This document shows, piece after piece, positions 1-64,000 of a stretch of 64,000 nt of DNA. Origin of the DNA: a virus (taxonomy: Duplodnaviria > Heunggongvirae > Uroviricota > Caudoviricetes). The position numbers were made by a program, and so were the translations under genes. The notes under the pieces are model-generated. The model was given only the letters and a program-made list of their open reading frames with translations, ran no database searches and was not told where the DNA came from. Location: the IMG/VR virus record IMGVR_UViG_3300042484_000872, positions 48,338 to 112,337 of that record. One strand, given 5' to 3'. Positions within the stretch are counted from its first letter, which is position 1, and each line of letters opens with the position of its first letter.

Positions 1-1773
1 GCCCTTCTCTTTCATATGTATTTACATTTCTTAATATTCCTTTAGCAATAATAGATTTGTTTGTTCCTCTATCACCTCTAATTATTTTAAATCCTGCTAT
101 ATCAGCTTTTTGATCTGCTGTTAAATTTGATGAATTAACTAAACTACTAATTTGACTAATGTCTAGCTTTACACCAATTGGATATATAGCATCATTTTGC
201 ATTACTGGTTGAAAATTACCAGTGGTAGAATAAGTTGGAGTTTCAAATATAGGACTAACTAATACATCAGGAAACTTATGATGTCTAATTTTTTGATTAG
301 CAAGTTCTCCCCATACATCTAAGTTACAAGGATAAGTTTCATCTGATTCCCAATAAGCAAAGTTTCCATATTCATATGGTGTTGCATTTCCTATTTTAGC
401 ATCTGATGTAGCTGGTCCTATAACAGAAGCTGTATTATATATTTTCCAATAAGGACTATATCCAATTCCTCCTGATTCATAAGTTGGTGTTCCTACAAAA
501 TCTGCATTAGTATTAGGAACATCTGGAAAAGAAGCATCGTAAATAGAATATGCTCTTCCAGGAATATGAAACCCATCAGTTTGTTTTCCATTCTTTAATA
601 AGAATACTATTTCAAATGCATACACTTCATCTCTAAGATATCCTCTAAGATTTGTAGCATTTAATTCATCTGCATAGTTTTCACTTGATGGAATTCTATA
701 TGTTTCCCATTGAAGTGTAACTTGACTAGCAATAGATTGATAATTAATTCTATCAATAGATGTAAGATTATCCCATACAAGAATATCTTGTACAGCTGTT
801 ACATCTTGTGCAATTTCATAATAAGGATATTTTTCAAATATATCTTGTATGACAAGTCTTATTTGTGTTTGATTTTGTCCTGTATATGTAATGTTCTTAC
901 TTACATTATCAATAAAATATGTTCCAACTAATTCAACTGAAGGAATATTATTAACTGTTTTAATTACAGCTAAATTAAAATATTGAAACTGTCCTGATGA
1001 ATCTAAATTGCTAATATTTATTCTAATAGATTTACCCACCTCATAATTAAAATTAGGAGTGGTAACATTAATATCAGCAATAGGTGTAGGATTTGTTACA
1101 GAATAATATGATGTATAAGGATTACCAGATGCATCAGAATATTGTATAGCAAATTGATATGTACCTGAGATAAGACTTCCTCCTGTAATAACATCTGTTA
1201 TTGCTAAAGATGGTATATCAAAAATTGGTTGTAATTTTAATTGATTACAATCAACTTCATTTGTATATAAAGGATCACATAAATCTGTACCAGGTACTAT
1301 AATATAAGGGATACTATTAATATCTAAATATCTTCTTGGATTATATCCATCTGTCCAATATATCTCTGTTGTACAATTTGTAATTTTATGTACTACTTTA
1401 TGTATAGGATGATTGATATTAAAATTAAGACAAGGAGCATCTATAAGCGTATGATAAACACAATCATTATTATCCATATATCCAATCTGACATTCTAATG
1501 TTGTAGGATTAGTTATAAAGAATATGTGTTTATTTTTTTCTTGTATTAGGTGTGTTCCTATTAATACAAACTCATTAGGAAATGTTAAACATAATTCATT
1601 CCCTTGTTCATTTTGGTAATTAACAGAACTAGAATCAAAGTTTTCTACAGCAGCATTTAATGCATAAGTTAATGTACCTGGTTTAATCTGGTTCAAAGTT
1701 TGATCCATATTTAAACCAACCGTAGCATTATTATACTCCAATCTAATATTTCCTTGTTGTTGTTCTTCTGCCA
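1..1773 (-). CDS. large structural-module protein, N-terminal part (ATG at 1773; ORF runs off the left window edge)
   Basis: Reverse-strand ATG at 1771-1773 (MAEEQQQGNIRLEYNN...), apparently stop-free to the window edge by a partial hand translation. The ORF track shows no competing long ORF here. It continues the minus-strand structural operon. Confidence 0.5.
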
Positions 1774-1779
1774 TAATTA

Positions 1780-2751
1780 TTAATTGTTACGTCTTCTACC
1801 AGCTCTATTAGTGCGGTTAGGAAGTTCATACATATTAAATCTATTAAGATCATTCTTAATCCTTCTTTGCTTCTCCCAAGGAGTTTGTTTCTTTATCTCA
1901 ATACTAGCCATGATGAAAGCCTCTTCATAAGCTTGTTTATGATACATCAACTTCTGTTGTAACTGATTAAATGTTTCATCATTAGTTTGGTTAGTAAGCA
2001 TTTCAAATATCTTAAACTTAAGGAATGCTTCTACATATTCTCTTATACGATAATTATCAGGAATTAATTGATTTCCTATCTCATCATACTCTGTAGCATA
2101 AAATATTAAATGTACTACACCATTTCTGAAATTAGTTACAAACTTATTATCTCGTATATCAAATGAATCATAACTAGCAGAGCCAGGAGTGAATTCATGA
2201 ATAGGTGGAGCTTCTGAATAGAATTCCCAATTGTTTGTATATTCCACTCCACAGTTTTGTCTTGCAGAGATGTTTCCAGGCTTAAGTAAATAGTTATGAG
2301 CAAATCCTCTAGTTACACTATTATTTGTCTTATACACTGTTTGTATTAACTCAGGCATACAAGAACCATCACATCCAACATTTCCACAACAAGGACTAGG
2401 AATAGCACAATCAGTAGTGATAGGAGATACCTGAATAGTAGTTGCAGTGGCTGCTTGTGAATAAAATGAATTAGCTGATTGATATGGATATCCAGATACT
2501 TGTGTACTCATCCAAGCTTCTCTAACAGCATAAAAGTTATCAGGAAGTCTAGCTTGAAAATCTTCAATATAAAGAATCTCATCAGTAATTACATAAGTAG
2601 TTCTTCCTAACTTCTTTAGAGCTTTATCTAAATACGTAGGAAATAAAAGATCATCTACAGCACCTGTATCAAAATAAGACTTTAATTCTTCTTTAACAGT
2701 TGAGTAGACAGGTTCTGGACTTATAAAAGCATATTTATAATAGTAGCTCAT
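1780..2751 (-). CDS. hypothetical protein (structural/morphogenesis module)
   Basis: 323-aa ORF tightly packed in the minus-strand operon; no recognisable motif. Confidence 0.55.
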   Translation of the reverse strand: MSYYYKYAFISPEPVYSTVKEELKSYFDTGAVDDLLFPTYLDKALKKLGRTTYVITDEILYIEDFQARLPDNFYAVREAWMSTQVSGYPYQSANSFYSQAATATTIQVSPITTDCAIPSPCCGNVGCDGSCMPELIQTVYKTNNSVTRGFAHNYLLKPGNISARQNCGVEYTNNWEFYSEAPPIHEFTPGSASYDSFDIRDNKFVTNFRNGVVHLIFYATEYDEIGNQLIPDNYRIREYVEAFLKFKIFEMLTNQTNDETFNQLQQKLMYHKQAYEEAFIMASIEIKKQTPWEKQRRIKNDLNRFNMYELPNRTNRAGRRRNN

Positions 2752-2757
2752 AATTAT

Positions 2758-3237
2758 TTAATGTTTCCATTCATGGTATAGGTGTTGATACTTATCGTTG
2801 GTCTTTAAGTAATGTGATAAAAGTCTTGAGGTTAACCTAGAAGGTTTGAAATACCAAAGATCAGAATTCTTAAATCTTGCTGATTGCTTAAACCACATCC
2901 AACCAAAAAAATAACCTTCCGTATGATAATTAAAGTTATAAATAACTTTTCCTTTCTCTTTAGTTTTCTGCCAATCAATTGGTAAGTTGACAAACTCTTT
3001 ACCATCTATGTTATTTTTTAATCTTCTTCTTTTCTTTTTATTGATAGAGAATTCTCCAAAACCATATGGAAGCTTTGCTTTATCACCAGTCTCTAAAATA
3101 TATTCTTTAAATGATTCATTGTAGGTGTATAATATATTCCTCCACTCATCAAAAGTTAATTTTATAGTTGAGTTTTTTTTGCAAAACTGATTATAGTTAT
3201 CTTTGCTAGAGCTTCTCCAATCAATCTTTGTCCTCAT
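2758..3237 (-). CDS. hypothetical protein
   Basis: 159-aa ORF, operon context, start/stop abut neighbours. Confidence 0.5.
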   Translation of the reverse strand: MRTKIDWRSSSKDNYNQFCKKNSTIKLTFDEWRNILYTYNESFKEYILETGDKAKLPYGFGEFSINKKKRRRLKNNIDGKEFVNLPIDWQKTKEKGKVIYNFNYHTEGYFFGWMWFKQSARFKNSDLWYFKPSRLTSRLLSHYLKTNDKYQHLYHEWKH

Positions 3238-3965
3238 TAATTAGTTGGTTTTGAGTTAGGTGCTTGACCATCTATTCCTTCTGCACTAATGTCTGATTTC
3301 AAATTAAAATAAGTAGATAATAGTTTTTGTGAGGTAAGTTGTAACACTTGTTGTTCTAAGTATCCAGGAAGAGCAAATTCTTTATCTAAAGGATTCTTAC
3401 ATATCTCATCATTGGTGTATTGTGGAGATCCACATCCACATTCAGGATACATAATGTCATTAGTTACATCTTCTTCGAAGAATGCTACAAATCTAATTGC
3501 TTTAAGTAAAGGATTGTTCACATATAAATATCCATTAGTAATCCAGAAGTATTCTTCTTTTTTAATTACAGGAAGTTTAAGTAAGTTTAAATATCTATTA
3601 ATAGAGATTTCTTTTAACTTCTTCCCTTTACCACTCATGGCATTAATAGAATAAACTCCTTGAATAACATATTGGTAATTACCTTCTGATATACGTGGGA
3701 GTTTAAATTTAGTTCTAGCTATAGAACAAGGATCTACGTAGTTACAACATTCAGAAATAGATACCTCTATCATCTCTAGACAAGGGATAGTGGTAAATAA
3801 TGTATCAGTAGCCCAAAGCTTTCTAAGATTGGTTTCTCTCTTGATTAATAACAAGGAGTTGTTTCTTATCTCAGAAGCAATTGCTCTATCTGTAATAAGA
3901 CTATCTGTAGAAAGTATCTTGTGGACACTTCTAACATCTGATACTAATTTTCTTAATGTTGCCAT
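3237..3965 (-). CDS. hypothetical protein
   Basis: 242-aa ORF, 1-nt overlap with the downstream gene (translational coupling). Confidence 0.5.
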   Translation of the reverse strand: MATLRKLVSDVRSVHKILSTDSLITDRAIASEIRNNSLLLIKRETNLRKLWATDTLFTTIPCLEMIEVSISECCNYVDPCSIARTKFKLPRISEGNYQYVIQGVYSINAMSGKGKKLKEISINRYLNLLKLPVIKKEEYFWITNGYLYVNNPLLKAIRFVAFFEEDVTNDIMYPECGCGSPQYTNDEICKNPLDKEFALPGYLEQQVLQLTSQKLLSTYFNLKSDISAEGIDGQAPNSKPTN

Positions 3966-3967
3966 AA

Positions 3968-5200
3968 TTATATTCGGGTTTCGAACTCTGCTATTTTACC
4001 TAGCTTACTGTCATAAACTAGAGCAAGAGCTGCACGTACTGAGTGTACGAAGTTATTATCTAAGTGCCATCTATCAGTTCCTGAAAGACTAGGCATTTGT
4101 TGTATTCTTACACCTTTGACTTCTTTAGCCATATAGTGATGTTTATCTCCTGTGTGTATCTCTCTGTATTTAGCATTACCAAAGAAATGACTATATTCAG
4201 GATGTGTAGCAAACAATAAAGGAAGATCATCTAATTTACAATTACCATGGTGCCATCCAATAAATGTATTACCTAACACTTTAGCTTTGATAACTGAATG
4301 TTCTCTGATAAAATCTACATCCATAGCATCTTGAAAATATACATCTAATGCATGTGCTAAGTAGAAAGATTTAGTTCTATCATGATTACCCTGTACAAGT
4401 ACAACAGTTACATCACTAGCATACTGTCTCAGCATATTGATTGTATCTACAAGAACAGAGAATCCTAATTCATACTCTGAATGGTAATCCATTATAGTAT
4501 CTTGTGGTGTACCCTGTGTAGTTTGATGTTGGTAGTTATCAGTATGGAAGAAATCATTTGATATAGGAAGTACAACAGTGTTTATGTTGTAATTAGCTTT
4601 CACTTTACAGATCAAAGATTGAGCCACATTGAAATATCTTAAGGCTCTTGCTTTTGGATCATTGTCACCATCTACACATCTTTTAGCTAAATGGAAATCA
4701 GATAAAGATATTTCTACGTCTACATAATCTTTATCAGTAGTACGATCTTCTTTAATGATTGATACATTAGTTGGTTTGTAGTTTTCTAAAAACTTAGCAA
4801 AGTCTTCAGGAGAATAATCTTGTGGTTGTTTTCTTTTACTAAAGACTGAGGAAGTAAAACTTCCACTTGGTAACATCTTAGACCAATAATTGGTAATGAC
4901 GTATTTATCTAGGTTTATCTTATGTAGCTTAGCTAACTCAAGATCATCTTTAGGTTCAAATGCACTAGTGACAGTACTTTCTATTGTTCCTTTCTCAACA
5001 TTCACTTTTCTAGATTCTTCCATGAATTTAGTAGCAATTCCTACAAGCACATCATCAACATCATCTTTTTCTCTCAGCTCTTTTAGAAGATCATTCACTT
5101 CAAATTCACTTATTCCTAGTTTTTCTGCGTAGAACTTTTTACTTTTCTTTTGCCTTAATAATTCTTCTAATCTATGTAACAAGCTTTGATTTTCAGACAT
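3968..5200 (-). CDS. calcineurin-like metallophosphoesterase
   Basis: VVLVQGNHD (GNHD motif), GWHHGN and HTGDKHH motifs typical of the metallophosphatase fold. Confidence 0.5.
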   Translation of the reverse strand: MSENQSLLHRLEELLRQKKSKKFYAEKLGISEFEVNDLLKELREKDDVDDVLVGIATKFMEESRKVNVEKGTIESTVTSAFEPKDDLELAKLHKINLDKYVITNYWSKMLPSGSFTSSVFSKRKQPQDYSPEDFAKFLENYKPTNVSIIKEDRTTDKDYVDVEISLSDFHLAKRCVDGDNDPKARALRYFNVAQSLICKVKANYNINTVVLPISNDFFHTDNYQHQTTQGTPQDTIMDYHSEYELGFSVLVDTINMLRQYASDVTVVLVQGNHDRTKSFYLAHALDVYFQDAMDVDFIREHSVIKAKVLGNTFIGWHHGNCKLDDLPLLFATHPEYSHFFGNAKYREIHTGDKHHYMAKEVKGVRIQQMPSLSGTDRWHLDNNFVHSVRAALALVYDSKLGKIAEFETRI

Positions 5201-5285
5201 ATGTATTCATATTAGTTAAAAAATATCGTAAAGATAAACAATAGTTTTTATATATTCCAAATAATTTTAGTTAGAGCTGTAATTC

Positions 5286-5308
5286 TTTATAACTAAATTA
5301 GTTATAAA
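5286..5308. promoter_or_regulatory. perfect 11-bp-arm palindrome TTTATAACTAA-a-TTAGTTATAAA upstream of the phosphoesterase gene
   Basis: Read directly: the two arms are exact reverse complements. Lies ~85-108 nt upstream of the minus-strand start at 5200. Confidence 0.35.
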
Positions 5309-5340
5309 ACAAAAACTCCCCAGACAAATGCCTAGGGAGA

Positions 5341-5372
5341 AACCTTAGAAAACCAACAAACTAAGGTTTTTT
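5341..5372. terminator. stem-loop AACCTTAG-N12-CTAAGGTT followed by TTTTTT (A-run on opposite strand)
   Basis: 8-bp perfect stem immediately after the stop of the 5371..5664 minus-strand gene; possibly bidirectional. Confidence 0.35.
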
Positions 5373-5664
5373 AAATTGGTTCAATTGCAGTAGTAGTGGT
5401 AGTTGTAGTTGGTACAACTGTAGTAGTAGTAGTAGTTGTTGTCACTTCATCTAAAACTATATCAATATAATTTGTGCATGTACCAGTAGAAAGAACTCTT
5501 ACTACTGTTGTGTAATCAGGTACAAGAGAGGATGCATATCCTGCTTCTAAAGAAGCTTTAGCTACTCCCACTTCAAATGCTGATGTAAATCCATCAATAT
5601 TTGAATATAAGTTGAAAGGGCCTGAATCAGCCCCAGCTGTTGTTAATGTTAATAATACTGTCAT
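5371..5664 (-). CDS. tail-fibre-cassette paralog: N-domain (GPFNLYSNIDGF) plus poly-Thr linker only
   Basis: N-terminal ~75 aa homologous to the N-terminus of 7085..7999 (GDAGPFNLYSNIDGF...TNYIDV). Ends after the T-rich linker. Confidence 0.5.
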   Translation of the reverse strand: MTVLLTLTTAGADSGPFNLYSNIDGFTSAFEVGVAKASLEAGYASSLVPDYTTVVRVLSTGTCTNYIDIVLDEVTTTTTTTTVVPTTTTTTTAIEPI

Positions 5665-5681
5665 ATATATTTTGGTTTAAA

Positions 5682-7061
5682 TTAATCTTGTATCAATCTT
5701 ACTGATAACCCAACTTTTTTGCTATCAATAGTTAGTAAAGCCAATTCACTATTATAAAAAAGAGAAACTTTATCTGGATTAAGTGGTAGCGTATCAATTG
5801 TTGAAGTCCAGAATCCTGTTTTTTCACGAATAGATTCAAAATCTCCTGTACCACCATTTCTTTGACCTGCACCAAATGCTGTAAAACCACTTGTATCTGA
5901 AGCTCCTGTATTTGGACTATCCCAATGAGCAAGACCAACTTGTTTCATTTTTCCTCCTGCTACAATATCTTCTGCTAATGTATTTATATAACAAGCAAAT
6001 TCAGTTTTTGAAGGAACATGATAACCTACTGGTGCAAATCCACGAGGATCATTAACAGCGTACCAGTTATATAGTTTTCCATAATCTTCATTAAAAGGAT
6101 CATTATCGTACCAACACCATGCACCTGTTGTAAGAGATGACCAAGTAGTTGGATCTGTTACTTGAGGAATTGGATCTCCATTTTGATAGTCTGTTCCACC
6201 ATAATTAATTTTAACAAAACTAGCAATTACATCACATACAGTTGTTGTGGTAGTGGTTGTTGGAGGAACAGTTGTGGTAGTTGTAGTGGTAGGACAAGCT
6301 GCATCAATACAATCAGCTCCTATTGATATAATTACTAATGGATTATCTGCAATAGCACAACATCCACAAACTTTAAGTACTTCAGATGAAGTAATTATAG
6401 TGTCAATAACTTCACCAACACAATTGTTATATGAAATATTATGATCTACTGCACTATTATCTGTATTAGTAAATGTAATACATTGACAAGGAATATATAT
6501 TGTTGTTGTTGTACTTGTTGTTGAACTAGATGTTGTTGTTGTAGTATTACATGGACCTGTTGGTGTAGCATTAACTACTCCAGGAACAATAAGTTCACTA
6601 GCTGTTTCAATACAAACTGCTGTAATTCCTGGCAATAATACTACTGGTGTAGAAAGACCTGTTACACAATCAGTAACTGATATAATAACTGTATCTAAAG
6701 ATAAGTTATCTAAATTATATCCTTGACAAGGATATGCAGTTGATGTACTAGTAGTAGTGGTAGTTGAATCAATACAACCCCACACTGTTTCACAATCTAC
6801 AGAGTTATTAACTATTGTTGTAAATTGATTATATAAGTTAACATTATTAAGTATATTATTAATAATAGTTTCTACCATTCCAGGTCCACATATAAAAGAA
6901 TCAATTTTTATAAATGCTTCAGTGACAGTATCACAATTTGAAATACCTGTACATCCTAATTCAGGACCTACATACACCACTTCATCAGAAGAAGTTTTAC
7001 ATCCACAAGGATTTGGATTTCCACATCCACAAGTGTTAACAATATTATTTGAACAAGACAT
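5682..7061 (-). CDS. tail fibre / receptor-binding-like protein, Cys-rich N-domain, Thr-rich linkers, C-terminal FISUMP (Fib_succ_major-like) domain
   Basis: C-terminus has YGKLYNWYA, GYHVPSKTEF, GGKMKQVGLAHW, SGFTAFGAGQRNG and GLSVRLIQD, matching the Fibrobacter-succinogenes-major-paralogous-domain pattern. Starts MSCSNN. Confidence 0.6.
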   Translation of the reverse strand: MSCSNNIVNTCGCGNPNPCGCKTSSDEVVYVGPELGCTGISNCDTVTEAFIKIDSFICGPGMVETIINNILNNVNLYNQFTTIVNNSVDCETVWGCIDSTTTTTSTSTAYPCQGYNLDNLSLDTVIISVTDCVTGLSTPVVLLPGITAVCIETASELIVPGVVNATPTGPCNTTTTTSSSTTSTTTTIYIPCQCITFTNTDNSAVDHNISYNNCVGEVIDTIITSSEVLKVCGCCAIADNPLVIISIGADCIDAACPTTTTTTTVPPTTTTTTTVCDVIASFVKINYGGTDYQNGDPIPQVTDPTTWSSLTTGAWCWYDNDPFNEDYGKLYNWYAVNDPRGFAPVGYHVPSKTEFACYINTLAEDIVAGGKMKQVGLAHWDSPNTGASDTSGFTAFGAGQRNGGTGDFESIREKTGFWTSTIDTLPLNPDKVSLFYNSELALLTIDSKKVGLSVRLIQD

Positions 7062-7084
7062 ATTTTTTATTTTTAGTTTTTAAT

Positions 7085-7999
7085 TTAATCTGCAGCTACA
7101 CGTACTGTGTAACCTGTACTTTTTATTGTATCTGATGCATATAAAGTAGCATTATAATAATAAAGACCTCTATAATATGCATTAGTTGAATTTATTTCAC
7201 TAGCTGTCCAAAAAGTTGCAAAATCTCCAAACCCATAAAATGAACCAGTGACACCATTACGATTTCCTACAGGAAGTGCTGTAAATCCTGTACTATTTGT
7301 TGCACCTGTATTTGGACTAGCCCAGTTTGTAAGACCCACTTGTTTCATCTTACCACCAAGTGTGTTTGGAAAATTTATTGGGTTTACAGAATAATAGTAA
7401 CACCACCATTCATTATTAGTTGGTACATGATATCCTAATGGAGCTAAACCTCTTGGGTCATTAACAGCATACCAATTGTATATTTTACCATACAAAGCAT
7501 CGTTTGCTGGGTCATTATTATAGTGACACCATGCTCCAGTGGTTAAAGCTGCCCATCCAGCATTTGGTCCAGTACCTACACTTACATATTCAGGAATAGG
7601 ATCTCCATTTCTATATGTATCTACATTAAGATTTGTAGGTGCAAATACTGGAACTTTACAAGTGGTTGTAGTTGTAGTAGTTGGTCCAGGTACTGCAGTG
7701 GTTGTAGTGGTAGTGGTTGAACTTGTACTTGTGCTTGTAGTGGTTGTAGAAGATGTACTTGTTGTTGTAGTGGTAATTAAGTTAATTATTACATCAATAT
7801 AATTCGTACAAGGAGTAATAGATTTAATTCTAATCACTGTTGTTCCATTAGGAACTAATGAAGAAGTGTATCCAGCTTCTAAAGCTGCGGCAGATATATT
7901 TGTTTCAAATGGAGTGATGAATCCATCTATGTTTGAATAAAGATTGAATGGTCCTGCATCACCTCCTATTGGTATAACTATTGTTATTATTGTTGTCAT
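7085..7999 (-). CDS. tail fibre-like protein: N-domain + poly-Thr/Ser linker + FISUMP domain
   Basis: C-terminus YGKIYNWYAVNDPRG...GYHVPTNNEW...GGKMKQVGLTNW...TGFTALPVGNRNG...GYTVRVAAD. N-domain shared with 5371..5664. Confidence 0.6.
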   Translation of the reverse strand: MTTIITIVIPIGGDAGPFNLYSNIDGFITPFETNISAAALEAGYTSSLVPNGTTVIRIKSITPCTNYIDVIINLITTTTTSTSSTTTTSTSTSSTTTTTTTAVPGPTTTTTTTCKVPVFAPTNLNVDTYRNGDPIPEYVSVGTGPNAGWAALTTGAWCHYNNDPANDALYGKIYNWYAVNDPRGLAPLGYHVPTNNEWWCYYYSVNPINFPNTLGGKMKQVGLTNWASPNTGATNSTGFTALPVGNRNGVTGSFYGFGDFATFWTASEINSTNAYYRGLYYYNATLYASDTIKSTGYTVRVAAD

Positions 8000-8016
8000 A
8001 TTATTTTATTTATTAA

Positions 8017-9021
8017 CTAAACAGCATCTGGTAAAGGTGGTGACGGATTTGGAATATTACATTTTAATGTATCACCACACAACACTGTAGTAGAACCATA
8101 AATAAATGCATGCGGTGTAGTAAGATGAATAAGTTGTATTACACCACAATGTATTGTTGTATATCCTTCAGCTTCTCTAATATATTGTACTGTATTACCA
8201 ACTACAAATGTTTGTCCAGCTACTGGTGCATCATCATAAAATCCTTCACCACATTCTTGTATTAAATAACAATTTTGAGGAGGAGGTGGTAAAGTTGTAG
8301 TAGAAGTGGTAGTAGTAGATGTACTAGTACTAGTGCTACTAGATGTAGTTGTAGTGGTAGTAATCTCATCAGCATCTCCTGTGAATGAACAATCTAACAC
8401 TGTAGTAGTGGTGGTGGTTGTAGCACAAGCTGCTCCAGTTATAACTATTGCATTAACTAATGTAAGTGATGTATTTAAAATACAACCTGTATACACCGTA
8501 GTACCAGAACTTATTATAATTCCTCCAACTGGAACACCTTCACAATTTAATGCAATCCAACTAGCATCATTTAATATTGATTCTATTGTATAATTAACAC
8601 AAGCTAAAGCAACTGTTGTTGTAGTGGTAGTGGTTGAACTAGATGTAGAAGTAGTAGTTGATGTGCTTGTACTGGTAGAACTAGATGTTGTTGTTGTAGT
8701 TGATGGAGGTGGTGGTCCACATTGAATAATTGTTTCACAATTAATTGCACCATTTATTATTGCTATGAATTCAGAATACTCTTGAGGATTATCTTGAATC
8801 ATATCTAATATATGTTGTGTTAATTCTATTCCACATATGAAATAATCTAACTCTTGAAAAGCTACACTAATGTTATCTTGGTTATTAATTCCTGAACAAG
8901 ATAAATTTTCACCATCATAAACCAAATCATCTGTAGTTAAACCATCATGGTTACATACAGAAGAATTTGGATTAGTTGGAGTTTCATTGCAATTACAATC
9001 TGATGGTAAAAACTTCCACAT
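8017..9021 (-). CDS. tail fibre-like paralog (Cys-rich N-domain, two Thr/Ser linkers, distinct C-terminal domain)
   Basis: N-terminal domain resembles those of 5682..7061 and 9025..10104 (paired Cys motifs, ...FICG...). Long S/T tracts. Confidence 0.5.
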   Translation of the reverse strand: MWKFLPSDCNCNETPTNPNSSVCNHDGLTTDDLVYDGENLSCSGINNQDNISVAFQELDYFICGIELTQHILDMIQDNPQEYSEFIAIINGAINCETIIQCGPPPPSTTTTTSSSTSTSTSTTTSTSSSTTTTTTTVALACVNYTIESILNDASWIALNCEGVPVGGIIISSGTTVYTGCILNTSLTLVNAIVITGAACATTTTTTTVLDCSFTGDADEITTTTTTSSSTSTSTSTTTTSTTTLPPPPQNCYLIQECGEGFYDDAPVAGQTFVVGNTVQYIREAEGYTTIHCGVIQLIHLTTPHAFIYGSTTVLCGDTLKCNIPNPSPPLPDAV

Positions 9022-9024
9022 AAT

Positions 9025-10104
9025 TTAAGGAATATATATTATATAATAACAACCTCTACTTGGTTGAATATTTGAATGAGGTAATCCACCACCAATGTTA
9101 CCAGCAGTTGCAGTTACACCCACTGTAATATTTGTTACATTAGTTGTAGTATCTCCTACAACACCTTGTCCATTATCTACTTTAGGATGAAGATTTCCTG
9201 AAGCACCACCTTGAACATTATGAAAGTGTCCAGGATCAGTGACAGTAACATTAGTTGTTATAGGATGTGCATGTGAAGGCATTTGTGTAACACCTAATAC
9301 AACTTCATTAGTTCCAGTAATTGTAGTTACTGTATATGTTGGATTACCTCCACCAGGCTGAACTACAGGATCAAATGCAGCAGCACTCATTGTTGTAGCT
9401 CCAACTAAAGTTCTTCCTCTTAAATCAGGAACACCAGGGTTTTGACCATTACATAAAAATATCCTTGCATAATCTCCTAAACCAGCTCCAGATGCATCAA
9501 AATTACCTAAACTTCCAAAATATGGAACTGCTGTGTAAGGAACCATTCTAGAACTATATAATGTAAATGTAGGATCACTGTTTATATAAGCTTCTATATA
9601 ATTATCAATATTAGCAATTGTTACATACTGTGTATGCACTTCTAATATTAAAGCTGCTAACGTTGTATTAATAGCACATATTTTATCAATTGTAGCTTGT
9701 AGGACATTATGTGTACCACCAGAAGCTGTAACTCCTGTAACACATCCTAATGTATAATCAGCGTTTAAATCTTCTATATCAGCAACAATTAAATCAATTT
9801 GATCTTGGAGGTCACATGTAGCTTTAATAATAGCTGTAAGCACTTCATTTAATGTAAATCCTGTACACTGTGTGCAAGTTGGTAAATATTTACTTACTAC
9901 ATTACAAATAATGTTATTATCTATAATAGGTTTAATACCTGTTCCATTAAGTACAGGAACAAGAAAGTTAACTATTGCATTTTCAACAGACAATAAAGAA
10001 TCTCCGTGAAGAATACCTAACTCAGGAACATTTATTCCTGTATATTTAATGCACTGATCTGAAATAGTCTCAGCACATCCATTAAAACAATTTGAACAAC
10101 TCAT
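9025..10104 (-). CDS. tail fibre protein with phage tail-collar domain
   Basis: FLCNGQNPGVPDLRGRTLVG...GVTQMPSHAHP...GGGLPHSNIQPS matches tail-collar domain signatures. N-terminus MSCSNC is shared with the other paralogs. Confidence 0.65.
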   Translation of the reverse strand: MSCSNCFNGCAETISDQCIKYTGINVPELGILHGDSLLSVENAIVNFLVPVLNGTGIKPIIDNNIICNVVSKYLPTCTQCTGFTLNEVLTAIIKATCDLQDQIDLIVADIEDLNADYTLGCVTGVTASGGTHNVLQATIDKICAINTTLAALILEVHTQYVTIANIDNYIEAYINSDPTFTLYSSRMVPYTAVPYFGSLGNFDASGAGLGDYARIFLCNGQNPGVPDLRGRTLVGATTMSAAAFDPVVQPGGGNPTYTVTTITGTNEVVLGVTQMPSHAHPITTNVTVTDPGHFHNVQGGASGNLHPKVDNGQGVVGDTTTNVTNITVGVTATAGNIGGGLPHSNIQPSRGCYYIIYIP

Positions 10105-10370
10105 TATCTATATTTTAAAAGTTTGATTTTACTAGCTATCATATTCACAGAATATAAACCAGCGTAATTTGGATTACAAATTTTATATGAAAGAATTCTT
10201 CTGTAATTCAATAAAGAATTCATTGTATATGCATCAAAAGATTGATTTAACATAAATGAGATGTTATTATATAATGCATTACTCATGTCTGCTATTTTAC
10301 AATCTATCTCTAATATTAAAGAAGGAATGTTAGCACATTCTTTACAATTGGTTAATCTAGGTGATAGCAT
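10104..10370 (-). CDS. hypothetical protein (possibly fibre-associated)
   Basis: 88-aa ORF directly upstream of, and coupled to, the collar-domain fibre gene. Confidence 0.45.
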   Translation of the reverse strand: MLSPRLTNCKECANIPSLILEIDCKIADMSNALYNNISFMLNQSFDAYTMNSLLNYRRILSYKICNPNYAGLYSVNMIASKIKLLKYR

Positions 10371-10372
10371 AA

Positions 10373-10398
10373 TTTTATTTATTTATTTATTTATTTAC
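10373..10398. repeat. (TTTA)n microsatellite, ~6 units
   Basis: aattttatttatttatttatttatttac read directly. Sits between the start of 10104..10370 and the stop of the small Cys-rich ORF. Confidence 0.8.
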
Positions 10399-10482
10399 TT
10401 TAGAAGCACAGTGTGCACATAACCCATTGGTCAATTGACATCCACACCCCACTTTAGCTCCACATGCTGTACATTGTGCCAT
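10387..10482 (-). CDS. 31-aa Cys-rich peptide MAQCTACGAKVGCGCQLTNGLCAHCASKVNK
   Basis: Hand translation of the minus strand. 7 Cys in 31 aa. Below the ORF-track size cut-off. Its stop codon lies inside the TTTA repeat. Confidence 0.3.
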   Translation of the reverse strand: MAQCTACGAKVGCGCQLTNGLCAHCASKVNK

Positions 10483-10484
10483 GA

Positions 10485-11048
10485 TTAATAAAAGTTTATT
10501 TGATAATTATTCCCTGAACATCCACAGTTATTTTTTAAAAAACTGTTTAACATATTATCTGCTTGGTTATATAGTTTATATGCATCAGTCACTGCACAAT
10601 TATTTGCTGCAGCAATTGATCCTTGTATAAAGAAATATATTGAATTTAATGTTACACTAGATTGTGTTTTCAATGCTTGATCACATTCCATTAAATCGAG
10701 TTTCATAAATGCTCCATCAAACTTCTCTTGAAGTTTATCTACACGCATAATAGACTTTTCTACAAAGTTCTCATACGCAGGAGTGATAGAATATTTTAAA
10801 TAATAAACACCATCTGGTAAAGGTTGGTTAATTCCTGCTGGTGTTATCCCTAAGTTAGATGATGTAAAAATATTAAAATCATCCACTGTAAAAGGTATAA
10901 CAGCTACATCAAATCCTGGAGGTGTTATTTCAATAGTTGGAGAAGATACAATAGGAGGTGTACTAGTGTATGTCGATGCATCTGCAACACCAAGTGTTAA
11001 TGTATTATATGTAGGAATTACTAGTATATCTAATTGTAAGTTTGCCAT
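10485..11048 (-). CDS. hypothetical structural protein
   Basis: 187-aa ORF in the structural operon. Confidence 0.5.
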   Translation of the reverse strand: MANLQLDILVIPTYNTLTLGVADASTYTSTPPIVSSPTIEITPPGFDVAVIPFTVDDFNIFTSSNLGITPAGINQPLPDGVYYLKYSITPAYENFVEKSIMRVDKLQEKFDGAFMKLDLMECDQALKTQSSVTLNSIYFFIQGSIAAANNCAVTDAYKLYNQADNMLNSFLKNNCGCSGNNYQINFY

Positions 11049-11141
11049 GTTGTTTTTTTAATAAATATGCCAGAGGAATATGAGTGATATCCTCTTTCCC
11101 CTGGCATAGGTTATTTAATAATATTTTACTTCTGCTTATCC

Positions 11142-12335
11142 TTAAGGAATGTTAGTAGAAGTTGTAGTAGTAGTAGATGCAGGAGCACTAGATGTAGTAG
11201 TTGTAGTTGTAATACAAGCATTGTTATCTAATACAGTTCCTAAAGCAGCTTCTAATACAGTTTCAATTGCAGCAGCAATACCACTTGTTAAAGAGTTTGG
11301 AGCAGCAATGATTACAGTTGAATCTTCTTGAATGTAATCACCCCATTGGTATGCAGATTTATCATACTCATTAAATTTAATGTAGTATGTATCATATGTA
11401 GTACCACCAGATACCCAAGTCTCAAAGTTCTCGTTGTATCCATTCATTCTGTAAAGGTGTTTCAAATAACCAGCTTGGTAGCTATAGAAATTTTTCTCTA
11501 ATTGAGCAATTTCTGCAGATGTACCAGTAGCATAAGAAGCACGTTGAGTGATGATTGGTTGAGCAACAAAGTTACAAGCATCTGCAACAATAAAGTCAGC
11601 AGTAGTAGCTGGACCAGCATATACAAATGTTCTGAAAGACATTCTGTCATATTCAAAAGGGAACGCAGCAACATCACATGGTTGTCCATATACTGTTAAT
11701 GGTTTTCCTGTAATACGCAAGATAGTTCCACCTACATTTTCAAATGTATAGAATGTAGAGAATGAAATGTTATCAGGGTTGTTTCCTGGAGCTTTCAAAT
11801 TCAATTGATAAATCAACTCATCAATGATAGTAGATGTACTTACATCAGCACATGGATTAGCATCACAGTCACAACAAGGAGCTTGAATAGTTACTGATCT
11901 AGTGAAACCATTGAAATACAATGTATCAATATAAGAAGAGTGAGCACGCAAAGTTAATGTAATAACTTCTCCACATTGTACAGTGAAATTAGTTACATCA
12001 GTAATTTGGTTAGCAGCTGTTGGGCATCCTGTTACTTTATACCATTCTGTTACATTAGAACCAGAAGGTCTAATTGTTTGTACATTTCCTGTAAGAACTA
12101 CTCCACCACCTGCAATTCTATCAGATCTTTTAGATCCTTGCAAATAAGTATTTGTTCTACCTTGGGCAATGTAAAAATAAGGGAAGTTATTAATAGTTGA
12201 GCTAGTTACCGTAGCATACAAGTTATTAAAAATCCCAACTTGTCCTGCAGTCAAGTTTTGTGTTGAGCCAGAGCTAGGGAGTGCAGTTTGCCCTACTGGA
12301 ACCACAAATAATGTGGTTAATGAAAAATCAGCCAT
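11142..12335 (-). CDS. structural protein with Thr-rich C-terminus (possibly major tail or capsid-associated)
   Basis: 397-aa ORF ending ...TTTTTTSSAPASTTTTTSTNIP, resembling the linkers of the fibre paralogs. Confidence 0.5.
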   Translation of the reverse strand: MADFSLTTLFVVPVGQTALPSSGSTQNLTAGQVGIFNNLYATVTSSTINNFPYFYIAQGRTNTYLQGSKRSDRIAGGGVVLTGNVQTIRPSGSNVTEWYKVTGCPTAANQITDVTNFTVQCGEVITLTLRAHSSYIDTLYFNGFTRSVTIQAPCCDCDANPCADVSTSTIIDELIYQLNLKAPGNNPDNISFSTFYTFENVGGTILRITGKPLTVYGQPCDVAAFPFEYDRMSFRTFVYAGPATTADFIVADACNFVAQPIITQRASYATGTSAEIAQLEKNFYSYQAGYLKHLYRMNGYNENFETWVSGGTTYDTYYIKFNEYDKSAYQWGDYIQEDSTVIIAAPNSLTSGIAAAIETVLEAALGTVLDNNACITTTTTTSSAPASTTTTTSTNIP

Positions 12336-12359
12336 TGTTTATTTATTTAAATTAATAGT

Positions 12360-13091
12360 TTATTCGTTTGTTTGAATTCTGAATTGTGCACTTTGTACAG
12401 CTGCAGCATTTTCAGTATACATTGCTAAGTTTTGAACTGTAAGATCTAAAAGTTCATCTTCTAGATATGTTTCTAATTCACAATCAGCATCATATGATGG
12501 TTGTCCATCTAACATAATATATCCTGTCTTATTTATATACACTGGATATCTCATGTACATTATCTGTATATTCGTAGGTGTAAATGTACCATCGGTGAAT
12601 ATACTTATTTCATCTGATGCTAAGAAGTTAAATGTTTCTTGGTATTCAAATGAAGGTTTATAATGATCATTATTTAATATGAATTGAAGATCGCCATGTT
12701 TAGCAAGATCTCGGTTAATCCATATCTTTCTATCTTTACATCTTCCTTTATCAGCTAATGCGTAGCTGTCAACATAGAACATATACTTAGGTTCAAGTAG
12801 ATGAATATTAGCAGCCCATTGATTTAAATCAGCATCCTTTAATGTTAACTCTAATGGTTGGTGATTATAATTCATTACAAGACTCTGTAAGTCTTCATAA
12901 CGTTTTTTAAATGCATCCATTCCTAATCCACTGGTTACACTAATACCATCAACTTTTTGTTTTATCAACTTTATCTGAGCTTCATTCAAAGCTAAGATCT
13001 TGTCTTCTAATTGAATCTGTTGGTGCTCATTAGTTGATAGTTTATTTAGTTTCTGATCAATCTTATACAATAAACTATCTACTGGGATCAT
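12360..13091 (-). CDS. hypothetical protein
   Basis: 243-aa ORF, operon context. Confidence 0.5.
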   Translation of the reverse strand: MIPVDSLLYKIDQKLNKLSTNEHQQIQLEDKILALNEAQIKLIKQKVDGISVTSGLGMDAFKKRYEDLQSLVMNYNHQPLELTLKDADLNQWAANIHLLEPKYMFYVDSYALADKGRCKDRKIWINRDLAKHGDLQFILNNDHYKPSFEYQETFNFLASDEISIFTDGTFTPTNIQIMYMRYPVYINKTGYIMLDGQPSYDADCELETYLEDELLDLTVQNLAMYTENAAAVQSAQFRIQTNE

Positions 13092-13119
13092 ATGCTTTTA
13101 TATTTTTAAAACTAGCCTC

Positions 13120-14091
13120 TTATACAGAAGCTAGCTTTTTAGTTTTCAATTTACCTTCTAATACTAATAACTCATCTTGGTTATCATCATCAGCTAGGAA
13201 TCTAATTAAATCTTCCTCATCTTTAGCTATTTCAAATTCACCTTCATAAACCTTACCGTTTGGTTTGATTCTATACACTGAATGTGCTACAGCTTGTTTT
13301 ACTAAATCTTTTATATGGAGTAAGGCTTCTTTCATATCTGCAAATCTATTGAACACTTCAACTGGACTCAATCCTGAATATTTACCATTCTTGAATTCTG
13401 TTTGTTTCAATACATTATCTACTAAGTTATAAACCACTTCTTCTTTTGTTTCTTCTGTTACTGGAAGACCTAAAAGTCTTGCAACTTTTTTCTTCTTCTC
13501 AGGACTCATAGAATCAAACTTAACAATAGCTTTATTAATTAATTGTTTTTTCTTGAAGATCACTGCGTTCTCAATCTCATCATCTACAACATAAAATTGT
13601 GTATCTGCTGCAAATTCTCCTCTTTCCCAAGCTTGATATGAACTTGCAATTGTTGGATGAACTCTTAACCATGAAAAAGCTATTTCTTGAAAAGCATTTG
13701 ATAGATCAAAATAGTTATCACCATCTAATAGTTTAACTACTTGTACGTGTGTTTGATCATCTGTAGAAGTTGATAAACCATAGTTCCAGAATTGTGAACG
13801 AGGTCCTAAATCAATATCCCCTATCTCATTTTCAAGTTTTATTTTAAGAGCTCTCACTCTTTCAATCTCTAATTCTTTTTCTAAAGGATCTTGGATTCTT
13901 TTAATGTACGTAGCATTTTCATCTAATCCTGTTCTGTACTTTCCATCTAATTCTTTATAAGGATATTTGAATACTCCTGTTCCAGGGATTCTTGTCATTC
14001 CTTTTTGTGATAGTCCACTATCCATTGTTTGAAGTTGAGCACTATTTGTATAGTCTCTCTTAATAGTAGAAATTTTTCCTGTCTTACCCAT
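13120..14091 (-). CDS. hypothetical protein
   Basis: 323-aa ORF, operon context. Confidence 0.5.
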   Translation of the reverse strand: MGKTGKISTIKRDYTNSAQLQTMDSGLSQKGMTRIPGTGVFKYPYKELDGKYRTGLDENATYIKRIQDPLEKELEIERVRALKIKLENEIGDIDLGPRSQFWNYGLSTSTDDQTHVQVVKLLDGDNYFDLSNAFQEIAFSWLRVHPTIASSYQAWERGEFAADTQFYVVDDEIENAVIFKKKQLINKAIVKFDSMSPEKKKKVARLLGLPVTEETKEEVVYNLVDNVLKQTEFKNGKYSGLSPVEVFNRFADMKEALLHIKDLVKQAVAHSVYRIKPNGKVYEGEFEIAKDEEDLIRFLADDDNQDELLVLEGKLKTKKLASV

Positions 14092-14125
14092 AATGTAGTT
14101 AAATTTAATAATTGGTTTTAATTTG

Positions 14126-14200
14126 TTGCGTGGGTTGGACTCGAACCAACGACCTCTAGGTTATGAGCCTAGCGAGCTAACCAACTGCTACTACCACACG
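14126..14200 (-). tRNA. tRNA-Met (CAT), initiator-like
   Basis: Reverse complement CGTGTGGTAGTAGCAGTTGGTTAGCTCGCTAGGCTCATAACCTAGAGGTCGTTGGTTCGAGTCCAACCCACGCAA. Anticodon loop CTCATAA, T-arm GTTGG-TTCGAGT-CCAAC, C1/A72 mismatch and A11:U24 as in bacterial tRNA-fMet. Strongly resembles E. coli tRNA-fMet by eye. Acceptor stem by hand alignment; D-stem pairing imperfect; no encoded CCA. Needs tRNAscan-SE/ARAGORN. Confidence 0.6.
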
Positions 14201-14412
14201 ATTTAGTAGAGTGGTTCCACCGAAGGAACCTGAACATGGATACTATCCATTTCAACACTCTGACACTTAGTTACGTTGCTATGCAAGAGGCTTGACTAAG
14301 TATGTTTGAGAATCATCCCCTCTAGGAGGGAGAGGAGTTGAGGGGAATCATCTCGGAAAAAAGAGATGTATGCTGTTCTATAATGGGAAGCAGTACATCT
14401 TCAATTTCATTA

Positions 14413-15975
14413 TTAGAATTGTGGCATTTCCTCAATCAACACAGTTCTAGACAAATCTTCAATAAATACATCACATCTGTCTTTCATCCAGATTTCGTAT
14501 CCTGGGAATTTATTAGCAGAGCTCATACCTTGAGATTTAGCAAAACCTAAGTGATGACGAGTTCCATCAATATAACCCCAAGTCATAGAAGGAGCACCTT
14601 TCATACGTACTTCTCTAATGTTGTTTACCATTGAACCATCAGACATTGGAGAAACATCAAACACCATAAATACAGGCGTAGATTTTTTGTTTTGTCCAAA
14701 CTCTAAGTTAGATTGTGGTAAATCTAATTCTTTTAAGTGAATCAATTCAACTCTACCAGTCTCACGAGTTACCATTGCATCAAATGCAAAGTTGTAAGTG
14801 ATATGTTGTCCTTCACCTTGCATGTATCTGTTTCCAGAATCAGCCATGAAAGTAAGACCTGAATTTAATGCATCTGTTTTCAAAGCTTGTTGGAATACAT
14901 CGAATCCAGCTTCATTAGTATACATTTTTACACTTCTATCTTTCACATCCACTCTTCTGTAGAATAAATCTCCAAATACAGAACGGATTAAGTTAGCAGA
15001 GAATTCACCTCTGTTATATTGTACCAAGTTTCCATTGTTACGCATTCTGTGATATACACCAGCAGATGTTCTTTTCAATTCTTGTTTAGAACCTCCAGAT
15101 TTAACTGTACCTGGTTTAGCCCAGATCATACGTTTAACTTTCAATTCAATCATTGACTTACGCATCCAGAATTCAATAAACGGTTCCCATTTAACATCAT
15201 TACGTGTAAGTGGTAATTGGTTACGTCTTTGTGGAGCATATACCAAAATGTCTAATGGTTTACCAGAAGCATCTCTCATCATTTTGTCATCAGCCCATTC
15301 TGTGATTTTGTGCTCATATCCATATGCAGAACCTAATGATTCAAACATTGTGATTTGCTCACCTAATCTTGGAAGACCTAATAAATCTTGATCAAACTCA
15401 CCAATAGCTGCATCAACTAATTCTAGTTCTACACCATATTGTAAGAATACAGGATTAACAAAATCAACTTGTGGATTATCAGTTACTAATGTAAATGAAT
15501 ACAAGTATCCCATATTCCAAGGTAATGGATCTTTGATCACGTAGAAACGTGGACCATATTGACGTGTACCTACAGAGATGATAGCATTTTTAGAAAACTC
15601 ATTAGTATCTAATACTAATTGGAATTCTTGACCATCGATACCTGTTTTACCAAGATCAATTAAATCTTGTGTAGAAGAAGGAATGTCAATAATTTTTGGG
15701 AATTTGTAAGGAACTGCTACTTGCCATTTCCATGCATCACTATTATTATCAATATAATAAGGTGTGCTTTTGTTGATCATGTCTAAGAAGTCATTACTGT
15801 AAAGTGAGCTCTGTGTATAAAGACTGATGATTTTTTTATCATAGTCTGCAGGCTCAGTAGAGTGAAAACTCTCTAAGTGGTTAGAGTCTGTTAGTTTTCC
15901 TACTGCACGTTTGTCCATAGACGCTACACGAGCATAAGTAAAACCAGTTAACCCAGGAATTGTTTGAATTGCCAT
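14413..15975 (-). CDS. putative major capsid protein
   Basis: 520-aa ORF directly downstream of the scaffold-like gene in a portal-scaffold-capsid order. No motif-level confirmation. Confidence 0.4.
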   Translation of the reverse strand: MAIQTIPGLTGFTYARVASMDKRAVGKLTDSNHLESFHSTEPADYDKKIISLYTQSSLYSNDFLDMINKSTPYYIDNNSDAWKWQVAVPYKFPKIIDIPSSTQDLIDLGKTGIDGQEFQLVLDTNEFSKNAIISVGTRQYGPRFYVIKDPLPWNMGYLYSFTLVTDNPQVDFVNPVFLQYGVELELVDAAIGEFDQDLLGLPRLGEQITMFESLGSAYGYEHKITEWADDKMMRDASGKPLDILVYAPQRRNQLPLTRNDVKWEPFIEFWMRKSMIELKVKRMIWAKPGTVKSGGSKQELKRTSAGVYHRMRNNGNLVQYNRGEFSANLIRSVFGDLFYRRVDVKDRSVKMYTNEAGFDVFQQALKTDALNSGLTFMADSGNRYMQGEGQHITYNFAFDAMVTRETGRVELIHLKELDLPQSNLEFGQNKKSTPVFMVFDVSPMSDGSMVNNIREVRMKGAPSMTWGYIDGTRHHLGFAKSQGMSSANKFPGYEIWMKDRCDVFIEDLSRTVLIEEMPQF

Positions 15976-16008
15976 TGTTATTCGTTTTTATTAATTATTT
16001 ATTATTTG

Positions 16009-17280
16009 TTATAAGAACCATGATTTTGAATTAGCACCACCAGTAGTAGGTCCAGCTGTTTTAGCTTTTGATACTTGTCTTGCAACTTCTCCAAATAACT
16101 GATCAGATTTTTTTGTAACACCTGATCTTTGTATAGTTGATAATGTAGGATCTTTTTCTAACATTTTAAGAATAAGCCCCACCTTAACTTTTTGTGCATG
16201 ATTCTCTGGTCTTTTAAGATCTAAAATAGCACGATCAAAATCAGTTAGGGTTTCTCCTGAAGGAGTTTTCCATTTATCAACTAATAAGAAGTCTTGTAGT
16301 TCTGTTGCTAATTTTGGATTGATTGGAATACCATCAAACTCTTTTGCTTTCACCTTATCATTTAAGATGGTTTGCACATTGTTTATATATTGATTTCTGA
16401 TTTGAGCTTTTTGTTGTAACTCTTGTTCAGATTTAGCTTCTAAGTCTTGTAACTTAGCTGCTTCTTTTTTAACTAACACTTTGTGATGTTTTGTTGCAAC
16501 ACTTTCTAAATCACCGTAGTTTTTAAGTCTTTCGATTTCTGTTTCTACATCATCTGGCTCAAATCCTTGATTAGTTAATGCTTGCTTCATTATTCTTTCT
16601 TGATTGTTCTCATCAGAAAGATCCATCTCAGCAAATCCAACAACATTGTTATATGTAGTGAAGTAATCTTTTGGATCAACTCCTTTTACAAATATGGCAT
16701 CAAAAGCTTCTTGATAGTCTTCTCCAAATTGTCCAATGAAGTTTTGTACTATTTCACTAGCACCTTTTTTCTTCTCTTCATTAAATCTTTCTAGAAATTC
16801 TTCTGCAGTGTTTACTGGTTCTTGATTATCATCCTCAGATGTAAATACACCTAGTTTGTAAAGATCATTTGCAAGAGCAGTGAATTGTGTTCCTTCTGGA
16901 GCATCAGTATCACTACTATTATCTTCATCAGTATTATCAACACTTGTAGATTTTGCAGGTTTTGCTACTGGGGGAACATCATCATTATCTTCATCATCAT
17001 CATCACTAAAGAAATCAGCAATCAATGATTGCCCTTCTTGTTTTTCTTCATCTGTTTTACCATCAACACTCTTAGGAGGAACAATATCCTTTCCTTTAGG
17101 AGTTGCTGGTGTAGCAGGTGCAGCAGGAGATTCTGCATCTTTAATAATTGCAGTGACATCTTCTGGATTGCTAGAAGCAGTCTCAGGTTCAAATAATCCC
17201 TGAAGTAATTCTTGATTACCCATTCCCATTTCCATAGTATCTTGGATACTAAAGTTGCTTATATCTAAATTATCAGCCAT
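16009..17280 (-). CDS. scaffold-like protein (acidic, coiled-coil)
   Basis: Long acidic tracts (DDDDEDNDD) and K/E/Q-rich helical C-terminal half; sits between portal and capsid candidates. Confidence 0.4.
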   Translation of the reverse strand: MADNLDISNFSIQDTMEMGMGNQELLQGLFEPETASSNPEDVTAIIKDAESPAAPATPATPKGKDIVPPKSVDGKTDEEKQEGQSLIADFFSDDDDEDNDDVPPVAKPAKSTSVDNTDEDNSSDTDAPEGTQFTALANDLYKLGVFTSEDDNQEPVNTAEEFLERFNEEKKKGASEIVQNFIGQFGEDYQEAFDAIFVKGVDPKDYFTTYNNVVGFAEMDLSDENNQERIMKQALTNQGFEPDDVETEIERLKNYGDLESVATKHHKVLVKKEAAKLQDLEAKSEQELQQKAQIRNQYINNVQTILNDKVKAKEFDGIPINPKLATELQDFLLVDKWKTPSGETLTDFDRAILDLKRPENHAQKVKVGLILKMLEKDPTLSTIQRSGVTKKSDQLFGEVARQVSKAKTAGPTTGGANSKSWFL

Positions 17281-17398
17281 ATGTAGTTGTGTTTGTGTTT
17301 GGTTTATTTATGTAAAAGTATAATAAGAGTTTCTAATATCAAAGAGTTATGTGTCAATGTGATCCAATTTTCTTGATAATATAGCATTAATATAAAAT

Positions 17399-17424
17399 CC
17401 TCCTCCGAAGAGGAGAAGTTTTTT
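17399..17424. terminator. stem-loop CCTCCTC-cgaa-GAGGAG followed by TTTTTT; T-rich flank on the minus strand too
   Basis: Lies between the portal stop (17423) and the scaffold start (17280). Possible attenuator or bidirectional terminator. Confidence 0.3.
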
Positions 17425-20008
17425 AACCTTTTTTGTTATTTCTGCCTTTAGCGTTCTCTTTTGCAACAGCAAGATCGTTTGCCATATTCTCTCTAGCCAC
17501 TTGTAGTTTCTCTTTTTCTACAGACATTTTATCGCTAGCTTGTTTATTCTTAGATTGAATATCAGCCATCTTTAATCCATAATCTTTTGTAGCTGTATCT
17601 TGATCGTGAGCTAACCTACTCATTTCCATTACATCAGGAATAGCATTTGCATTTACATCTTCTGATTCAACATTACCAAATCCTGTAGCTTGTATAATAG
17701 CAATCTTCTCTTTAGATAGTCTATCAAGTTCTTTTTGGTAATCATCATGAGCCAATTGCTCTTGGTGTTGTTGGATGAGGAACTGTTGTTGAGCTTGTGC
17801 TTGTTGTTGTTGAGCTTCTTGCTGTTGTTGAGCAAGTTGTTGTTGTTGCTCTTGTTGAGCAATTTGTCTATCTCTAAGATCTTTAAATACCTTCTTAAGT
17901 TCTCTTTGAGACTTAGTAGAATACAATTCTATTACATCATAAAGCGTGCCACCATTTTGAATAATAGCTTGAGAAAGTTGTCTAAGTTCATTAAACATTT
18001 GTGTATCTTCTGGTCTGTTTGTTAAGAACACTTTTAAGTCACGAAATTTAAGATCTGACCCATTTACTTGTACAAATGCAGATTGTCCCTCAGAGGTCAC
18101 ATATGAAAGCGTAGACTGAGGTTTTGATGATTCTACATAAAGAGCAGCATCTATAATACTTTGATACAGCTGTCCAAGCACATACTCGTGAGCTACAAAA
18201 AGAGGCTCTGTTTGAGAGTAACTCTGCTGCATCGCAGTATTAGTTCCTGTTGCACTTTCAGAAGCAGATACACTTCCCATACGTTGTTTAGACATACCTA
18301 CAAGTTCCCAGCATTCAAGTTTCACTTGCTGAGCTAATGTATATCTAGATTGTATCTCCTGTGTACGTGTAAGATCAAGAGCTGTAAATTGATTAAATGA
18401 ACTAGGACTCTTTAGATTCTCAGGACTATCATCAATAAATACCACTCCTCTGTTACGTGCTTCCATTTCCCATATATCAAGAGCATCTTGTGCATCTCCA
18501 TCTTTAGGAATAGGAATGTGTCTTAATGACATAAGCTGAACCTTACCCACTTCTTTCTCAAGTAGTTTGTATAATTGGTTCATACATACATTATAAATTA
18601 CTTGGAAAGGTTTCATAAGATCCACTAAGCTTTTTGCTTCTGTATTCTTCACCTCAAATGTTGTACCTATAATAGGACAATAGTTTAATAACTTAAATGG
18701 TTTGATATGATAGATATCTGGACCAATCTTTGTTCCTTGATACCATTCATTAATCCATCCCCATTCTAATGATTGTTGTGTAGGTATAGTACCTGATTTA
18801 TATGATTCATCAACAAGTGTAGATTGCTCATTACCCATTTCATCTATATAAATTAACTTACCAATTTTCTTTTTAGATATCCAATAGCTTCTTACAACAA
18901 CATACTTATATCCAAATGAGCTTACATTATTAGTAAGACCTAAGAAATCTTTTAGTCCATCATTGTTTTCTTTCATCTCTGATTCAATGATCATACGTGT
19001 CTGTAGAACAAGTGGATCAAATGTATCATACATTACAGAGTCTTGTCCTGGAACAGCATCTGGATTACCAAGGTTTGATTCTCTAACATTAATCAATCCG
19101 TAATCTTGTAAAGATGATCTAAGGTGATCTATTTCTTCTTTTGTAAGATCTGGTATAGATTCAATAATCTCAGATAATTCCATAACTTGCACAGTACCAG
19201 CAGCATATGCTCCTTGAGCTCTACCTGTAGGATCTGATATGTATTTTCTATCTGGTGTACTTAAGAACCATGTGTTCTTTGGATTAGCTACTTCAACATT
19301 AAATCCAAGTTTAGAATTGTCTTCATATATATGATAGAATTCTCTAGCAGATATTAACATATCTCTAAATGCATCCTCACTCTTTTCTTTAATATTAAAC
19401 TCAGCTTTCTGACATGTAAGAACATGGTTGGCCCATTTCTCAGCTATAGATGTATAGCTATCTAACTCATCCTTAACCTGTTCCATTGTCATTTGTTGCA
19501 ATTGCTCTGGATCAATTTCTTCTCCTTGCATTGCAGCTTTTTCTGTCAACTGTTGTTTAACTTGATTGATTACATATTCTTGTAACGTATCTGTTTTGAA
19601 CTGAAGCTCTTCTGCTTTACTATCATCATCAAAAGCTTTCACTCTAAATGTATCAGGTCTCTTTGATATTTCACCAACGAGCTCATTAACAGGAGTGGTG
19701 ATGATTGAATACATCTTTACATAAGCAGGAAGAGCTAAGTCTCCTGTAAGTACATCTGTAAAGCTTCTTACCTCTGGTTCTTGATAGAAATCTTCCATAC
19801 GAAGAATTCCTTTCATAAGATCGTAATTAGGAACAAAGGTGTCTCTGTTCTTTATATACTCAGCATATGCTTTATTGGAGAAATAATCCATCGTATTTTT
19901 AATCCAACTCTCATCTTGTTTTTCCTTATCTGTTTTGAATTGATCAGGAAAGATGTTTAAGTATGCATACCTAATAGTAGCATCTTTTGTATATCTAATT
20001 ATTGCCAT
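17423..20008 (-). CDS. putative portal protein (Gln-rich coiled-coil C-terminus)
   Basis: 861-aa ORF immediately downstream of TerL. C-terminal QQEQQQQLAQQQQEAQQQQAQAQQQ tract. Assigned by gene order. Confidence 0.5.
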   Translation of the reverse strand: MAIIRYTKDATIRYAYLNIFPDQFKTDKEKQDESWIKNTMDYFSNKAYAEYIKNRDTFVPNYDLMKGILRMEDFYQEPEVRSFTDVLTGDLALPAYVKMYSIITTPVNELVGEISKRPDTFRVKAFDDDSKAEELQFKTDTLQEYVINQVKQQLTEKAAMQGEEIDPEQLQQMTMEQVKDELDSYTSIAEKWANHVLTCQKAEFNIKEKSEDAFRDMLISAREFYHIYEDNSKLGFNVEVANPKNTWFLSTPDRKYISDPTGRAQGAYAAGTVQVMELSEIIESIPDLTKEEIDHLRSSLQDYGLINVRESNLGNPDAVPGQDSVMYDTFDPLVLQTRMIIESEMKENNDGLKDFLGLTNNVSSFGYKYVVVRSYWISKKKIGKLIYIDEMGNEQSTLVDESYKSGTIPTQQSLEWGWINEWYQGTKIGPDIYHIKPFKLLNYCPIIGTTFEVKNTEAKSLVDLMKPFQVIYNVCMNQLYKLLEKEVGKVQLMSLRHIPIPKDGDAQDALDIWEMEARNRGVVFIDDSPENLKSPSSFNQFTALDLTRTQEIQSRYTLAQQVKLECWELVGMSKQRMGSVSASESATGTNTAMQQSYSQTEPLFVAHEYVLGQLYQSIIDAALYVESSKPQSTLSYVTSEGQSAFVQVNGSDLKFRDLKVFLTNRPEDTQMFNELRQLSQAIIQNGGTLYDVIELYSTKSQRELKKVFKDLRDRQIAQQEQQQQLAQQQQEAQQQQAQAQQQFLIQQHQEQLAHDDYQKELDRLSKEKIAIIQATGFGNVESEDVNANAIPDVMEMSRLAHDQDTATKDYGLKMADIQSKNKQASDKMSVEKEKLQVARENMANDLAVAKENAKGRNNKKG

Positions 20009-20009
20009 G

Positions 20010-22040
20010 TTATCTAAACAATTTATTTTTTGGTGTGTTAAACATTGATCTGCTTTCTGTAAACAGTCTATTCAGTTTGTTCTTTTTGAACATTGATTGT
20101 ATTCTTACATCTTGCTCTCCTCCTATTTTTCCCATGATGGGATCTAGTTTCATTGCTAAAGCTATTGCTAACTCAGCTGCAATGATTCTATCAAAGTTAC
20201 CTGATTCATTATATTGGATCATCTCTTCAAGAAGAACAGGATCAAATATCTTGGCCATACCTTTTGTCTCAGACTTAATGTTTCCATCTTCATCCTTCTC
20301 TGTATGTATCACTTCTTCTGTATACTTCTTAAGACATCCGTGTAAGAAGTCTCGTATTTTCTCAGAAGATCTATGTATTCCGTAATCCCTTCTTACTGTG
20401 GTGTTTGGAACAATCTCTTTCAACCAATCTGGTTGTCTCTCTAAATAATGTGCATCTCCTTTAGCTATCATGTAGTCAATAAAAGATATTTCATCATTCT
20501 CACATAGAGCTCTAGCATTATAATACTTGATTAAGTATCTAGCTTGTTCTTCCCATGTTTCTTTCTTCTCTGGTCTAGCACAATAACTAGCTACAAACAT
20601 ATCTTGATACTTCTCTCCTGATATAGCATGCATACGTTTGTATATGTATACAGATCCTAATGAACTTGAATATGCAGATTTACCTTGTCTATAAGGGTCA
20701 ATCCCTGCAACATATAATCCATATGGAGGAGATTCAACAGGGAACTCATATATCACTACAGGAGCTTCTTTGTTATCACTATTCTTAAGTGGGAAGTTTG
20801 ATATAGGCACCTTATCACTAAACTCATGTTTTACACCATCACCATCATCATATAAAACAACAGGTGTTCCTGTTCTTTCTTGTGCTAATAGTCTGGCTTT
20901 CTGACGTTTAGATGCTTCAATATCAAATATGTTCGTATCCTCATTTAAGAATATATCATCCACTTCTTGTGGGTAATACATCTTCTCTTTTAAATAAGCT
21001 AGTCTATCACCAGCTTTCTTTAATCTGTCAAGGTTATCATTTGTAATCTTATCTGCTTTCTCTTCATTAGATACTAACATCTTTACATTATGTAATTCTG
21101 ATTCTGCTGGTTGTTCAAGATAGGCTCCAAGTGTAGAGTCTTCCTTAGCTTCCATTCTATACTTATGTGAGATGAATAGTCCATGGATTCTTTGATCATC
21201 CTTTGCACTATTATATTCCAGGAAGTTGAAATTGGCTACATCAAACATTAAGCTTTTTGCATCCATGAAATTCTGCATATCTCCACCTGTACCTGTAAGT
21301 ATAGGCGAACATCCCCAACCAAATGGTGTGGTGAAACCTGGTGTAGCTGCTTGTAATCCTCTAAGGAAATTACCCTTACCTATCTCATCAATAATAAGCC
21401 TTCTAGGTTTTGTACCTGCAATAGCCTCTTCATTATTACCACCATCTAAGTTACGAATAAGGATCTGAGAAAAGGGGATTCTCTCTCCTGCTTTTGTCTT
21501 GATCCCTAATGTAACTTGGTTTTTCCAGTTGTCTTCCACCCTCTGCCATCTCCAGGCTTCAGGTAGGAAGTTTAATCCTTTGTCAATCTTATCTGTGATA
21601 AGCTTTATATCGGGAGCATTCAATCCTGCTATAATGTTTTGGGAATTCTCATCGAATGTTGCCCCATGACCTATGTAGGAACTCTCAATTACTGACTTAG
21701 CTAAACGACGAATGCCTAATATTACTAGGCCTTTCTTTTCGTTGTGTGCTCTATCTATTTCATTTGTTATAATCCACTCATTATCACGTAGATATGGATT
21801 AGCATATTTTTGATTAATCCTTCCACGATCATCTATAATATCCACCTCTGTATTCCAGAAGTTTAAATGCCAATATAGAAAAGGGTTAATATATACTCCT
21901 CCCATTGTACAGCCATCAATACATAGTTGTTTATGGAAAGCATAAAATGCTTTATACTCTTCTGAATCCTTTGATGGAACTCTCTTTTGATTGATAAACC
22001 AATCTCCGTATTCAATACTCTGTAAGCCATCGATCATCAT
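20010..22040 (-). CDS. terL: terminase large subunit
   Basis: Deviant Walker A LGIRRLAKS (gp17-like), Walker B LIIDEIG, C-terminal nuclease-like VAGIDPYRQG (catalytic Asp). 676 aa. Confidence 0.7.
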   Translation of the reverse strand: MMIDGLQSIEYGDWFINQKRVPSKDSEEYKAFYAFHKQLCIDGCTMGGVYINPFLYWHLNFWNTEVDIIDDRGRINQKYANPYLRDNEWIITNEIDRAHNEKKGLVILGIRRLAKSVIESSYIGHGATFDENSQNIIAGLNAPDIKLITDKIDKGLNFLPEAWRWQRVEDNWKNQVTLGIKTKAGERIPFSQILIRNLDGGNNEEAIAGTKPRRLIIDEIGKGNFLRGLQAATPGFTTPFGWGCSPILTGTGGDMQNFMDAKSLMFDVANFNFLEYNSAKDDQRIHGLFISHKYRMEAKEDSTLGAYLEQPAESELHNVKMLVSNEEKADKITNDNLDRLKKAGDRLAYLKEKMYYPQEVDDIFLNEDTNIFDIEASKRQKARLLAQERTGTPVVLYDDGDGVKHEFSDKVPISNFPLKNSDNKEAPVVIYEFPVESPPYGLYVAGIDPYRQGKSAYSSSLGSVYIYKRMHAISGEKYQDMFVASYCARPEKKETWEEQARYLIKYYNARALCENDEISFIDYMIAKGDAHYLERQPDWLKEIVPNTTVRRDYGIHRSSEKIRDFLHGCLKKYTEEVIHTEKDEDGNIKSETKGMAKIFDPVLLEEMIQYNESGNFDRIIAAELAIALAMKLDPIMGKIGGEQDVRIQSMFKKNKLNRLFTESRSMFNTPKNKLFR

Positions 22041-22372
22041 TATCTTCTACCTTTTAAGAAATCTTCTGCCATACTACCAAGCTCAACACCACCTCTTACA
22101 GGTACCACCTTTGCTTCTTCTTTTTCACGTAGCTTCTCAACTTGTTCAAGAAGGGCAAGATAGTTTTTCATTGTCTCTTGTACAAACTTACCTTGAGCTT
22201 CAATACTTGCAATCACCATAGGCATAGCACCACCAGCTTTGGTTTCCTTCCATTTGATTCTATCCTCTAATGTATGTAAGGGATTAGCATCAACGTATTG
22301 TTTCCAGCTTGATAATTGTTCTTCAGCCCAATCAAGTTCTGTATTTATATATGTAGTTTTCTTTATTGCCAT
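22040..22372 (-). CDS. hypothetical protein (candidate terminase small subunit by position)
   Basis: 110-aa ORF overlapping the TerL start by 1 nt; helical, K/E-rich. Confidence 0.45.
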   Translation of the reverse strand: MAIKKTTYINTELDWAEEQLSSWKQYVDANPLHTLEDRIKWKETKAGGAMPMVIASIEAQGKFVQETMKNYLALLEQVEKLREKEEAKVVPVRGGVELGSMAEDFLKGRR

Positions 22373-22665
22373 TGTATTGATATGTATTTTGCAAAAGCTG
22401 AATCAATTTCTTCTTTACAATTTTTAATTATTAACATATGTTCTTTTAGTTTAAACATAAGTTCTTGTATTCTATCTTCTTCGTATAGAATTGATCTTAA
22501 TGCATCTCTTTTGATTCTTAAATACTCATCATATGATCCATCTTCTTCTCCAAGTAAATCTTGTATTGTATTGCAATCATTTTCTGGATTACAAGCTGGT
22601 ATATTTCCAGGATTGTAAAACTTATTTTCTGTAGATTCTAATTCAATTTTTAAAATATCTTCCAT
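22363..22665 (-). CDS. hypothetical protein
   Basis: 100-aa ORF in the minus-strand operon; the overlapping plus-strand ORF 22316..22618 was rejected. Confidence 0.45.
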   Translation of the reverse strand: MEDILKIELESTENKFYNPGNIPACNPENDCNTIQDLLGEEDGSYDEYLRIKRDALRSILYEEDRIQELMFKLKEHMLIIKNCKEEIDSAFAKYISIQWQ

Positions 22666-22691
22666 AATGTAGTTGGTCTTTATTATTATTA

Positions 22692-22961
22692 TTAGTCTTC
22701 CTCTTCTTCGAATAATGTATTCTCCAAATTCATGCCATCTTTTATAATGGCTTCTATTTCTTCTTCATTATGATCAACATCCATATCAAGGCTTGTCTCA
22801 TATCTCTGTAAAGAAAGAAACAATTCTTTATCAGACACTCCCCATAATTCACTGCCATCAATAGCTGTAGAAATATGTCTTCCCATATTATATGTAGTGT
22901 GGGATTTTCTCAAACGTTTTAATGTCTGAATGATTTGGTTATAATAGTTTACTTCTGCCAT
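22692..22961 (-). CDS. hypothetical protein
   Basis: 89-aa ORF. Confidence 0.45.
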   Translation of the reverse strand: MAEVNYYNQIIQTLKRLRKSHTTYNMGRHISTAIDGSELWGVSDKELFLSLQRYETSLDMDVDHNEEEIEAIIKDGMNLENTLFEEEED

Positions 22962-23254
22962 TATATAAGATCGTTTATATCATCCTCAGATAACAAGCTC
23001 CTCTTATCAGTGCTTGGTATGTCATCATCAGAATAATCTAGTTCTATCTCTTGTGTAACATCGTCATTATCTTCTTCATCCCTTTCATCATGTAACATGT
23101 ATTCAGGTTTGATTGTAATCTGTATAGTGTCTTTTGGTGCCTCACCTTCTTCACTCTGCTCTCCTGACAAATCAATAAAATCTGCCCCACTCTCATATAG
23201 ATCTTGTAAGATTTCAATAAGGGGATGTAATGGTATTTTACGTAGTCTTAACAT
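22961..23254 (-). CDS. hypothetical acidic protein
   Basis: 97-aa ORF, Asp/Glu-rich (DERDEEDNDD, SDDDIPSTD). Confidence 0.45.
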   Translation of the reverse strand: MLRLRKIPLHPLIEILQDLYESGADFIDLSGEQSEEGEAPKDTIQITIKPEYMLHDERDEEDNDDVTQEIELDYSDDDIPSTDKRSLLSEDDINDLI

Positions 23255-23519
23255 CTTCTGTTGGCATTTCTGCGGATCCCCATTTCTTCAATGGACATTC
23301 ACACGTTAAACATTTAGTCTTTGCTGATAATGTACATCCACAATTTGTGCAATGTGCATCTATTCTTAATGACGTATATCCTTCTTTGTTAGAAGAATGT
23401 TCTTTACAATTATGACATACATCCATTCTTAACTGACTTGTATGTTCTATAAAAGCTTTTGTTCTCTCTTCAGGAAGAAGATGATTCTTCCACCCTTCTA
23501 TAATTTGGTTTATTTTCAT
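23238..23519 (-). CDS. Cys-rich zinc-ribbon protein
   Basis: CHNCKEH...CTNCGC...CLTCEC, four CxxC pairs. Start moved to Met-28 (23519) so it does not overlap the GIY-YIG gene. Confidence 0.45.
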   Translation of the reverse strand: MKINQIIEGWKNHLLPEERTKAFIEHTSQLRMDVCHNCKEHSSNKEGYTSLRIDAHCTNCGCTLSAKTKCLTCECPLKKWGSAEMPTEDVKTT

Positions 23520-23523
23520 AATA

Positions 23524-24102
23524 CTATTTATATCTAATATTAAACTTTTTACTTTTATTAACACCTCTACAATTTGATGATATATTACTTTGAGATACAT
23601 TTAAAAACTCTGCAGCTTTTAATGATGATTCAAACTCTTGTATTATATTATTACTATCATCTAACAAAAGTACAATTTTTTGTTTAGTTAAACCTAATTT
23701 TTTATTATGTTCACTACTTCTAATTACAGTTCTTCCTTTTAATGAGTTAGCTATTTTTAATCTAGTTTCTTTTTTAACTTCCCTTCCTAAACAATTTCCT
23801 GCAACTGGAGTAGCATTATACCCACTGCTATATGAGTTATATTTATCTATATAATACTGTTCTTGTAAAAGAATGTTTTCATTACTGCATGTTTCTACTA
23901 TTTCAAAAATAAAACTATCTTCTCCGTATTTATTCCAAGCTCTTTGTAACTTAATTGAATGATGTTTATTCTTTTTAAGATTAGTTATATGACATCTTTT
24001 TCGTTTAGTTAATCCATGAATAGATGATCCTATATATACTTTATCTGTAGATATATTTTTTATCATGTAAATAACTCCTTCATATATCTGACTTAGGCTC
24101 AT
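23524..24102 (-). CDS. GIY-YIG homing endonuclease
   Basis: GVIYMIKN...KVYIGSS (GIY...YIG), conserved R/H/N downstream, C-terminal basic DNA-binding region. Confidence 0.65.
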   Translation of the reverse strand: MSLSQIYEGVIYMIKNISTDKVYIGSSIHGLTKRKRCHITNLKKNKHHSIKLQRAWNKYGEDSFIFEIVETCSNENILLQEQYYIDKYNSYSSGYNATPVAGNCLGREVKKETRLKIANSLKGRTVIRSSEHNKKLGLTKQKIVLLLDDSNNIIQEFESSLKAAEFLNVSQSNISSNCRGVNKSKKFNIRYK

Positions 24103-24442
24103 TGATTTTTGGTTTTAATGTTTTGATACTTGTTTCTAGTATTTGTAATTTTAATGTTACAGCATTTCTTCTTACATCTGTTATAGATGGATCTGCTAAC
24201 ATATTCTCATAAGCTTTCTTAATAGCTAATAACTTATTATATTGTGTAAGAGCTTTCTTCTCATTGAAATAGAATTTACCAAATCCAGAAATCTCTACAC
24301 TCTTATTAACATTGAGAGCATCATTGGCAGAATCAAACTGATGATTAATCACTTGCTCAATAATCTTCTCAGATATAACAAGGTTAATTGACATCTTTTT
24401 GATGATCCACTCCTTCACTGACATTGATTGTGGTTTCTTCAT
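24080..24442 (-). CDS. hypothetical protein
   Basis: 120-aa ORF; true start may be an internal Met, reducing overlap with 24384..24782. Confidence 0.4.
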   Translation of the reverse strand: MKKPQSMSVKEWIIKKMSINLVISEKIIEQVINHQFDSANDALNVNKSVEISGFGKFYFNEKKALTQYNKLLAIKKAYENMLADPSITDVRRNAVTLKLQILETSIKTLKPKINEPKSDI

Positions 24443-24782
24443 GTACTAGTTTTATATCTAATGTTAAATCTTTTGTAAAATCTATAATGATGATGGGATT
24501 TACCTTCACCTTTCCATTCTCCTTAATGAATATACCAATTCTTTTAAGTTTACTGATGATGTTATTAATAGAAGGAGATGTACTATTATATGTTCTGCAG
24601 AATTCTTCTCTTACATTAGCATATGTAATGTTTCCTTTAATAGCTGTAAAAGATATCAATTGAATCTCTCTTTCTGTTAGATGAAGATTGTTAATAGCAG
24701 ATAGTATACTATAATACTTCTCAGCTAATTGAATGTCTGTAGAAACATCCTTCTTCAGTTTTTGTATAATCATTGGTTTCAT
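24384..24782 (-). CDS. hypothetical protein (first gene of leftward transcription unit)
   Basis: 132-aa ORF abutting the divergent switch region. Confidence 0.45.
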   Translation of the reverse strand: MKPMIIQKLKKDVSTDIQLAEKYYSILSAINNLHLTEREIQLISFTAIKGNITYANVREEFCRTYNSTSPSINNIISKLKRIGIFIKENGKVKVNPIIIIDFTKDLTLDIKLVHEETTINVSEGVDHQKDVN

Positions 24783-25083
24783 AATGTAGTTTTATCTAAT
24801 CATATGACAAAGATATACAATAAACACATACAATGTATACTTTTTTATTTACCAATGCTATATTATGAAGTTTTTCTATATAGCTGTACTAGATAACCTC
24901 GCCCAACCACCACCCCAAAGGTATAATATAATTCTTATATCTACCAAATTTTTTTTAAATTTTTTTTTTCAAAATTTAGAAAGGTGTTATATGTGTGGTT
25001 GTGTAGAGTACTTCCAATCAGCTACCCCACCTATGTTTGGGTGAGCGGGGTGCTCCCCCATTAACAATTAAAAAACAGAAATT
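24783..25083. promoter_or_regulatory. divergent intergenic switch region, probably holding promoters for both arms
   Basis: Every gene to the left is minus-strand and every gene to the right is plus-strand. Contains poly-T/A tracts, a TATGTTTG (TAnnTTTG-like) box at 25032-25039 and a GC-rich hairpin-capable patch ccccacc...gggtgagcggggtgctcccccat. Confidence 0.4.
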
Positions 25084-25437
25084 ATGGCTATTCAAACAGT
25101 GAATGCAAAAGACATCTTAGGGATTCAAACAATTAGTGCACCAATGCCTTATGCTAAGGGAACAAAAATGGAAGGACAATTCTATCGTAGATTTAACTAT
25201 GAAGGTAAAGTGTTTATCAGTAATGATGAATCATTCTTTAATGAATTAGAAGCAGGAGGAATTGAGAGCTTAAAGCTTGATACTAATGATGAAGGTAAAC
25301 TTGCTTTAGTTAGTTATGTTACCTTTAAGAAATTGATTGGATTAAAACGTAATGAAATTACGCTTGAATCTATGACTGTTGAGAACTTCAAGCCTACAGT
25401 TAAAGAAAGTGTAGAAGCATATGAAGACTTAGGTTAA
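25084..25437 (+). CDS. hypothetical early protein
   Basis: 117-aa ORF, first gene of the rightward arm, followed by a strong intrinsic terminator. Confidence 0.6.
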   Translation: MAIQTVNAKDILGIQTISAPMPYAKGTKMEGQFYRRFNYEGKVFISNDESFFNELEAGGIESLKLDTNDEGKLALVSYVTFKKLIGLKRNEITLESMTVENFKPTVKESVEAYEDLG

Positions 25438-25440
25438 TGA

Positions 25441-25464
25441 AAAGGCTCTAACGAGCCTTTTTTT
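25441..25464 (+). terminator. rho-independent terminator AAAGGCTC-taac-GAGCCTTT + T7
   Basis: 8-bp perfect stem and T-run read directly after the stop at 25437. Confidence 0.6.
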
Positions 25465-25467
25465 ACG

Positions 25468-25817
25468 TATATAAATATGTAATATATCCTACCTATATAT
25501 ATATAGGAGTAAAAAAGTTTATTTCTTCCTAGTGGAAAAGTTTATTATCTATATATATTATGGGTTTTAGGTAGTTATAACGTTGTATGTTGTAGCAAAC
25601 TATTGTAAAACATTACCTCAAGGTATATATAAGTAATAAAACTTTTTACGAGGGAGAAAAAAACTTTTATTTAGTTAAATGCTTGATAATCAGACATAAT
25701 TTATTTTTGTTTGATGTTTATTTGAGTGTTAAAAGGTGGACGTGGAGACATAGACACAATAATGAAGCATAAATCATAAGACAACAAATCATTAAATAAT
25801 CAAATATATATAGCATT
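25468..25817. promoter_or_regulatory. 350-bp AT-rich non-coding region with a 16-bp palindrome and iterated AAAAGTTTATT motifs (candidate origin or promoter cluster)
   Basis: CCTATATATATATAGG perfect palindrome at 25492-25507. AAAAGTTTATT direct repeats at 25513 and 25536, with inverted-orientation copies (aataaaactttt, aaacttttatt) near 25636-25660. TATTTTTG box near 25703. Confidence 0.4.
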
Positions 25818-26021
25818 ATGAAGACAATAGCAGAACAAGTGGTAGCATCAATGAACAATCAAGCAATAGATGTTCTATATAATAGATTAGAACTATTAGA
25901 AGATGATTTTATTAATGGTCTTATATCATATATAGATTATTCTTTTTCTAAAGATGATATTGTTAATGATATACATTGTATTCTTTCTGAATATTTATGT
26001 CCAATTGATTTATACATATAA
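25818..26021 (+). CDS. hypothetical protein
   Basis: 67-aa ORF. Confidence 0.45.
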   Translation: MKTIAEQVVASMNNQAIDVLYNRLELLEDDFINGLISYIDYSFSKDDIVNDIHCILSEYLCPIDLYI

Positions 26022-26070
26022 TTATAGGCTCTTCTTAGGGCCTTTTTAAAACTCCTTAATAACAAATAAA

Positions 26071-26382
26071 ATGAACAAACATTTAACAAATGAACAAATA
26101 GATAACAGACTTGGTGCTGTTATGAATGCATTTAAAGAAGAGAATGCTACAAGTGTAATGAATATGAACTCTGTAGCTAGTTTATTAACTTCTGGTACAT
26201 ATAGTATCAATGGTGATGCTGAGATTAATGAGCAAGTAGCTAAATCAATCAAGAGATTGACAAGCTTTGTTAATAGAATATCTGATATAGTGCATAAAGG
26301 CACTGAAGAATGTGATCTTGATTCTCAAATTGATGAGAATCGTAAATTTTGGGAAGAACTTAAATCAATATTAAATCCTTAA
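26071..26382 (+). CDS. hypothetical protein
   Basis: 103-aa ORF; TCCTTAATAAC motif 7 nt upstream of the ATG. Confidence 0.5.
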   Translation: MNKHLTNEQIDNRLGAVMNAFKEENATSVMNMNSVASLLTSGTYSINGDAEINEQVAKSIKRLTSFVNRISDIVHKGTEECDLDSQIDENRKFWEELKSILNP

Positions 26383-26387
26383 TAATT

Positions 26388-26594
26388 ATGAAATCAACAA
26401 AAATTATGTTAGCTTTTATAGCTACGCTTATCGCTACATGGACTCTATTTAGTCTTATTGGATATTTATTATCTGATATGTCATTAAAAGAATGTTACAC
26501 AAATGGTGGAACAATTGGTTGTATGGCTGTATTTGGTTGGATACCAAGTATTATTGTAGGTGCAGATATTAGTGATAAACTTAACAACTATTAA
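26388..26594 (+). CDS. small membrane protein
   Basis: 68 aa, two hydrophobic segments. Confidence 0.45.
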   Translation: MKSTKIMLAFIATLIATWTLFSLIGYLLSDMSLKECYTNGGTIGCMAVFGWIPSIIVGADISDKLNNY

Positions 26595-26596
26595 TA

Positions 26597-26959
26597 ATGG
26601 ATCATCCAATATTTAAAGCTGCTGTATTGATTGGAAGTCAAGAAGAATCTGATATAGCTAAAGATATATGTCTTAAATATTCTCTTCCTGTTTGGGAAGA
26701 GATTGATTTAGGATTTGATTGGGTAGATTATGGTGATGATGATGTTCCTACATATTTATATTATGATAGTGAAAGAGATGAATCTGAAAAATCTCGTGTA
26801 GGTTTTTTTGTTGATGATATGGATAATAAAAAGAATTATAACATTATGTCAATAGAAGAATTTGAAGCATTAGCTAACACTCTAAATCCAGAATACGATA
26901 GTATAGAAGACATATTGTCTAAACTAAAAGAAATAAATAACATCCTTAATAACAAATAA
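26597..26959 (+). CDS. hypothetical acidic protein
   Basis: 120-aa ORF. Confidence 0.5.
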   Translation: MDHPIFKAAVLIGSQEESDIAKDICLKYSLPVWEEIDLGFDWVDYGDDDVPTYLYYDSERDESEKSRVGFFVDDMDNKKNYNIMSIEEFEALANTLNPEYDSIEDILSKLKEINNILNNK

Positions 26960-26960
26960 C

Positions 26961-27101
26961 ATGAAAAAGAAACCTATTACATCAATAGTATCATTGTATA
27001 CTATTACAGCTATTCTATTAGTTATCATCTTCACTATGGAGAGCTGTGCATCAAGATGCAAACAACAAAGAAGATATTGGTCTAATCATAGAGCTGTATA
27101 A
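26961..27101 (+). CDS. 46-aa membrane peptide (MKKKPITSIVSLYTITAILLVIIF...)
   Basis: Hand-translated; below the ORF-track cut-off. TCCTTAATAAC motif 7 nt upstream; abuts neighbours on both sides. Confidence 0.3.
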   Translation: MKKKPITSIVSLYTITAILLVIIFTMESCASRCKQQRRYWSNHRAV

Positions 27102-27103
27102 TT

Positions 27104-27295
27104 ATGAGCACAGAACAAATTGAACAAAGGTTACAGACTATCAAGAATGAAATACATGCATTAGATAGTCTAAGAGATGCACATGATGATACAAACATAC
27201 ATGTGATTGAAGAGCAACAAGACATATTGTTTCACGAAAGACAACAACTAACATTCTTGTTAGAGAGTTGTTTTGATGATCTTATAGGATTATGA
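27104..27295 (+). CDS. hypothetical protein
   Basis: 63-aa helical ORF. Confidence 0.4.
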   Translation: MSTEQIEQRLQTIKNEIHALDSLRDAHDDTNIHVIEEQQDILFHERQQLTFLLESCFDDLIGL

Positions 27296-27453
27296 TAACA
27301 TTATATATTATTACATCATATCTAGTGATGCTAGGTGTGATGATAGAGAGTTACGAGAAATTAGATGATATGAAAGGTTATGCAATAGCATCATACATCT
27401 TTAGTCCAATAGTATTACCAGTTCTTATTGGTATGATGCTAGGAAAGAAATAA
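27292..27453 (+). CDS. 53-aa membrane peptide
   Basis: Hand-translated MITLYIITSYLVMLGVMIE...; ATGA overlap with the previous stop. A further 32-aa hydrophobic ORF follows at 27453-27551. Confidence 0.3.
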   Translation: MITLYIITSYLVMLGVMIESYEKLDDMKGYAIASYIFSPIVLPVLIGMMLGKK

Positions 27454-27565
27454 TGGGAGAGTTTATAGCAAAGGTAGTCATAAGCATAGTCTTGTGGCTA
27501 CTAGTTGCTAGAGTGTTCCTATACTTTGGCAAGAAAATATTTAAAGATTAATCAAATCAAACACA

Positions 27566-27805
27566 ATGACAAAACAAAAATACAACATTGAAGAAGCATT
27601 CCAACAAGTTCAAGAACTAGTAGATGCTCAAGAGAAAGCATTGAGAACAGCTGACACTCTATTACATCTAAAAGATTGTATCATAGAGATATTAGAAGAC
27701 CAAAAGAAAATTAATGAAAAAGAGAATAAGATTCTTAGAATCTGTCTGTATTCATTAGTAGCATTGTATTCAATAATATTTATTGCATCATATTTTGCGA
27801 AGTAG
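27566..27805 (+). CDS. hypothetical protein with C-terminal TM helix
   Basis: 79-aa ORF. Confidence 0.4.
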   Translation: MTKQKYNIEEAFQQVQELVDAQEKALRTADTLLHLKDCIIEILEDQKKINEKENKILRICLYSLVALYSIIFIASYFAK

Positions 27806-27970
27806 AATATCTAGAGGTACATTGGTAGCATCAACAGACAGATTTAGAGCAATCAAAGCTAAAAGGTTGATAGTAGAAGTGATATATAATTTCAGAAATG
27901 GAATTATAAAGGAGAAGACAATAGACATAAGACAAACAATAAACCAGTAATCAATTAATTCCTTAATAAC

Positions 27971-28468
27971 ATGAGCACACAAACATCAGGTGGAATATTC
28001 ACCTTTGACCATGGTCAAAAAAAACTTAACCTTGCAATTGGTGTATCACCAGAATATTTAGAGGATCTTGGTACACAAGTATCAAATCTATTGAAAGATT
28101 TTATTTTTGATGATGATAAAAATCTTAGAGAAGATACATCACCAAGTCAATTAGTAGAAATATGTGCTAATGAGTTTAGTTATTCTCAATTAGTAGTTTT
28201 AGCATCATTCTATCTACAAGATAGAGTAGATGGATTTGCTAAGAAATTAGAGGACAAATTGAAAAATATGAAATCATCAGCTAAAGCTATAAGATTAAAT
28301 AGTGATGATGTTCCAGATAACATCAAAGAGATGCTTGAAAATCTTACAGAAGGACGTAGTGAAGGTGATCCAATTGATGGTGATTCATTACCACAAGAGC
28401 TTAAAGACTTTCTTGATAAATTAGCTGAAGAGCAACAAAGACAAGAAGGAGATGGTGATGATGACTAA
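27971..28468 (+). CDS. hypothetical highly acidic protein
   Basis: 165 aa, ends EGDGDDD. TCCTTAATAAC directly abuts the ATG. Confidence 0.5.
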   Translation: MSTQTSGGIFTFDHGQKKLNLAIGVSPEYLEDLGTQVSNLLKDFIFDDDKNLREDTSPSQLVEICANEFSYSQLVVLASFYLQDRVDGFAKKLEDKLKNMKSSAKAIRLNSDDVPDNIKEMLENLTEGRSEGDPIDGDSLPQELKDFLDKLAEEQQRQEGDGDDD

Positions 28469-28730
28469 TCCAACAAGAAGAAATCTATCTGGTGTGTATA
28501 TATTTGATACTCTTCCAGGTGATAAGAGAAGACAACCTACAGTGTTTGAAGATTGTACACAAGAGAAGCAACAAGAATGGTTAGATAGTCTAACTACAGA
28601 AGCTCTCAAGAATCTTGCTAAACATTTAGGCACAAAACTTAGAGACTTAGGTGATATGTTTGATATCATGAGTGGATCTGAAGAAGATGATGATGATGAT
28701 GATTATCCAATTGACATCATTAATGAATAA
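28452..28730 (+). CDS. hypothetical acidic protein
   Basis: 92 aa, C-terminal SEEDDDDDDYPIDIINE. Confidence 0.45.
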   Translation: MVMMTNPTRRNLSGVYIFDTLPGDKRRQPTVFEDCTQEKQQEWLDSLTTEALKNLAKHLGTKLRDLGDMFDIMSGSEEDDDDDDYPIDIINE

Positions 28731-28736
28731 TTAATA

Positions 28737-28764
28737 AGAGAGCTGTAATGGCTCTCTTTTATAT
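28737..28764 (+). terminator. intrinsic terminator AGAGAGC-tgtaatg-GCTCTCT + TTTTAT
   Basis: 7-bp stem read directly; the track's ATG at 28748 lies inside the loop. Confidence 0.5.
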
Positions 28765-28771
28765 CAAAGCT

Positions 28772-30088
28772 ATGAGTAAATATAGATTTAAGACAGAACA
28801 AGAGTTTAAATATGATGATTTTTGGAATGATGAATATGAATGCCCAGATAACTGGTCTGAAGAAGGTGATATGAATGGTTATATGGGACAAGATGTTCCT
28901 GATAAATTCATTAAACTAATTGAGAAAGGTCATTCATTTACTTATGATAATTGGTTATTCCGAGCAAACAATTGTATCATCAAAGAAATAGAAGTAGTAA
29001 ACGTAGAAGAAGTATTAGAACAAATTAAATTAAATAATTCCTTAATAACAAAAGAAAAAATGAAAGCAACAACAGTAAAGAAATCAGCAAAAGCAAATCC
29101 AGTAGCAGAGAAGTTCGTATTTATGGACAAAACAGTTAACATTCTAAACGTAGGATTCCAAACATGTAAGAATGTTGTATTATATGGTCCAGGAGGACAT
29201 GGTAAATCAGAAATGACACTTGATTTTCTAAAAGCAAAAGGTATTGAACCTTATGTTATTACAATGGGTACAGGTATGACTACAGACAGATTGTTTGGTG
29301 GTCTTGATATACCTATGTTTGAAAAGACAGGTAAAATAGAATATCTTGTAGAGAATTCATTTATGAATCATCCTTTTGTTATATTCGAAGAGATGTTTGA
29401 TGCTCCTGATTTCATCTTAGAACAATTAAAGGATATATTATCAAGTGGTACATTCAGAAATGGCACACAGATATTTCCTATTGAAACTAAGTTCATCATT
29501 TGTTGTACAAATAGAACTCGTGATGAATTCTCAAAGAATATGTCTTTGAAAGCATTGATGGAGAGATTTCCTCTTGAATTGAATGTTATCTGGGATAACT
29601 ATACAGAGATCAGCTACAATAAATTACTAGAGAGTAAGTTTGGTGTAGATAATGTAGATCCAGTGATTCCATATTTGTTACAAGAGTATGCTAAGAATGG
29701 TATTACAATTAGTCCACGTGTTGCTGTAACAGCATATCAAGTGTATGACCAATGTGGACCAGAATCATTAAGCTTTATTGCTGAGTTCTCTAAGAAACCA
29801 TCATTGATAGCTGAAGCTATTAAGAAGTTTGAGGCTACAATTAAGTTTAGAGATTTATCTGCATCTCTTACATTCAGTATTGAAACTCTAACTCATTTAC
29901 CATTGGTATCTAGAGATGATGAGAAGATGTACAAAGATGCTATTGTTGATCTTAACAAGCAATTGACAGACATCAAAGGATTAGCAGTGAGTGATGATAT
30001 TGCACAAATACATTCACAATTAGTAAAAGCTGCTACACAAGCTAAAGAGAAGTTTACTAAGAACCTACAAATTGCTTCATTCATATAA
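28772..30088 (+). CDS. MoxR-like AAA+ ATPase
   Basis: Walker A GPGGHGKS, Walker B-like VIFEEMFDA, sensor-1 CCTNRT. Start moved from 28748 (inside a hairpin loop) to the ATG at 28772 (MSKYRF...). Confidence 0.6.
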   Translation: MSKYRFKTEQEFKYDDFWNDEYECPDNWSEEGDMNGYMGQDVPDKFIKLIEKGHSFTYDNWLFRANNCIIKEIEVVNVEEVLEQIKLNNSLITKEKMKATTVKKSAKANPVAEKFVFMDKTVNILNVGFQTCKNVVLYGPGGHGKSEMTLDFLKAKGIEPYVITMGTGMTTDRLFGGLDIPMFEKTGKIEYLVENSFMNHPFVIFEEMFDAPDFILEQLKDILSSGTFRNGTQIFPIETKFIICCTNRTRDEFSKNMSLKALMERFPLELNVIWDNYTEISYNKLLESKFGVDNVDPVIPYLLQEYAKNGITISPRVAVTAYQVYDQCGPESLSFIAEFSKKPSLIAEAIKKFEATIKFRDLSASLTFSIETLTHLPLVSRDDEKMYKDAIVDLNKQLTDIKGLAVSDDIAQIHSQLVKAATQAKEKFTKNLQIASFI

Positions 30089-31479
30089 TGGCAAGTTTAT
30101 GGGATAATGGGTATGATGATTACTACGGTGATTATTATGCCCCTTCCTATACTCCTAAAAAGAGTAGTGGAGGCTGGAAAAGTAAATATGGTGGTAGTGG
30201 ATGGTCCAAGAGTTCTTGGTCTAATTTCTCATATGTTGTATCATATGAGGATAATGATGAAGATCTATTTGTTAAAGATCCAGTTAACTATTTAACACCA
30301 AGTGCTAAAGACATCAAAGCTAAGGTGAGAGGTGTTAAGAAGCAAGAATCTATTGATTTGATCAAAGAGTTAGCACGTGTGTGTTATTTCAAGATGATTG
30401 ATGAAACAGAATATGTAGCTGATAAGTATAAAGATGTAGATAATTTATCTGATGAAGACAAAGGAGAATATGCAAAGAAGAAACCTTTGCTTGATGCTGT
30501 GTATCAACAATATGTTCCAGGATTTACACCTCTTGAACAAGCTATTGCTATCTATCTGAAGCTTAAAGAATCTCCTACTGGAGAAAGAAATGAAGATGAT
30601 GATGATGAAGAAACAGATACAAGTAAAGCATTTGATTTTGATAGAAGTCTTTATTCTGATCCAAATATCAATGAACAATTAGATCTAAATGAACTAAGCA
30701 AGGATAAGAAGATGGAGATTATGAATCACATATCTCTTGTTGGTAAGTTTGGTAGTGAGTTTAAAGTGGAGAAAGAGATATCTGAGAAGATAGTGGCTAA
30801 TTCTGATCAATATGCAACAATGATTATGAGAGATTATGCTCAAATACATATGATGCCATTATATCAGAAGATGTTTCCTAATTTCAGAACTAAATTCTTA
30901 ACTAAAGACTTAACAGTGAATGTTCCTGTTGATAGAAAAGAACAGATTCAGAAGATTATTATTCTATTAGATTATTCTGGTAGTATGTCAGAAGAACAGA
31001 AACAAATTTGGGTAAATGCTATATTAATAGACAGATTCAAGTATGTTATGAGAGGTGAAGCTGAAGTGTTCTTTAGTTATTTTGTACATGATCCAGAGAA
31101 ATTAGACTTCCAACATATAAAGAATAGAGAAGATGTAATTGCATTTTGGCAAACATTCTCTAATAGTCCTAATGGTGGAGGAACAGAAGTTGGTGATATG
31201 GTTGAATATGTAGCTAATGAAATATCTAGTGGTAAATTATGTAATCTAGATGTTAATCTATTAGAAGAGAAGCCAGAGATATTAATTATCAATGATGGTC
31301 AGGATTCTATAAATAGTGAGAAGTTTCCTTATAAAGTGAATGCCATATCATTAATGCAATTTAGTGATGAGTTGAAAGATCTTTGTCTTGATACAGATGG
31401 TAAACAGATTAAGGTGACAGAAGACTTGGAAGTGTTCAGCTATGCTAAAGGTGTAGGTGAACAACAAATTAAATTATAA
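30088..31479 (+). CDS. von Willebrand factor A (VWA) domain protein
   Basis: MIDAS motif LLDYSGSMSEE; Gly/Tyr/Ser-rich N-terminus. Start codon overlaps the AAA+ gene's stop. Confidence 0.6.
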   Translation: MASLWDNGYDDYYGDYYAPSYTPKKSSGGWKSKYGGSGWSKSSWSNFSYVVSYEDNDEDLFVKDPVNYLTPSAKDIKAKVRGVKKQESIDLIKELARVCYFKMIDETEYVADKYKDVDNLSDEDKGEYAKKKPLLDAVYQQYVPGFTPLEQAIAIYLKLKESPTGERNEDDDDEETDTSKAFDFDRSLYSDPNINEQLDLNELSKDKKMEIMNHISLVGKFGSEFKVEKEISEKIVANSDQYATMIMRDYAQIHMMPLYQKMFPNFRTKFLTKDLTVNVPVDRKEQIQKIIILLDYSGSMSEEQKQIWVNAILIDRFKYVMRGEAEVFFSYFVHDPEKLDFQHIKNREDVIAFWQTFSNSPNGGGTEVGDMVEYVANEISSGKLCNLDVNLLEEKPEILIINDGQDSINSEKFPYKVNAISLMQFSDELKDLCLDTDGKQIKVTEDLEVFSYAKGVGEQQIKL

Positions 31480-31713
31480 TTTGATTAATTATTTGGTTTG
31501 TTACTCCCTGTAGATTATATTTGCAGGGATATTGTATAATCACTGGGGACTATAAACGCCACATAGCAGTTTAAATAGTCAATGTATGTGCTGCGTATCA
31601 TTGAACTTACCTATATTATGCATATTATGAGTTTAGAACTCACTAGAGTGATACAAAAAGAATAGGGAAGCTGAAAACTATATAGAGTAGGTACAAAATT
31701 AAACCAATGAACA

Positions 31714-31896
31714 ATGAAGTATCTAATAAGTATAGTCTTTACGTTCTTATCTGTATTAGCCTTTATGAAACTATTGTTTCTATTGAATAAGGGCAATACT
31801 GTTGCAAATGTTTTTGCTATAGTAGGTATATTCTTATTGGGATATATAATTGCAAGAACAAAGTTATTTACACAATTAAAATCAAAGAAAAAATGA
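31714..31896 (+). CDS. small membrane protein
   Basis: 60 aa, hydrophobic, overlaps the lipoprotein start by 4 nt. Confidence 0.3.
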   Translation: MKYLISIVFTFLSVLAFMKLLFLLNKGNTVANVFAIVGIFLLGYIIARTKLFTQLKSKKK

Positions 31897-32738
31897 AAAA
31901 AGTAGTATTATTAGGAGCATTAGTTGCTATGTTTGCAACATCATGTACAACAGCTGACTCAAGTGAAGTGGCATTAGTGGTAGATCAAATTGGAAATGAT
32001 AAGGGAATTCCAAACATTCAAATGGAATCAGGATTCATATTCTATTTCCCACCAACACAAGATGTATACACCTATCCAACATCTGTACAACATAAAGTGT
32101 GGAGTGCAGACAATCAAGAAGGATCAGAAACAGATGAGCACATTGATGTAACATCATCAGATGGAGCTACATTTGGTCTTGATGTATCTATAAACTTACA
32201 ATTACAAAGAGCTAAGGCATCAGAGTTGTTTATAAAATACAGAGTGGACATGGATGAGTTGATACATACAAGAGTAAGAACTATTGTTAGAAAAGAATTA
32301 TTAGATAATGCTGTTAACTTTGCATCAGATAGTCTTTTACAACATAGAAATATATATGAGGCCAATGTAACTAAGACATTAACATTATCATTAGAGAAAG
32401 AAGGATTCACATTGAATAACATTGCTGTATTAAAGATGGCATTACCATCATCATACAAGAAAGCTATTGAAAGAAAGATTGCTGTGTTACAAGAAACAGC
32501 AACTATCATCTCTCAGACTAAACAAGCTGAACAAACAGCATTGAAGAAAGTGGCATTAGCTAAGGGTAATTACGAAGCAGCACAATATGATGCTAAGACA
32601 AAAGAAATCTTATCACAACCTAAGCTTCTTGAATTATACAGAGCAGAAACAGAAAGAGTATGGGCAAATAAAGGCAGATCTCCATATGGTTCTAATAATG
32701 TATTTGGTTCTGCATCTGGAATTCTTTTAAATAGATAA
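31893..32738 (+). CDS. lipoprotein, SPFH/band-7-like
   Basis: Signal peptide with lipobox MKKVVLLGALVAMFATSC. The rest has prohibitin/HflC-like helical segments (weak, by eye). Confidence 0.5.
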   Translation: MKKVVLLGALVAMFATSCTTADSSEVALVVDQIGNDKGIPNIQMESGFIFYFPPTQDVYTYPTSVQHKVWSADNQEGSETDEHIDVTSSDGATFGLDVSINLQLQRAKASELFIKYRVDMDELIHTRVRTIVRKELLDNAVNFASDSLLQHRNIYEANVTKTLTLSLEKEGFTLNNIAVLKMALPSSYKKAIERKIAVLQETATIISQTKQAEQTALKKVALAKGNYEAAQYDAKTKEILSQPKLLELYRAETERVWANKGRSPYGSNNVFGSASGILLNR

Positions 32739-33048
32739 TTGCACAGTGGTCCTACATCCACACACATTAAACTTGTAGGATTGGTCTCTGATGTTAGGGA
32801 ACACTTGTGAGTTGCAATGATAAAACTCTCAAACAGGCTAAACATTGAACCAGATAGTGCATGAGGCCCATGCTACGAGTAACTATCAAAGATACTATCA
32901 GTAATGGTAGTTGGATGTTATGATGAATGGTGCTCTCTATGACAATTTGCACATAGGAGCACACATTTATCTAATTCAATTTTAAGATTATTAATATAAA
33001 TGCTTGGTACTAATCATTTTTATTTGTACATTTGTAAAAAATATTATT

Positions 33049-33534
33049 ATGTGGAAACAAATAGAAGACTATGATTATGAAATAAATCCTGAAGGAATAG
33101 TAATGAGAATTTCAACTAAAAGAATTAAAAAATCTTTTAAAAGACCTGATGGATACATTGGTATTCAATTGTACAAATCTAAAACAGAGATTAAAAACTT
33201 TCAGTTACATAGATTAATAGCAATTGCATTTATTAATAATCCTGAAAACAAAGACATTATTAACCATAAAGATTCAAATAGAGAAAACAATTCTTTAAAT
33301 AATCTTGAATGGGTAACAAAAAAAGAAAATGACAAACATGCTTATGAATTTGGTAATGCTTCAAACAAAGGTTCTAAAAATGGTTTTTCTGTATTAACAG
33401 AAGAACAAGTATTGAAAATAAGAAAAAAAAGAGCAGAAAATAAACTAACTTATCAAAAATTAGCAGAGTTGTATAATGTTTCTTACGGTTGTATTGCAGG
33501 TATAATACAAAGAACAAATTGGAAACATATTTAA
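33049..33534 (+). CDS. HNH homing endonuclease (HNH_3 / NUMOD4-type)
   Basis: MWKQIEDYDYEINPEGIV... start context, HRLIAIAF, INHKDSNRENNSLNNLEWVTKKEN. Start moved to Met-16 of the track ORF. Confidence 0.6.
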   Translation: MWKQIEDYDYEINPEGIVMRISTKRIKKSFKRPDGYIGIQLYKSKTEIKNFQLHRLIAIAFINNPENKDIINHKDSNRENNSLNNLEWVTKKENDKHAYEFGNASNKGSKNGFSVLTEEQVLKIRKKRAENKLTYQKLAELYNVSYGCIAGIIQRTNWKHI

Positions 33535-34169
33535 AATAATCTAAACCCTGACAGAAACTGTATAGTAATATATAGAATGGATATAGCTGTATGAGATATG
33601 CTATTATGTACCATTGGGAGTTCTCAGCAAGTAGTTAATCAGGTGTGAGTTCAGTAATCCTCCCAATTACACATCGAAAGGAGGTAATTAACTACGTGAC
33701 CCTACTCTTATATCTAACAATCGTAATTGATTTGCAGAAACAATAGTACATAAGAACAGACTATAAGAAAGAGGGTGCTAAACAATATTTAAAGCTCGAG
33801 GCTCAATCATTTGATTTGAGCACGCTACCTCGGACTATGATAAGTGTCCTCACATGAGGAATTTGGGCTCGACTGGAATTGACTGGTTATTATAGATTAT
33901 ACAATTCAGCCAGAGAGATAACTGTAAACTAAGGTGAATTATTTTAAATGGCAAAAACACAAGTCGTGTAGTGGCTCTAGGAGCAAACGCACAAATCGAA
34001 GCTAATATGAACAAAGTATTCTCATTATTAAATGAGGATGTAATCGTTGGTTTAGCAGCCTAAATTACCTCAAGATTTCTCTATTAGATTAAATAGAGTG
34101 GTGGGAACGTTAAGCCTAGCTTGACCCTAAATAAGCTGTATAAAATTGTATTTTTGAAGTAAGCAACAC

Positions 34170-34194
34170 GAGGGTTCGAATCCCTCCGAGTCCA
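34170..34194 (+). other. orphan tRNA 3' fragment (T-arm GAGGG-TTCGAAT-CCCTC + acceptor 3' strand CGAGTCC-A)
   Basis: Canonical T-arm read directly. No complementary 5' acceptor strand (GGACTCG) anywhere upstream. Confidence 0.35.
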
Positions 34195-34215
34195 CTGATT
34201 ACCAGTTAGTTAAAT

Positions 34216-34326
34216 GATTGAGTGGCGGAATTGGTAGACGTTATGTTATGTACAGATACTAAGCAGAAGTGAGATTGCTGTACTAAGCTCACATCCTGAA
34301 TACAGGTTCGAATCCTGTCTCAATCA
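34216..34326 (+). tRNA. tRNA-like gene, class-II-type D-arm, ~20 nt longer than a canonical tRNA; anticodon not assignable by eye
   Basis: 5' GATTGAG pairs perfectly with 3' CTCAATC. D-arm TGGCGGAATTGGTAGACG, T-arm ACAGG-TTCGAAT-CCTGT, discriminator A. The middle 60 nt contains a duplicated ACTAAGC and stems GTACAG/CTGTAC and GTGAG/CTCAC. Confidence 0.4.
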
Positions 34327-34547
34327 CAGCAGTTACTTGACGCAAATAGCACAGTAACAGACATTGGATAGTTTGCACATCACGAATGTTAAGTCCTTTC
34401 CACGCAGAGAAGGAGTTGAGTACTTATAGGGAAGAAATGTTCCTAATCTCAACAATTGACATCTCCCAAGGGAGAAGGTCCTATTAAAGCCTCTATTAAC
34501 ATAGGGGCTTTTCTTATTATGTATTAATCCTTAATAACTAAATAACA

Positions 34548-35330
34548 ATGAAAGAAAAGTTTATACCTTATACAAAGAAAAAGTATTCTATTACATCTGA
34601 TGGATTAGTTTATTCTAACTATAAAAATACTAACATTGGTGGAAAGTTTTATGAAAAGAAACTTATCAGCAAATATCTACAACAAAATTGTGCTGTTCTT
34701 AATTTACAATTTGGTAAATGGTCCAAAACCAATAAATCAACAACTGTTTTTATGAATACATTAATGAAAGATATATTTAAATTAAAAAAACCAGATACAT
34801 TTCATATGTATGATTTAAGACCTAAGAATGGTAATGTGTTCGATAGTTCATTAGATAATCTAGAATGGAGAATTAGATCCACTTCTGATTTCAATTTCTA
34901 TCCTCAACCATATTATGATAAAAAAGGCAATATAACATCTAAACGTTGCTCACATTGTGGAGAGATACATGATATTAATCGATATGTATTACAGAGGCCT
35001 AAGAGACCAGATGAGAATAATACATATAAGAACAAATGTAAATCTTGTAGACATGATCAAGAATGGAAACTTATAAATTCAGATGATAAAAAACTTGCTA
35101 GATATAAAGAACAACAAAAAAGATATACAAATTCTGAAAAAGGAAAAGCTTATCATAGAGAATATGGAATAGTTTGGTCTAAAAAAGATTATGATAGAAT
35201 AGGTGATCATTATATAAGTAATTGCTTAAAAGTAACAAGAAAAGAATTAACACCAGAATTACGAGAAATATTTAAAAAGAAAATAACCTTAAAACGAAAA
35301 TTAGAAAATCATGGCAACAAAGAAAATTAA
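34548..35330 (+). CDS. HNH-like endonuclease with Zn-finger (HNH_3-like LDNLEW motif)
   Basis: EKFIPYTKKKYSITSDGLVYSNY (NUMOD4-like), FHMYDLRPKNGN...LDNLEWRI, CSHCGE...CKSC zinc finger. TCCTTAATAAC 9 nt upstream. Confidence 0.45.
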   Translation: MKEKFIPYTKKKYSITSDGLVYSNYKNTNIGGKFYEKKLISKYLQQNCAVLNLQFGKWSKTNKSTTVFMNTLMKDIFKLKKPDTFHMYDLRPKNGNVFDSSLDNLEWRIRSTSDFNFYPQPYYDKKGNITSKRCSHCGEIHDINRYVLQRPKRPDENNTYKNKCKSCRHDQEWKLINSDDKKLARYKEQQKRYTNSEKGKAYHREYGIVWSKKDYDRIGDHYISNCLKVTRKELTPELREIFKKKITLKRKLENHGNKEN

Positions 35331-35529
35331 AACAATGAATGTTACAGATGTAATCAAAGTAACACAAGAGATCGGTGATGTACTATCAAGTCAATATCAC
35401 ACATCAAAAGATTTAAAAGTGGCTCAAGGAGCTTTATCAGCTTATAAAACTGCAATTGGTGCAGCAAAAGCTCAATTGATTTATAAGAAACTAACTGGTA
35501 CACCAACTAGTATAGAATTCTTTCAATAG
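35311..35529 (+). CDS. hypothetical protein
   Basis: 72-aa ORF. Confidence 0.4.
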   Translation: MATKKIKTMNVTDVIKVTQEIGDVLSSQYHTSKDLKVAQGALSAYKTAIGAAKAQLIYKKLTGTPTSIEFFQ

Positions 35530-35555
35530 ATTATTAATCCTTAATAACAATAGAA

Positions 35556-35702
35556 ATGAAAACAATCACAATGAAACCAACTGAGTTTTATCAGTTTAGA
35601 CAATTAGCATTCGCAATGAGTATAGCGTTTGCATGTACAATAGCACATGGTGTGTATATTGTAGAAGCCAATATAAACCAGCTAGAACAGTTGGGTTATT
35701 AA
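35556..35702 (+). CDS. 48-aa hydrophobic peptide
   Basis: Hand-translated MKTITMKPTEFYQFRQLAFAMSIAFACTIAHGVYIV.... TCCTTAATAAC 7 nt upstream. Confidence 0.3.
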   Translation: MKTITMKPTEFYQFRQLAFAMSIAFACTIAHGVYIVEANINQLEQLGY

Positions 35703-35769
35703 GGAGGGCAAAAGGGCTCTTGTGTAATAGCAGGAGCCTAATTGTTTAATCATTAATAGAAGAAATACT

Positions 35770-35997
35770 ATGGATAATATAACAGATAAAATTATTATTA
35801 GACCAATGTACAAAACAGATCTTAAATATATTAAGGGAATGAATGTAGCAATACTTGAGTCTACAGGAGAAATAATTAAAAGACATTTTGACAATGTTGG
35901 ACAGTATATACCAAAACAATATAGTAATGTGCCAGTGGAATTGTTATCTTATAATGATATAGATTGGGAACTTGCAGAATATAAAATTAAAAAATAA
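35770..35997 (+). CDS. hypothetical protein
   Basis: 75-aa ORF; variant motif TCATTAATAG upstream. Confidence 0.4.
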   Translation: MDNITDKIIIRPMYKTDLKYIKGMNVAILESTGEIIKRHFDNVGQYIPKQYSNVPVELLSYNDIDWELAEYKIKK

Positions 35998-36007
35998 ATT
36001 AGATAGT

Positions 36008-36127
36008 ATGAATAAATTTGAATGTAGTGAGTGTGGTACAAAATACAGCTCACCAGAAACAACACCACCTCCAGGAATCAAATGGAGTGATGGACATGTG
36101 TGTACACCTAAATCTGTAAACAAATAG
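36008..36127 (+). CDS. 39-aa Zn-ribbon peptide (CSECG...HVCTP)
   Basis: Hand-translated MNKFECSECGTKYSSPETTPPPGIKWSDGHVCTPKSVNK. Confidence 0.3.
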   Translation: MNKFECSECGTKYSSPETTPPPGIKWSDGHVCTPKSVNK

Positions 36128-36130
36128 AAT

Positions 36131-36472
36131 ATGGAACCTATACATAAGTTTAACAACGGTAGAGGAGCTATGATCTGCATAAAATGTAGAACTATTATAT
36201 CTACAGGTCCTGCAACTAAAGAGTTGTATTGTGAAAAATGTAAACCTAAACAAGAAACTACTCTTGAAGAAGCTGCTAATAATTATGCTAATCAAAAAGG
36301 GAATATTCCTACAACAGAATTAGAAGATGCTATTTTCAAACAAGGATTTTTAGATGGTGCTAAATGGCAACAAGAACAGATAGGTAAGTCAGAATTTCTA
36401 CAAAAATTAAGAGCAACTTTATCTGATGCAGAAGCAAGAAGATTAATATTTGAAACATTTAAAAACAAATAA
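36131..36472 (+). CDS. Zn-ribbon protein
   Basis: CIKCRT...CEKCKPK, 113 aa. Confidence 0.5.
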   Translation: MEPIHKFNNGRGAMICIKCRTIISTGPATKELYCEKCKPKQETTLEEAANNYANQKGNIPTTELEDAIFKQGFLDGAKWQQEQIGKSEFLQKLRATLSDAEARRLIFETFKNK

Positions 36473-36475
36473 GAT

Positions 36476-36685
36476 ATGAAACCTTCAGATGTAAAATCAA
36501 GACAACTTGATATAAAAGTATCTCCAAATGAAATAGAAAGATTTGGAGGTGTAGACAACATCAAGAAACTATTAAGAGCTGTTATACGTGATGTATCTGT
36601 TGAAACAAATGTGAAAATGGAATATGTTAAACGTTATGAGATACAAAAAGAGAATCAAAAATGGTATAATTTAAAAAACAAATGA
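36476..36685 (+). CDS. hypothetical protein
   Basis: 69-aa ORF. Confidence 0.4.
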   Translation: MKPSDVKSRQLDIKVSPNEIERFGGVDNIKKLLRAVIRDVSVETNVKMEYVKRYEIQKENQKWYNLKNK

Positions 36686-36921
36686 GTAAAGAAATAGAAA
36701 TAGGTATCACCGTAGGTGGTGTATATGTAACAGTGAGTGGTACATATCATCCAGAAGAACCAAGAGAAATGTATGATGGTAACATGGAAGGTTATCCAGG
36801 AAGTTATGCTGAGTTTGAATTAGAATCAGTACAAGTAGATGGCAATGAAATCATTGATTTGATTAGTGATGCCATATATGATGAAATTATAGAGAAAGTA
36901 TTAGAAAATCAAAAAGACTAA
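36682..36921 (+). CDS. hypothetical protein
   Basis: 79-aa ORF, 4-nt overlap with the previous gene. Confidence 0.4.
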   Translation: MSKEIEIGITVGGVYVTVSGTYHPEEPREMYDGNMEGYPGSYAEFELESVQVDGNEIIDLISDAIYDEIIEKVLENQKD

Positions 36922-36926
36922 AAATT

Positions 36927-37160
36927 ATGAAAATAGAAAATGGAAAGTGGGTAGACCAATATGGTGACCCTGTAACAGTATTTAATTATGATAAGATAAA
37001 AGAGATTGGAAGTAATCTTGTAAACTTATATGGTGAAGACATCACCTACAGTAGAATCAATTTGATCTCTACAATCAAAACTCTTACACCTAAACAAGAA
37101 TCAGATCTTGCTTATGTATTGAGTAATGAAGGTGCCATATCTAAATTAGCAGGATATTAA
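36927..37160 (+). CDS. hypothetical protein
   Basis: 77-aa ORF. Confidence 0.4.
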   Translation: MKIENGKWVDQYGDPVTVFNYDKIKEIGSNLVNLYGEDITYSRINLISTIKTLTPKQESDLAYVLSNEGAISKLAGY

Positions 37161-37162
37161 TT

Positions 37163-37459
37163 ATGGAAGCTAAAGATATAATCGGTAAAGAGATAGAATG
37201 TTTTGAGTTTAAAAGTGAAAACTTACTATCATACTCAAATCAACATAAACAATTATGTGGTAAAAAAGCTATTGTTCTAAACATAAATGAGTCTTATCCA
37301 CAATTTACTCTTGTAGAAATCACTTTACCAATTGGTAAAAAAGAGTCAAATCATTATCCTACAGCAGGTATCATTGAGCAATTAGAAGCAAAAGAGCTTG
37401 AGAATTTAACAATAGAAGAAATTCTAAACAACATGAAGATGCTAACGTCAAAAATATAA
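37163..37459 (+). CDS. hypothetical protein (paralog of 37463..37729)
   Basis: Shared ...GKE(I/M)..F(E/K)F...LT(I)E(E/Q)ILNN(M/I)K(M/K)LTS(K/E) C-terminus with the next gene. Confidence 0.5.
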   Translation: MEAKDIIGKEIECFEFKSENLLSYSNQHKQLCGKKAIVLNINESYPQFTLVEITLPIGKKESNHYPTAGIIEQLEAKELENLTIEEILNNMKMLTSKI

Positions 37460-37462
37460 ATC

Positions 37463-37729
37463 ATGGAAGATAAAGATTCACTTATAGGAAAAGAAATGAA
37501 AGGCTTTAAGTTTAGTGGTTATCCAACTTATATACCTCATATGCAACCATATGAAGGTGTTGTTGGAAAAATAACATTTCAAGATCATAATGTAACTCAA
37601 ATAAGATTTCCTAATGGTAGAAGTTATAATTATCCATATCCTGAATCACTTAATCATCTAGTAGTAGAAGAAGAATTAACAATTGAACAAATCCTTAATA
37701 ACATTAAAAAATTAACATCAGAATTATGA
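37463..37729 (+). CDS. hypothetical protein (paralog of 37163..37459)
   Basis: Tandem paralog; see previous entry. Confidence 0.5.
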   Translation: MEDKDSLIGKEMKGFKFSGYPTYIPHMQPYEGVVGKITFQDHNVTQIRFPNGRSYNYPYPESLNHLVVEEELTIEQILNNIKKLTSEL

Positions 37730-38031
37730 ATCCAGAACAACAACAAGAAATAGTCAGAGCAGTGGTTTCTGACTATTTTGACAAATATGCAATACAATAT
37801 GTTCCATACACAATGATGAACATTGAAAGAGAACATATAATTGATACAGGAACTAGTATAATGTGTGATAAATGGCATGTTGGTTATCCTCCAGGAAGTT
37901 TTGCAAAAGCTGTAGTAGATAATGATCTTTCTCAAGCATTTGGTAGAGCAGATGATATCACTATTCATTGTATAAGATTTTATGTAATGTTAATGTATAA
38001 CGTAGGAGCACCTACATCTTTATTTCAATAA
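37726..38031 (+). CDS. hypothetical protein
   Basis: 101-aa ORF. Confidence 0.45.
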   Translation: MNPEQQQEIVRAVVSDYFDKYAIQYVPYTMMNIEREHIIDTGTSIMCDKWHVGYPPGSFAKAVVDNDLSQAFGRADDITIHCIRFYVMLMYNVGAPTSLFQ

Positions 38032-38033
38032 TT

Positions 38034-38330
38034 ATGGGAAGATGGTATATATTAAAAAGAGGAAGACCTGTAAAAGCTAAAAGTATTAAGCATTATCATT
38101 ATTGGAGTTTAAATTCAAAATATAAAGCTGTTAAACAAGAACATATTGGTGATATATATGTATCAACAGTTTTTCTTGGTCTTGATCATGCTTTGAACAG
38201 TAATATTCCTGTATTATGGGAAACTATGATATTTGGAGGAGAACACGATCAGTATATGGATAGATATACATCTTATGAAGATGCTCTTGAAGGACATCAA
38301 ATAGCGTTAAACTTAGTAAACAAACAATAA
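38034..38330 (+). CDS. hypothetical protein
   Basis: 98-aa ORF. Confidence 0.45.
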   Translation: MGRWYILKRGRPVKAKSIKHYHYWSLNSKYKAVKQEHIGDIYVSTVFLGLDHALNSNIPVLWETMIFGGEHDQYMDRYTSYEDALEGHQIALNLVNKQ

Positions 38331-38707
38331 TGGAAAAAGAATTTGCACCTTATCAACCAAGTTTTAATATGAAAGAATTAGGATTTGATGAACCTTGTTT
38401 TGGTTATTATACTGGAGATAAAAAACATCTTGTACTAAGACCAAATATGGGTAGGAGAAATGAAGATTTGAATGATATAGTTTGTACAGCACCACTTTAC
38501 CAACAAGCATTTAGATGGTTTAGAGAGAAGTATAATTTAGATAAAGTAATCTACCCAACATTAGGAAGTGAAGGAAATTACTATATAAATATTTTTCAAA
38601 ATTATAATAGTGATAATTCTTTGTATTGGAATTGCTCCTATGAAACATTAGAAGAAGCAGAACTTGAATGTCTTAAAAAATTAATATCAATTGTAAAAGA
38701 GAAATAA
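38330..38707 (+). CDS. hypothetical protein
   Basis: 125-aa ORF. Confidence 0.45.
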   Translation: MEKEFAPYQPSFNMKELGFDEPCFGYYTGDKKHLVLRPNMGRRNEDLNDIVCTAPLYQQAFRWFREKYNLDKVIYPTLGSEGNYYINIFQNYNSDNSLYWNCSYETLEEAELECLKKLISIVKEK

Positions 38708-38708
38708 C

Positions 38709-39065
38709 ATGGCAACATTAAAGAAAGAAATACAAGATGTAATTGATAACACAAGTGATTTGTTATACAGAGAAGAAATCTATATCAATGGTAAACATGA
38801 ATATGATTATCATAAACTAGATGCTACACCACAAGCTACAGTTCATACACTATATTTTAGTGATGACTTTGAATGGAGTGAACATATTAGAAAAACAGTT
38901 GCTATGCAGCTAGTAGATACAGGTAGTGGTATAGAGCTAATTGGTATTAACTCAAAAAAAGAGATAAACTATTTAGAAGCTGAACAGCTTCACATTCTTT
39001 TAAGACTATCTAGTTCACATAGTGTATATCAAATTACAGAACCAGCACCTAAGAGAGAGTTCTAA
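38709..39065 (+). CDS. hypothetical protein
   Basis: 118-aa ORF. Confidence 0.45.
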   Translation: MATLKKEIQDVIDNTSDLLYREEIYINGKHEYDYHKLDATPQATVHTLYFSDDFEWSEHIRKTVAMQLVDTGSGIELIGINSKKEINYLEAEQLHILLRLSSSHSVYQITEPAPKREF

Positions 39066-39514
39066 TGTGGTATCCAGCAGAAATTGTATTAAAAAGCTAC
39101 CTTCCTCTTGAATTAGAGGAGGGTATGCTCTTTGTCAACAGAATATCTGTAGGTGTAATTGAACCATATGTTGAACTATGGGAGCTTGAAGAAGTTCCTG
39201 AAGATATGGATGAGTTCATGGCTAAACATGGTGCACCTGTAGAACTATTCATCATTGATGAAAATGAGAACATTCTTGCTACACATGATGAAATAGCTTG
39301 GTGGGATGAAGGAGAGCATACAGATGAGCTAAGAGAAATTACACTAGATGATATTAACTATCTATTAAGAGAACTTGATGGATATGTTGATATAGATATA
39401 GATGAAGATTATGGACCAACTATTTACGAAGGTAAAGTGGTACTAGGATTAGAACCAGAAGATGATCTAGAAGATTGGGATGTAACATTAAACGATGGAT
39501 TAGAAGAAATTTAA
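39065..39514 (+). CDS. hypothetical acidic protein
   Basis: 149 aa, Glu/Asp-rich. Confidence 0.45.
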   Translation: MWYPAEIVLKSYLPLELEEGMLFVNRISVGVIEPYVELWELEEVPEDMDEFMAKHGAPVELFIIDENENILATHDEIAWWDEGEHTDELREITLDDINYLLRELDGYVDIDIDEDYGPTIYEGKVVLGLEPEDDLEDWDVTLNDGLEEI

Positions 39515-39516
39515 AT

Positions 39517-39765
39517 ATGGAATTATCAGTAGCAAATAAACACACACACGAAAGAAAGGTAGCAGATTTTATAATTAAAAAAGTAAAATCACAAGCTATT
39601 ATTATTAAATCAGAGAATCCAAGTCATAAGAATGGTATAATGTATTCAATCAATAAGACTGAATATGAAAACCTTATAAACTATGAATTTGAAGCTAAAA
39701 GAGTTCCTCATGTAACCAGAATGGTTGTAAGAGAATTCATCAATCGTAAATTAAAATCAGTCTAA
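39517..39765 (+). CDS. hypothetical protein
   Basis: Start moved to the ATG at 39517 (MELSVANKH...), just after the previous stop, rather than the overlapping upstream start of the track. Confidence 0.4.
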   Translation: MELSVANKHTHERKVADFIIKKVKSQAIIIKSENPSHKNGIMYSINKTEYENLINYEFEAKRVPHVTRMVVREFINRKLKSV

Positions 39766-39812
39766 TTAAAATTGTTAGAATAATATAACATTTTTAATTA
39801 TCTTTGTAGGCT

Positions 39813-40010
39813 ATGAAATTTATAAATTATTTAGTTAGGTGGATATCGAATAATCTTGCTATGCCTTTTTGGGTAGTAGGACATATTCATCTATCTATTA
39901 ACATCTATGAAGACATAGCAGAAATTCTTGCATCATTTGGTATGAATATCATTGTAGGAATAGGATTTTGGTTAGATTGGAGAGATCATAAAAAAACAAC
40001 AAGACAATGA
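39813..40010 (+). CDS. small membrane protein
   Basis: 65 aa, hydrophobic. Confidence 0.35.
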   Translation: MKFINYLVRWISNNLAMPFWVVGHIHLSINIYEDIAEILASFGMNIIVGIGFWLDWRDHKKTTRQ

Positions 40011-41968
40011 AAGAAGAAGTAATAATATATGACATAGAAACCATGCAAGAACTATTCTTAGTTGTATGTATGGTGCCTGGTAAAGCTGGTAAGAGCTTTC
40101 AAGTGTCTAAATGGAAGAATCAATTAGATAAATTCGTTAGATATACAGAAGAACATACTGATGCTTATTGGGTAGGATATAATAATCTACGCTTTGACAG
40201 TCAAGTTGTTGAATGGATCTTGAGAAACTACGATAAGTGGCATGAGTTAAGCAATTTAGAAATATGTGCAAGAATAGCACAGAAAGCTGCTGATGTTATA
40301 CATGATGCTAACTATGATGTATTCCCTGAGTACAGAGAGCATGAATTAAGCCTCAAACAATTAGATCTGTTCAAGATAAGCCATTTCGACAATAAAAATC
40401 GAATGGTGAGTCTTAAAAGACTAGAGTTTGAGATGGATCTTGAGAATATAGAAGAAATGCCTATACATCATACTAAAACTAATATGACAAAAGAAGAAGT
40501 GGAGATGACCATTGACTATTGTTATAATGATGTAGATGCAACTTATGAATTCTACAAGATAACTATGGGTGATACAGATCATCCACTGTATAAAGGGAAT
40601 AATCAAATAGAGCTGAGACAAGATATTGAAGCTGAATTTGGTATCCCTTGTATGAACTATTCAGACTCTAAGATAGGGGATGAAATGATTAAGAAGTATT
40701 ATTGTTCAGAGAAAGGAATTACATACAGAGAACTTCCTAAGAAAGGATATTTCAGAAAGAGCATTGATGTAAAGAATTGCATTGCTAAGTATGTAACATT
40801 TGAAACTCCACAACTAAAAGACTTCTTAAAGAAGATTAATAAAATGCAGCTTGGTCTGCAAGATGATTTCAAAGAGCATATAGATTTCTATGGAAATGTG
40901 TATTCTTTTATGAAAGGTGGTCTTCACACAGAGAATGGTCCTAAGATCTTCGAAGCTGATGAAGACTATGAGATAATCGATTGGGATGTGTCTAGTTATT
41001 ATCCTGCCATCATTATCAACAATGGTAAGTTTCCTGCCCATTTAGGTAAGGAATTCCTTCGGGGATACAAACAGATGTTTGATAAAAGATTGGAGCTTAA
41101 ACCCTTTGCAAAGAAGGATAAGAAGATTAAAGGAATTGTTGGAGCACTTAAACTTGCAGTTAACTCTGTATACGGTAAGTCATCTGATATGCAGAATTGG
41201 ATATATGATAGGCAGTTAACTATGTTCACCACAATTACTGGTGAGCTTAGCTTGATGATGCTTATTGAAAAATATGAAACCAATGGCATACATGTGATCT
41301 CTGCTAATACGGATGGTGTAACCATCAAGATTAAGAAAGACATGATTCCTTTGATGCATGAAATCAATGCATGGTGGTGTGACATTACTCAATATGAGTT
41401 GGAGAGAACAGACTATTCCAAGATTATCTTTAGTACAGTGAATGACTATTTAGCAATTATGACCAATGGAGAGATTAAGAAAAAAGGTGATTTCCTTACT
41501 GATTTTGAATTGCACAAGAACAAGTCAGCTAGAATTGTTCCCATTGCTCTTGAGCAGTATTTTGTTTATGGTGTGCCTGTGGAGCATACAATTCGTGCTC
41601 ACACTAATCTTTATGACTTCTGTTTAAGACAGAAAGCTAGTAGGAGTTTTCACTATGAAGGAACTAACAGATCCACAGGTAAGAAGACAGTGTATGATAA
41701 ACTCATACGGTATTATGTATCCAACGAAGGAGATAAGATCTTTAAGATTAAGAATCCAGAGTGTCAAACCAGAGCTGCTGCAATCAGTCAAGTAGAAGCT
41801 GGTGAGTGGGTATGTAAAGTTTGTAATTTCTTACCAAAAGGTAGTAAAGTTGATAATGTCAATTATGATTACTACATTGAAAAAGCTAACAGATTAGTCT
41901 TAAAGATTAAAACTGAAGGCAGAAGAGTAAAAACGGTATTTATACCTAATCAATTAAATTTATTTTAA
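40007..41968 (+). CDS. family-B DNA polymerase, compact (653 aa), with 3'-5' exonuclease motifs
   Basis: Exo I IYDIET, Exo II YNNLRFDS, Exo III YCYNDVDATY. Motif A DVSSYYPAII, motif B KLAVNSVYGKSS. Motif C is ISANTDGV, i.e. NTD in place of the canonical DTD. Motifs A and B resemble phi29-type polymerases. Confidence 0.65.
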   Translation: MKEEVIIYDIETMQELFLVVCMVPGKAGKSFQVSKWKNQLDKFVRYTEEHTDAYWVGYNNLRFDSQVVEWILRNYDKWHELSNLEICARIAQKAADVIHDANYDVFPEYREHELSLKQLDLFKISHFDNKNRMVSLKRLEFEMDLENIEEMPIHHTKTNMTKEEVEMTIDYCYNDVDATYEFYKITMGDTDHPLYKGNNQIELRQDIEAEFGIPCMNYSDSKIGDEMIKKYYCSEKGITYRELPKKGYFRKSIDVKNCIAKYVTFETPQLKDFLKKINKMQLGLQDDFKEHIDFYGNVYSFMKGGLHTENGPKIFEADEDYEIIDWDVSSYYPAIIINNGKFPAHLGKEFLRGYKQMFDKRLELKPFAKKDKKIKGIVGALKLAVNSVYGKSSDMQNWIYDRQLTMFTTITGELSLMMLIEKYETNGIHVISANTDGVTIKIKKDMIPLMHEINAWWCDITQYELERTDYSKIIFSTVNDYLAIMTNGEIKKKGDFLTDFELHKNKSARIVPIALEQYFVYGVPVEHTIRAHTNLYDFCLRQKASRSFHYEGTNRSTGKKTVYDKLIRYYVSNEGDKIFKIKNPECQTRAAAISQVEAGEWVCKVCNFLPKGSKVDNVNYDYYIEKANRLVLKIKTEGRRVKTVFIPNQLNLF

Positions 41969-42225
41969 TGAAAGCTAAAATTAATCGTAAGAACATCTCC
42001 AAACATTTAGTTGAATACCAATTGAATATGGTTGGTAAGACCCTAGAGGACACACTATCTGATGATATGTGGTTCTTTAACTGGACAATGACTCCAGCTG
42101 AGCATGAGGAATTCAAAGCATATGCTATTCCTTTATTAAAAAAAACATTTAAATTTAACAAAGGAATTGCTGAAAAAACATTTGGGTGGTTCAATTTGCA
42201 GTTTGGTTTGAGAATTAAATCTTAA
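41968..42225 (+). CDS. hypothetical protein
   Basis: 85-aa ORF. Confidence 0.4.
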   Translation: MKAKINRKNISKHLVEYQLNMVGKTLEDTLSDDMWFFNWTMTPAEHEEFKAYAIPLLKKTFKFNKGIAEKTFGWFNLQFGLRIKS

Positions 42226-42249
42226 CATTAACAATTAAAATTAGAAATT

Positions 42250-42546
42250 ATGAATTTATCAAATGACACTTTATTCTACAGTATTGTAGGAATTGCTGTA
42301 TTAGCAGCAGCAAGATTGTATTATGTAGCATACAGAGATGCACATGAAATTAAAGAAGAACCTAAACAACCACATCAGGTTAGAAAGGTTACAGATTTTT
42401 CTAAAGGAACAATTGGTACAGATCCAATTGAGAAACCTAAGAAGAAAAAGAAGAAGTATTATAATAAGAAGAAAGCAACTCTTGCAGAATCTGCAACACC
42501 TGTTGCTAAAAGACCTGTTGGAAGACCAAGAAAAACTATTGAATAA
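42250..42546 (+). CDS. membrane-anchored basic protein with AT-hook-like GRPRK
   Basis: N-terminal TM helix, KKKKKYYNKKK and PVGRPRKT. Confidence 0.45.
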   Translation: MNLSNDTLFYSIVGIAVLAAARLYYVAYRDAHEIKEEPKQPHQVRKVTDFSKGTIGTDPIEKPKKKKKKYYNKKKATLAESATPVAKRPVGRPRKTIE

Positions 42547-42752
42547 TGAATTGGTCTGAGGATTATGAGTATCCCAATGATCACATATATGCTATGGAAA
42601 GAGAAAAAGATATAGTTGATTCATGGCATAAATGGGAAGCAGAACATAAAGCCAAGAGTAGAAAGCCTGCAATAATTAAAGTGGTAAAACCAAAAGATGA
42701 AAATAAACATAGAACCTCAACAATTCGAGGAGCTCATCAAGAGAGGTTATAA
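42546..42752 (+). CDS. hypothetical protein
   Basis: 68-aa ORF. Confidence 0.35.
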   Translation: MNWSEDYEYPNDHIYAMEREKDIVDSWHKWEAEHKAKSRKPAIIKVVKPKDENKHRTSTIRGAHQERL

Positions 42753-43326
42753 TCTAGATGTTATATTCTTATTAAAGTTGATAGACGAACAATATGATAT
42801 TTCTCCATTATGTGAGGGAAGTATGAAGATTGATTCTGTCTATCAATCTTTAGTAAGAAAAGGGCTTATAACAAAAGATGATGAAAAGCTCACGTTAATA
42901 GGCAAAGATTTATTAGAATTTGTAGATGCTAAGAGCACTGCAAAGATAATAAGAAGAAAACCTGCTACAACAGACTTTGAAGAATGGTGGAAGACTTATC
43001 CAGGTACTGATTCATTTGAGTATAAGAATAAGAAGTTTACAGGTACTAGATCTATTAGGAAGGGTAAAGATGAATGTAGACTGAAATTTGATAAGATATT
43101 ATTAGAAGGAGAATATACAGCTGCACAGCTGATAGGTGCTCTTAATTATGAACTCTTACAGAAGAAAGAATCTTCTATTGATACCAACAGTAATAGGATG
43201 ACATTCATGCAAAATAGTGTCACCTATCTAAACCAAAGAGCTTTTGAAGCTTATATTGAATTAATTAATGATGGATCTGCAGTGAATGTAGCACCACAAA
43301 AACCACAAGGAGGTACAGACATATGA
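42697..43326 (+). CDS. hypothetical protein (position suggests helicase-associated)
   Basis: 209-aa ORF upstream of the DnaB-like helicase; its start may be downstream of the track's. Confidence 0.45.
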   Translation: MKINIEPQQFEELIKRGYNLDVIFLLKLIDEQYDISPLCEGSMKIDSVYQSLVRKGLITKDDEKLTLIGKDLLEFVDAKSTAKIIRRKPATTDFEEWWKTYPGTDSFEYKNKKFTGTRSIRKGKDECRLKFDKILLEGEYTAAQLIGALNYELLQKKESSIDTNSNRMTFMQNSVTYLNQRAFEAYIELINDGSAVNVAPQKPQGGTDI

Positions 43327-43423
43327 AAGAATTTTTTGAAGCAATTAACGAATACCCATGGACAACATTTTTTGTTTTCATAATGATATTATCTATTACT
43401 GGATCTTTAAGAAATAATAACAA

Positions 43424-44488
43424 ATGAGTTTTGAACTATTAAATGCAGAAGTTAACAAAGGCCTAGGTGATTTCAATAGAGGTATACCAATGGGCTTTGA
43501 TAGGCTTACTAGATATGTAGGTATTCGTAAGGGAATGTATTATTTGATAGGTGGTAACACAGGTTCAGGTAAGACATCTTTTATTGATGATGCATTTGTT
43601 CTTAATCCTGTTGATTGGGCTATGTCCAAAGAAGGAATAGCTTCAGGTATAAAGGTGAAGGTGTGGTATAGGTCCATGGAGAGAAGTAGAACATACAAGA
43701 TGGCCAAATGGGTATCTCGTAAAATATTTCTAGACCAGGGTATAATTATTCCTGTAGGTAAATTACTTGGCTGGAATGAGAAGATGACTAAAGATGAGCA
43801 TGATCTATTTTTATATTATAAAGATTATGTAGAACAGCTCAGTGAGATAGTCACCATCATAGATGGTCCAGAGAATCCTGTAGGTATAGCAAAAGAACTT
43901 AAAGCTTATGCTGAAGAGAATGGTGAGATACAGCAATTGGACAAATGGAATAAAATATATGTTCCTAATGATCCAACACAAATTACCATGGTTGTAGTAG
44001 ATCACATTGGTCTATTAAAAACAACAACAGCTCAACCAACTAAAAAGGATGCTATTGATAAGATGTCTGATGAACTCAGATATGCTAGAGATTTCTATGG
44101 CTACAGTCCTGTAGTGGTAAGTCAGTTCAACAGAAGCATTTCTAATCCATCTAGGATAAAGAATGGTGATGTAGAACCTCAGTTAGAAGATTTTGCAGAT
44201 AGCTCAAGCACACAGAATGATGCTGATGTAGTTATGGCCTTATTTGATCCTATGAGATATAAAGTGGCAGATCCTAGTGGATATGACCTAGATAAATTAA
44301 AAGATCAATTTGGTGCTAAGTATTTCAGAAGTGTAAGACTAATCAAGAATTCATACGGTGAAGATGATGTGAGAATTGGACTAGCATTCCTAGGTGAACT
44401 TGGTTTATTCAAGGAGCTACCTAGAAAGAAAGATATCACAGAAGCAGATTATGAATCAATTACAAATAAGAGTTTCTTTCTTAGATAA
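43424..44488 (+). CDS. DnaB-family (SF4) replicative helicase, C-terminal RecA-like domain only
   Basis: H1 GGNTGSGKTSFIDDAFVLN, H2 VVVDHIGLL, H3 VVVSQFNRS, H4 QNDADVVMALFD. Lacks the DnaB N-terminal domain (354 aa). Confidence 0.65.
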   Translation: MSFELLNAEVNKGLGDFNRGIPMGFDRLTRYVGIRKGMYYLIGGNTGSGKTSFIDDAFVLNPVDWAMSKEGIASGIKVKVWYRSMERSRTYKMAKWVSRKIFLDQGIIIPVGKLLGWNEKMTKDEHDLFLYYKDYVEQLSEIVTIIDGPENPVGIAKELKAYAEENGEIQQLDKWNKIYVPNDPTQITMVVVDHIGLLKTTTAQPTKKDAIDKMSDELRYARDFYGYSPVVVSQFNRSISNPSRIKNGDVEPQLEDFADSSSTQNDADVVMALFDPMRYKVADPSGYDLDKLKDQFGAKYFRSVRLIKNSYGEDDVRIGLAFLGELGLFKELPRKKDITEADYESITNKSFFLR

Positions 44489-44526
44489 ACAATTAAAATC
44501 AATTAAATCAATTAAAATCAATTAAA
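44489..44526. repeat. 4x tandem CAATTAAA(A)T array ending at the ATG of the ParB-like gene
   Basis: caattaaaat caattaaat caattaaaat caattaaac ATG read directly. Confidence 0.7.
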
Positions 44527-44527
44527 C

Positions 44528-45211
44528 ATGAAAACAACAAATTATTCAAAATTCCTATTCTCTAAAGAAAACAGAGAAATTAAAACAAAAACAGTCTTAG
44601 CAATTAAAGACTCAATGACTAAATTTGGATTTATTCCAGGTAGACCAGTATTAATTACAAAAGAATGGGTGATCATTGATGGTCAACACAGATTCTTAGC
44701 AGCTAAAGAACTTGGTATCTCAGTAGAGTTTGAAATTGTAGAAGGAAATTACATTGACAAAATGATTCTTTTAAATTCTACACAATCAAATTGGACTTTA
44801 GAAGATTACGTAAATTCATATGCACAACAGAATGTTGATTGCTACAGAAAGCTTTTGAAATTCAAAGATAAATATGAATTAAATCTTTCTTGCTCAATCG
44901 TTCTTTTATTTGGTTCAGGTGTAAAAACTGCTGATATTAGAAAAGGAGAAGTTCTTAAACAAAATCCTAATGCAGATCGAATGGCAGAATATGTTTTAAA
45001 CTGTAGTACAATATCTTACAACAAAGATCAAAAGTTTGTTAGAGCAATTGCAGCAGTGTATGATAAGTTAACAAGACCTCAATTGATAAAATTAAGATCA
45101 AGATTGATCGTTGTTCCAGCTTTATCTAATACAACTGACTTTGTTATAGCCTTTGAAAACATTATCAATAAAGGTAAAAGAGGAGATTACAAAGTGAAAT
45201 TAAGTAGATAA
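44528..45211 (+). CDS. ParB-like nuclease domain protein
   Basis: VIIDGQHRFLAAKELG matches the ParB/sulfiredoxin DGxHR motif. Confidence 0.6.
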   Translation: MKTTNYSKFLFSKENREIKTKTVLAIKDSMTKFGFIPGRPVLITKEWVIIDGQHRFLAAKELGISVEFEIVEGNYIDKMILLNSTQSNWTLEDYVNSYAQQNVDCYRKLLKFKDKYELNLSCSIVLLFGSGVKTADIRKGEVLKQNPNADRMAEYVLNCSTISYNKDQKFVRAIAAVYDKLTRPQLIKLRSRLIVVPALSNTTDFVIAFENIINKGKRGDYKVKLSR

Positions 45212-45213
45212 AT

Positions 45214-45315
45214 ATGAGTATAAGAGACCTCAGACAGAAAGAGTTTGCTGATGTATGGTTAAAAGAAAAGCATGGTATACTCAATCTATGTCCAAGGTTG
45301 TTAATAACTTTTTAA
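45214..45315 (+). pseudogene. diverged duplicate of the 5' end of the SF2 helicase gene (33 codons then stop)
   Basis: MSIRDLRQKEFADVWLKEKHGILNLCPRLLITF* aligns with the helicase N-terminus MSKSLRDIRQAEFAKAWIDKGKKGIIYACPRFGK (RDxRQxEFAxxWxxxxxGIxxxCPR). Confidence 0.5.
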
Positions 45316-45340
45316 ATTAAAATTTGTATATTAAAAAGGA

Positions 45341-46153
45341 ATGTTATATCTTTGTCATATGAAAATAGATATAGCCCTTAGAAAAGTGACTGGTATATAT
45401 AAAATTACCAACACTATAAACAATAAATCATATGTAGGAAGTTCTGTTGATGTATATCAAAGAGGATGTATGTATAAGCACTTAATCAAAAGAAAGAAGT
45501 TACATAACAAACATTTACAGTCAGCTGTAGAGAAGTATGGATATGATAATTTTACATTTGAAGTCTTAGATAAGTGTGAAGAAGGTACATCTGTTTTTGA
45601 TTTGCATCAATTAGAACAATCTTACATAAACAAAATTAATCCTGAGTACAATAAAAGAACTGTTGTAGACACAAATCATTTACTTTCACATTCTCAAGAA
45701 ACTAAAGATAAAATATCTAATAGTTTGAAAGAATCTTTTAAGAATGGTAGTAAAGTTATCAATCGTATACAAGAACATAATATAAAAGTTAGTCTATTTG
45801 ATCTATCTGGAAATCATATTCAAGATTTTCCAGGATTAGCTCATTGTGCTGATTTTGTAGGAGTGAAGTATCAGAGCGTAACTTTTGCTATAAACAGTGA
45901 AAGAAGAAGAGTTAAGAATTACATAGTGCTACGTACAGAGGAATCTAATTTGGTAAAAGATTTTCTAAACATACCTAAATTAAATTATGCTAAAAAAGTT
46001 ACAGTTCTAGATATAATTACAAATGAGACATTACAATTTATTAATTGTAAACTGTGTGCAGAATTTATAAATTGTAAACCAACAACTGTAAAAAAATGTT
46101 ATGAGAATGGTAAAATTTGGAAAAACAAATACAAAATAATAAACTATGAGTAA
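45341..46153 (+). CDS. GIY-YIG homing endonuclease
   Basis: GIYKITNTINNKSYVGSS...R...KHLQSAVEKYG...FEVL...E. Alternative start at 45359. Inserted between the helicase fragment and the intact helicase gene. Confidence 0.65.
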   Translation: MLYLCHMKIDIALRKVTGIYKITNTINNKSYVGSSVDVYQRGCMYKHLIKRKKLHNKHLQSAVEKYGYDNFTFEVLDKCEEGTSVFDLHQLEQSYINKINPEYNKRTVVDTNHLLSHSQETKDKISNSLKESFKNGSKVINRIQEHNIKVSLFDLSGNHIQDFPGLAHCADFVGVKYQSVTFAINSERRRVKNYIVLRTEESNLVKDFLNIPKLNYAKKVTVLDIITNETLQFINCKLCAEFINCKPTTVKKCYENGKIWKNKYKIINYE

Positions 46154-47261
46154 AAGTTTAAGAGATATTAGACAAGCAGAATTTGCAAAAGCTTGGATAG
46201 ATAAAGGAAAGAAGGGTATAATTTACGCTTGTCCAAGGTTTGGCAAGATAAGAACTAGTATATTAATATTAAAACAACTTCCTAAAAAAAGTCTTAGTTA
46301 TACGAATGCAACAGTTTATCCTTCAGTATTGATTGCTTACCCAGATAATAAGATTAAAGAATCTTGGCAATCTGATTTTGATGATCTTGGATATGATGAT
46401 AGCAATGTCACATACACAACACATTTATCATTAAAGAAGTTAGTAGACAATGAGTATGATATTATTATTATAGATGAGATACATCTACTGAGTGAAGCTC
46501 AGATAGAAGCATGTCAAGATCTATTTAGTAACAATGCTTGTATACTAGGTCTCACTGGTACATTAGCCAGTGATACAGAAAGAACTCTCGAAGAGGAACT
46601 TGATTTACATGTTGTAGCTCACTATCCAATTGAAAAAGCGATTGAAGAAGGTGTTATTGTAGATTATGAGATACATGTTATTAAAGTGCCCCTTGACAAT
46701 CTTGTACACAATGATTATAAAGGAAAACTTAAAACAGAGAAGAAACACTATGATGGATTATCTTGGGTAATCAATAAACTTCAGAATAGTGGATCAGACA
46801 CTATGTTCATGCGTCTTGCAAGAATGAGACTTATTCAATCATCTTTAGCTAAAACTAATGCTACGAAAAAGCTATTAGCTAAACATAAAGATGAGAGAGT
46901 GTTAGTATTCTGTGGCACCACTGCTGTAGCAGATAGTCTTGGTATTCCTTCCTATCATAATAAGTCTAAAGAAAAGAGTATCTTTGAAGACTTTGCTGAA
47001 GGAGAAGGTAATCACCTAGCTGTTGTAAAGATTGGTAATACAGGAGTTACATATAAGCCTCTAGACAAAGTGATTATTAATTATTTCGATAGTAATGCAG
47101 AGAATCTCGCACAAAAAATAAATCGATGTATGGCTATGGAATATAACACTCCTGATAAGAAAGCCCACATATACATAGTGAGTTCTAATGAACCTGTAGA
47201 ATTGAAATGGTTACAGAAAGCTTTAGAATTCTTCGATAAAACCAAAATAAAATACATATAA
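46146..47261 (+). CDS. SF2 DExH-type helicase/ATPase
   Basis: Motif I-like ACPRFGKIRT, motif II IIIDEIH, motif III LTGTLASD. Confidence 0.5.
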   Translation: MSKSLRDIRQAEFAKAWIDKGKKGIIYACPRFGKIRTSILILKQLPKKSLSYTNATVYPSVLIAYPDNKIKESWQSDFDDLGYDDSNVTYTTHLSLKKLVDNEYDIIIIDEIHLLSEAQIEACQDLFSNNACILGLTGTLASDTERTLEEELDLHVVAHYPIEKAIEEGVIVDYEIHVIKVPLDNLVHNDYKGKLKTEKKHYDGLSWVINKLQNSGSDTMFMRLARMRLIQSSLAKTNATKKLLAKHKDERVLVFCGTTAVADSLGIPSYHNKSKEKSIFEDFAEGEGNHLAVVKIGNTGVTYKPLDKVIINYFDSNAENLAQKINRCMAMEYNTPDKKAHIYIVSSNEPVELKWLQKALEFFDKTKIKYI

Positions 47262-47325
47262 CACTTGATTTTATTAAATATTATTCGTATATTTATAGAA
47301 TAAATTAACTAAATAAATTAAAACA

Positions 47326-48000
47326 ATGGCAAGTAAATTAGTTGGGATTGTTGGTGCAACTGGTACTGGAAAGAGTACAGCAATTAAGCACCTAAATCCA
47401 GAAGAAACGTACATTATCAATGTTGCAAAGAAAGAGCTTCCTTTCAAGGGAAGTGAAAAGCTTTACAATGCTGAAAACAAAAATTACAAGGAAATTGAAG
47501 ATGCAAATGAAATATCTCGTCAGTTGAGAATTCTTTCAGACAAAGCTCCTCATATTAAGAACATCATCATTGAAGACTCTAATTACATTATGGGATTCAA
47601 TATGGTGGCTAAAGCTACAGAAGTAGGATTTACCAAGTTTAGTATTATGGCTAAAGACATGGTGGATCTATTTAGAACTGCTAGACAATTGAGAGAAGAC
47701 ATCACTGTATTCTATCTTACACATCCAGAAGAAGTGATGGATGGTCAAGATGTAATAGGATATAAAATCAAAACTGCAGGTAAGCTTATTGATAACCAAG
47801 TGTTATTAGAAGGATTGCTAACTGTATGTCTCTACACTCTTGTAGAAGAGAACAAAGATGGAACAGCTAATTATCAATTTGTAACTAATCGTTATAGAAA
47901 GTATCCAGCTAAGAGTCCTGATGGAATGTTCCAAGAATTAAAAATACCAAATAACCTGCAAATAGTAGCAGAAAGTTTAACAGATTATTATAACGCTTAA
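47326..48000 (+). CDS. P-loop NTPase
   Basis: Walker A GIVGATGTGKST near the N-terminus; 224 aa. Confidence 0.5.
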   Translation: MASKLVGIVGATGTGKSTAIKHLNPEETYIINVAKKELPFKGSEKLYNAENKNYKEIEDANEISRQLRILSDKAPHIKNIIIEDSNYIMGFNMVAKATEVGFTKFSIMAKDMVDLFRTARQLREDITVFYLTHPEEVMDGQDVIGYKIKTAGKLIDNQVLLEGLLTVCLYTLVEENKDGTANYQFVTNRYRKYPAKSPDGMFQELKIPNNLQIVAESLTDYYNA

Positions 48001-48013
48001 TTAAATAGAAATT

Positions 48014-48886
48014 ATGAGTAGTATCGGAGGAAAGAAAAGAGAGAACACAGGAAGTGGTGATTCAGTAAAGAAAGTAGGATTGTTCGAAGCAAACATTATT
48101 GCTATCAATCCAACAATTGAAGAGTATAAAGACAAGCTTGGTATTGATCTTAAAGAAGACAGCAAAGCTGCTGAGTATTTAGGTGAGACTAAAGATGGGA
48201 ACAGTTATGTTCGTTTAGATTTTTGGTTACAGAAAGTTAATACTACAGATAATTATAAAGTTAGCTTTTTCTTAGAAGATAAAGAACGTGAGAACAAAGA
48301 TGGAACTAAGAAACAATATATCAATTCTATTGGTATGTGTTCTTGGGCAGGAGATGAAAATGATCTAGCTGAATGGTTCACAAAAGGAAGAGATTTCAGA
48401 GTGGCGTATACAGGAGAAGAAGATCTTTACAACTTCATGAGAACATGGTTAGCTGATCTTGATTATCGTGATGCAGAAACTGTTCTACAATTAGAATGGA
48501 AGAAGTTGATGAGAGGTAATATAAAAGACATTAAAGACCAAATTGGTGGAGAATGGGCTAAATCTGTTATTGCTCTTGCTACTGTTATTGTTAAAGAAAG
48601 AGATGGAGATTCTAAAGAGTATCAAGGTATCTATAATAAAGCCTTCTTAGGTGGATATGCATTGAAACAATTTAGACTTGTTGATTATGGAGACAGAAGA
48701 GTACAAGAGGGTCTTAAAAACAAGAAACCAAAAGATTTGAAAGCACACGAGAAATTCGTAGTGAATGTTATAGGTGAATATGGTTGTAAAGACTATTATA
48801 CACTAAAGGACCTACAGGATTATAATGCAGATGACAATTTAGTTGCTTCTGATGCATATATTTCTGAAGATGGTGACGATTATTAA
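48014..48886 (+). CDS. hypothetical protein with acidic C-terminal tail (SSB-like?)
   Basis: Ends SEDGDDY, i.e. acidic tail with a terminal aromatic as in phage ssDNA-binding proteins; sits between ATPase and primase genes. Weak. Confidence 0.3.
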   Translation: MSSIGGKKRENTGSGDSVKKVGLFEANIIAINPTIEEYKDKLGIDLKEDSKAAEYLGETKDGNSYVRLDFWLQKVNTTDNYKVSFFLEDKERENKDGTKKQYINSIGMCSWAGDENDLAEWFTKGRDFRVAYTGEEDLYNFMRTWLADLDYRDAETVLQLEWKKLMRGNIKDIKDQIGGEWAKSVIALATVIVKERDGDSKEYQGIYNKAFLGGYALKQFRLVDYGDRRVQEGLKNKKPKDLKAHEKFVVNVIGEYGCKDYYTLKDLQDYNADDNLVASDAYISEDGDDY

Positions 48887-48908
48887 TTCAATTGATTGTT
48901 AATGAAAG

Positions 48909-48940
48909 CCTCTATCAGAAATGATAGAGGTTTTTTATTT
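48909..48940 (+). terminator. intrinsic terminator CCTCTATCA-gaaa-TGATAGAGG + TTTTTTATTTT
   Basis: 9-bp perfect stem read directly; the track ATG 48921 lies in the loop. Confidence 0.5.
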
Positions 48941-48947
48941 TAAAGCT

Positions 48948-49952
48948 ATGAGTATACAAGGGAAAAAGAAAATAAATTTAACACCTGATAGCATACTGGA
49001 AAAGATATCTGAATATGATATCTATAAGATGTATATGCCACATCAGAACTGGAAGATTAATGTTGTTACTTATTCAGCCTTCAGAGATGAAAAACATCCA
49101 TCATTCATTATAGGATATAGAGGAGGAGCATTGAGATTTTATGATTTTACAGACTCTAGTAAAAAAGGTGGCTGTTTTGATTTTGTAATGATGCTATTCA
49201 ATATATCATTGCGTGAAGCATTATTGATGCTTGATAGAGATTTTGATTTAGGGATTGTTAATGCATCCTCTACAAGGAATTATGAGAGGATTGTTTCTGA
49301 TTATGCACAACCAACAGCTACATCTAAACGTGAATTCTTTATTCAAGTGAAGACAAGAAAGTTCACACATGAAGAACTAGCATATTGGAATATGTATTAT
49401 CAAGACATAGATGATCTTAGAGCTAATAATGTGTATTCAATAGACACTGTATATCTAAATAAAAAGAAGTTTCCTATATTGGATTCAGAATTGAGATTTG
49501 GTTATCTATATGAAGGACATTGGAAGATTTATAGACCATTTGCAGACAAGAAGAATAAGTGGATGCCAAATAATGTGCCTATTACTATGATGGATGGATT
49601 AGAAGACATCAAAGATTGTGATGTAGCATTCATTAATAAGAGTAAGAAGGATTACATGGTGATGAAAAAGATTTACCCATGTTGCTGTGCAGTGCAGAAT
49701 GAAGGTATGGGATGTTTCTCAGAAGAGAATGTAGAATACCTAAAAGATAATTCTGATAGACAAATCTTAAGCTTCGATAGTGATGAGACTGGTGTAAAGA
49801 ATTCTCAATTGATAACTGATAAGTTTGATTTTGAGTATTGTAATGTACCAAAGCTCTATCTAGGAGAAGGGATAAAAGATTGGGCTGATCTTGCCAGAAT
49901 ACATGGATTAAAAGTTATAGAAGAATATTTAACACAAAGAGAAATTATATGA
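48948..49952 (+). CDS. DNA primase (TOPRIM domain)
   Basis: EG motif (CAVQNEGMG) and DxD motif (SFDSDETG) of TOPRIM. Start moved to the ATG at 48948 (MSIQGKKK). Confidence 0.55.
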   Translation: MSIQGKKKINLTPDSILEKISEYDIYKMYMPHQNWKINVVTYSAFRDEKHPSFIIGYRGGALRFYDFTDSSKKGGCFDFVMMLFNISLREALLMLDRDFDLGIVNASSTRNYERIVSDYAQPTATSKREFFIQVKTRKFTHEELAYWNMYYQDIDDLRANNVYSIDTVYLNKKKFPILDSELRFGYLYEGHWKIYRPFADKKNKWMPNNVPITMMDGLEDIKDCDVAFINKSKKDYMVMKKIYPCCCAVQNEGMGCFSEENVEYLKDNSDRQILSFDSDETGVKNSQLITDKFDFEYCNVPKLYLGEGIKDWADLARIHGLKVIEEYLTQREII

Positions 49953-50344
49953 AATTAACATCAGAACAATTAAGTGATGTAGTGATAGAAAGCTTAGCAT
50001 TATCTGTTACACTACTAGAGAGATTTGAGACAATGGACCAGAATGGTTTATTTACAATGAGAGCTAAACAATCTTTAAGACAAACTCTTCCACACATCGA
50101 AGCTTATGTAAGTAAACTAATTACTGTCACTGCAGAAGATGAGGTGGAACATTTTAAGAAAGGAGCTACAGTGATAACAGAACTATCAAATAGAATAGAA
50201 AGATCTCTTAAAGCTGAACATATATTAGATATATCAACCAGAAAGAAATATTTGAAAGAAATGATAGAACTAACAGCATTGTTCCCAACACAGAAAGAAG
50301 AACTTTATGAAGGTATTAGAGATTCAGGAATTTTAAATTATTAA
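49949..50344 (+). CDS. hypothetical protein
   Basis: 131-aa ORF, 4-nt overlap with the primase gene. Confidence 0.45.
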   Translation: MKLTSEQLSDVVIESLALSVTLLERFETMDQNGLFTMRAKQSLRQTLPHIEAYVSKLITVTAEDEVEHFKKGATVITELSNRIERSLKAEHILDISTRKKYLKEMIELTALFPTQKEELYEGIRDSGILNY

Positions 50345-50346
50345 TC

Positions 50347-50550
50347 ATGACATTAAAAGAAAGATTTAAACAATGGTTAGATACTGATCCAAGAGAACAA
50401 ATCAGAGAAGTTCCATTAGAAATTATAGCAGAAGACTTTGCTATTGGGTTTGCAGATTGGATTAGAGTGTGTAAACTCAAAGAGAGAAGTTATGATTTTG
50501 ATAACATAGAAGAATTATTAAAAACTTATAAAGAAGAAAAAGGGCTATGA
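50347..50550 (+). CDS. hypothetical protein (tandem paralog 1)
   Basis: MTLKERF...AEDFAIGFADWI...ELLKTYKEEKGL. Confidence 0.45.
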   Translation: MTLKERFKQWLDTDPREQIREVPLEIIAEDFAIGFADWIRVCKLKERSYDFDNIEELLKTYKEEKGL

Positions 50551-50726
50551 CACTAAAAGACAAGTTTATAGGAGCAGATAGATATTCAATTAGAAAAACA
50601 ACTCTTGCTGATAGATGCGAACAAATAGCAGATGAATTTGCTATTGGTTTTGCAGAGTGGATAACCCAAGCAGAATTGCCTTTAGAAGAACTATTAAAAA
50701 CCTATAAAAAAGAGAAAGGATTATGA
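50547..50726 (+). CDS. hypothetical protein (tandem paralog 2, 59 aa)
   Basis: Hand-translated MTLKDKF...ADEFAIGFAEWI...ELLKTYKKEKGL; ATGA overlap with paralog 1. Confidence 0.4.
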   Translation: MTLKDKFIGADRYSIRKTTLADRCEQIADEFAIGFAEWITQAELPLEELLKTYKKEKGL

Positions 50727-50880
50727 GATGTTCAGACAATGAGCTAGAGATGCTCGAAGAAGAGATTAAAGAGAATATTGAGTGGTTAATGGCTGGAAGA
50801 AACGATGTAGAATGTATTAGTGTAGAAAACTTAGAAGCTATACTTACGAGATTCTTTCACAGAAAAATATCATTATCATT

Positions 50881-51600
50881 ATGAATTTTCAGAATTTTAA
50901 ACATCAAATGCATCCAAGTTGGTATTCCAAACTTAGACCATTTATAGAGAGTGAAGAGTGTGATAAGATATATGCATATCTAAAATCAGAGAGTAAGAGA
51001 GGCAAAAGAGTTGCTCCTCTCTCTATGCATGTTTGGAGATGTTTCTTTGAGACACCATTAGACAATTTAAAAGTGGTGATGGTGGGCCTATGTCCATATC
51101 ATACACTTAGAGATGATGCTCCTGTAGCAGATGGATTACTTATGGGATGTTCTATTACAGGTAAATTACAACCTACATTAGAACAATTCTATACAGGTCT
51201 AGAGAAAGAATTCTATGATGGATTAAACTTAAACTATGTACCAGATCCAGAAGTACACTATCTAGCAAACCAAGGCGTTCTTATGTTAAACGCAGCTCTT
51301 ACAACAGAGATTAATAAAGCAGGAAGTCACCTAGAGATATGGGAACCATTTATTAAATATCTGTTTGAAGAAGTGATTAATCATTTAGGAGTTCCTATTA
51401 TATTCCTAGGTAAAGATGCAGCTAAGTATAAAAAATACACAGGCATATTTGCACATGTGTTTGAGCTTAGTCATCCAGCATCTGCAGCTTATAAGGGATC
51501 AGAGTGGGATACAGAAGGAGTGTTCAGTAAAGTAGATATATTATTAGAAGAAAACAATGGGTTCACAGTGCAATGGTTGCCTGTAGATATGCCTTTTTGA
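50881..51600 (+). CDS. uracil-DNA glycosylase family-1 homolog with catalytic Asp replaced by Cys
   Basis: LKVVMVGLCPYH aligns with UDG motif A VKVVILGQDPYH (Q->L, D->C). YLANQGVLMLNAALT aligns with GVLLLNTVLT. HPASAAY aligns with HPSPLSA. C-terminus QWLPVDMPF aligns with IDWMPVLP. Confidence 0.6.
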   Translation: MNFQNFKHQMHPSWYSKLRPFIESEECDKIYAYLKSESKRGKRVAPLSMHVWRCFFETPLDNLKVVMVGLCPYHTLRDDAPVADGLLMGCSITGKLQPTLEQFYTGLEKEFYDGLNLNYVPDPEVHYLANQGVLMLNAALTTEINKAGSHLEIWEPFIKYLFEEVINHLGVPIIFLGKDAAKYKKYTGIFAHVFELSHPASAAYKGSEWDTEGVFSKVDILLEENNGFTVQWLPVDMPF

Positions 51601-51635
51601 TGTAACAATCAAATAATTAAAAATAATGAAAGATA

Positions 51636-51944
51636 ATGAAAGATAACAAATTGATTGCAGAGTTTATGGGATTTACCTATGAAAAAAATATAGGTTGGTA
51701 TGATAATGACATGAATATGCCACAAATAGTATATGATGTTCAAAATGGTAATTGTTTTAATGAATTATTATTTGATCAATCTTGGGACTGGTTAATGCCT
51801 GTAGTAGAAAAATGCTACAACACAAATGCAGACTATTCTTTACATAAAAAAATTGAGGATACTTTTATGTGCATCACATGTAATAGAATAAAATTAGTTT
51901 ATGACGCAGTAGTAGACTATATAAAAGAACAATTAAACAATTAG
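51636..51944 (+). CDS. hypothetical protein
   Basis: 102-aa ORF. Confidence 0.45.
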   Translation: MKDNKLIAEFMGFTYEKNIGWYDNDMNMPQIVYDVQNGNCFNELLFDQSWDWLMPVVEKCYNTNADYSLHKKIEDTFMCITCNRIKLVYDAVVDYIKEQLNN

Positions 51945-51949
51945 AAATT

Positions 51950-52207
51950 ATGGAAAATCAAATTATTAAAGTTGACAACCTAGTTGTAGGTGATGAAGTT
52001 ATTTATGGATGTGGTAGTGATCTTAGAAGAATAAAAATTATAAGACCTCTTGTAGTAGCTAAGAGTAGAGGTTGGGGTGGACATTATAGTAATACTAAAG
52101 TGGAAGTCTTAAATGCACATGATTTAAATGACAATACAGTGGTAAGAACAATATACCTAGATCTTAATTATAGAGGTCTTTGGTTGATAAAAAGAACAGC
52201 AATTTAA
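51950..52207 (+). CDS. hypothetical protein
   Basis: 85-aa ORF. Confidence 0.45.
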   Translation: MENQIIKVDNLVVGDEVIYGCGSDLRRIKIIRPLVVAKSRGWGGHYSNTKVEVLNAHDLNDNTVVRTIYLDLNYRGLWLIKRTAI

Positions 52208-52218
52208 AATTATAAAAA

Positions 52219-54516
52219 ATGATATTAGAAAAACAGAAAGAAGCAAATGTCCTAGAAGAAGGACAATCACAAGAATCAATTGGAATGTCCCTAGACTTAG
52301 ATTCTGCTCAGATATTGATGCAGATGTTAAGTAAGAATTTATATTCTGATGATATAGGCTCTGCTATCAGAGAATGTGCAAGTAATGCATTAGATAGCCA
52401 TAGAAGAGCTGGAGTGGACACTCCTATAATTGTTTCATTTAAAGCATCTGCAGCTAACAACTATGAGTTTTGTGTAGAAGATTTTGGTATAGGCTTAGAT
52501 GCTGATGATGTAAGAAACATTATTAGTAAATATGGTAAATCTACCAAGAGAAATTCTACAACAGAATTAGGTATGATGGGTCTTGGTTTCAAGGCTCCTC
52601 TAGCATATTCTAGTAGTTTCTATTTTGTATGTAGAAAAGATGGAATGGAACGCAAGTATATGATGTATGAAGGGGAAGATGCTAATACGATTGATCTTTT
52701 ATATGAAAAAGAAACAACAGAAGCTAATGGTGTAAAAATCATTATTCCTGTTAAGTATGCTGATAGATGGCAGTTTCACAAAAAGATTAAAGAACAACTA
52801 TGTTATTTCGAAAGTGTATACTTTGATGTACCAGAAGATTCTAAGATTACTAATGATTTTGTAATCTCTAGACATCCACACTTTCAATTCTCTGAAATGT
52901 CTACAGATCAAAACTTACACATCTGTTTAGACAATGTGTATTATCCTTTAGATTTTGAGAAGCTTGGTATTGGTAGAATTCAATTTCCTATAGGTCTTAG
53001 ATTTTCATTGAGTGATGGAATTTATCCTACACCAAATAGAGAATCTTTAAGATATACACAAGAGGCTAAGCAGATCATTATGGATAAACTTGGTCAAGTG
53101 GGAGATTATTTTGTTACTAAGTATAACGAAGCTATCACTGAGGGAAGTGACATTAAATCTATGGTGAATCACCTTGAGAAGAATGGACATTTTGTTGAAA
53201 TGGGTAATGGTACTAAATCTAAGATTGATGAGTTCATTAAATTCTCCACTGTAAAACCTATTGTTCCAGAATTAGAAGGAGTAGAACTATTGAACTTTCC
53301 TTCTTTGTACAAAACCTATAAGCAAAACATTCTTGTAGATCCATTTCCTGTTAGATATTCATTGAAATATAAAAGAATGTCTGATGCAGATAAAGGTTAT
53401 GTATGGGGATACAACTTAGAGAGTGTGTGTAATGGAGAATGTAATGTTTGGGTGTACACTGATAGAATTCCTCAAATCAAGAAAGATTTCCTAAGAGCTA
53501 CATGTAAAGAAACTCAAAGTAATTTTCTTGTTAAGAGAGGTACACCTATGAAATTAGGAATTCCTGCTAAGTTTGATCTTAAAACTTATTATCATTTATT
53601 GAAACTTGATAGATTTCCAAAAGAACAATGGAGAGATGCTATTAAAGAGTATCAACACATTATGTCTATGATTGAAGAAAACTTCACAGACCTTGATGAG
53701 TTAGAAGTTCCTCAAGATTTCATTGATAGCAAGAAGAAAGCAAAAATTAGTAAAGCTGGCTTAGCTAGTACTAAAAGACTGAAGCTGCAGGGAGAAATAG
53801 TTTGCAAGAAAGGTGTTGACTTGATGAGATGGAATGATGGAAGAAAGTGTAAATTTGATTCTCAAATCTATAAGTTAGAAGATCTTCATAAGGGTAAAGG
53901 ATTAAAGGTGTATACTCATCATGAGGACTTCTTGAAACTTGATCCTTTATATGGAATGATGGGAAAACAAAAGATGGAAGTGATTACATTCTCTAGTAGA
54001 GAACTAAAGATTGTAGAACAACTAAACATACACAATTTAATATCTTACGAGAAGTTTATGGAAGGTAAAACAGCACCATTCAAAAGAATGATTACATCAA
54101 TATTGATTCATGAGATGATAAGTACTTATAGAAGTACATTTGATCATGCAGATGCTTTGAAATATGTATCTACTGACTTATTTAATAAATTAGATAGATT
54201 AGCTACATACAGAAAAGACAATTATGTAGAAACAAATGATACATTAAGAAAAGCTATGTTAGAAGTGGCAACAGAACATAAATTGTTTGATCCACAAATC
54301 TATACAGAGTATTTAGAGATGTTAGACATATTTGAGAAGCTTACATTCTTGAATCCTGTATGTGCAAGATTAGGTTACACTCGTGAAGATGATCCAATGA
54401 TCCCAGTAATGACTGATTTGTTCAAATATTACAAGCATAGAGTAGATTTAAAGCACTATAATATCAAAATCAATGATGAAGTACTTACAGAAGAAACAAT
54501 AGATCAATTAACATAA
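52219..54516 (+). CDS. GHKL-family ATPase (Bergerat fold; Hsp90/MORC/MutL-like N-terminus), 765 aa
   Basis: N-box IRECASNALDS (ExxxNAxD), G1 VEDFGIGLD, G2 GMMGLGFKA. No TOPRIM motif seen downstream. Confidence 0.5.
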   Translation: MILEKQKEANVLEEGQSQESIGMSLDLDSAQILMQMLSKNLYSDDIGSAIRECASNALDSHRRAGVDTPIIVSFKASAANNYEFCVEDFGIGLDADDVRNIISKYGKSTKRNSTTELGMMGLGFKAPLAYSSSFYFVCRKDGMERKYMMYEGEDANTIDLLYEKETTEANGVKIIIPVKYADRWQFHKKIKEQLCYFESVYFDVPEDSKITNDFVISRHPHFQFSEMSTDQNLHICLDNVYYPLDFEKLGIGRIQFPIGLRFSLSDGIYPTPNRESLRYTQEAKQIIMDKLGQVGDYFVTKYNEAITEGSDIKSMVNHLEKNGHFVEMGNGTKSKIDEFIKFSTVKPIVPELEGVELLNFPSLYKTYKQNILVDPFPVRYSLKYKRMSDADKGYVWGYNLESVCNGECNVWVYTDRIPQIKKDFLRATCKETQSNFLVKRGTPMKLGIPAKFDLKTYYHLLKLDRFPKEQWRDAIKEYQHIMSMIEENFTDLDELEVPQDFIDSKKKAKISKAGLASTKRLKLQGEIVCKKGVDLMRWNDGRKCKFDSQIYKLEDLHKGKGLKVYTHHEDFLKLDPLYGMMGKQKMEVITFSSRELKIVEQLNIHNLISYEKFMEGKTAPFKRMITSILIHEMISTYRSTFDHADALKYVSTDLFNKLDRLATYRKDNYVETNDTLRKAMLEVATEHKLFDPQIYTEYLEMLDIFEKLTFLNPVCARLGYTREDDPMIPVMTDLFKYYKHRVDLKHYNIKINDEVLTEETIDQLT

Positions 54517-54521
54517 TTAAC

Positions 54522-54548
54522 AGGGGGACATTCGTGTCCCTCTCTTTA
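54522..54548 (+). terminator. stem-loop AGGGGGACA-ttcg-TGTCCCTCT followed by a T-rich tract
   Basis: Read directly, after the stop at 54516. Confidence 0.45.
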
Positions 54549-54574
54549 ACAATTAACAATTAAATTAAATCAAA

Positions 54575-56122
54575 ATGGAACACAAATTTTTAAGTCTTGA
54601 CTGGTTCAAGCAAACAGCAGAATCTGCAATTACTAAAGTGGTGGCTAACAAGTTAGAGAACTTGATGGAACAAGAAATTCCTGTAGAACAACAATGTCAT
54701 GCTAAACATGAGAAACCATATTTTGCTATTAAATTGGTAAATGACACACTTACAGTGGTGTTAACAGATGGAACTATTATCAGTAAGCCTGGTGCAACTG
54801 AGAATGATTATCATGCTGTTCAAGCAGCAAGAGATATATATGAAATACATGCTATTGTAAGTTCTCAAGAAGTGAAACAAGATGTAGCAGATATGAAAGC
54901 TGAAGCAGCAAGAATACAAGCTCTTCAACAAGGAGTAGAACTACTTGGAAAACTTCCTGATTTTGTTGTAAAAGGTAATTCAGTTTATCTTTCAGATACA
55001 ACTAGAAGTATGCCTCAATTGCTTGTGGAGAAATTCATTGAGATAGTTGATAGAGTGGGAGAAGAACCACAAACAGATGGTAGATCTTTTCATGAAGCTC
55101 TTAACGAGAATGATGATTATTTAGCTCATAAGAACTTCTTCATGTGGTGTTGTTTAAATCCAAGAGCTGAAGTGGCTAATGAACTATATAGATTCTTAAC
55201 AGAGAATAGTTTCAAAATCACTAAACAAGGATTCTTTGTAGCTCTTAGAAATGTTGTAACATTGCATGGATCTCCAGAACTGGTTCACTTCGTAAGTAAT
55301 GCTTACAACAAGGTGAAAGCTGTATGGAAGAAGAATCCAGATAACTACACTATTTTCTTAGAAAATGGAGAATACAAACTTGTACATGATGATAAGTTGT
55401 TTGAAGATATAATTGTTGAGTCTACAATATGTCCAGATTGTGTTGGTGAGGGTGGATACTATGAATCTTCAGAACACATGCATTATGATGATAATTGGTT
55501 TGATTGTGATACTTGTGGTGGATCAGGAGAAGTGGAAGAGTATGAATGGGAAGAAACAGTTCCTGTAGACCATGGTCAAAAGATTGGTGGATTAACAGCA
55601 TTGTATTTAGATCTTCCTAATAGAGAAGAGAATAGATTCACTGATAACTGGAGTAAAACATTTGATATCCGTATAGGACAAGTGGTAAGTATGCCTAAAG
55701 AAGAATGTAACTGGAGTACACAAGATTGTGCTACAGCAGGTCTTCACTTTGCTGGTTACACAGCTCCTTATGTTCTTTGTGGTGATACTACAGTTATGAC
55801 TCTTCATAATCCTATGAAGGTTGTAGGTATTGGTGCAGTGAAAGGTAGATGTTGGGAATATCTTCCATTCATGTTGACTACTGTTGCTGAAGCAGATCAA
55901 ATTATGAATGATAGAAGCTTTGACTTCTTACAATTAGATGAGCAATATGCTATCCGTGAATTAGAATCTCTTGCAGAGAAAGCTAAAGAAGGATTTGCAG
56001 CTGAGTCTAGAAAGTATGAATTCAACATGCCATCTATATCAGCTCATGAAATTAATGCTATTGTTGGTAGTCTTAGTGAAATGAAAGCCAAAATAACTAA
56101 TCGTGTGATTACGATTAATTAA
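54575..56122 (+). CDS. hypothetical protein with internal Cys cluster (CPDCVGEG...CDTCGGSG)
   Basis: 515-aa ORF immediately downstream of the GHKL ATPase. Confidence 0.55.
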   Translation: MEHKFLSLDWFKQTAESAITKVVANKLENLMEQEIPVEQQCHAKHEKPYFAIKLVNDTLTVVLTDGTIISKPGATENDYHAVQAARDIYEIHAIVSSQEVKQDVADMKAEAARIQALQQGVELLGKLPDFVVKGNSVYLSDTTRSMPQLLVEKFIEIVDRVGEEPQTDGRSFHEALNENDDYLAHKNFFMWCCLNPRAEVANELYRFLTENSFKITKQGFFVALRNVVTLHGSPELVHFVSNAYNKVKAVWKKNPDNYTIFLENGEYKLVHDDKLFEDIIVESTICPDCVGEGGYYESSEHMHYDDNWFDCDTCGGSGEVEEYEWEETVPVDHGQKIGGLTALYLDLPNREENRFTDNWSKTFDIRIGQVVSMPKEECNWSTQDCATAGLHFAGYTAPYVLCGDTTVMTLHNPMKVVGIGAVKGRCWEYLPFMLTTVAEADQIMNDRSFDFLQLDEQYAIRELESLAEKAKEGFAAESRKYEFNMPSISAHEINAIVGSLSEMKAKITNRVITIN

Positions 56123-56183
56123 TTTAATTATAGTTTTGTCCCAAATTTATTATATCTTTGGGACGAAACTTAATTATAAACAT

Positions 56184-56573
56184 ATGGCAAAGAGAGTGTT
56201 AGTCCCAAAGACAAGATGTGCAGGCACCATGAGTGAAGCTGCATTTTGGAGCTTCATAAGAAGTGCTTTGAGACAAAAGAGCAGATGGTGGAAACCTATA
56301 TCAGTATGTAAATTAAATGCACGTAGAGATTACAAAGGAACTAGTAAAAGACAAAAATACGAATACCAATGTAAGAAGTGCAAAACTTGGACTACTGAAA
56401 AGAATATTAATGTAGATCATATTATACCAGCAGGTTCATTGAATTGTGCACAAGACTTACCACTATTTGTGGAGAGACTATTCTGTGAACAAGATAACTT
56501 ACAGGTATTATGTACTACATGTCATGATAAGAAAACGCTTAAAGAGAAACAAGCTAAAAAGAAAACACTATGA
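56184..56573 (+). CDS. HNH endonuclease
   Basis: CKKCKTW...NVDHIIP...LQVLCTTCHDKKT. The track start at 56136 is a TTG inside a hairpin; the ATG at 56184 (MAKRVL...) is preferred. Confidence 0.6.
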   Translation: MAKRVLVPKTRCAGTMSEAAFWSFIRSALRQKSRWWKPISVCKLNARRDYKGTSKRQKYEYQCKKCKTWTTEKNINVDHIIPAGSLNCAQDLPLFVERLFCEQDNLQVLCTTCHDKKTLKEKQAKKKTL

Positions 56574-56848
56574 TAAAAGAACTTATAAGTAGACTCACTA
56601 TGATAAAAACAGATAAAGCATCTACATATGACTTAATCAGTGGTAGAAGACTTAGTTATTATCAAGATTATTATTTCCAAATATTCTTAGCAGAATCAAG
56701 ATGGGGATGTAGAATGAGAGTCAAATGAGCAGAACTATCAAAAAGAAGTTGACTGGAGCTAAAGCTGTTAGTCATCAGTGTAGAAACAATGGTACATGTC
56801 CTGTATGTTTTGGAAATAGAATGTATAAAAATTTAAAAAGAATGTTCA

Positions 56849-57256
56849 ATGGAAATACAAATAATACTGAACAGGATTCAGTGTAAAGGCTGTGGAGAAG
56901 TTTTAACATCATATAACAGACATGATTATAAAACATGTGGATGTGAGAATGAAACAATGATAGATGGTGGTACAGATTATCAACGCTATGGAGGAAAAGA
57001 TCTTTCATTAGTAGATAGTAGTTCTACTATATATCTATCAGATGATCATATGATGAATAGAAGTGCTGCACATTGGGGCAATAGAGGTAAAGATGGTAGA
57101 AGTCCTCTATCATATAAATCTATAGCAGATATGTCAAATGATCACATCATTAATATTCTTTTAGATATGGGAGGTAAAATAGCTCCATGGATGGAAAGAA
57201 TTATGAATGATGAAATATTATATCGTATAAAAAATAAAGTAACAATAGATGACTAA
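56849..57256 (+). CDS. Zn-ribbon protein
   Basis: CKGCGE...CGCEN; 135 aa. Confidence 0.45.
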   Translation: MEIQIILNRIQCKGCGEVLTSYNRHDYKTCGCENETMIDGGTDYQRYGGKDLSLVDSSSTIYLSDDHMMNRSAAHWGNRGKDGRSPLSYKSIADMSNDHIINILLDMGGKIAPWMERIMNDEILYRIKNKVTIDD

Positions 57257-57479
57257 CGCAATTACAATTAACAAAACACCTGCTTTTAATGAAATTCACT
57301 ATGAAGGACATGTTGAGCATGAAGGAAGATATCATTATTTTTGGCTAGTCTATCCTCAAGGATTAGATGTAAATGGTCATGGTTATGAAATTGAAATTCG
57401 ATGGTTTTTCAGTAGAGTACCAAGGGAGATACGAGCTTTGTATCCACAAATTATAGAAGCATTTAAACAAACTTTATGA
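57249..57479 (+). CDS. hypothetical protein
   Basis: 76-aa ORF. Confidence 0.4.
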   Translation: MTNAITINKTPAFNEIHYEGHVEHEGRYHYFWLVYPQGLDVNGHGYEIEIRWFFSRVPREIRALYPQIIEAFKQTL

Positions 57480-57856
57480 ACATATTTAAAGTGATACCAC
57501 TAGATGTATATGGACATGATATAGTTGTATCTATAGGACAATCAGATGATGATCTTTATGAACACATTCAAGAGAATATACCTAGAAAACAGTTTGATAA
57601 ACATATGGCTAATCAAAAATCTATAGCAACTACTCACAAACTAAAAACTGGAGCTATTCTTATAAGATTTAAAGATGACATAGATGATCCAGGGATTGTA
57701 GCTCATGAAGCTTTACATGCTGTTGTATTCTTATTTAAGAAAATAGGGATAGATTTTGCATATGAATCAGAAGAAGCTTATGCTTACACATTAGAATATT
57801 TAACTAATCAAATTTTAAAAATCAAAAAAGATGAAAACATGGATATGGGAGAATGA
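57476..57856 (+). CDS. small HExxH zinc-metallopeptidase-like protein
   Basis: VAHEALHAVVF (HExxH) with Glu residues ~20 aa downstream (ESEEAY); 126 aa. Confidence 0.4.
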   Translation: MNIFKVIPLDVYGHDIVVSIGQSDDDLYEHIQENIPRKQFDKHMANQKSIATTHKLKTGAILIRFKDDIDDPGIVAHEALHAVVFLFKKIGIDFAYESEEAYAYTLEYLTNQILKIKKDENMDMGE

Positions 57857-58285
57857 ACATCTATTTGTAATAAATAGAGAGTTACAGAAATTAATAGATG
57901 ATAAGATAGTTAAGACTGTTGTATCAATGTCTTTAGTAGCTACAGAAGATCCAAAAGGATCATTGTCATTATATAGTGCAATATTAATCTATAAATGATA
58001 TGACACATACAGTGATCCAAGGGAATGAATGTTATATCTATATGAATGGAAGACTTATTCATAAGACTAGAACAGACAATTCAGAATCAGGCGTAACATT
58101 TGATGTAATGGCCTATAGAAAGAATGACACATTAAAATCAATTAAATTATGAAAGAATATACTGTATGGGTAGGAGGAGTAGAAGTTAATGACTACCATC
58201 TTACAAAAGAAGAAGCTGAGAATTTAGCTTTTGAATATGAAAATGATGGACATGATGATGTAATAATTGAAAAAATAAATAAACA

Positions 58286-59338
58286 ATGATAAAAGGAACA
58301 GCAAAAACAGAAGCTCAATATAGAGCAACACCAATGGATTCATCGAGTTCATTGAAGGATTTCTCAACAGATAGAAAGAAGTATTATAAAAAGTTTTTTC
58401 TTGGAGAGAAAGTAGAAGATAAAGATAGCTCAGCAGCTAATATGGGTAGAATAGTTGAAACCCTACTTATGGAACCACATCTATTTGATGATAAGTTCTA
58501 TATGTCATCTTGTATATCTACACCAACAGGACTTATGTTAGATTTTGTTGAAGCATTATATCGTGTAACAAGAGATGCTACAGATGAGAAAGGTAAGATT
58601 ACTAGAAACTTTTCAGATATATCATTAGAAGCTTATGAGAAATCAGGATTTAAGATTAAATACGAAGCTGTAATAGGTAAATTTCAAGGAAGTGATGCAG
58701 AACTATATTATAATGAAATTAGAATGGTTAGAAGTAAGAATCTAACTGTTGTGAATACATTAGAAATAACTATTGCTGAGAAGATTGTAGAACAACTTAA
58801 GACTAATAGTACAACAGCTCCAATTGTTAATCTTGTAAATAGCTCTAGATATGAAATCATAGATCAGATGCAAGTAGAAGGATACACAATTGATGGACAT
58901 TTGTTCAAGAGTATGTTAGATAAAGTGGTGATTGATCATGAGAAGAAGACTATACAACCATATGATCTTAAGTGCACATGGTCTGTAGAGAACTTCTATG
59001 AAGAATATTACTTGTACAGAAGAGCGTACATCCAAGCGTACTTATATTTTCATGCAATGCTACATCTTGTAAGAGATGAAGAAAGTCCATATTATCAGTA
59101 TCAAGTAGAATATCTGAAATTCATTGTGTGTGATAGCACAAATTATTATCAACCATTGATATACACTCTTGATCTATTTGATATGAATGATGCATATGAA
59201 GGATTTGTACACAAAGGAAGAACTTATCCTGGTGTAAAAGATTTGATAGCAGCATTAACTTGGTGTAGAGAAACAAATACATGGAACATAAGCCACAAAA
59301 ACTATTTATCTAACGGAATTGTAAATATCAAGGGATAG
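58286..59338 (+). CDS. hypothetical protein, possible PD-(D/E)xK nuclease
   Basis: VVIDHEKK...PYDLKCTW resembles D...(D/E)xK; weak. Confidence 0.3.
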   Translation: MIKGTAKTEAQYRATPMDSSSSLKDFSTDRKKYYKKFFLGEKVEDKDSSAANMGRIVETLLMEPHLFDDKFYMSSCISTPTGLMLDFVEALYRVTRDATDEKGKITRNFSDISLEAYEKSGFKIKYEAVIGKFQGSDAELYYNEIRMVRSKNLTVVNTLEITIAEKIVEQLKTNSTTAPIVNLVNSSRYEIIDQMQVEGYTIDGHLFKSMLDKVVIDHEKKTIQPYDLKCTWSVENFYEEYYLYRRAYIQAYLYFHAMLHLVRDEESPYYQYQVEYLKFIVCDSTNYYQPLIYTLDLFDMNDAYEGFVHKGRTYPGVKDLIAALTWCRETNTWNISHKNYLSNGIVNIKG

Positions 59339-59343
59339 ACAAT

Positions 59344-59910
59344 ATGACAATAAAGAAAACAATAACCAGCATCTTTATGGTGCCAACATTAAAATTTCCT
59401 AAAGATGCTCTAAAGAGTAATGGATTTATTAATGGATATGTAAAAGATGATAGAAAAGATGCACAGTATGAAAATGCTGTGTATATTCTATTCAAACCAG
59501 ATGATCTAGATAAGTTTAGAGAGTTTCTAGACAATGAATATGAAAGAACCAAAAACATAATAGAAGATTATGATTATGAAGATGGTTATGTCGTAGTGGT
59601 GTATCAGCTTAATGAGAAATTCAAAAAAGATTATGCACTTATTAGAGATGGTAAATATTCTCAGACATCAAAAGCATTTCAAAATGAATTTCCAAAATCT
59701 GTAAAGATTATAAAATCAGGACTCAGTAAAGATGAACTAAGTTTGCAGAGCAGAGTTTTTGCAAAGAGTAAGGATCTTATAGAATTCTGGGAAGAGAAGC
59801 TTGGTATTACATTTGAAGATGAGTATGAAGTGTGGGAAGGATTCGATGAATCAAAAGAAATTTTAGAACTTGATAAAATAAAAGAAGTATGTGCAACAGA
59901 GATATCTTAG
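59344..59910 (+). CDS. hypothetical protein
   Basis: 188-aa ORF. Confidence 0.45.
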   Translation: MTIKKTITSIFMVPTLKFPKDALKSNGFINGYVKDDRKDAQYENAVYILFKPDDLDKFREFLDNEYERTKNIIEDYDYEDGYVVVVYQLNEKFKKDYALIRDGKYSQTSKAFQNEFPKSVKIIKSGLSKDELSLQSRVFAKSKDLIEFWEEKLGITFEDEYEVWEGFDESKEILELDKIKEVCATEIS

Positions 59911-60092
59911 AAGCGATTATAGAAGAAGTAGGAAGTGATAAAGCTGCAGAGTTTTGTCATTTAGCTAGCTTGATGTATGATATTAAATATCAAGCATCAA
60001 AAACTAAAGATCCACTAACAGAATATGATTTTGAAAGAGTGTGGTGGTTAGACGCAGGAATAGCATTAAACAAACAATTAACAATAGATTAG
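59889..60092 (+). CDS. hypothetical protein
   Basis: 67-aa ORF. Confidence 0.35.
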   Translation: MCNRDILEAIIEEVGSDKAAEFCHLASLMYDIKYQASKTKDPLTEYDFERVWWLDAGIALNKQLTID

Positions 60093-60093
60093 T

Positions 60094-60489
60094 ATGAAAG
60101 GATTAGAATTGATAGAAAAGTATCCAGCAGCAGGTAAAATAGTAAAAGAGTGGTTTTTTAAATCAATGCTTGAATCATTTAAAGATGATACAGTGCCTGA
60201 TGAGTTTAAAGAATACATGCTTGAGCAAGGAATAGAAGATGATAAGATAGGTGTATTAATAGATGTTAATCCTAGAATGTTATTTGATGTATTTGATGAG
60301 AATGATGTTATTATTCAAATTATTCCAATCAAAGAAGATAAAGTCAAATATCTTTCAAGAGTTAATCAATTTGAAACTCCTTATGATTTTAGAAGACCTT
60401 ATTTTACTAGAAAAGAAGCAGAATTAGCTGCTATAGAAGCTGCATTTGAAATCTTAGAGAATAACTTATCTCCAAAAGTAGAAGAATAA
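60094..60489 (+). CDS. hypothetical protein
   Basis: 131-aa ORF. Confidence 0.45.
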   Translation: MKGLELIEKYPAAGKIVKEWFFKSMLESFKDDTVPDEFKEYMLEQGIEDDKIGVLIDVNPRMLFDVFDENDVIIQIIPIKEDKVKYLSRVNQFETPYDFRRPYFTRKEAELAAIEAAFEILENNLSPKVEE

Positions 60490-60541
60490 TTAGGAATAAC
60501 CAGGGAGATGATGTATATTTGTCTCCCTTAATTTAAAAAAT

Positions 60542-60880
60542 ATGAGAACAAATAAAGAATTTAATGATAAGTACGATGCTTATTTAGAAAAAGATCATGG
60601 AGGTATGCAAATACAAGTTCCAGCAGTGTTAAGTTATATTGATCAAATCTTTAATGACCTTACAGAGATTCCTGGTTTTCAATATCAACAAATCAAAACT
60701 AAATTTGGTTTAGCTAGAGTGCATACAAATCTTGAAGAAATTATGCCATTCGTAGGAAGAGTGATAAATCAAGAAATTGAAGAGAAGATTAACTTTATTC
60801 TTAAAGTGGAATACGAGGTAGAGAATAGATTAAGAAGTTTAAATCTAGACAAAGATGGAAAGACTATTCAACCAGTATAA
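60542..60880 (+). CDS. hypothetical protein
   Basis: 112-aa ORF. Confidence 0.45.
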   Translation: MRTNKEFNDKYDAYLEKDHGGMQIQVPAVLSYIDQIFNDLTEIPGFQYQQIKTKFGLARVHTNLEEIMPFVGRVINQEIEEKINFILKVEYEVENRLRSLNLDKDGKTIQPV

Positions 60881-61115
60881 GAACATGTTAATTGTACATC
60901 CAGGATATCAAGGATATGTTTGTGGATACAATGATGCTCACATCATCTTAGCTGTAGAAACTAAAGATGATAAGAACTTCTGGAGAAAGCTACAAAATCC
61001 ATACATCATGGAAGAGTATAAAGATACTAAGTATAGATATGTCTTTGAAGATGAAAGAGAACTTGTAAAACAATTTACAAATGGCACAAATAAGAAAGTT
61101 GACATTAAAGACTAA
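60855..61115 (+). CDS. hypothetical protein
   Basis: 86-aa ORF. Confidence 0.4.
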   Translation: MERLFNQYKNMLIVHPGYQGYVCGYNDAHIILAVETKDDKNFWRKLQNPYIMEEYKDTKYRYVFEDERELVKQFTNGTNKKVDIKD

Positions 61116-61258
61116 ACTCTTACTGTATGAGTATAAAGAAATGTATCCTGAGTTATCAGCAGAGTTCATAGCAGATTTATTTCATATAGAACTTCCAAGT
61201 GTAAAAAAGTTATTTGAAGAAGGAGAGATTGATGTTCCATCTAAAATGAATAAATAAT

Positions 61259-61435
61259 ATGGATGATAAAAAAGAATTTATACTAGGAGTAGATTATTAC
61301 TTAGAGGATGGAAGAATTCATTTCACTAAAGAGTATCTATTAAAGACTAAGAAACAATGCTGTGGTAATGATTGCAGACATTGTTGTTTTGATAAGCGTG
61401 AAAAAGGAAATACATCACTTAGAACAAGTGAATAA
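61259..61435 (+). CDS. 58-aa Cys-cluster peptide (CCGNDCRHCCF)
   Basis: Hand-translated MDDKKEFILGVDYYLEDGRIHFTKEYLLKTKKQCCGNDCRHCCFDKREKG.... Preceded by a 38-aa ORF at 61142-61258. Confidence 0.3.
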   Translation: MDDKKEFILGVDYYLEDGRIHFTKEYLLKTKKQCCGNDCRHCCFDKREKGNTSLRTSE

Positions 61436-61466
61436 AAAGTTCTGTTCTGTTTTTTAATTGTTGAGA

Positions 61467-61494
61467 AGGCCCTAGAGAAATCTGGGGCTTTTTT
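61467..61494 (+). terminator. stem-loop AGGCCC-N12-GGGCTT + T6
   Basis: Read directly; a second hairpin AACCCCA-attta-TGGGGT follows at 61585-61605. Confidence 0.4.
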
Positions 61495-61540
61495 ATCCTC
61501 AACCCATTTTTCCCAAAAACAGATCAGAAATACCTATTTT

Positions 61541-61660
61541 GTCACAAATGTATTCTAAATTTGTTACAAATCGTGGATAGATAAACCCCAATTTATGGGG
61601 TCTTTCTTACCACAAAAGGTCAAGTAAATGAAGTCGGAAACTTGACATTTTACTTGGAAA
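61541..61660. promoter_or_regulatory. operator-like nested palindromes upstream of recA
   Basis: ACAAAT-N9-ATTTGTtACAAAT (61544-61571) and GTCAAGT-N14-ACTTGAC (61619-61646), overlapping AAGTAAATG / CATTTTACTT. Confidence 0.4.
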
Positions 61661-61705
61661 AAACACAAAAATTAACTATCTTTAAACAATTAAAACAATT
61701 AAATA

Positions 61706-62761
61706 ATGGCAAAAAAAGCAGTGGCTAAAGAAACTAATAACAAGTTTCAAGAAGCAATGGACAAATTGAACAAGACTTATGGTGTTGGTTCAATATTAGC
61801 GTTAGATTCTAAAGCAGGAGGAGATTATGATGTAATCAGTACAGGTAGTATTGGTTTTGATCACATCACTCTTGGTGTAGGAGGATTTGTAAAGGGAAAA
61901 CTCTATGAACTTATGGGCTGGGAGGGCACAGGTAAATCTACAATATGTGGACATGCTGCAGCTGAATGCCAGAAGAAAGGTGGAACTGTTCTATATATCG
62001 ATGGTGAGCATGCTGTTGATAAGAGCTATTTCAAGAAATTAGGTGTAGATACTACTAAGATGTTAATCTCTCAACCATCTTGTGGTGAGGAAGGATTCAA
62101 CATTGCAATGGAAATGATCAACACTGGAGAGATAGATCTTGTAATCATAGATTCAGATTCATCTCTTATACCTAAGAAGATGCTTGATGGTGATGTAGGA
62201 GACTCTACAATCGGTAGAAAAGCTTTATTGAATAGTAATGCCTATCCAAAGCTTAAAGGTGCTCTATCACAACATAATGTATGTGTAATTGTAATCTCTC
62301 AATACAGAGAGAAGATTGGTGTTATGTTTGGTAATCCTACTACTACACAAGGTGGTCATGCTCTTAAATTCTACAGTGATGTAAGAATAGAAGTGTCTAG
62401 AAGTTTAGCTAAAGATGGTGATGTAACTTATGGTAATATCACTAAGCTAAAAGCTATCAAGAACAAAATGTCTCCTCCATATAGAAAATCAGAGTTTGAA
62501 ATTGTTTATGGATTAGGTATAGACAAACTTGATGAGATGATGAGTCTTCTTAATGAGTTTGAACTAGGACGTAAGTATGGTAAAACTATGACTGTAGATG
62601 GAACTAAGTATGACTTAGAAGAATTCAAACAGTTAGTAATAGATAATCCAGAGTTCTATGATGAACTAAAAGAGAAGATTGTAGCTGCAATTAATCAAAC
62701 TGATCTTCCTATAGAGGAAGTAGAAGTTGAAGAGGATGTTGTTGTTCCAGTATCAAGTTAA
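61706..62761 (+). CDS. recA: RecA-family recombinase
   Basis: GKLYELMGWEGTGKSTICGHAAAE...LYIDGEHAVDKSYFKKLGVD...LVIIDSDSSL parallels RecA GRIVEIYGPESSGKTT...FIDAEHALD...LGVD...VVDSVAAL. Confidence 0.75.
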   Translation: MAKKAVAKETNNKFQEAMDKLNKTYGVGSILALDSKAGGDYDVISTGSIGFDHITLGVGGFVKGKLYELMGWEGTGKSTICGHAAAECQKKGGTVLYIDGEHAVDKSYFKKLGVDTTKMLISQPSCGEEGFNIAMEMINTGEIDLVIIDSDSSLIPKKMLDGDVGDSTIGRKALLNSNAYPKLKGALSQHNVCVIVISQYREKIGVMFGNPTTTQGGHALKFYSDVRIEVSRSLAKDGDVTYGNITKLKAIKNKMSPPYRKSEFEIVYGLGIDKLDEMMSLLNEFELGRKYGKTMTVDGTKYDLEEFKQLVIDNPEFYDELKEKIVAAINQTDLPIEEVEVEEDVVVPVSS

Positions 62762-62784
62762 CTTATTTAATACAGAATTATAAA

Positions 62785-63099
62785 ATGACAGAACAAGATT
62801 TTGATATCTTAGTGCAACAGCGTGTGCAGAAGATACAACAAACATTAATTGAAAAAGGTAAGGAGTATAGAAGAGGGAATGACCCTCTTCACAACTTCAA
62901 TGTAGCAGCTAGATTAGGTAACACTACTAGAGAAAAAGCTTTATGGGGATTTGCTCTTAAGCATTATGTATCTTTTATGGATATGCTAAATGATGTAGAG
63001 AAAGGAAGTTTTCCTAAAGAAGAACATATTGACGAAAAAATAGGAGATTTAATTAATTACTTGATTCTATGTGAAGCAAGTTTAAAAGATAGATTATGA
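62785..63099 (+). CDS. hypothetical protein
   Basis: 104-aa ORF. Confidence 0.45.
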   Translation: MTEQDFDILVQQRVQKIQQTLIEKGKEYRRGNDPLHNFNVAARLGNTTREKALWGFALKHYVSFMDMLNDVEKGSFPKEEHIDEKIGDLINYLILCEASLKDRL

Positions 63100-63368
63100 C
63101 ATTAGGAGAAAAACTAAGTCCAATATTATCTGAGATAGAAGGTACATTGTTAGATAATTATGAAACTAAACCTGGATTCGATGATGAAGGGTTTAGAGCT
63201 TCAATCTTTATTTTTCAAAGTGCATTATTAGATAAAATGTGGGAGCTTCAAGAAAAAGAAAACCTTCCAATTGAAACAAGAGCAGATATGGCAACAAAGT
63301 GTGGTGAAGCCATTAGAAGTTTAGTTAAAACTTTTACAGATATAGACACACATAATCTTTATAAATAA
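63096..63368 (+). CDS. hypothetical protein
   Basis: 90-aa ORF. Confidence 0.45.
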   Translation: MTLGEKLSPILSEIEGTLLDNYETKPGFDDEGFRASIFIFQSALLDKMWELQEKENLPIETRADMATKCGEAIRSLVKTFTDIDTHNLYK

Positions 63369-63374
63369 TATAAT

Positions 63375-63683
63375 ATGAAAAGTTACAATGAATTAGAAGC
63401 TCTTGTTATAGCATGGGCAACACAGAAAGGTATATTTGAAAATGGTACCTTTAGAGCACAAGCAATTAAAACACTTGAAGAATCAAATGAACTTTATGAA
63501 GCTATTGTTAATGATGATAGAGAAGAAGTAATTGATGCTCTGGGTGATATACTAGTTACAATCATTATACAAGCAGAGATGCAAGGATTAAGCTTAACAG
63601 AGTGTTTAGAAAGTGCTTACAATGTAATCTCTAAACGTACAGGTAAGATGGTAGATGGTCAATTTGTAAAAGATGCAAAATAA
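63375..63683 (+). CDS. MazG-like nucleotide pyrophosphohydrolase
   Basis: LEESNELYEA...EEVIDALGDILVTIII matches the MazG EExxE...E..GD motif pattern. Confidence 0.5.
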   Translation: MKSYNELEALVIAWATQKGIFENGTFRAQAIKTLEESNELYEAIVNDDREEVIDALGDILVTIIIQAEMQGLSLTECLESAYNVISKRTGKMVDGQFVKDAK

Positions 63684-63897
63684 GCTATTCTTTACATCGA
63701 TAAATGATATATGTAAGAAATGTGGGGGGTATAGATTTGCCCCCTACAATTCTAATACATCAGCTACAGTGAGACTTTGTCATTGTACACAGATATCAAA
63801 AGAAGAACTTATAATGAAAGCAATGAAAACAGTATTTTTTAATGATCCACCAGGAGATAGATCAAGTAGTCATAAAATAGATGATGATGAAGTGTAA
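63673..63897 (+). CDS. Zn-ribbon protein
   Basis: CKKCGG...CHC; 74 aa. Confidence 0.4.
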   Translation: MQNKLFFTSINDICKKCGGYRFAPYNSNTSATVRLCHCTQISKEELIMKAMKTVFFNDPPGDRSSSHKIDDDEV

Positions 63898-64000
63898 AAC
63901 ATGTGGAAAGAATTCTGATGGAGAATATTGTTTTCAACATAAAGCTAGAAAGCCCTTATCAACTGGTAAGGGTTTTTCTACTAAAATGTCTGGTATTTTA
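63887..64000 (+). CDS. Cys-containing protein, 5' part (runs off the right window edge)
   Basis: ATG at 63887, MKCKTCGKNSDGEYCFQHK..., no stop before the window end. Confidence 0.3.
   Translation, partial: MKCKTCGKNSDGEYCFQHKARKPLSTGKGFSTKMSGIL

Follow-up and report, generated by a model that had tools for sequence, protein, structure and literature searches.

In an uncultured crAss-like phage, the five genes at positions 5371-10104 probably form a hypervariable cassette of receptor-binding fibres, diversified by recombination without a retroelement. The window, which is the whole stretch of DNA analysed (64 kb out of a genome of roughly 90-110 kb), is on the evidence of its genes that of an uncultured crAss-like phage: PHROG matches were obtained for portal (2e-96), terminase (2e-85) and major head protein (2e-32), and a 97 %-identical contig carries precomputed Pfam matches to Crass_capsid, CrAss_Ring_1 and CrAss_Ring_2. 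Portals of crAss-like phages share 24-30 % identity with that of the window. No similarity was found between the cassette DNA and GenBank phages, and a tRNA-Met was the sole match when the DNA of the cassette neighbourhood was compared with them.

A preliminary description had placed five open reading frames on the minus strand and read them as a tail-fibre cassette of paralogs built from shared modules. All five are present at the coordinates given there (genes A to E), all on the minus strand within the late structural operon, and the reading as a cassette of modular, fibre-like paralogs was borne out. The cassette is flanked by conserved structural genes and ring-protein genes. Gene A (5371-5664, 97 aa) is a head-only stub without a tip domain, consisting of a head of type N2 (aa 1-73, 5664-5446) and a Thr-rich tail (5445-5374). 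Gene B (5682-7061, 459 aa) encodes a head of type N1 (aa 1-99, 7061-6765), a linker, bead 1 (6734-6546), a linker, bead 2 (6500-6291), a linker and a FISUMP tip (aa 275-459, 6239-5685). Gene C (7085-7999, 304 aa) joins an N2 head that is a small beta-sandwich (aa 1-75, 7999-7775) through a disordered Thr/Ser linker (aa 76-111, 7774-7667) to a FISUMP tip (aa 112-304, 7666-7088). In gene D (8017-9021, 334 aa) an N1 head (aa 1-106, 9021-8704) is followed by a Thr/Ser linker, a single bead of all-beta type (aa 136-198, 8616-8428), another linker and, at the C-terminus, a domain (aa 244-334, 8292-8020) to which no fold was assigned. In gene E (9025-10104, 359 aa) the head (aa 5-49, about 10092-9958) is N1-like, the shaft (aa ~50-200) is helical/coiled-coil, and the tip (aa ~201-359, 9504-9028) is collar/gp10_C-like. 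Directly upstream of E on the same strand, gene F (10104..10370, 88 aa) is head-only and represents a third head type; it is 49-76 % conserved in relatives.

A consensus scan found a terminator-like hairpin (5316..5339, minus strand; 10 bp stem with six GC pairs, followed by a T-tract) 32 nt past the stop codon of A, the only gene followed by such a site, and this hairpin is probably the end of the cassette transcription unit. Further upstream, the structural protein gene H (11142-12335) is a sixth gene with a Thr/Ser tail, which dangles at its C-terminus and is encoded by linker-type DNA of the same repeat family as in the cassette (11145..11219, minus strand). The neighbouring gene G is common to 459 contigs. 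Profile searches of the PDB gave no signal linking G or F to the crAss001 tail-hub proteins THA and THB.

The heads fall into three types: N1 has a Cys-rich loop and helices, N2 is a beta-sandwich of 72 aa, and the F type has 88 aa. In an all-vs-all BLASTP comparison the N2 heads of A and C were 61 % identical over 62 aa (86 bits), confirming the common head proposed for these two proteins, and the N1 heads of B and D were 38 % identical over 73 aa (52 bits). The preliminary description had also assigned a Cys-rich head with the motif MSCSN(C/N) to B, D and E. The relationship holds by BLASTP for B and D; for B and E it was not significant by BLAST (E 0.7) and appeared at the profile level only (hhalign, 78 % probability, P 1.8e-5, 45 columns). 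The literal MSCSN string is confined to B and E, and D begins MWKFLPSDCNCN. The poly-Thr/Ser linkers are present in the cassette proteins as described. An AlphaFold2 (AF2) model of D gave pLDDT values of ~95 for the bead, 75-82 for the N1 helices and ~30 for the tip, meaning that the tip was not modelled; D had no Pfam or PHROG match, and A, B and C likewise had no PHROG match.

The FISUMP assignment of B and C was upheld by profile searches, with scores above the curated cut-offs for both PF09603 (B, 88.3 bits over aa 286-457; C, 92.5 bits over aa 123-280; cut-off 33.9) and TIGR02145 (B, 59.9 bits; C, 68.4 bits; cut-off 41.65). The same profiles did not match A, D or E. The two FISUMP domains are 48 % identical to each other over 177 aa (159 bits, all-vs-all BLASTP). 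A sequence search of the PDB with C gave no useful match. According to the AF2 model of C (mean pLDDT 85), the FISUMP tip is a C-type-lectin/FGE-sulfatase fold similar to solved members.

Gene E is found in every related locus (358-386 aa). Over aa 216-356 it matches tail-fibre PHROGs 8763 (8e-15), 8469 (2.8e-11) and 20878 (2.2e-4). The preliminary description had assigned a tail-collar domain to a C-terminus of the cassette, and this was not sustained in the case of E, where PF07484 gave no match even at E<=10. E does contain PDLRGR, two HxH motifs and GGGLPHSNIQP, all invariant in 27 homologues; CxG...PDLRGR, HxH and GG..PH.N.QP are what we take to be the signature motifs of the PF07484 family. 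Relative to the collar signature, E has a shorter stretch from C-N-G to PDLRGR, and the region separating the HxH motifs from the C-terminal motif contains a hypervariable insert. PF21939 (Gp10_C, the T4 gp10 C-terminal domain) scored below threshold (21.8 bits, GA 27, E 3.9e-4), and profile comparison with the PDB gave weak matches only, to gp10 (2fkk, E 0.11) and a long tail fibre (8kec, E 0.1). A sequence search of the PDB with E yielded no useful match, and there was none at all when the phage collection was searched with E by tblastn.

Comparison with relatives showed that the locus is hypervariable between conserved flanks. Across 80 loci, identity in the flanks (I-H-G-F and Ring2/Ring1) is 74-100 %. 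Among more than 100 related IMG/VR contigs, the interval from E to the exonuclease gene holds one to four genes encoding 63-1542 aa, and at least 25 module families are represented overall. A Pfam scan of ten variable proteins of relatives found domains only in a collagen/S74 fibre, a ~1500-aa protein topped by an N1 head (Collagen, 6e-55; Peptidase_S74 chaperone, 4e-19); elsewhere N1 is joined to DUF1566.

The module boundaries were located with two close relatives. L002, which is 95-97 % identical to the window, is without both FISUMP tips. Its breakpoints relative to the window (7751/7080 and 6749/5697) coincide with the poly-Thr linker on one side and the stop codon on the other. The linker and FISUMP tip of C (7750-7081) are absent from the 97 %-identical L002, leaving a truncated gene (C', 86 aa) that is visibly a deletion derivative of C; in B, 840 bp of other modules stand in place of 6748-5698. 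Differences between the window and L081 consist of indels confined to linkers, such as a linker in A that is 11 aa shorter in L081, and a sharp tip replacement: the last ~210 nt of the B tip are only ~63 % identical and the remainder ~100 %. Modules also recur in other combinations. L093 has the beads of B with a different tip. The tip of C (77 % identity) sits on an N1 head in P0002 and, in other relatives, on N2 and F-homologous heads; P0096 and L093 (7536-8540) each have a single ORF in which poly-Thr connects an F-type head with a FISUMP tip. The proposed domain shuffling is thus well founded, both in the L002 breakpoints and in FISUMP tips carried by N1, N2 and F heads. Because the breakpoints fall in linkers, we infer that linker DNA is the recombination substrate.

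The proteins follow a common plan, in which a head is followed by a flexible Thr/Ser-rich linker, zero to two small Cys-bounded beta beads and a tip. The heads are the conserved part, and through them the proteins are most likely attached to the virion; if crAss001 is a guide, they may dock at the tail-hub collar or on other fibres. The tips of B and C (FISUMP), of E (gp10/collar-like) and of D are predicted ligand binders, with A and F being head-only. Several tips on long flexible tethers would allow one virion to probe several surface ligands of a Bacteroidota/FCB host. New combinations probably arise through recombination rather than a retroelement: whole tip modules are exchanged, with one junction in the linker-coding (ACN/AGY)n tract and the other at the stop codon, linkers drift in length, and the distal ~70 residues of a FISUMP tip can be swapped alone.

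The head-only genes bear on two further proposals. They could be functionless, decaying remnants of tip deletions, so that part of the supposed toolkit is debris, and we regard this as somewhat unlikely. Both A and C' stop within or just past the linker, and the derivation of C' from C by deletion fits such decay. However, divergent lineages repeatedly contain intact head-only ORFs: of 84 distinct N2 proteins, about 17 are N2-only (72-99 aa, some of them cut by contig ends), N1-only proteins of 63-108 aa occur in relatives, and Virus NIOZ-UU157 encodes two 77-aa N2 proteins. Moreover, A is 97 % conserved in L002 and has a C-terminal EPI motif of its own. A bolder proposal, which we put forward tentatively and consider unlikely, is that the linker tracts, together with the head-only genes that have been kept (A and F here, N1/N2 stubs in relatives), form a dedicated tip-acceptor system. 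Linker-flanked tips, including FISUMP domains from surface lipoproteins of FCB hosts, would then be captured onto spare heads through homologous or microhomology recombination.

Some or all of the proteins, especially the N2-headed A and C, could instead be capsid fibres or decorations that adhere to particles or mucus-like matrices, leaving the tail no part in host-receptor recognition through them. Phage crAss001 has two kinds of head fibres with short N-terminal docking segments (gp21 residues 1-38, gp29 residues 1-58) (PMC10172136), the occurrence of three head types within the cassette points to multiple docking sites, and N2 is an Ig/Fn3-sized beta-sandwich of a kind common among capsid decoration proteins. 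We nevertheless hold a capsid location to be quite unlikely, as the cassette adjoins the constant fibre E with its tail-fibre PHROG matches, the collagen-like fibre with an S74 chaperone that N1 tops in relatives is typical of tail fibres, and the FISUMP tips are interchangeable among N2, N1 and F heads.

A third alternative, which we consider very improbable, is that the FISUMP genes are host-derived morons whose products are no part of the virion but act as surface lipoprotein-like adhesins of the infected cell, with a role such as superinfection exclusion. In bacteria, FISUMP proteins typically occur as lipoproteins in the FCB group (PMC5758913), and the phage tips are 45-52 % identical to homologues from Chitinophagaceae, Flavobacterium, Ignavibacteria and Chlorobi. 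Reading of the sequences, however, showed no signal peptide or lipobox in B (which starts MSCSNNIVNTCGCGN) or C (which starts MTTIITIVIPIGGDAGPF, a beta-strand in the AF2 model), and their heads are common to fibre proteins; on this reading, the phage FISUMP proteins carry fibre heads in place of the lipoprotein signal. Both genes also lie in the same-strand late structural operon, the only terminator-like site following A, and the architecture is kept in hundreds of viral contigs. The lipoprotein signal is an accessory, non-defining feature of the FISUMP family.

Still less probable is that a diversity-generating retroelement (DGR) has its variable regions in the FISUMP tips, as in Bacuni and Zeta/Epsilon crAss-like phages. 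The most divergent part of the tip is its C-terminal ~60-70 residues, where C-type-lectin variable regions sit. Fib_succ_major/DUF1566 is, moreover, a recognised C-type-lectin class of DGR targets (PMC5758913, PMC8143477, PMC4159848, PMC11661182), with Bacteroides phages among the carriers (PMC5758913, PMC8143477). However, the 64 kb window of the ~90-110 kb genome contains no further copy of the 3' end of either FISUMP gene, the ten plus-strand ORFs of >=343 aa at 28748-62761 include no reverse transcriptase, and 84 related loci contain no adenine-biased imperfect repeat. In addition, the tips of the window and L081 differ by an 18-nt indel and substitutions of all types. Several alternative tips side by side might suggest that site-specific inversion switches the cassette within one genome, in the manner of Mu Gin, P1 Cin or a shufflon. 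This is effectively refuted, as every gene lies on one strand, the inverted repeats are short and at chance level (70-86 % complementary), and profile searches found no adjacent recombinase gene.

The closest known systems to the proposed recombining cassette are the tail-fibre proteins of Zeta crAss-like phages, which have C-terminal C-type-lectin domains; Zeta (and Alpha/Epsilon) fibres consist of a trimeric N-terminal stem, Ig-like spacers and a C-type-lectin domain (PMC12386605). The two systems share the phage order, a hypervariable locus, and a plan of docking N-terminus, flexible spacer of small beta domains and C-terminal lectin-fold binding domain. Unlike the window, where module exchange was seen and no DGR was found, the Zeta fibres are DGR-diversified. 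Furthermore, the lectin of the window belongs to the FISUMP/PF09603 subfamily, its spacers are Thr/Ser linkers and Cys-bounded beads, and it has several tandem fibres with three head types. Bacuni phages of Bacteroides uniformis also carry DUF1566/Fib_succ_major domains, in genes linked to host tropism (PMC8143477), and are likewise phages of Bacteroidota; they are siphoviruses with a DGR, whereas the window is crAss-like and encodes head-linker-tip proteins with no DGR found. Class 'd' DGR variable proteins are DUF1566/Fib_succ_major targets (PMC5758913). Identity to the DGR proteins Mtd of Bordetella phage BPP-1, TvpA, TaqVP and Legionella LdtA is only 14-16 %, and unlike Mtd-type proteins, which go with a reverse transcriptase and template repeat, those of the window vary by indels and whole-domain replacement. 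The mosaic adhesive fibre tips of Bdellovibrio (Bd2740 C-terminal domain, PDB 8oks; 8 % identity) are those of a predatory bacterium and not of a phage. Classical mosaic tail-fibre loci (T-even gp37/gp38, P2/Mu/P1 fibres, lactococcal RBP head swaps) combine conserved N-terminal attachment with exchanged C-terminal receptor binders, and there too breakpoints lie at conserved joints. Those joints are glycine islands or collar motifs, whereas in the window they are low-complexity Thr/Ser tracts, and the window, unlike the classical loci, keeps head-only genes.

The preliminary description overstated the case in calling a FISUMP phage tip a new role, because phage FISUMP/DUF1566 domains, as DGR targets, and lectin-tipped crAss-like fibres, as in Zeta phages, had already been described; at least 336 IMG/VR contigs encode FISUMP relatives, and phage proteins are so labelled in UniProt and GenBank. 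Its suggestion that FISUMP points to the host clade stands at the level of the FCB group/Bacteroidota, a host already implied by the crAss-like identity of the phage. As a pointer to anything finer FISUMP was rejected, since Chitinophagaceae, Flavobacterium, Ignavibacteria and Chlorobi all match at 45-52 % identity. What is new here is diversification without a DGR, the architecture of Thr/Ser linkers and beads, and the recurrent head-only stubs.

Tip swapping is a familiar phage route to host change. The crAss-like phages are very abundant, and little is known of their host recognition, above all outside the gut. Our results show that the exchange of cassettes and sub-domains can diversify lectin-fold tips without a retroelement, and the conserved heads and low-complexity joints may serve as natural design rules for fibre engineering, although the practical value is modest pending a cultured member. 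If the tip-acceptor proposal is true, a large environmental crAss-like clade would diversify lectin-fold receptor binders without a DGR, and the cassette would offer receptor-binding proteins a natural plug-and-play platform. The locus and its relatives provide a sequence-level map of host-range variation in an environmental crAss-like clade.

The five consecutive minus-strand ORFs reported in the preliminary description were all present, and we denoted them A (5371-5664, 97 aa), B (5682-7061, 459 aa), C (7085-7999, 304 aa), D (8017-9021, 334 aa), and E (9025-10104, 359 aa). Transcription runs from E to A, and a terminator-like hairpin follows A. Upstream lie the virion protein genes I, H, G, and F, the last being an 88-aa minus-strand ORF (10104-10370) directly before E. 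Downstream, a minus-strand metallophosphoesterase/exonuclease-like gene (3968-5200; phrog_704, 1e-50) separates the cassette from the ring-protein genes. PHROG matches identified the terminase (20010-22040), the portal (17423-20008), and the major head protein (14413-15975), and the portal was 24-30% identical to crAss-like phage portals. An ENA contig 97% identical to the window carried precomputed Pfam matches to Crass_capsid, CrAss_Ring_2 (window 3237-3965), and CrAss_Ring_1 (window 1780-2751). Judged from its sequence, the AT-rich window (GC about 32%) belongs to a crAss-like phage, and the phage-gene matches around the cassette place it inside the virion-structure operon.

B and C both carry a FISUMP domain (Fibrobacter-succinogenes-major-paralogous domain), as had been proposed, with scores above the cut-offs for PF09603 (88.3 and 92.5 bits, respectively; cut-off 33.9) and TIGR02145 (59.9 and 68.4 bits; cut-off 41.65). 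The tail-collar domain claimed for one C-terminus could not be confirmed, since an HMM search of E gave no PF07484 match even at E ≤ 10. A Gp10_C match in E was sub-threshold (21.8 bits, gathering score 27), and residues 216-356 of E gave significant matches to PHROG tail-fibre families (8e-15 and 2.8e-11).

An AlphaFold2 model of C (mean pLDDT 85) showed a small beta-sandwich head (residues 1-72, type N2), a disordered linker (residues 76-111), and a confidently modelled FISUMP domain. In structural comparisons, this domain scored 7.2 with SUMF2, 6.9 with the variable protein TvpA of a diversity-generating retroelement (DGR), 6.4 with the C-terminal domain of Legionella Lcl (DUF1566; 23% identity), 6.0 with 4EPS, 5.8 with the Bdellovibrio Bd2740 fibre tip, 5.7 with TaqVP, and 4.9 with Mtd. 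In the model of D, the head (type N1) was helical and of moderate confidence, the all-beta bead was predicted with very high confidence (pLDDT ~95), and the tip with low confidence (pLDDT ~30).

All-vs-all BLASTP confirmed that A and C share an N-terminal domain (61% identity, 62 aa, 86 bits), and also aligned the N-termini of B and D (38%, 73 aa, 52 bits) and the C-termini of B and C (48%, 177 aa, 159 bits). The Cys-rich N-domain proposed for B, D, and E was thus supported by BLASTP for B and D only. B and E showed no significant BLASTP similarity (E 0.7) and were related at the profile level, where hhalign with profiles built from relatives aligned E residues 5-49 with B residues 14-58 (78% probability, P 1.8e-5). 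The literal MSCSN string occurs in B and E only and is absent from D. Thr/Ser linkers were found between all modules, as described. They are encoded by imperfect direct repeats of one family, members of which also lie at the 3' end of H. The H protein (11142-12335, minus strand) has an unattached Thr/Ser tail at its C-terminus, ITTTTTTSSAPASTTTTTSTNIP (11145-11219), with no module beyond it; the repeats that encode the cassette linkers encode this tail too.

An IMG/VR search that used the neighbouring protein G as query recovered 459 relatives, and for 80 of these the window modules were mapped and ORFs extracted. All 80 loci shared a conserved frame (I-H-G-F-E ... exonuclease-Ring2-x-Ring1) with flanks 74-100% identical, and E (358-386 aa) was present in every locus mapped. 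Between E and the exonuclease-like gene lay one to four genes encoding 63 to 1542 aa, with an N1 or N2 head at the start, then Thr/Ser linkers and Cys-bounded beads of 60-70 aa, and many unrelated tips at the end. When the inter-linker segments of 67 distinct proteins were clustered, they fell into at least 25 module families. One lineage has N1 at the front of a ~1500-aa protein that also contains Collagen (6e-55) and Peptidase_S74 intramolecular-chaperone (4e-19) domains. Such a protein is a typical fibre, and this observation is the strongest argument for N1 being a fibre attachment/trimerisation head. In L058, L059, L064, L067, and L068, one N1-headed protein (1266-1542 aa; e.g., 12061-16689 of L059) fills the entire variable interval and combines collagen-like G-T/S-S repeats with a Peptidase_S74 chaperone at the C-terminus. 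N1 also occurs joined to DUF1566. The exonuclease-like gene was ~32% identical in most relatives despite ~80% identical flanks, and 58-98% identical in relatives with FISUMP tips; it may exist as two allelic classes co-varying with cassette type.

The suggested recombinational shuffling of modules was supported by comparisons with related loci. The locus L002 is 95-97% identical to window 13200-1501 apart from two blocks. It lacks window 7750-7081 (the linker and FISUMP domain of C), leaving an 86-aa N2 stub, and has window 6748-5698 (the beads and FISUMP domain of B) replaced by 840 bp coding for other beads and a D-like tip. Both blocks have their 5' breakpoint in a linker-coding tract and their 3' breakpoint at a stop codon. 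In L081 (97% identical overall), B and A differ by indels within linkers, whereas the changes in D, a 3-aa deletion plus numerous substitutions, lie in the C-terminal tip rather than in a linker. The FISUMP domain of B is ~100% identical in L081 as far as an abrupt breakpoint; over the final ~210 nt, which contain an 18-nt indel, identity drops to ~63%. In P0002, an N1 head carries the tip and linker end of C (77% identity), and L093 has the two beads of B with a different tip. L093 also encodes an F-type head fused via poly-Thr to FISUMP in a single ORF; this makes F, which is head-only in the window, a third type of head.

Because DGRs are known to target FISUMP/DUF1566 domains (PMC5758913, PMC4159848, PMC11661182), in Bacteroides phages among others (PMC8143477), we searched for a DGR. 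Its involvement was rejected, since the 64-kb window, which is part of the genome, held no second copy of the FISUMP gene 3' ends, the ten plus-strand ORFs of at least 343 aa scanned included no reverse transcriptase, and 84 related loci showed no adenine-biased imperfect repeat. Tip differences comprised indels and substitutions of all types, and no inversion system for cassette switching was found. The cassette is diversified by recombination, and the distal FISUMP sub-domain exchanged here is the region mutated by DGRs in other lectin-fold proteins. The phage encodes a RecA (61706-62761, plus strand; PF00154, 1.9e-85), which may bear on this recombination-driven turnover.

Other plus-strand genes encode a DnaB-like helicase (43424-44488) and a MoxR-type AAA ATPase (28748-30088). 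The structural operon also contains a minus-strand tRNA-Met (14125-14200), which separates the major head protein gene from the next virion gene. This tRNA gave the sole DNA-level match to GenBank phages, sharing 88% identity with the tRNA-Met found in Cellulophaga phages phi4:1 and phi17:2. A GIY-YIG/HNH-type homing-endonuclease-like ORF (23524-24102, minus strand; phrog_314, 3.6e-29) is located near the strand switch between the structural and replication modules. On the plus strand, the phage encodes a tmRNA (33865-34197; ARAGORN tag peptide ANAQIEANMNKVFSLLNEDVIVGLAA; Rfam RF00023, 49.9 bits, gathering score 47). Directly after it, a 111-nt tRNA-like match (34216-34326, plus strand; RF00005, 36.9 bits), not called by ARAGORN, may be an intron-containing or otherwise unusual tRNA. 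A plus-strand DUF805b RNA motif (31661-31693; RF02914, 36.7 bits) scored barely above the gathering score of 35.6.

We infer that the cassette proteins are present in the virion, where the heads would dock them and the tips would bind ligands. In the crAss-like phage crAss001, tail and head fibres both dock via short N-termini, and the N2-class proteins could therefore be capsid fibres. Profile searches of the PDB gave no match of G or F to crAss001 tail-hub proteins. The reading that we favour puts the cassette fibres on the tail rather than the capsid. FISUMP had also been taken as a pointer to the host clade, which holds for the FCB group and nothing narrower: the closest bacterial domains, from Chitinophagaceae, Flavobacterium, Ignavibacteria/Kapaibacteria, Saprospiraceae, and Chlorobi MAGs, were all 45-52% identical. 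An FCB-group host is already implied by the crAss-like identity of the phage.

The proposal that FISUMP as a receptor-binding tip is a new role fails as stated. In the tail-fibre proteins already described from Zeta crAss-like phages, Ig-like spacers connect an N-terminal stem to a C-terminal C-type-lectin domain (PMC12386605). UniProt already labels proteins of uncultured Caudovirales as FISUMP, and GenBank records the domain for a Microcystis phage as well as for a Rhodobacteraceae phage, in the latter adjoining virion proteins. Both the FISUMP tip and the N2 head have relatives in Virus NIOZ-UU157, two of which are N2-only proteins of 77 aa. FISUMP relatives occurred on at least 336 IMG/VR contigs; most of the best 79 came from this clade, and their cassettes carry between one and three FISUMP tips. 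More distant crAss-like contigs (L101 (IMGVR_UViG_3300042445_001054), L120, L123, L141, and L162) have three to six tandem FISUMP domains or genes, immediately followed by a Ring2-like gene that shares 28-30% identity with window 3237-3965, and the FISUMP-tip strategy thus reaches beyond the immediate clade. The linker and bead architecture, the three interchangeable head types, the recurrent intact head-only genes, and the swapping of both whole tips and the distal sub-domain without a DGR all appear to be undescribed so far. The modular fibre cassette is well supported, and is a variant of the already-known modular fibre loci and lectin-tipped fibres of phages.

Follow-up and report, generated by a model that had tools for sequence, protein, structure and literature searches.

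A tRNA-Met gene of the bacterial initiator type just after the capsid gene in the late operon of an uncultured freshwater phage

The phage and its late operon

The stretch of DNA analysed here (the window, 64,000 nt) belongs to an uncultured freshwater phage of about 112 kb and about 32% G+C. Its minus-strand late operon encodes a large terminase, a portal protein, the product of an unassigned open reading frame and the major head (capsid) protein, and continues beyond a 321-nt intergenic region that contains a co-oriented tRNA gene, 212 nt past the major head gene (Table 1). An earlier note on this DNA had placed the tRNA between capsid and downstream structural genes, a setting that is borne out by the PHROG 11589 head protein upstream and by further virion and tail protein genes downstream. 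ARAGORN, the check that the note had proposed, returned a single canonical tRNA for the 64-kb window, a minus-strand tRNA-Met(cat) spanning 14125-14200, and Rfam RF00005 scored the same gene at 41.9 bits, above its gathering score of 29 (whole-window E = 1.7e-5); the note had given 14126-14200 and left the strand unstated. Elsewhere in the window are a DUF805b RNA motif (31661-31693) and a tmRNA gene (33865-34197), the latter followed by an odd tRNA-like gene (34216-34327) with 54 nt in place of the anticodon arm.

Table 1. Features of the late operon and of the tRNA locus, in the order of transcription (window coordinates).
Feature	Position	Strand	Details
Large terminase	20010-22040	minus	late operon
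Portal	17423-20008	minus	late operon
Major head (capsid) protein	14413..15975	minus	PHROG 11589, E = 1.8e-32; directly upstream of the tRNA, co-oriented
Hairpin followed by U run	14357..14402	minus	just past the capsid stop codon; sequence and fold
Three-way-junction RNA (AGAGUG...CACUCU)	14208..14261	minus	conserved, covarying; ends 7 nt before the tRNA
tRNA-Met(CAU), initiator type	14125..14200	minus	76 nt; ARAGORN, Rfam RF00005, covariation in 14 alleles
Acceptor stem, 5' strand CGUGUGG	14194..14200	minus	C1 (14200) opposite A72 (14127), unpairable
D arm	14174..14191	minus	G10 (14191), extra U (14190), A11-G12-C13 (14189-14187), loop AGUUGGUUA, G22-C23-U24-C25 (14177-14174)
Anticodon arm CUAGG-CUCAUAA-CCUAG	14156..14172	minus	anticodon CAU at 14165-14163
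T arm GUUGG-UUCGAGU-CCAAC	14134..14150	minus	read from the sequence
Acceptor stem, 3' strand CCACGCA, and discriminator	14126..14133	minus	CCACGCA (14133-14127), A73 (14126); sequence
Next late-operon gene	13120..14091	minus	323 aa; PHROG 16383, no assigned function; starts 33 nt after the tRNA

More than 599 relatives are recognizable by capsid protein in IMG/VR, on contigs of up to 111-119 kb. Among cultured phages, a megablast search with the surrounding 4.5 kb and a blastn search with the intergenic region matched the tRNA alone, so the phage has no close cultured relative. Its capsid protein has a sole match among cultured phages, Leptolyngbya phage Lbo-JY46 (26%), and its terminase is 40% identical to that of Lbo-JY46, 31% to that of Cellulophaga phage phi4:1 and 25-27% to those of crAss-like phages, with matches to Flavobacterium phages as well. 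The phage is distantly related to crAss-like and phi4:1-like phages. The terminase relatives infect Bacteroidota, plus one cyanobacterium; the host is probably a member of the Bacteroidota.

The intergenic region holds several structured RNA elements besides the tRNA. The hairpin and U run just past the capsid stop codon look like a leaky intrinsic terminator as modelled from sequence and fold, and read-through of such a terminator would produce the tRNA; a consensus promoter and terminator scan of the minus strand, in which Bacteroidota-type promoters are not represented, gave nothing usable and made no call at this hairpin. A conserved hairpin with a CU-rich loop (14308-14354) is present regardless of the tRNA. 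The three-way-junction RNA, likewise found with or without the tRNA, bounds the insertion site on its upstream side and adjoins the tRNA without being part of it. A permissive Rfam scan of the intergenic region matched only the tRNA and detected no ribozyme; thus, the structured elements upstream of the tRNA belong to no known family.

Sequence and fold of the tRNA

With tRNA nucleotide i at window position 14201-i, the gene reads in RNA sense CGUGUGG UA G-U-AGC AGUUGGUUA GCU-C G CUAGG CUCAUAA CCUAG in its 5' part, followed by AGGUC GUUGG UUCGAGU CCAAC CCACGCA A C. Beyond the open first position, the acceptor stem continues with G2:C71, U3-G70 and G4:C69. All residues of the tertiary interactions are intact (U8, A14, G15/C48, G18 G19, U54 U55 C56), G18 G19 lying in the D loop AGUUGGUUA. 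The minimum free energy fold of the single sequence is not a cloverleaf (z = -1.35), which is usual for an unmodified tRNA sequence and uninformative, and the ARAGORN drawing has a poor D arm. A U10/C25 mismatch had been proposed for the D stem: the stem is indeed irregular, but it is better described by an extra U between G10 and A11, which the Rfam alignment treats as an insertion, relatives without it having a regular GAGC/GCUY stem.

Initiator features

The anticodon loop CUCAUAA, as the note had it, is read in the sequence, and the CAU anticodon together with discriminator A73 provides the identity elements of MetRS. At 1:72, where bacterial initiators are marked by the lack of a Watson-Crick pair, the window tRNA has C1xA72, and its purine11:pyrimidine24 pair is A11:U24, of the initiator type rather than the Y11:R24 of elongators; both of these features had been claimed beforehand, and both are found in the sequence, the 1:72 non-pair and A11:U24 being kept across 14 covarying alleles. 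The tRNA departs in these positions from the elongator Met/Ile2 pattern of G1:C72 with Y11:R24: E. coli metT, metU and ileX and phi4:1 gt017 have C11:G24, and metT, metU, ileX and the phi4:1 elongator have G1:C72.

Overall similarity points the same way. In a blastn search all of 5,426 E. coli genomes match the window tRNA, at a median of 4 places each, and the top hit in E. coli is the gene cluster metZ/metW/metV, which lies between mltA and amiC ('tRNA-initiator Met' in the K-12 record); identity is 78% to metZ compared with 68% to the elongators metT and metU and 67% to ileX, in agreement with the likeness to bacterial tRNA-fMet that had been proposed. Against the two Met tRNAs of phi4:1, identity is 82% to the initiator-like one (A1xC72, A11:U24) and 76% to the elongator. 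With metZ/metW/metV/metY the window tRNA shares the CUCAUAA loop, C1xA72, G2:C71, A11:U24, A73, G30:C40, G31:C39, the AGGUC variable loop and a bacterial-type T loop starting with UUC. It differs from them in having A29:U41 instead of G29:C41, U3-G70 instead of C3:G70 and the extra D-stem U, and in being phage-encoded and dispensable. The T arm, which had been said to match E. coli, does so only in part: the loop is UUCGAGU against UUCAAAU, and the stem GUUGG/CCAAC against GUCGG/CCGGC. Of the matching 3' end that had been claimed, CGCAAC stands, but CCA is not encoded, the 3' flank reading ..GCA-A-C-AAAU, in contrast to the E. coli genes.

The strict run of three G:C pairs at 29:41, 30:40 and 31:39 is absent; as the note had observed, only two of the three are G:C. 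These are 30:40 and 31:39, and the stem is A29:U41, G30:C40, G31:C39 (au/GC/GC). This does not exclude membership among the initiators, because au/GC/GC is documented in bona fide initiators: such anticodon stems occur naturally in real initiators, the mutants able to sustain E. coli included the '1st AU' form, and of the three pairs it is the middle one, G30:C40, that is essential in E. coli (Shetty et al., PMC5389676). These 'unconventional' au/GC/GC initiators are those of mycoplasmas and alpha-proteobacteria (Shetty et al. 2016/17, PMC5389676). The window tRNA shares with them the au/GC/GC stem and their essential middle pair, G30:C40, which is invariant in the phage family; they are, however, sole chromosomal initiators that co-evolved with their own ribosomes, whereas the phage tRNA is an extra copy that would have to work on a host ribosome, and the phage family has alleles beyond au/GC/GC (GC/GC/au, au/GC/au and ua/GC/GC). 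At 3:70, where the E. coli formylation determinant is C3:G70, the window tRNA and all 14 alleles have U-G; G2:C71 is present. The sequence features support the assignment of the gene, between capsid and downstream structural genes, as a phage-borne tRNA-Met of the bacterial initiator type.

Alleles at the site and covariation

Fourteen distinct alleles of the window's tRNA type, found at the same site in related contigs, were aligned for pair counts, with unpaired loop positions padded with N to hold the register against shorter D and variable loops and MAFFT gaps. In this alignment 94.9% of cells of the cloverleaf are paired, and 11 of 21 pairs have changed on both sides, three of the five T-stem pairs included. 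Not one of 500 shuffles came up to these values, and when the structure is slid by 1-3 columns just 28-48% of cells remain paired. Thus, the tRNA structure of this gene family is under selection, far beyond chance.

Position 1:72 is unpaired in all 14 alleles (CxA or AxA), and A11:U24 and G30:C40 are likewise present in every one. The pairs flanking 30:40 vary, and 29:41 and 31:39 covary, so that besides the au/GC/GC of the window there are GC/GC/au (the commonest allele), au/GC/au, ua/GC/GC and au/GC/cg. Hypermutation of the DGR type was considered as the source of the divergence and rejected, because the changes in the stems are compensatory and positions other than A are affected as well.

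An exchangeable cassette

The site was compared in the 80 closest of the more than 599 relatives (major head protein at least 94% identical), of which 79 include the downstream gene. A tRNA is present in 33 of these 79 and absent from 46. Relatives that lack it keep the same operon and have a clean gap, in which the conserved upstream element ending ...CACUCUACUAAAU joins the AAAUUAAACCAA leader of the next gene. Where a tRNA is present, it may belong to any of several unrelated types, CAU types that are without exception unpaired at 1:72. The window's type has the CGUGUGG acceptor; type B has U1xU72, a GGG/CCC stem, U11:A24 and a short variable loop; type C has G1xA72; and type D has A1xA72 and an unusual D arm, with one allele carrying a CGU anticodon. 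Types B and C both have U11:A24, and not the purine11:pyrimidine24 pair of initiators.

Phages whose capsid proteins are 99-100% identical carry different tRNA types or alleles. Between the window and the contig L002, for example, the tRNA is 87.7% identical, compared with 99.5% for the capsid DNA and 97.5% for the downstream gene. A small HNH endonuclease gene lies beside the tRNA, or replaces it, in some relatives (L017, L054 and L043). No tRNA follows the capsid gene of Lbo-JY46, the closest cultured relative. The tRNA gene is therefore an optional accessory cassette that recombines freely and is swapped or absent in close relatives. Over half of these lack it, so the phage life cycle does not depend on it.

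Occurrence in other phages and in bacteria

In IMG/VR, 81 contigs have the exact 27-nt anticodon arm, compared with just 41 stretches across 185,579 species genomes, with bacterial initiators of, for example, Propioniciclava, Omnitrophota and Planctomycetes among the carriers. The window tRNA by itself matches 119 cultured-phage records. Six phage tRNAs were read in detail, those of QDWS359, crAss-like cr60_1, Sinorhizobium phage phiM12, Mycobacterium phage Myrna, Pectobacterium phage CBB and Vibrio phi-Grn1. All combine A11:U24 and G30:C40 with a 1:72 pair that is weak or missing, several of them with au/GC/GC, and the one of Stenotrophomonas phage vB_Sm_QDWS359 is annotated 'tRNA-fMet'. The anticodon arm of Cellulophaga phage phi4:1 gt012 is identical to that of the window tRNA. 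Met tRNAs of the initiator-like kind, some of them with the extra U, are already known in many cultured and uncultured phages.

What distinguishes the window tRNA is its setting. Most of its cultured-phage counterparts belong to multi-tRNA clusters, that of phi4:1 among them and presumably those of the large phages CBB, Myrna and phiM12, whereas that of the window stands alone after the capsid gene; near-identical phages may have it, lack it or carry another tRNA in its place. Of 236 distinct viral tRNAs with the same D-stem and anticodon-arm design, just two have G:C or C:G at 1:72. With narrow matched patterns, au/GC/GC outnumbers GC/GC/GC in viral contigs by 32 to 18, a ratio too pattern-dependent to rely on, and broad patterns give at least 120 matches for each.

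Function and alternative explanations

The explanation that fits best, and that we regard as likely, is a functional phage-encoded initiator tRNA, an optional accessory gene of the late structural operon whose product is predicted from its sequence to serve initiation in the P site. The tRNA would be transcribed with the capsid gene or by read-through from it; host RNase P would cut its 5' end, its 3' end would be trimmed, and the host CCA-adding enzyme would supply CCA, since CCA is not encoded. Host MetRS would then charge it through CAU and A73, host formyltransferase would formylate it through the 1:72 non-pair, G2:C71 and A11:U24, and G30:C40 and G31:C39 would let IF2 and IF3 position it in the 30S P site. 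When 20 larger open reading frames of the early/replication region (plus strand) were scanned against Pfam, none matched a formyltransferase, a deformylase, a CCA-adding enzyme or an initiation factor. Counted against a functional initiator are this lack of translation-related genes, the presence of only two of the three G:C pairs, U-G at 3:70, the extra U and the absence of the gene from more than half of close relatives.

The extra U could impair folding or recognition of the tRNA, and one alternative is that the window allele, although a member of a real initiator family, is crippled by it, non-functional and in the course of being lost. The insert does break the regular 4-bp D stem, it is confined to four members of the family (the window, L129, L013 and L016) compared with more than 40 with a regular stem, and the gene is dispensable, being absent from 46 relatives. 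The rest of the tRNA is nevertheless intact, tertiary-pair positions included, and insert-bearing alleles have diverged with compensatory change, from CUAGG/CCUAG in the window to CAAGG/CCUUG in L013. The extra U also recurs in at least five unrelated acceptor and T-stem backgrounds in IMG/VR and in the initiator-like tRNA of the cultured Sinorhizobium phage phiM12 (annotated tRNA-Met), a persistence not expected of a lethal defect, and so a crippled copy seems quite unlikely. In viral tRNAs that share the anticodon arm the insert is found in 15 of 80, compared with none of 41 bacterial ones, and in two larger viral sets it is found in 5 of 113 and 12 of 123. It thus appears to be phage-associated, and its distribution suggests a tolerated variant and not a one-off lesion.

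It is very improbable that the gene encodes instead a tRNA-Met of the elongator class, or a tRNA-Ile2 with C34 modified to lysidine, for decoding of AUG or AUA in elongation. The ARAGORN label is just 'tRNA-Met', the CUCAUAA loop is common to all three CAU classes, and AUA codons could in principle be favoured in a phage of 32% G+C; but 1:72 is unpaired in all 14 alleles, a state that disfavours EF-Tu binding, the elongators compared above have G1:C72 and C11:G24, and the identities to metT and ileX fall well below that to metZ. The determinants of TilS in E. coli tRNA-Ile2 are C4:G69 and C5:G68, in place of which the window tRNA has G4:C69 and U5:A68. Equally hard to credit is a tRNA-shaped processing signal, at which RNase P or RNase Z would cut, parting the capsid mRNA from the cistrons downstream and stabilising it (tRNA punctuation). 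The long, highly structured intergenic region with its other conserved hairpins and the exact size of the insertion would suit such a signal, which, however, needs no specific anticodon, 1:72 non-pair, A11:U24 or G30:C40, all four of which are conserved; moreover, the several unrelated tRNA types at the site are all CAU, and relatives without a tRNA keep the same operon. Cutting would in any case happen, and is compatible with a functional initiator tRNA.

The least certain part of the initiator explanation is its purpose. The tRNA may keep up the capacity for initiation in the late phase of infection, the time of bulk capsid protein synthesis, or it may replace host initiator tRNA that is depleted or attacked. 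The boost to translation of late structural proteins that the earlier note expected is inferred from position only, and the 46 of 79 relatives that lack the gene argue that any such boost is dispensable. For an accessory gene that recombines freely, a conditional benefit is a better fit than a general demand for extra initiator tRNA, and exchange of the cassette at a recombination hotspot that HNH homing endonucleases also visit fits a conditionally useful, host-dependent function, not a core one.

A possible counter-measure to host nucleases

Phage tRNAs have been proposed as a counter-measure to host tRNA depletion and anticodon nucleases, and phages generally avoid encoding tRNA-fMet where VapC targets tRNA-fMet (van den Berg et al. 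2023, PMC10264068). With such counter-measure tRNAs the window gene shares that it is a phage copy of a toxin-targeted tRNA and that its alleles differ in the anticodon stem beside the loop. By analogy, a role against host nucleases is a possible rationale for the window tRNA.

A more speculative extension, which we think rather unlikely, is that the post-capsid site is an arms-race locus, at which unrelated initiator-tRNA cassettes are exchanged with the aid of HNH endonucleases, each variant escaping a different attacker. The attackers on initiator tRNA would be hosts or competing elements, armed with VapC-like nucleases or AtaT-like acetylases; cleavage of tRNA-fMet by VapC was reportedly described by Winther and Gerdes in 2011. 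Each variant would still initiate, and the variation in question would comprise CxA, AxA, UxU and GxA at 1:72, the au/GC/GC, GC/GC/au and au/GC/au stems, and the extra D-stem U, which, seen here in viral tRNAs only, would be an escape feature. On the same reading, the allele with the CGU anticodon could point to initiation at non-AUG codons.

Significance

Taken by itself, the window gene belongs to a commonplace class, already annotated in many phage genomes and mostly under the bare label 'tRNA-Met', and its main interest lies in its behaviour as a cassette and in the natural series of 'minimal initiator' alleles. Compensation for codon usage cannot explain a phage initiator tRNA, because AUG has no synonymous codons; with no canonical tRNA but an initiator in 64 kb, this phage therefore makes a clean case for the alternative ideas on why phages carry tRNAs, namely that initiation is sustained after host shut-off or that a targeted host tRNA is replaced. 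The alleles amount to a natural mutational series in which only the 1:72 non-pair, A11:U24 and G30:C40 are fixed, a trio that matches the experimentally defined minimal initiator of E. coli. Once a host is found, the presence, absence and replacement of the gene among phages with near-identical capsids would offer ready-made isogenic comparisons.

tRNA genes after the capsid gene

At the site downstream of the capsid gene, where the phage carries its initiator-type tRNA-Met(CAU), close relatives have unrelated CAU tRNAs of three types, designated B, C and D. Position 1:72 is UxU or GxA in types B and C, which share a complete GGG/CCC stem, U11:A24, a variable loop of 3 nt and a 49x65 mismatch. 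In type D this position is AxA, and the D arm, which contains an additional nucleotide after G10, is unusual. One allele of type D (L054, L055 and L236, loci from other viral contigs) has the anticodon loop UUCGUAA, in which CGU replaces CAU, and retains the initiator-like A1xA72 acceptor end; this allele may have lost its function by mutation, or it may have a more unusual role, for example as an initiator at non-AUG codons.

The extra U of the window tRNA, between G10 and A11 in the D stem, also occurs in the annotated tRNA-Met of the cultured Sinorhizobium phage phiM12, which reads UA-GUAGC-...-GCUC, with U1:A72 and the anticodon stem ua/GC/cg (pairs 29:41, 30:40 and 31:39). Among tRNAs with the anticodon arm of the window tRNA, this U is present in 15 of 80 viral sequences versus none of 41 bacterial ones. 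The au/GC/GC stem of the window tRNA was found in 32 viral contigs versus 18 with canonical GC/GC/GC in IMG/VR scans (loci L250-L296) with an otherwise identical flanking pattern, a ratio that depends on the search pattern and is not reliable, as broader patterns gave at least 120 matches for either stem; it hints at an enrichment of au/GC/GC in phage initiator-like tRNAs.

The intergenic region of the tRNA also contains HNH endonuclease open reading frames in some relatives (119-148 aa; motifs EFDH...CANCH), located 3' of the tRNA, 5' of the tRNA, or where the tRNA is absent. These insertions mark the site as a hotspot for homing endonucleases.

RNA elements between the capsid gene and the tRNA

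A three-way-junction RNA (AGAGUG...CACUCU), which matched no Rfam family, is kept in relatives with the tRNA and in relatives without it. The sequence of its outer helix is invariant among relatives, and both inner hairpins, one of which has a UUCRRU loop, show covariation. A second element, preceded by a terminator-like hairpin and U run, is a hairpin with the pyrimidine-rich loop ACUCCUCUCCCUCCU, within which CCUCC motifs resemble the anti-Shine-Dalgarno sequence.

Features of the window phage, its relatives and phage phiM12
Feature	Location	Strand	Remarks
Type B tRNA	L003/L004		after capsid gene
Type C tRNA	L045/L048/L070		after capsid gene
Type D tRNA	L021/L062		after capsid gene
Type D tRNA, CGU	L054 6161-6235		adjoins HNH gene
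tRNA-Met, phiM12	L246 56-132; KF381361 95631-95707
HNH ORF	L017 5885-6331
HNH ORF	L054 5803-6162
HNH ORF	L043 5874-6308
Three-way-junction RNA	window 14208-14261	-	conserved; 7 nt upstream of tRNA
Pyrimidine-loop hairpin	window 14308-14354	-	conserved in all relatives examined
Terminator-like hairpin	window 14357-14402	-
DUF805b motif	window 31661-31693	+	36.7 bits vs 35.6
SPFH/Band-7 gene	window 31893-32738
HNH ORF	window 33004-33534
tmRNA	window 33865-34197	+	Rfam 49.9 bits vs 47; ARAGORN
tRNA-like gene	window 34216-34327	+	Rfam tRNA 36.9 bits; 19 nt after tmRNA
GIY-YIG/NUMOD1 endonuclease	window 45341-46153	+	replication module
RecA, bacterial-type	window 61706-62761	+	Pfam RecA 286.9 bits; replication module

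tmRNA, homing and recombination genes

The phage encodes a tmRNA (ARAGORN tag peptide ANAQIEANMNKVFSLLNEDVIVGLAA), with an HNH endonuclease gene directly upstream. In the tRNA-like gene that follows, the acceptor, D and T arms are well formed, and 54 nt rather than 17 nt stand at the position of the anticodon arm. ARAGORN calls it in intron mode only, where the predicted Ala(UGC) tRNA would have an intron of 25 nt and a long variable arm, a reading that is doubtful; its minimum free energy fold was no better than those of shuffled sequences. The DUF805b RNA motif is located approximately 200 nt upstream of a gene of the SPFH/Band-7 family. Together, the GIY-YIG/NUMOD1 homing endonuclease, the RecA protein and two HNH genes point to an enrichment of the phage genome in homing and recombination functions.

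Follow-up and report, generated by a model that had tools for sequence, protein, structure and literature searches.

A conserved non-coding hub at the head of the early genes of an uncultured crAss-like phage and its possible role in early-transcription control

A 350-nt gap between genes (25468-25817) in a 64-kb stretch of phage DNA, hereafter the window, had been singled out from the sequence alone as a candidate replication origin or early promoter cluster. We find that this gap belongs to a wider hub of ~1 kb (24783-25817, with one 117-aa gene inside) that is built from the same ordered elements in more than 50 related alleles and is centred on a nearly invariant 33-bp core. The reading we favour, to which the sequence comparisons lend about an even chance, is that the gap forms the chief part of a conserved non-coding hub that would control the first rightward early genes. 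The second of the two original proposals, a regulatory hub or promoter cluster, fits with the position of the gap at the head of the plus-strand early/replication block, its host-type promoter-like module, its ordered and conserved spacing and the motif at the start codon. Under the favoured reading, a sequence-specific architectural protein, the leading candidate being the HU/IHF-family protein of the phage itself, would bind the core and its diverged partner and bend the DNA. The bend would place the upstream CC(TA)nGG palindromes and the downstream segment, from the S and Q elements to ATATAGCATT, on the same helical face, and early transcription would thus be turned on or off. This particular phage appears to have acquired an extra host-type promoter, which separates the core from S. 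The coordinates of the elements are collected in Table 1.

Table 1. Elements of the hub and nearby or related genes, in window coordinates
Feature	Position	Strand	Remarks
HU/IHF-family protein	24080-24442	-	phrog_379, 1.6e-8; PDB HU/IHF chains, E 1.3e-3 to 0.09; PF00216 weak
132-aa winged-helix protein	24384-24782	-	first gene of leftward block; AF2 pLDDT 78, H-H-H-H-beta-beta topology
Bacteroidota-type promoter-like site, TTG-N15-TATCTTTG	24808-24833	-	pattern scan; upstream of 132-aa gene
Inverted ATATAGCATT copy	24854-24863	-	faces leftward operon
AAGTTTTTC and CTATATAG box (24875-24882), after inverted ATATAGCATT copy	24854-24882
Intrinsic terminator of 117-aa gene	25439-25466	+	hairpin 25439-25462, then U7
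TATA palindrome (T-box) CCTATATATATATAGG	25492-25507		CC(TA)nGG box adjoining core in relatives
Diverged, oppositely oriented second core copy	25511-25546	+	A6GTTTATTTCTTCCTAGTGGAAAAGTTTATT; holds both AAAAGTTTATT repeats
T-box CTATATATATT	25549-25559
T-box GGTATATATAAG	25622-25633		directly upstream of core
33-bp core	25637-25669		31 nt AAAACTTTTTACGAGGGAGAAAAAAACTTTT (25638-25668) invariant
Optional host-type promoter-like module TTGATAATCAGACATAATTTATTTTTG	25683-25709	+	TTG-N16-TAnnTTTG
S-Q segment TTGAGTGT ... ACGTGGAGACATAGACAC	25722-25757	+	~85 and ~65 nt from gene start
T-box and M motif AATATATATAGCATT	25803-25820	+	ATG of 67-aa gene directly after
Homing-endonuclease gene	23524-24102	-
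Homing-endonuclease gene	33004-33534	+
Homing-endonuclease gene	34548-35330	+
Homing-endonuclease gene	45341-46153	+

Phage genome and composition of the gap

The window derives from a distant, uncultured crAss-like phage. Pfam searches identified a crassvirus major capsid protein gene (14413-15975, minus strand) and a P22-like portal, whereas PHROGs profiles identified the large terminase (20010-22040, minus strand) and, on the plus strand, a DNA polymerase, a DnaB-like helicase, a ParB-like protein, Sak4, a primase, rIIA/B and a UvsX-like recombinase. The best match of the capsid protein is to a Leptolyngbya phage, at 26% identity, and megablast of 24700-26400 against phage records returned no close cultured relative. 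Late genes occupy the minus strand and early/replication genes the plus strand, the two blocks diverging at 24782/24865; the gap is located 0.7 kb to the right of this strand switch and is bordered by a terminator on the left and a 67-aa gene on the right. The presence of TTG-N14-16-TAnnTTTG sites, together with the lack of Shine-Dalgarno sequences, suggests a host from the Bacteroidota.

Several other features of the window were recorded along the way. There are four free-standing homing-endonuclease genes, two of the GIY-YIG and two of the HNH type, one of them 1.4 kb from the hub, and in relatives the hub is also a hot spot for gene replacement and contig breaks. The phage carries a tmRNA gene (33865-34197, plus strand; Rfam, 49.9 bits), with the tag peptide ANAQIEANMNKVFSLLNEDVIVGLAA predicted by ARAGORN, followed by a 111-nt match to the tRNA model (34216-34326, plus strand) that ARAGORN does not call and that is possibly a tRNA interrupted by an insertion. 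A match to the DUF805b RNA motif (31661-31693, plus strand; 36.7 bits against a threshold of 35.6) is placed in a 413-nt gap upstream of a lipoprotein-like gene (31893-32738), in a region that includes the CTATATAG palindrome, with a host-type promoter-like site (31498-31523) upstream of it.

The gap under study is AT-rich, as had been noted: its GC content is 24.0%, compared with 31.9% for the window, which places it in the lowest 0.5% of 350-nt windows. It was likewise correctly said to hold no ORF of at least 60 aa, the sole ORF of at least 30 aa that touches it being a 46-aa frame on the minus strand (25718-25858). The description of the genome as otherwise tightly packed is roughly true, but there are other long gaps, at 24783-25083, 31480-31892 and 33535-34547. 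The strong terminator reported on the upstream side is indeed there (-13.1 kcal/mol, z = -4.95), and its hairpin is the same in relative L001. The 16-bp palindrome is also present; however, it lies 25 nt past the T-run rather than immediately after the terminator, and on its own it is no rarer than chance, with three perfect 16-bp palindromes in the window against a mean of 2.35 in first-order Markov simulations. The other two, TTTGACCATGGTCAAA and TTTACCAATTGGTAAA (28004-28019 and 37324-37339), lie within plus-strand ORFs.

Two direct copies of AAAAGTTTATT (25513-25523 and 25536-25546) are spaced by 23 bp, and inverted copies, one with an extra T (25636-25647) and one with a single mismatch (25658-25668), follow ~100 bp downstream, in agreement with the sequence-only reading. 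Taken together, the direct and inverted copies form a 45-nt inverted repeat with 80% complementarity (arms 25513-25557 and 25624-25668), and the repeat pair with the long inverted repeat yields folding z-scores of -6.2 (RNA) and -4.7 (DNA). AAAAGTTTATT as such is not enriched over the window (11 matches with at most one mismatch versus 8.2 expected). TATATATA occurs eight times in 64 kb, and six of these occurrences, at four sites, fall within the block; across 46 relatives, TATATATA boxes are enriched 3.5-fold in the hub. Neither the clustering of TATATATA nor the repeat pair is random, and both have been conserved among relatives. The T-boxes and the M motif did not match the host promoter consensus, a search of 24700-25900 against Rfam gave only a chance match to mir-1277 (E 0.68), and a generic sigma-70 scan was uninformative, with 22 sites versus 24.9 expected.

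Anatomy and conservation of the hub

The repeats had been described as iterons. They are present, but comparison with relatives identifies them as parts of a diverged, inverted second copy of a much better conserved 33-bp core, which lies in the inverted copies downstream and had been overlooked. The core consists of two A4-5CT4-5 half-sites, 22 bp apart, that flank ACGAGGGAG, and it is unique in the window even when three mismatches are allowed. Its exact 23-mer is single-copy in each of 17 contigs from IMG/VR and 46 contigs from metagenomes, and the core is identical even though the neighbouring proteins are only 60-90% identical between genomes. The second copy is identical or nearly so in four relatives (L001, L021, L020 and L173); with its palindrome it spans 25492-25546, and the intact copy spans 25622-25669. 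A scan for the core 18-mer in 185,579 bacterial and archaeal species genomes produced chance matches and one contig flanked like the phage hub, and a host-derived or attachment site was therefore rejected. A literature search for the core sequence found no paper. In practical terms, the invariant 23-mer can serve as a probe to retrieve this phage clade from metagenomes.

Relatives were gathered through the 117-aa protein (3 loci), the 132-aa protein (216, of which 80 were kept) and the exact 23-mer, which is found in 17 distinct IMG/VR contigs (18 stretches) and in the 46 metagenome contigs. All relatives found independently, by their flanking proteins, show the same ordered modules. In the orientation of the genes, a stop codon and terminator are followed by TATATA with two GGGTGGG, a CC(TA)nGG palindrome and the core AAAAACTTTTTACGAGGGAGAAAAAAACTTTTT; then come an optional insert, TTGAGTGT with a GTGTAGACC-like element and, after a stretch rich in A and C, ATATATAGCATT with the ATG. 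Common to the more than 50 related alleles are TATA palindromes, an invariant core of 31-33 bp, an optional promoter, a segment of fixed length (~100 nt) and ATATAGCATT at the ATG. There is some variation on this plan. For instance, a TATATATA box takes the place of the spacer ACGAGGGAG in some relatives, two relatives (L061 and L064) carry arrays of three to four A4(G/C)T3 units that alternate with TATATATA at a 24-29-bp period, and another lineage keeps CTTTCTACGAGGAG within an inverted repeat of 14-15 bp. Gene content associated with the presence of the core is dominated by phylogeny, the top association being with a 63-aa protein of unknown function. GGGTGGG is missing from this window; in most relatives (L003, L005, L007, L010 and others), TATATA(A)GGGTGGG-N11-14-GGGTGGG lies upstream of the core, and the pair provides four G3 runs, hence a possible G-quadruplex. 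In L014 and L038, the second GGGTGGG pairs with CCCACC ahead of a T-run, which resembles a terminator.

The orientation of the core is variable: it is inverted, between unchanged flanks, in 12 of the 54 distinct alleles (~22%), and the inverted alleles are dispersed across the tree of the neighbouring gene. Furthermore, the core alone forms no stable fold (-1.6 kcal/mol, z about 0). The orientation freedom, the scatter on the tree and the lack of a fold of its own speak against the core acting as a promoter or as RNA, and a hairpin or RNA element was rejected on the grounds of the unstable fold and the orientation flips. The steps of ~10.35 bp in the distance between core and gene, described below, point to a site at which an architectural protein would bind double-stranded DNA, as far as can be judged from the sequence. 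The E. coli IHF consensus WATCAANNNNTTR has no counterpart in the core (25637-25669).

Downstream of the core, the promoter-like module constitutes a 51-nt insert between the core and the S element in ~20 alleles. TATTTTTG (25702-25709) agrees with the -7 element TAnnTTTG, and CTTG stands at the -33 position with a 16-nt spacer, an N14-16 format that also precedes five other transcription units in the window; in Bacteroides promoters, the spacer from TTTG to TAnnTTTG is normally 19-21 nt. The S and Q elements keep fixed distances from the gene start across the family, the segment being aligned in ungapped register in 55 relatives, and RNAalifold found no consensus fold in the S-M segment. The M motif (ATATAGCATT) is followed by an ATG within 0-15 nt in 56 of 66 unique instances in relatives, where it abuts the start codons of many different early genes.

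The distance from the centre of the core to M falls into classes of 105, 124, 145, 156, 167, 177 and 197 nt, with the ranges 103-108 nt (29 alleles) and 153-157 nt (20 alleles) being the commonest and the class at 145 nt covering 144-145 nt. All seven share one phase at a period of 10.35 bp (Rayleigh R = 0.92-0.94, p = 0.0015-0.005 against simulated random insert sets), with the qualification that several length classes have an insert family in common and may not all represent independent events. The core, in either orientation, keeps the same helix face relative to the first early gene. Nature has in effect supplied a ready-made series of spacing and orientation mutants, in the form of insertions in steps of ~10.35 bp and of inversions.

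On the left side of the hub, the promoter-like site upstream of the 132-aa gene is conserved in relatives, and AATGCTATATTATGA is conserved in ~60 of them. The 17-mer ATATCTTTGTCATATGA, which includes TAnnTTTG, is found here (24800-24816, minus strand) and again at 45343-45361 (plus strand), at the start of a GIY-YIG gene whose annotated ATG (45341) may be placed too far upstream. The 117-aa gene is preceded by a non-coding leader of ~200 nt (24883-25083, plus strand), conserved in ~60 relatives, that contains the C-rich CCCA(A)CCACC..CCAAAGGTA, phased T/A tracts, GTGTAGAG/GACC and CCCCACC...GGGGT...CCCCC; RNAalifold found no consensus fold in this leader, and a 59-aa ORF at 24865-25044 is probably spurious.

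Two genes for DNA-binding proteins, one HU/IHF-like and one with a winged helix, lie within 1.5 kb of the hub. The former protein is a candidate binder of the core. The 132-aa winged-helix protein, for which we found 1925 homologues, may be a regulator of the hub, given its structural model: Zur, MarR-family proteins and the N-terminal domain of T4 MotA are among the best 50 of 1,245 Foldseek matches (E <=10). JGI calls about ten of its homologues 'TATA-box binding protein'; the names given to others include MarR-family regulator and biotin operon repressor. A TBP acting on the TATA boxes was considered and rejected, as there is no Pfam TBP match, the profile finds no TBP in the PDB and the AF2 model is a winged helix; no TBP occurs among the same best 50 of the 1,245 Foldseek matches, and the winged-helix model leaves the JGI label unsupported.

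Transcription control, replication and other readings

The main competitor of transcription control is a replication origin, possibly one activated by transcription, which would be compatible with a hub. In such an origin, an initiator or an architectural protein would occupy the iteron-like half-sites, the (TA)n palindromes would melt and nearby promoters would provide activation or a primer. Several properties are in line with this possibility, including the single-copy, orientation-free and ultra-conserved core, the variable A4(G/C)T3 / TATATATA arrays of L061 and L064, the low GC content of the block (24%) and its place at the head of the replication genes. Furthermore, origins have been predicted at an equivalent position in the prototypic crAssphage (PMC10983915), so that the idea is still reasonable. 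The cumulative GC skew, proposed as a check, does reach its minimum at 24-25 kb, but this minimum coincides with the switch of gene strand (24782/24865), and the mean skews of the left (-0.086) and right (+0.198) blocks indicate that gene orientation explains the V shape. The duplex stability of the block ranks only third to fourth, with several comparable sites in the window. Iteron origins typically have at least three direct repeats of 17-22 bp at about two helical turns; this window has two half-sites 23 bp apart and two inverted ones 22 bp apart, and L061 and L064 have 3-4 units at 24-29 bp. The expected iteron-binding initiator did not materialize: searches of the neighbouring ORFs against PHROGs, Pfam and the PDB gave no Rep/O/DnaA-like protein, the nearest DNA binders being the HU-like and winged-helix proteins. 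In addition, relatives carry the M and T-box motifs upstream of further early genes as well, a location suggestive of expression signals, and the phasing relates to the start of a gene. Given the location of the skew minimum at the strand switch and the failure to find an initiator gene, we regard an origin role as possible but rather unlikely. Somewhat more speculative is a combination of the two functions, in which the core and the CC(TA)nGG palindromes would make up an undescribed HU-assembled switch of an aquatic crAss-like clade, serving both as a licence for early transcription and as a transcription-primed origin; if so, the early transcription under this switch would perhaps be carried out by an injected polymerase.

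An injected enzyme is central to another reading, whereby the CC(TA)nGG palindromes and ATATATAGCATT would be immediate-early promoters of a virion-packaged RNA polymerase, by analogy with N4. Supercoiling would melt or extrude the palindromes, and near-leaderless mRNAs would begin with the purine that follows the TATA run. This would account for the confinement of TATATATA clusters, within 64 kb, to the block, for the enrichment of these boxes in the hubs of relatives and for the adjacency of M to the start codons of several early genes; in phi14:2, early genes are read by the virion polymerase, an enzyme that works on denatured DNA. However, a motif shared by the upstream regions of the phi14:2 early transcripts was not found and the early non-coding region of that phage lacks the motifs described here, the polymerase gene, if there is one, lies outside the window, and the hairpin of the 16-bp palindrome (-5.3 kcal/mol, z -0.8) is no more stable than those of shuffled sequences, making promoters of this kind improbable, to our mind.

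A packaging signal or physical genome end, be it pac/cos or the border of a terminal repeat, was considered because, out of 80 related contigs, 28 stop within 4 kb of the 132-aa gene on this side, compared with 3 on the other side, three contigs terminate 16-33 nt from the core and short terminal repeats have been reported for crAss001 (PMC8042965). The contig ends are nevertheless scattered over many positions, as in assembly-graph breaks where conserved motifs border hypervariable DNA, and a precise terminus could not be derived from them. Moreover, contigs from three samples read through the block without a difference, two over all 380 nt and one over the first 165 nt, and directional packaging does not sit easily with a site that is free in its orientation. 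The scattered breaks and the identical read-through contigs make a fixed end very unlikely. Even less credible is a programmed switch that flips the core by phase variation. The two orientations do occur between near-identical flanks, for instance in L193 versus L003, and are scattered on the tree, but the flipped unit measures only 23-33 bp, the neighbouring genes searched include no recombinase and the same orientation was observed in three samples. Ongoing inversion was rejected because the flipped form of this allele is absent from the JGI metagenome contigs; this absence, along with that of a recombinase, renders a programmed switch unlikely.

Control of early transcription by the hub, the reading we favour, is in keeping with observations on phi14:2, where strong transcription of long stretches between genes, at the beginning of the early block, is seen already at the first time point (bioRxiv 10.1101/2020.03.07.982082). 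Next to nothing has been mapped of the early promoters, regulators and origins of crAss-like phages, for which this clade provides a compact and highly conserved test set, comprising a 33-bp single-copy site, TATA palindromes, a start-codon motif and two adjacent genes for DNA-binding proteins.

Comparison with known systems

Among phages of the same broad group, phi14:2 provides the nearest parallel in layout. Like the hub, its g004-g006 region opens the rightward early block with long pieces of non-coding DNA, and these give rise to abundant early long non-coding RNAs (bioRxiv 10.1101/2020.03.07.982082). The motifs are not shared: bases 1-7000 of phi14:2 lack TATATATA, GGGTGGG and ATAGCATT, and the short matches present there are isolated ones (one A4ST3 and one ACGAGG). 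The early promoters of N4 share with the hub the clustering of short palindromes at the early end of the genome and an injected polymerase as the probable reader. They differ in that the N4 hairpins have a stem of 5-7 bp, a 3-nt loop and a defined sequence, whereas the palindromes of the hub are (TA)n with shuffle-like stability; neither the palindrome nor the core (z 0) forms a stable hairpin of the N4 type. Invertible promoters combine a segment of at least 100 bp flanked by inverted repeats, a recombinase and both orientations in one population, and this combination was not found for the core.

Iteron origins, such as lambda ori, those of plasmids with iterons and P4 ori/crr, resemble the hub in the 22-23-bp spacing of repeats in both orientations, in the A-tracts and adjacent AT-rich DNA and in the variable number of repeats among relatives. 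The hub departs from them in having no recognised initiator gene, in having only 2+2 half-sites in this phage and in being held in helical register to the start of a gene.

Sites for architectural proteins of the IHF/HU type are known from sigma-54 promoters, lambda attP, the pSC101 origin and, for TF1, the early promoters of SPO1. As a putative binding site, the core departs from such sites in that it lacks the IHF consensus, has an invariant central ACGAGGGAG and occurs together with CC(TA)nGG palindromes and with a second copy of itself that is diverged and inverted. It resembles them in its length of ~33 bp, the A/T tracts on both flanks, its single copy, its large tolerance of orientation, the helical-phase constraint to a downstream element and the nearby gene for a phage HU-family protein.

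Follow-up and report, generated by a model that had tools for sequence, protein, structure and literature searches.

An 11-nt motif before the early-gene starts of uncultured crAss-like phages: a candidate promoter for the phage's own RNA polymerase

What is the role of a short repeat that stands, in one orientation, almost directly before the start codons of many early genes of a phage, and is it read as DNA or as RNA? The question is raised by the window analyzed here (the whole stretch of DNA, 64,000 nt), which comes from a ~112 kb crAss-like phage with matches to the Pfam families CrAss_Ring_1, CrAss_Ring_2 and crAss_MUZ. Phages of this group are among the most abundant viruses, and a giant polymerase injected from the virion transcribes their early genes.

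The 11-mer TCCTTAATAAC occurs in eight exact copies in the window (seven on the + strand and one on the - strand) against 0.05 expected, and none of 100 shuffled sequences reached this count. A first-pass annotation made from the sequence had listed six of these copies, with distances of 7, 7, 0, 10, 9 and 7 nt to the next ATG, and had called them far beyond chance; coordinates and distances are confirmed, and the excess over chance proves larger than it had stated. It had missed an exact + strand copy at 37692-37702, so that its statement that the motif is not seen after 36 kb was slightly wrong, as well as an exact copy on the - strand and a + strand variant, TCCTTAATAAT, with one mismatch to TCCTTAATAAC. 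The degenerate copy that it placed before 35770 (TCATTAATAG) has three mismatches, lies at a site that is not conserved in relatives, and is probably a chance match. At two mismatches, the window contains 37 matches where 36.7 are expected by chance; because the count falls to chance at this point, the signal is a sharp one of 10-11 nt. All copies are confined to 26-38 kb, inside a rightward block that runs from 24.8 to about 68 kb, and none was found in the 20 kb that flank the window. The copies and the features around them are as follows.

26053..26063, + strand: motif copy 1, TCCTTAATAAC; ATG 26071 follows after 7 nt, with a hairpin and T-run directly 5' (about 26025-26046)
26376..26386, + strand: variant TCCTTAATAAT; ATG 26388 follows after 1 nt; gene 26071-26382 stops at the first TAA in it
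26943..26953, + strand: motif copy within the last codons (ILNN) of gene 26597-26959; ATG 26961 follows after 7 nt
27960..27970, + strand: motif copy abutting ATG 27971 (spacing 0)
28748..30088, + strand: full-length ORF in which an N-domain gene is joined via the motif to an AAA+ ATPase; frame kept in 27 relatives
29039..29049, + strand: motif copy within the 446-aa MoxR-type ATPase ORF, translated S-L-I-T; in-frame ATG 29060 follows after 10 nt
29060..30088, + strand: predicted short ATPase isoform (MKATTVKK...), orthologue of separate ATPase genes in L089, L085 and more distant relatives
34486..34511, + strand: terminator-like hairpin that ends a tmRNA/tRNA cluster; the next motif copy lies 16 nt on
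34528..34538, + strand: motif copy; ATG 34548 follows after 9 nt
34539..35548, + strand: two-gene cassette of 1,010 bp with direct motif copies at its bounds
35538..35548, + strand: motif copy; ATG 35556 of a small gene follows after 7 nt
35556..35702, + strand: conserved ORF of 48 aa, with covariation support for hairpins in its transcript; a structured, possibly dual-function RNA
35695..35705, - strand: exact reverse complement of the motif; the + strand RNA reads GUUAUUAAGGA over the codons G-Y-stop, then GGAGGG, with a terminator stem 8 nt on
35714..35739, + strand: terminator-like hairpin 3' of the small gene
37692..37702, + strand: motif copy over the final ILNN codons of gene 37463-37729; ATG 37726 follows after 23 nt, a spacing kept in four relatives

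Each + strand copy in the window ends 0-23 nt 5' of a gene's ATG. As scored, eight of nine lie within 10 nt and nine of nine within 23 nt of an ATG; for + strand positions taken at random from 26-38 kb, the proportions with an ORF-opening ATG that close are 8.5% and 17%. Across the window and L001-L030, 141 of 142 + strand copies have an ORF-opening ATG within 23 nt. The exact 11-mer is present in all 30 first-fetched relatives, whose ATPases are 59-97% identical; the motif stands 5' of early-gene starts in more than 100 metagenomic relatives of this uncultured phage, and many freshwater and marine contigs also carry it. In the clade as a whole, the scoring covered 170 + strand instances, which precede 37 downstream gene families; 158 of the 170 end 0-13 nt from the ATG. 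The spacing is bimodal, either 0-2 or 6-13 nt, with 3-5 nt never seen, and a single gene family can switch between 0/1 and 7 nt (the family of 27971 has 0, 1 or 7 among relatives).

The motif is repeated in gene orientation before one positional class of genes. It was never found before tmRNA or tRNA genes, and 1.0 Mb of structural and polymerase loci, searched on both strands, yielded only six matches, which is the chance level. It is exact where flanks and downstream genes differ, and it is kept at synonymous sites within coding sequence. The core is written TCCTTAATAA(C), with position 11 polymorphic between C and U, and the base that follows is A in ~70% of copies. The 12 nt 5' of + strand copies are A/T-rich and nearly devoid of G, also where they are coding, and no conserved bases were found 5' of the 11-mer beyond this composition. 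Other A/T-rich strings likewise recur 5' of ATGs in this genome, which has 31% G+C.

The copy inside the ATPase ORF bears on where that protein begins. The internal start at 29060 put forward by the first-pass annotation is well supported by comparison, with the methionine kept in 27 of 27 relatives examined. L089 and L085 encode the ATPase separately, in a gene that begins at the equivalent ATG with the same motif in front; as this stretch is divided into two genes in relatives, the internal copy is read as marking an ancestral start codon.

The motif does not contain the TAnnTTTG of the host Bacteroidota sigma-A promoter (-33 TTTG / -7 TAnnTTTG); such boxes do occur elsewhere in the window, at 33027, 39799 and 56153, each with its own ATG. 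Nor is it a Shine-Dalgarno site, as its UCCUU has the anti-Shine-Dalgarno sense rather than that of its complement, and a GGAGG-like string appears on the opposite strand only, at the 3' end of the small gene. The motif does lie where an operator of the RegA type would, within the translation-initiation region of many early genes. A Pfam scan of the proteins of about 24.1-43.3 kb found no RegA-like protein; only MoxR AAA+, Band 7, HNH and HU-like domains were recognized, and most proteins belong to no known family.

The reading that we favor, while placing it a little short of an even chance, is that TCCTTAATAA(C) is the gene-start signal of the early class in this clade and works as a promoter recognized by the giant two-barrel RNA polymerase of the phage itself; mRNAs would then have short leaders or none, and the motif would mark where cassettes begin and end. 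Its action at the DNA level, the identity of the enzyme, and the transcript starts are inferences. The polymerase, virion-delivered in crAss-like phages, would read the motif as a short promoter, and transcription would begin at, or just beyond, its 3' edge; a spacing of 0-2 nt would then yield leaderless mRNAs, and one of 6-13 nt very short A-rich leaders. The bimodal spacing, with its gap at 3-5 nt, fits a fixed start site combined with leaderless or short-leader translation. Such expression would be workable because genes in the window have no upstream Shine-Dalgarno sequence, as expected for a Bacteroidota host, and host-type TAnnTTTG boxes 6-29 nt before ATGs indicate that short leaders are normal in this phage.

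A polymerase of the phage's own was seen in a relative of the motif clade. Relative L188, whose contig is shared with the motif-bearing L026, has a 4,125-aa ORF with the crAss catalytic motif DFDID at residue 3222, the N-terminal part of which partially matches annotated RNA-polymerase subunits of crAss001-like phages. To our knowledge, phi14:2 is the only crAss-like phage studied experimentally. DFDID is the catalytic motif of its virion polymerase, which transcribes the early genes, and no common upstream motif was found for its early transcripts (bioRxiv 10.1101/2020.03.07.982082). We likewise found no comparable repeat in phi14:2.

The placement of the motif relative to terminators also bears on this reading. 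The order terminator, motif, ATG is clear at 26053, at 34528, and in most small-gene contexts, and such sites leave no room for another promoter. In a sister clade the order is tRNA, terminator, the variant motif CCCTTTAAT, and then the ATPase ATG. The first-pass annotation had offered a promoter and a translational operator as alternatives, and each is partly supported: the promoter by the relative's polymerase, the restriction to the start of the early block, and the post-terminator sites, and an operator acting at the RNA level by the complement in a small RNA, as discussed below. Several observations count against a promoter. The coupling to ATGs is tighter than a promoter needs, and the motif is absent before tmRNA and tRNA genes. 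It only modestly follows terminators (one lies within 100 nt upstream of 23% of motif sites vs 13% of other ORF starts), and many copies lie within operon-like arrays or upstream coding sequence. No ORF lies downstream of the - strand copy, its flanks are C-rich rather than A/T-rich, and it varies only by A-to-G changes that keep RNA pairing; one such variant corresponds to T-to-C at motif position 4, a change not found in any tabulated one-mismatch + strand copy of the window and L001-L030. Tandem copies in the sister clade, 9 nt apart, directly adjoin the ATG, which is odd for promoters. Finally, no common early motif was found in phi14:2, and in more distant relatives the ATPase follows a terminator without a recognizable motif.

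As a promoter, the motif would resemble the AT-rich pre-early motif of P23-45 gp96, a short conserved A/T-rich repeat that is gene-oriented and precedes the first-expressed genes of a phage with a two-barrel polymerase. Early promoters of N4 and phiKZ are further examples of phage virion RNA polymerase promoters. Unlike these, the motif lies 0-13 nt from the ATG, implying leaderless mRNAs or very short leaders from predicted starts, and it has an exact inverted copy inside a structured RNA. With 10-11 invariant bases in dozens of natural contexts, a sister-clade variant CCCTTTAAT, and a DFDID polymerase, it is a candidate recognition signal for the crAss polymerase. If it is a promoter, the specificity of this polymerase family would be opened to biochemistry, and near-leaderless expression would be a design principle in phages of hosts that do not use Shine-Dalgarno sequences.

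The inverted copy is the starting point for the strongest alternative, which we regard as possible without expecting it to hold: the motif would be an RNA operator in 5' leaders, paired by GUUAUUAAGGA at the 3' end of a small RNA made from gene 35556-35702. Pairing would occlude the ribosome-binding region of about eight early mRNAs and the internal ATPase start, a small-RNA counterpart to RegA-like early shut-off, and in cis it would close the RNA into a panhandle. The complement was met wherever the motif clade was sampled: of 45 unique homologues of the small gene, 44 have it, 35 exactly and 9 as a wobble variant. Its variants are A-to-G only (TAA to TAG in five, GGA to GGG in four), and these changes, like the C/U polymorphism at motif position 11, all keep pairing via G-U. 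All 44 sequences share the GGT and TAT codons within it, while conserved codons elsewhere show synonymous variation. In L103 the small gene is present and motif, complement, and terminator are jointly absent; in L011 the complement stands without a motif in cis, suggesting that it acts in trans. The transcript itself is a conserved structured RNA, with 97.8% of cells paired and 47 double-change cells against 12.4 +/- 2.8 in shuffles (0/500), slid controls being far lower. With a hairpin on one side and, 8 nt further on, the terminator stem on the other, the complement can pair with the motif at 11 of 11 positions (duplex -11.8 kcal/mol) and is predicted to be mostly single-stranded when the 5' motif is omitted, as expected of a seed. 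The tight coupling to ATGs and the absence 5' of RNA genes also suit an operator.

Against these points, the motif/complement helix shows no true compensatory double changes, only one-sided wobble from few independent events, and coding of G-Y-stop could explain part of the conservation. Perfect matches of 10-11 nt before 37 gene families would set this apart from known small-RNA regulons, copies directly after strong terminators would be transcribed by read-through only, and the 3-5 nt gap does not follow from the model. In the sister clade with CCCTTTAAT, the 20-kb loci that were searched contain no small RNA to match.

Taken at its fullest, this alternative would make the early genes an RNA-pairing regulon under a ~190-nt structured phage RNA that also codes for a 48-aa peptide and carries its 11-nt seed over the stop codon, an arrangement we hold to be rather doubtful. 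It is no more than a minority prospect that identical operators before each early start, the internal ATPase start included, are switched together as T4 does with the RegA protein, and that this occurs in a host lineage without Shine-Dalgarno pairing is similarly a tentative proposal. A related variant, by analogy with 6S RNA and the bacterial enzyme, has the helix mimic the promoter and titrate the virion polymerase; this too may be so, on balance improbably. T4 RegA sites are degenerate, AU-rich, and protein-bound, and RegB cuts GGAG. The motif resembles both as a class-wide signal in early-gene initiation regions that could allow joint shut-off, and differs in being an exact 10-11-mer whose candidate reader is RNA. 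CpxQ and DapZ, trans-acting bacterial small RNAs derived from 3' ends, offer another comparison: here too a putative single-stranded seed lies at or after a stop codon directly before an intrinsic terminator, with candidate targets at start-codon regions. Unlike them, the phage-encoded RNA would match all targets perfectly over 11 nt, in a Bacteroidota-type system, and has its own target at its 5' end. Should the small RNA be the reader, it would define a phage-encoded RNA regulon for early-gene shut-off.

A hybrid, which we consider improbable, assigns promoter function to the A/T-rich upstream stretch and makes the 11-mer the initially transcribed sequence. Early mRNAs would then share the 5' end UCCUUAAUAAC, 11-24 nt before the AUG, to be recognized as RNA, with effects on translation or stability, either by a protein or by the small RNA that carries the complement. 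This would reconcile the post-terminator placement and class restriction with the tight ATG coupling and the conserved complement, and it draws on the A/T-rich, nearly G-free 12 nt that precede + strand copies even in coding sequence; however, composition apart, no bases are conserved there, and it has more moving parts than the other models.

The motif also marks points at which gene content differs. The window, L005, and L012 have the 1,010-bp cassette; L001 and L002 lack it, and there terminator and motif are joined directly to the small gene. Gene content between repeats varies among relatives in this way, with junctions at the motif. Assemblies break at one motif site, and contig ends near motifs are strain-variable junctions, not RNA ends. 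As many small early genes begin behind one and the same 11-mer, on the favored reading it also serves as a recombination point at which cassettes are swapped between related phages. The PeSL elements of T4-type phages, reportedly described by Arbiol et al. in 2010, are said to be mobile cassettes in which an early promoter and stem-loop flank small ORFs. Small early ORFs are likewise bounded by repeats here, often with a hairpin beside them, with gene content shuffled at repeats between relatives; the repeat sequence is unrelated, is not a sigma-70-type promoter, and has stem-loops at a minority of copies. Whether promoter or operator, the motif is a practical annotation marker for early gene starts, the internal ATPase isoform, and cassette boundaries.

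That copies bound cassettes, that two copies in inverted orientation, 157 nt apart, bracket the small gene, and that an HU/IHF-like protein is encoded nearby would suit a DNA site bound by a regulator of the phage (repressor or activator) or used in site-specific recombination to exchange cassettes. We judge this very improbable, as the motif is strictly co-oriented with genes bar one conserved inverted copy, a DNA-binding site would not need the fixed ATG spacing, and the scanned early proteins include no recombinase or sequence-specific regulator. The absence of any function, with the copies left over from duplications of intergenic segments or produced by the base composition of a 31% G+C genome in which other A/T-rich strings recur before ATGs, is effectively refuted by the count against 0.05 expected, by exact conservation despite differing flanks and genes and ATPase identity down to 59%, by retention at synonymous sites in coding sequence, and by the many downstream families. 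Assemblies break at one motif site, and contig ends near motifs are strain-variable junctions, not RNA ends.

Eight exact copies of the 11-mer TCCTTAATAAC (hereafter the motif) occur in the window, where 0.05 are expected and no shuffle ever reached 8, which bears out the claim of the first-pass annotation that its recurrence is far beyond chance. The six + strand copies which that annotation had placed before early-gene start codons proved correct on rescan, in coordinates and in ATG distances. Three further copies had been overlooked: one on the - strand, one with a single mismatch, and an exact + strand copy at 37692, which contradicts the statement that none lies after 36 kb.

Copies of the motif in the window
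26053, + strand, exact, next ATG 7 nt on
26376, + strand, one mismatch (TCCTTAATAAT), next ATG 1 nt on
26943, + strand, exact, next ATG 7 nt on
27960, + strand, exact, next ATG 0 nt on
29039, + strand, exact, next ATG 10 nt on (internal ATPase ATG 29060)
34528, + strand, exact, next ATG 9 nt on
35538, + strand, exact, next ATG 7 nt on
35695, - strand, exact, inverted copy at the 3′ end of a small gene
37692, + strand, exact, next ATG 23 nt on

A gene ATG lies 0-23 nt past the motif end for all + strand copies in the window, against a background in which an ORF-opening ATG lies within 10 nt of 8.5% of random + strand positions in the region, and within 23 nt of 17%. Sequences with two mismatches are at chance level (37 vs. 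36.7 expected), and the signal is therefore a sharp 10-11-mer. Together, the shuffles, the mismatch counts and the random-position ATG background rule out chance or base composition as the origin of the motif. Two paralogous neighbour genes, 37163-37459 and 37463-37729, both end in ...E(E/Q)ILNN(M/I)K(M/K)LTS..., with ILNN spelled in motif codons (ATC CTT AAT AAC) only in the second; the pair illustrates how coding sequence can give rise to a motif copy.

The window derives from the 112,245-bp JGI contig Ga0453662_0000013, has a G+C content of ∼31% and switches coding strand near 24.8 kb. Its leftward genes include the large terminase, portal and major capsid protein, and proteins farther left match Pfam CrAss_Ring_1, CrAss_Ring_2 and crAss_MUZ. 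Rightward genes fill the block between 24.8 kb and roughly 68 kb: alongside uncharacterized small genes, it codes for DNA polymerase, rIIA/rIIB, RecA, a MoxR AAA+ ATPase and a Band 7 protein, and it also includes HNH genes and a tmRNA. The nearest terminase is that of Leptolyngbya phage Lbo-JY46 (40% identity); next come phi4:1 and phi17:2 of Cellulophaga (31%), which are also the closest crAss-like systems in culture, and then crAss-like phages of the gut (about 26%). A megablast search for close cultured relatives returned two 33-50-nt matches only, and tblastn of the ATPase against a phage collection returned none. Homing-endonuclease-like genes include an HNH gene (Pfam) at 33049-33534 with a host-type promoter box, GIY-YIG-like N-termini seen by eye at 23524-24102 (- strand) and 45341-46153, and another HNH gene among cargo genes left of the window (L031:17715-18236). 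An Rfam match to the DUF805b RNA motif at 31661-31693 (36.7 bits, barely over the gathering score) lies between the terminator of gene 30088-31479 and a small membrane-protein gene at 31714.

Searching with the ATPase recovered 30 IMG/VR loci (59-97% identity), all 30 of which carry the exact 11-mer in 1-6 copies each; a metagenome scan added 74 further loci, mainly freshwater and some marine, many with the motif. In a scan with start-relative statistics over the window and these 30 relatives, 141 of 142 + strand copies of TCCTTAATAA[C/T] have an ATG that opens an ORF no more than 23 nt downstream. The relatives' structural and polymerase loci (1.0 Mb) gave 6 matches on both strands, which is chance level, and none was found in the 20 kb flanking the window. 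Positions 2-7, 9 and 10 of the motif are almost invariant; position 11 tolerates C, T or A, and positions 1 and 8 vary slightly, the variants at 8 stemming from replacement of I by K or T at the copy inside the ATPase gene. Flanks of + strand copies are A/T-rich, and nearly G-free over 12 nt upstream.

Behind the motif lie 37 downstream gene families across 170 instances. The spacing from motif end to ATG (n = 170) is 0 nt in 24 instances, 1 nt in 22 and 2 nt in 2; 3-5 nt is never used; 6 nt occurs in 3, 7 nt in 49, 8 nt in 18, 9 nt in 16, 10 nt in 12, 11 nt in 5, 13 nt in 7 and 23-28 nt in 12. Within the same gene family the spacing can be 0 or 1 nt in some phages and 7 nt in others. The motif is a real, highly conserved and clade-specific early-gene start signal of an uncultured crAss-like lineage. 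A related variant in a sister clade, CCCTTTAAT, stands as (A)ACCCTTTAAT(A), sometimes in tandem, downstream of a tRNA terminator and ahead of the ATPase ATG. A stop-start junction module was rejected, as the motif provides the upstream stop codon in just 14 of 169 cases. The overall association of the motif with terminators is weak (23% vs. 13% background).

The copy at 29039 lies inside the ATPase gene, where the first-pass annotation had predicted an internally initiated isoform starting MKATTVKK. The linker of 27 relatives follows the pattern ...NSL(I/K/T)TK...M, with Met always 6-9 codons past the motif despite variation in linker length and sequence. Relative L089 encodes the N-terminal domain in a gene of its own (162 aa) that ends ...QILNN-stop, with the motif in another frame, then TAG, and a 339-aa ATPase gene beginning 8 nt past the motif. 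Relative L085 has a separate ATPase gene headed by the exact motif plus 7 nt, and more distant relatives have a stand-alone ATPase that begins at the equivalent residue. From the constant Met and the separate genes we infer that ATG 29060 is the ancestral ATPase start and that the 446-aa ORF of the window is an in-frame fusion through the motif. These comparisons support the internal start, and the short isoform is a well-founded prediction. Separately, the ATPase match is split or interrupted at residue 149/150 in some relatives (in L027 and L029 it begins at 150, in L030 it ends at 149), which suggests that the gene is split there or carries an insertion, such as an intron or a homing-endonuclease gene.

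The - strand copy is no stray. Read on the + strand, it is GTTATTAAGGA and covers the final codons (G-Y-stop) of gene 35556-35702, which is conserved and encodes 48 aa; after it come GGAGGG and, at a distance of 8 nt, a terminator hairpin. Among 45 unique homologues of this small gene, this complement of the motif is exact in 35, carries TAA to TAG in 5 and GGA to GGG in 4; the remaining one, the distant L103, lacks motif, complement and terminator together. The GGT and TAT codons in the complement are invariant (44/44); other conserved codons change synonymously. Every change in the motif/complement pair is a G-U wobble, and one relative (L011) keeps the complement without a motif in cis. The transcript has three hairpins in its interior, and synonymous sites within them show compensatory changes: 97.8% of alignment cells are paired, and double-change cells number 47 vs. 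12.4 ± 2.8 in shuffles (0/500), with slid controls far lower. The structured RNA lies at 35556-35745, with its hairpins flanked by the motif and its complement; the latter is predicted to be mostly unpaired when the 5′ motif is omitted, and the computed energy of the duplex is -11.8 kcal/mol. No Rfam family matches the transcript, which may be a dual-function RNA.

The small gene adjoins the tmRNA/tRNA cluster, directly behind the cluster's terminator and a motif in relatives L001 and L002; at this site the window additionally contains two genes in a 1,010-bp cassette, with direct motif copies at both ends. The phage tmRNA (33865-34197) has an unusual long tag, ANAQIEANMNKVFSLLNEDVIVGLAA, and is followed by a 111-nt tRNA-like gene (34216-34326) found by Rfam and missed by ARAGORN. 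G+C-richer non-coding stretches around them (33540-33860 and 34330-34485) look like further structured RNAs. Within the tmRNA gene, 50 nt (33906-33955) are 92% identical to Cellulophaga phage phi14:2 4070-4118, between g004 and g006; the paper on phi14:2 reports high transcription of non-coding regions where g004 meets g005 and g005 meets g006 (bioRxiv 10.1101/2020.03.07.982082).

In relatives, several very large genes follow one another past the left end of the window, the last being a 4,125-aa ORF (L188:6842-19219, IMGVR_UViG_3300042862_000163), preceded on that contig by ORFs of 846 and 1,058 aa and, farther upstream as seen in L044, by ORFs of 890 and 1,714 aa. The giant ORF has no match in Pfam or PHROGs and is identified only by tblastn, in which its N-terminal part matches crAss001-like proteins annotated as RNA-polymerase subunits, and by DFDID at residue 3222. 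The virion polymerase of phi14:2 (2,180 aa, about half as long), which transcribes phi14:2 early genes, has DFDID as its catalytic motif (bioRxiv 10.1101/2020.03.07.982082). That study, the only one on crAss early promoters in the literature searched, found no common motif upstream of phi14:2 early transcripts (bioRxiv 10.1101/2020.03.07.982082), and phi14:2 itself lacks both the motif and any repeat comparable to it.

The first-pass annotation had offered a promoter or a translational operator, and both are retained, the former tentatively preferred: the motif may be an early promoter read by the giant polymerase. Transcription would then start at a fixed point by the motif, yielding leaderless or short-leader mRNAs, which the empty 3-5 nt zone suits. 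This reading is favoured because the motif is extremely conserved whatever the reading frame and confined to the start of the early block, because a candidate enzyme is on hand, because terminator, motif and ATG leave no space for another promoter at several sites, and because short leaders occur elsewhere in the phage and P23-45 offers a precedent. In its behaviour the motif recalls the promoters that phage virion polymerases use, and it marks shuffled early modules as T4 PeSL cassettes do. Motifs of this kind in phages have usually turned out to be promoters, and it is this general knowledge that places the promoter first; on sequence evidence alone, it and an RNA operator stand about even.

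A serious alternative, though a doubtful one, is that the motif in early mRNAs is paired by the complement-bearing RNA, which resembles 3′-end-derived small RNAs. It is favoured, and a promoter disfavoured, by the conservation of the complement within a structured RNA that ends in a terminator, where the sole changes keep RNA pairing. Counting in the same way for the operator and against a promoter are the near-absolute coupling of the motif to ATGs, its absence before all tmRNA/tRNA genes, the sister-clade tandem copies abutting the ATG and the modest overall excess of terminators. The motif is like RegA operators in position and unlike them in sequence sharpness, and a RegA-like protein was not found among the scanned early proteins. 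Wobble bias among + strand variants was uninformative, the varying positions being 11, 8 and 1, and a sequence considered as the complement of the motif in the sister clade, CCCTTTAA (- strand, conserved), is just the A-tract plus the stem of a terminator. That the 11-mer is instead a common transcribed 5′ end of early mRNAs, a hybrid of promoter and operator, is improbable, and a DNA-binding or recombination site slightly more so. Absence of function is very hard to credit, and even together with the preceding site and mechanisms not listed it accounts for a small share of the probability. Nor is the motif a Shine-Dalgarno site, since its sense is that of the anti-SD itself; its sequence does not fit a host sigma-A promoter either. 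No Shine-Dalgarno sequence was found upstream of window genes, a few of which have Bacteroidota-type TAnnTTTG boxes 6-29 nt 5′ of the ATG. The motif itself is undescribed, since its string occurs in the literature only in unrelated papers.

Contig ends were rejected as a proxy for transcript ends: five contigs begin at or just before a motif, four of them at one gene, as expected if strain-variable cassette junctions break the assemblies, and they are no evidence for start sites. Four independent metagenome contigs (L119, L124, L125 and L172) break at or within 24 nt of one motif site, before a gene starting MKIEQIEQR..., which fits co-occurring strains with a different cassette upstream of that motif.

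Other strings also lie near starts. AACTACAT(T)ATG opens four leftward genes on the - strand (24782, 22665, 17280 and 14091); at 24782 it lies downstream of a TATCTTTG box and would therefore sit in the leader. With four copies in the window and no conservation in the relatives' structural loci, it was rejected as a late-gene signal. Another motif close to starts, (A)ACAATTAAA, in many cases with AGAAATT-ATG behind it, occurs at 25065, 31873, 41951, 42232, 44490-44526, 51930, 54557, 58139 and 61687-61703, including four tandem copies of 9-10 nt period ahead of gene 44528. In the window, 14 of 18 + strand copies lie 1-30 nt before gene ATGs; in relatives, 56 of 104 + strand copies and 4 of 32 - strand copies are near an ATG. 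It may act as the signal for a class of later genes.
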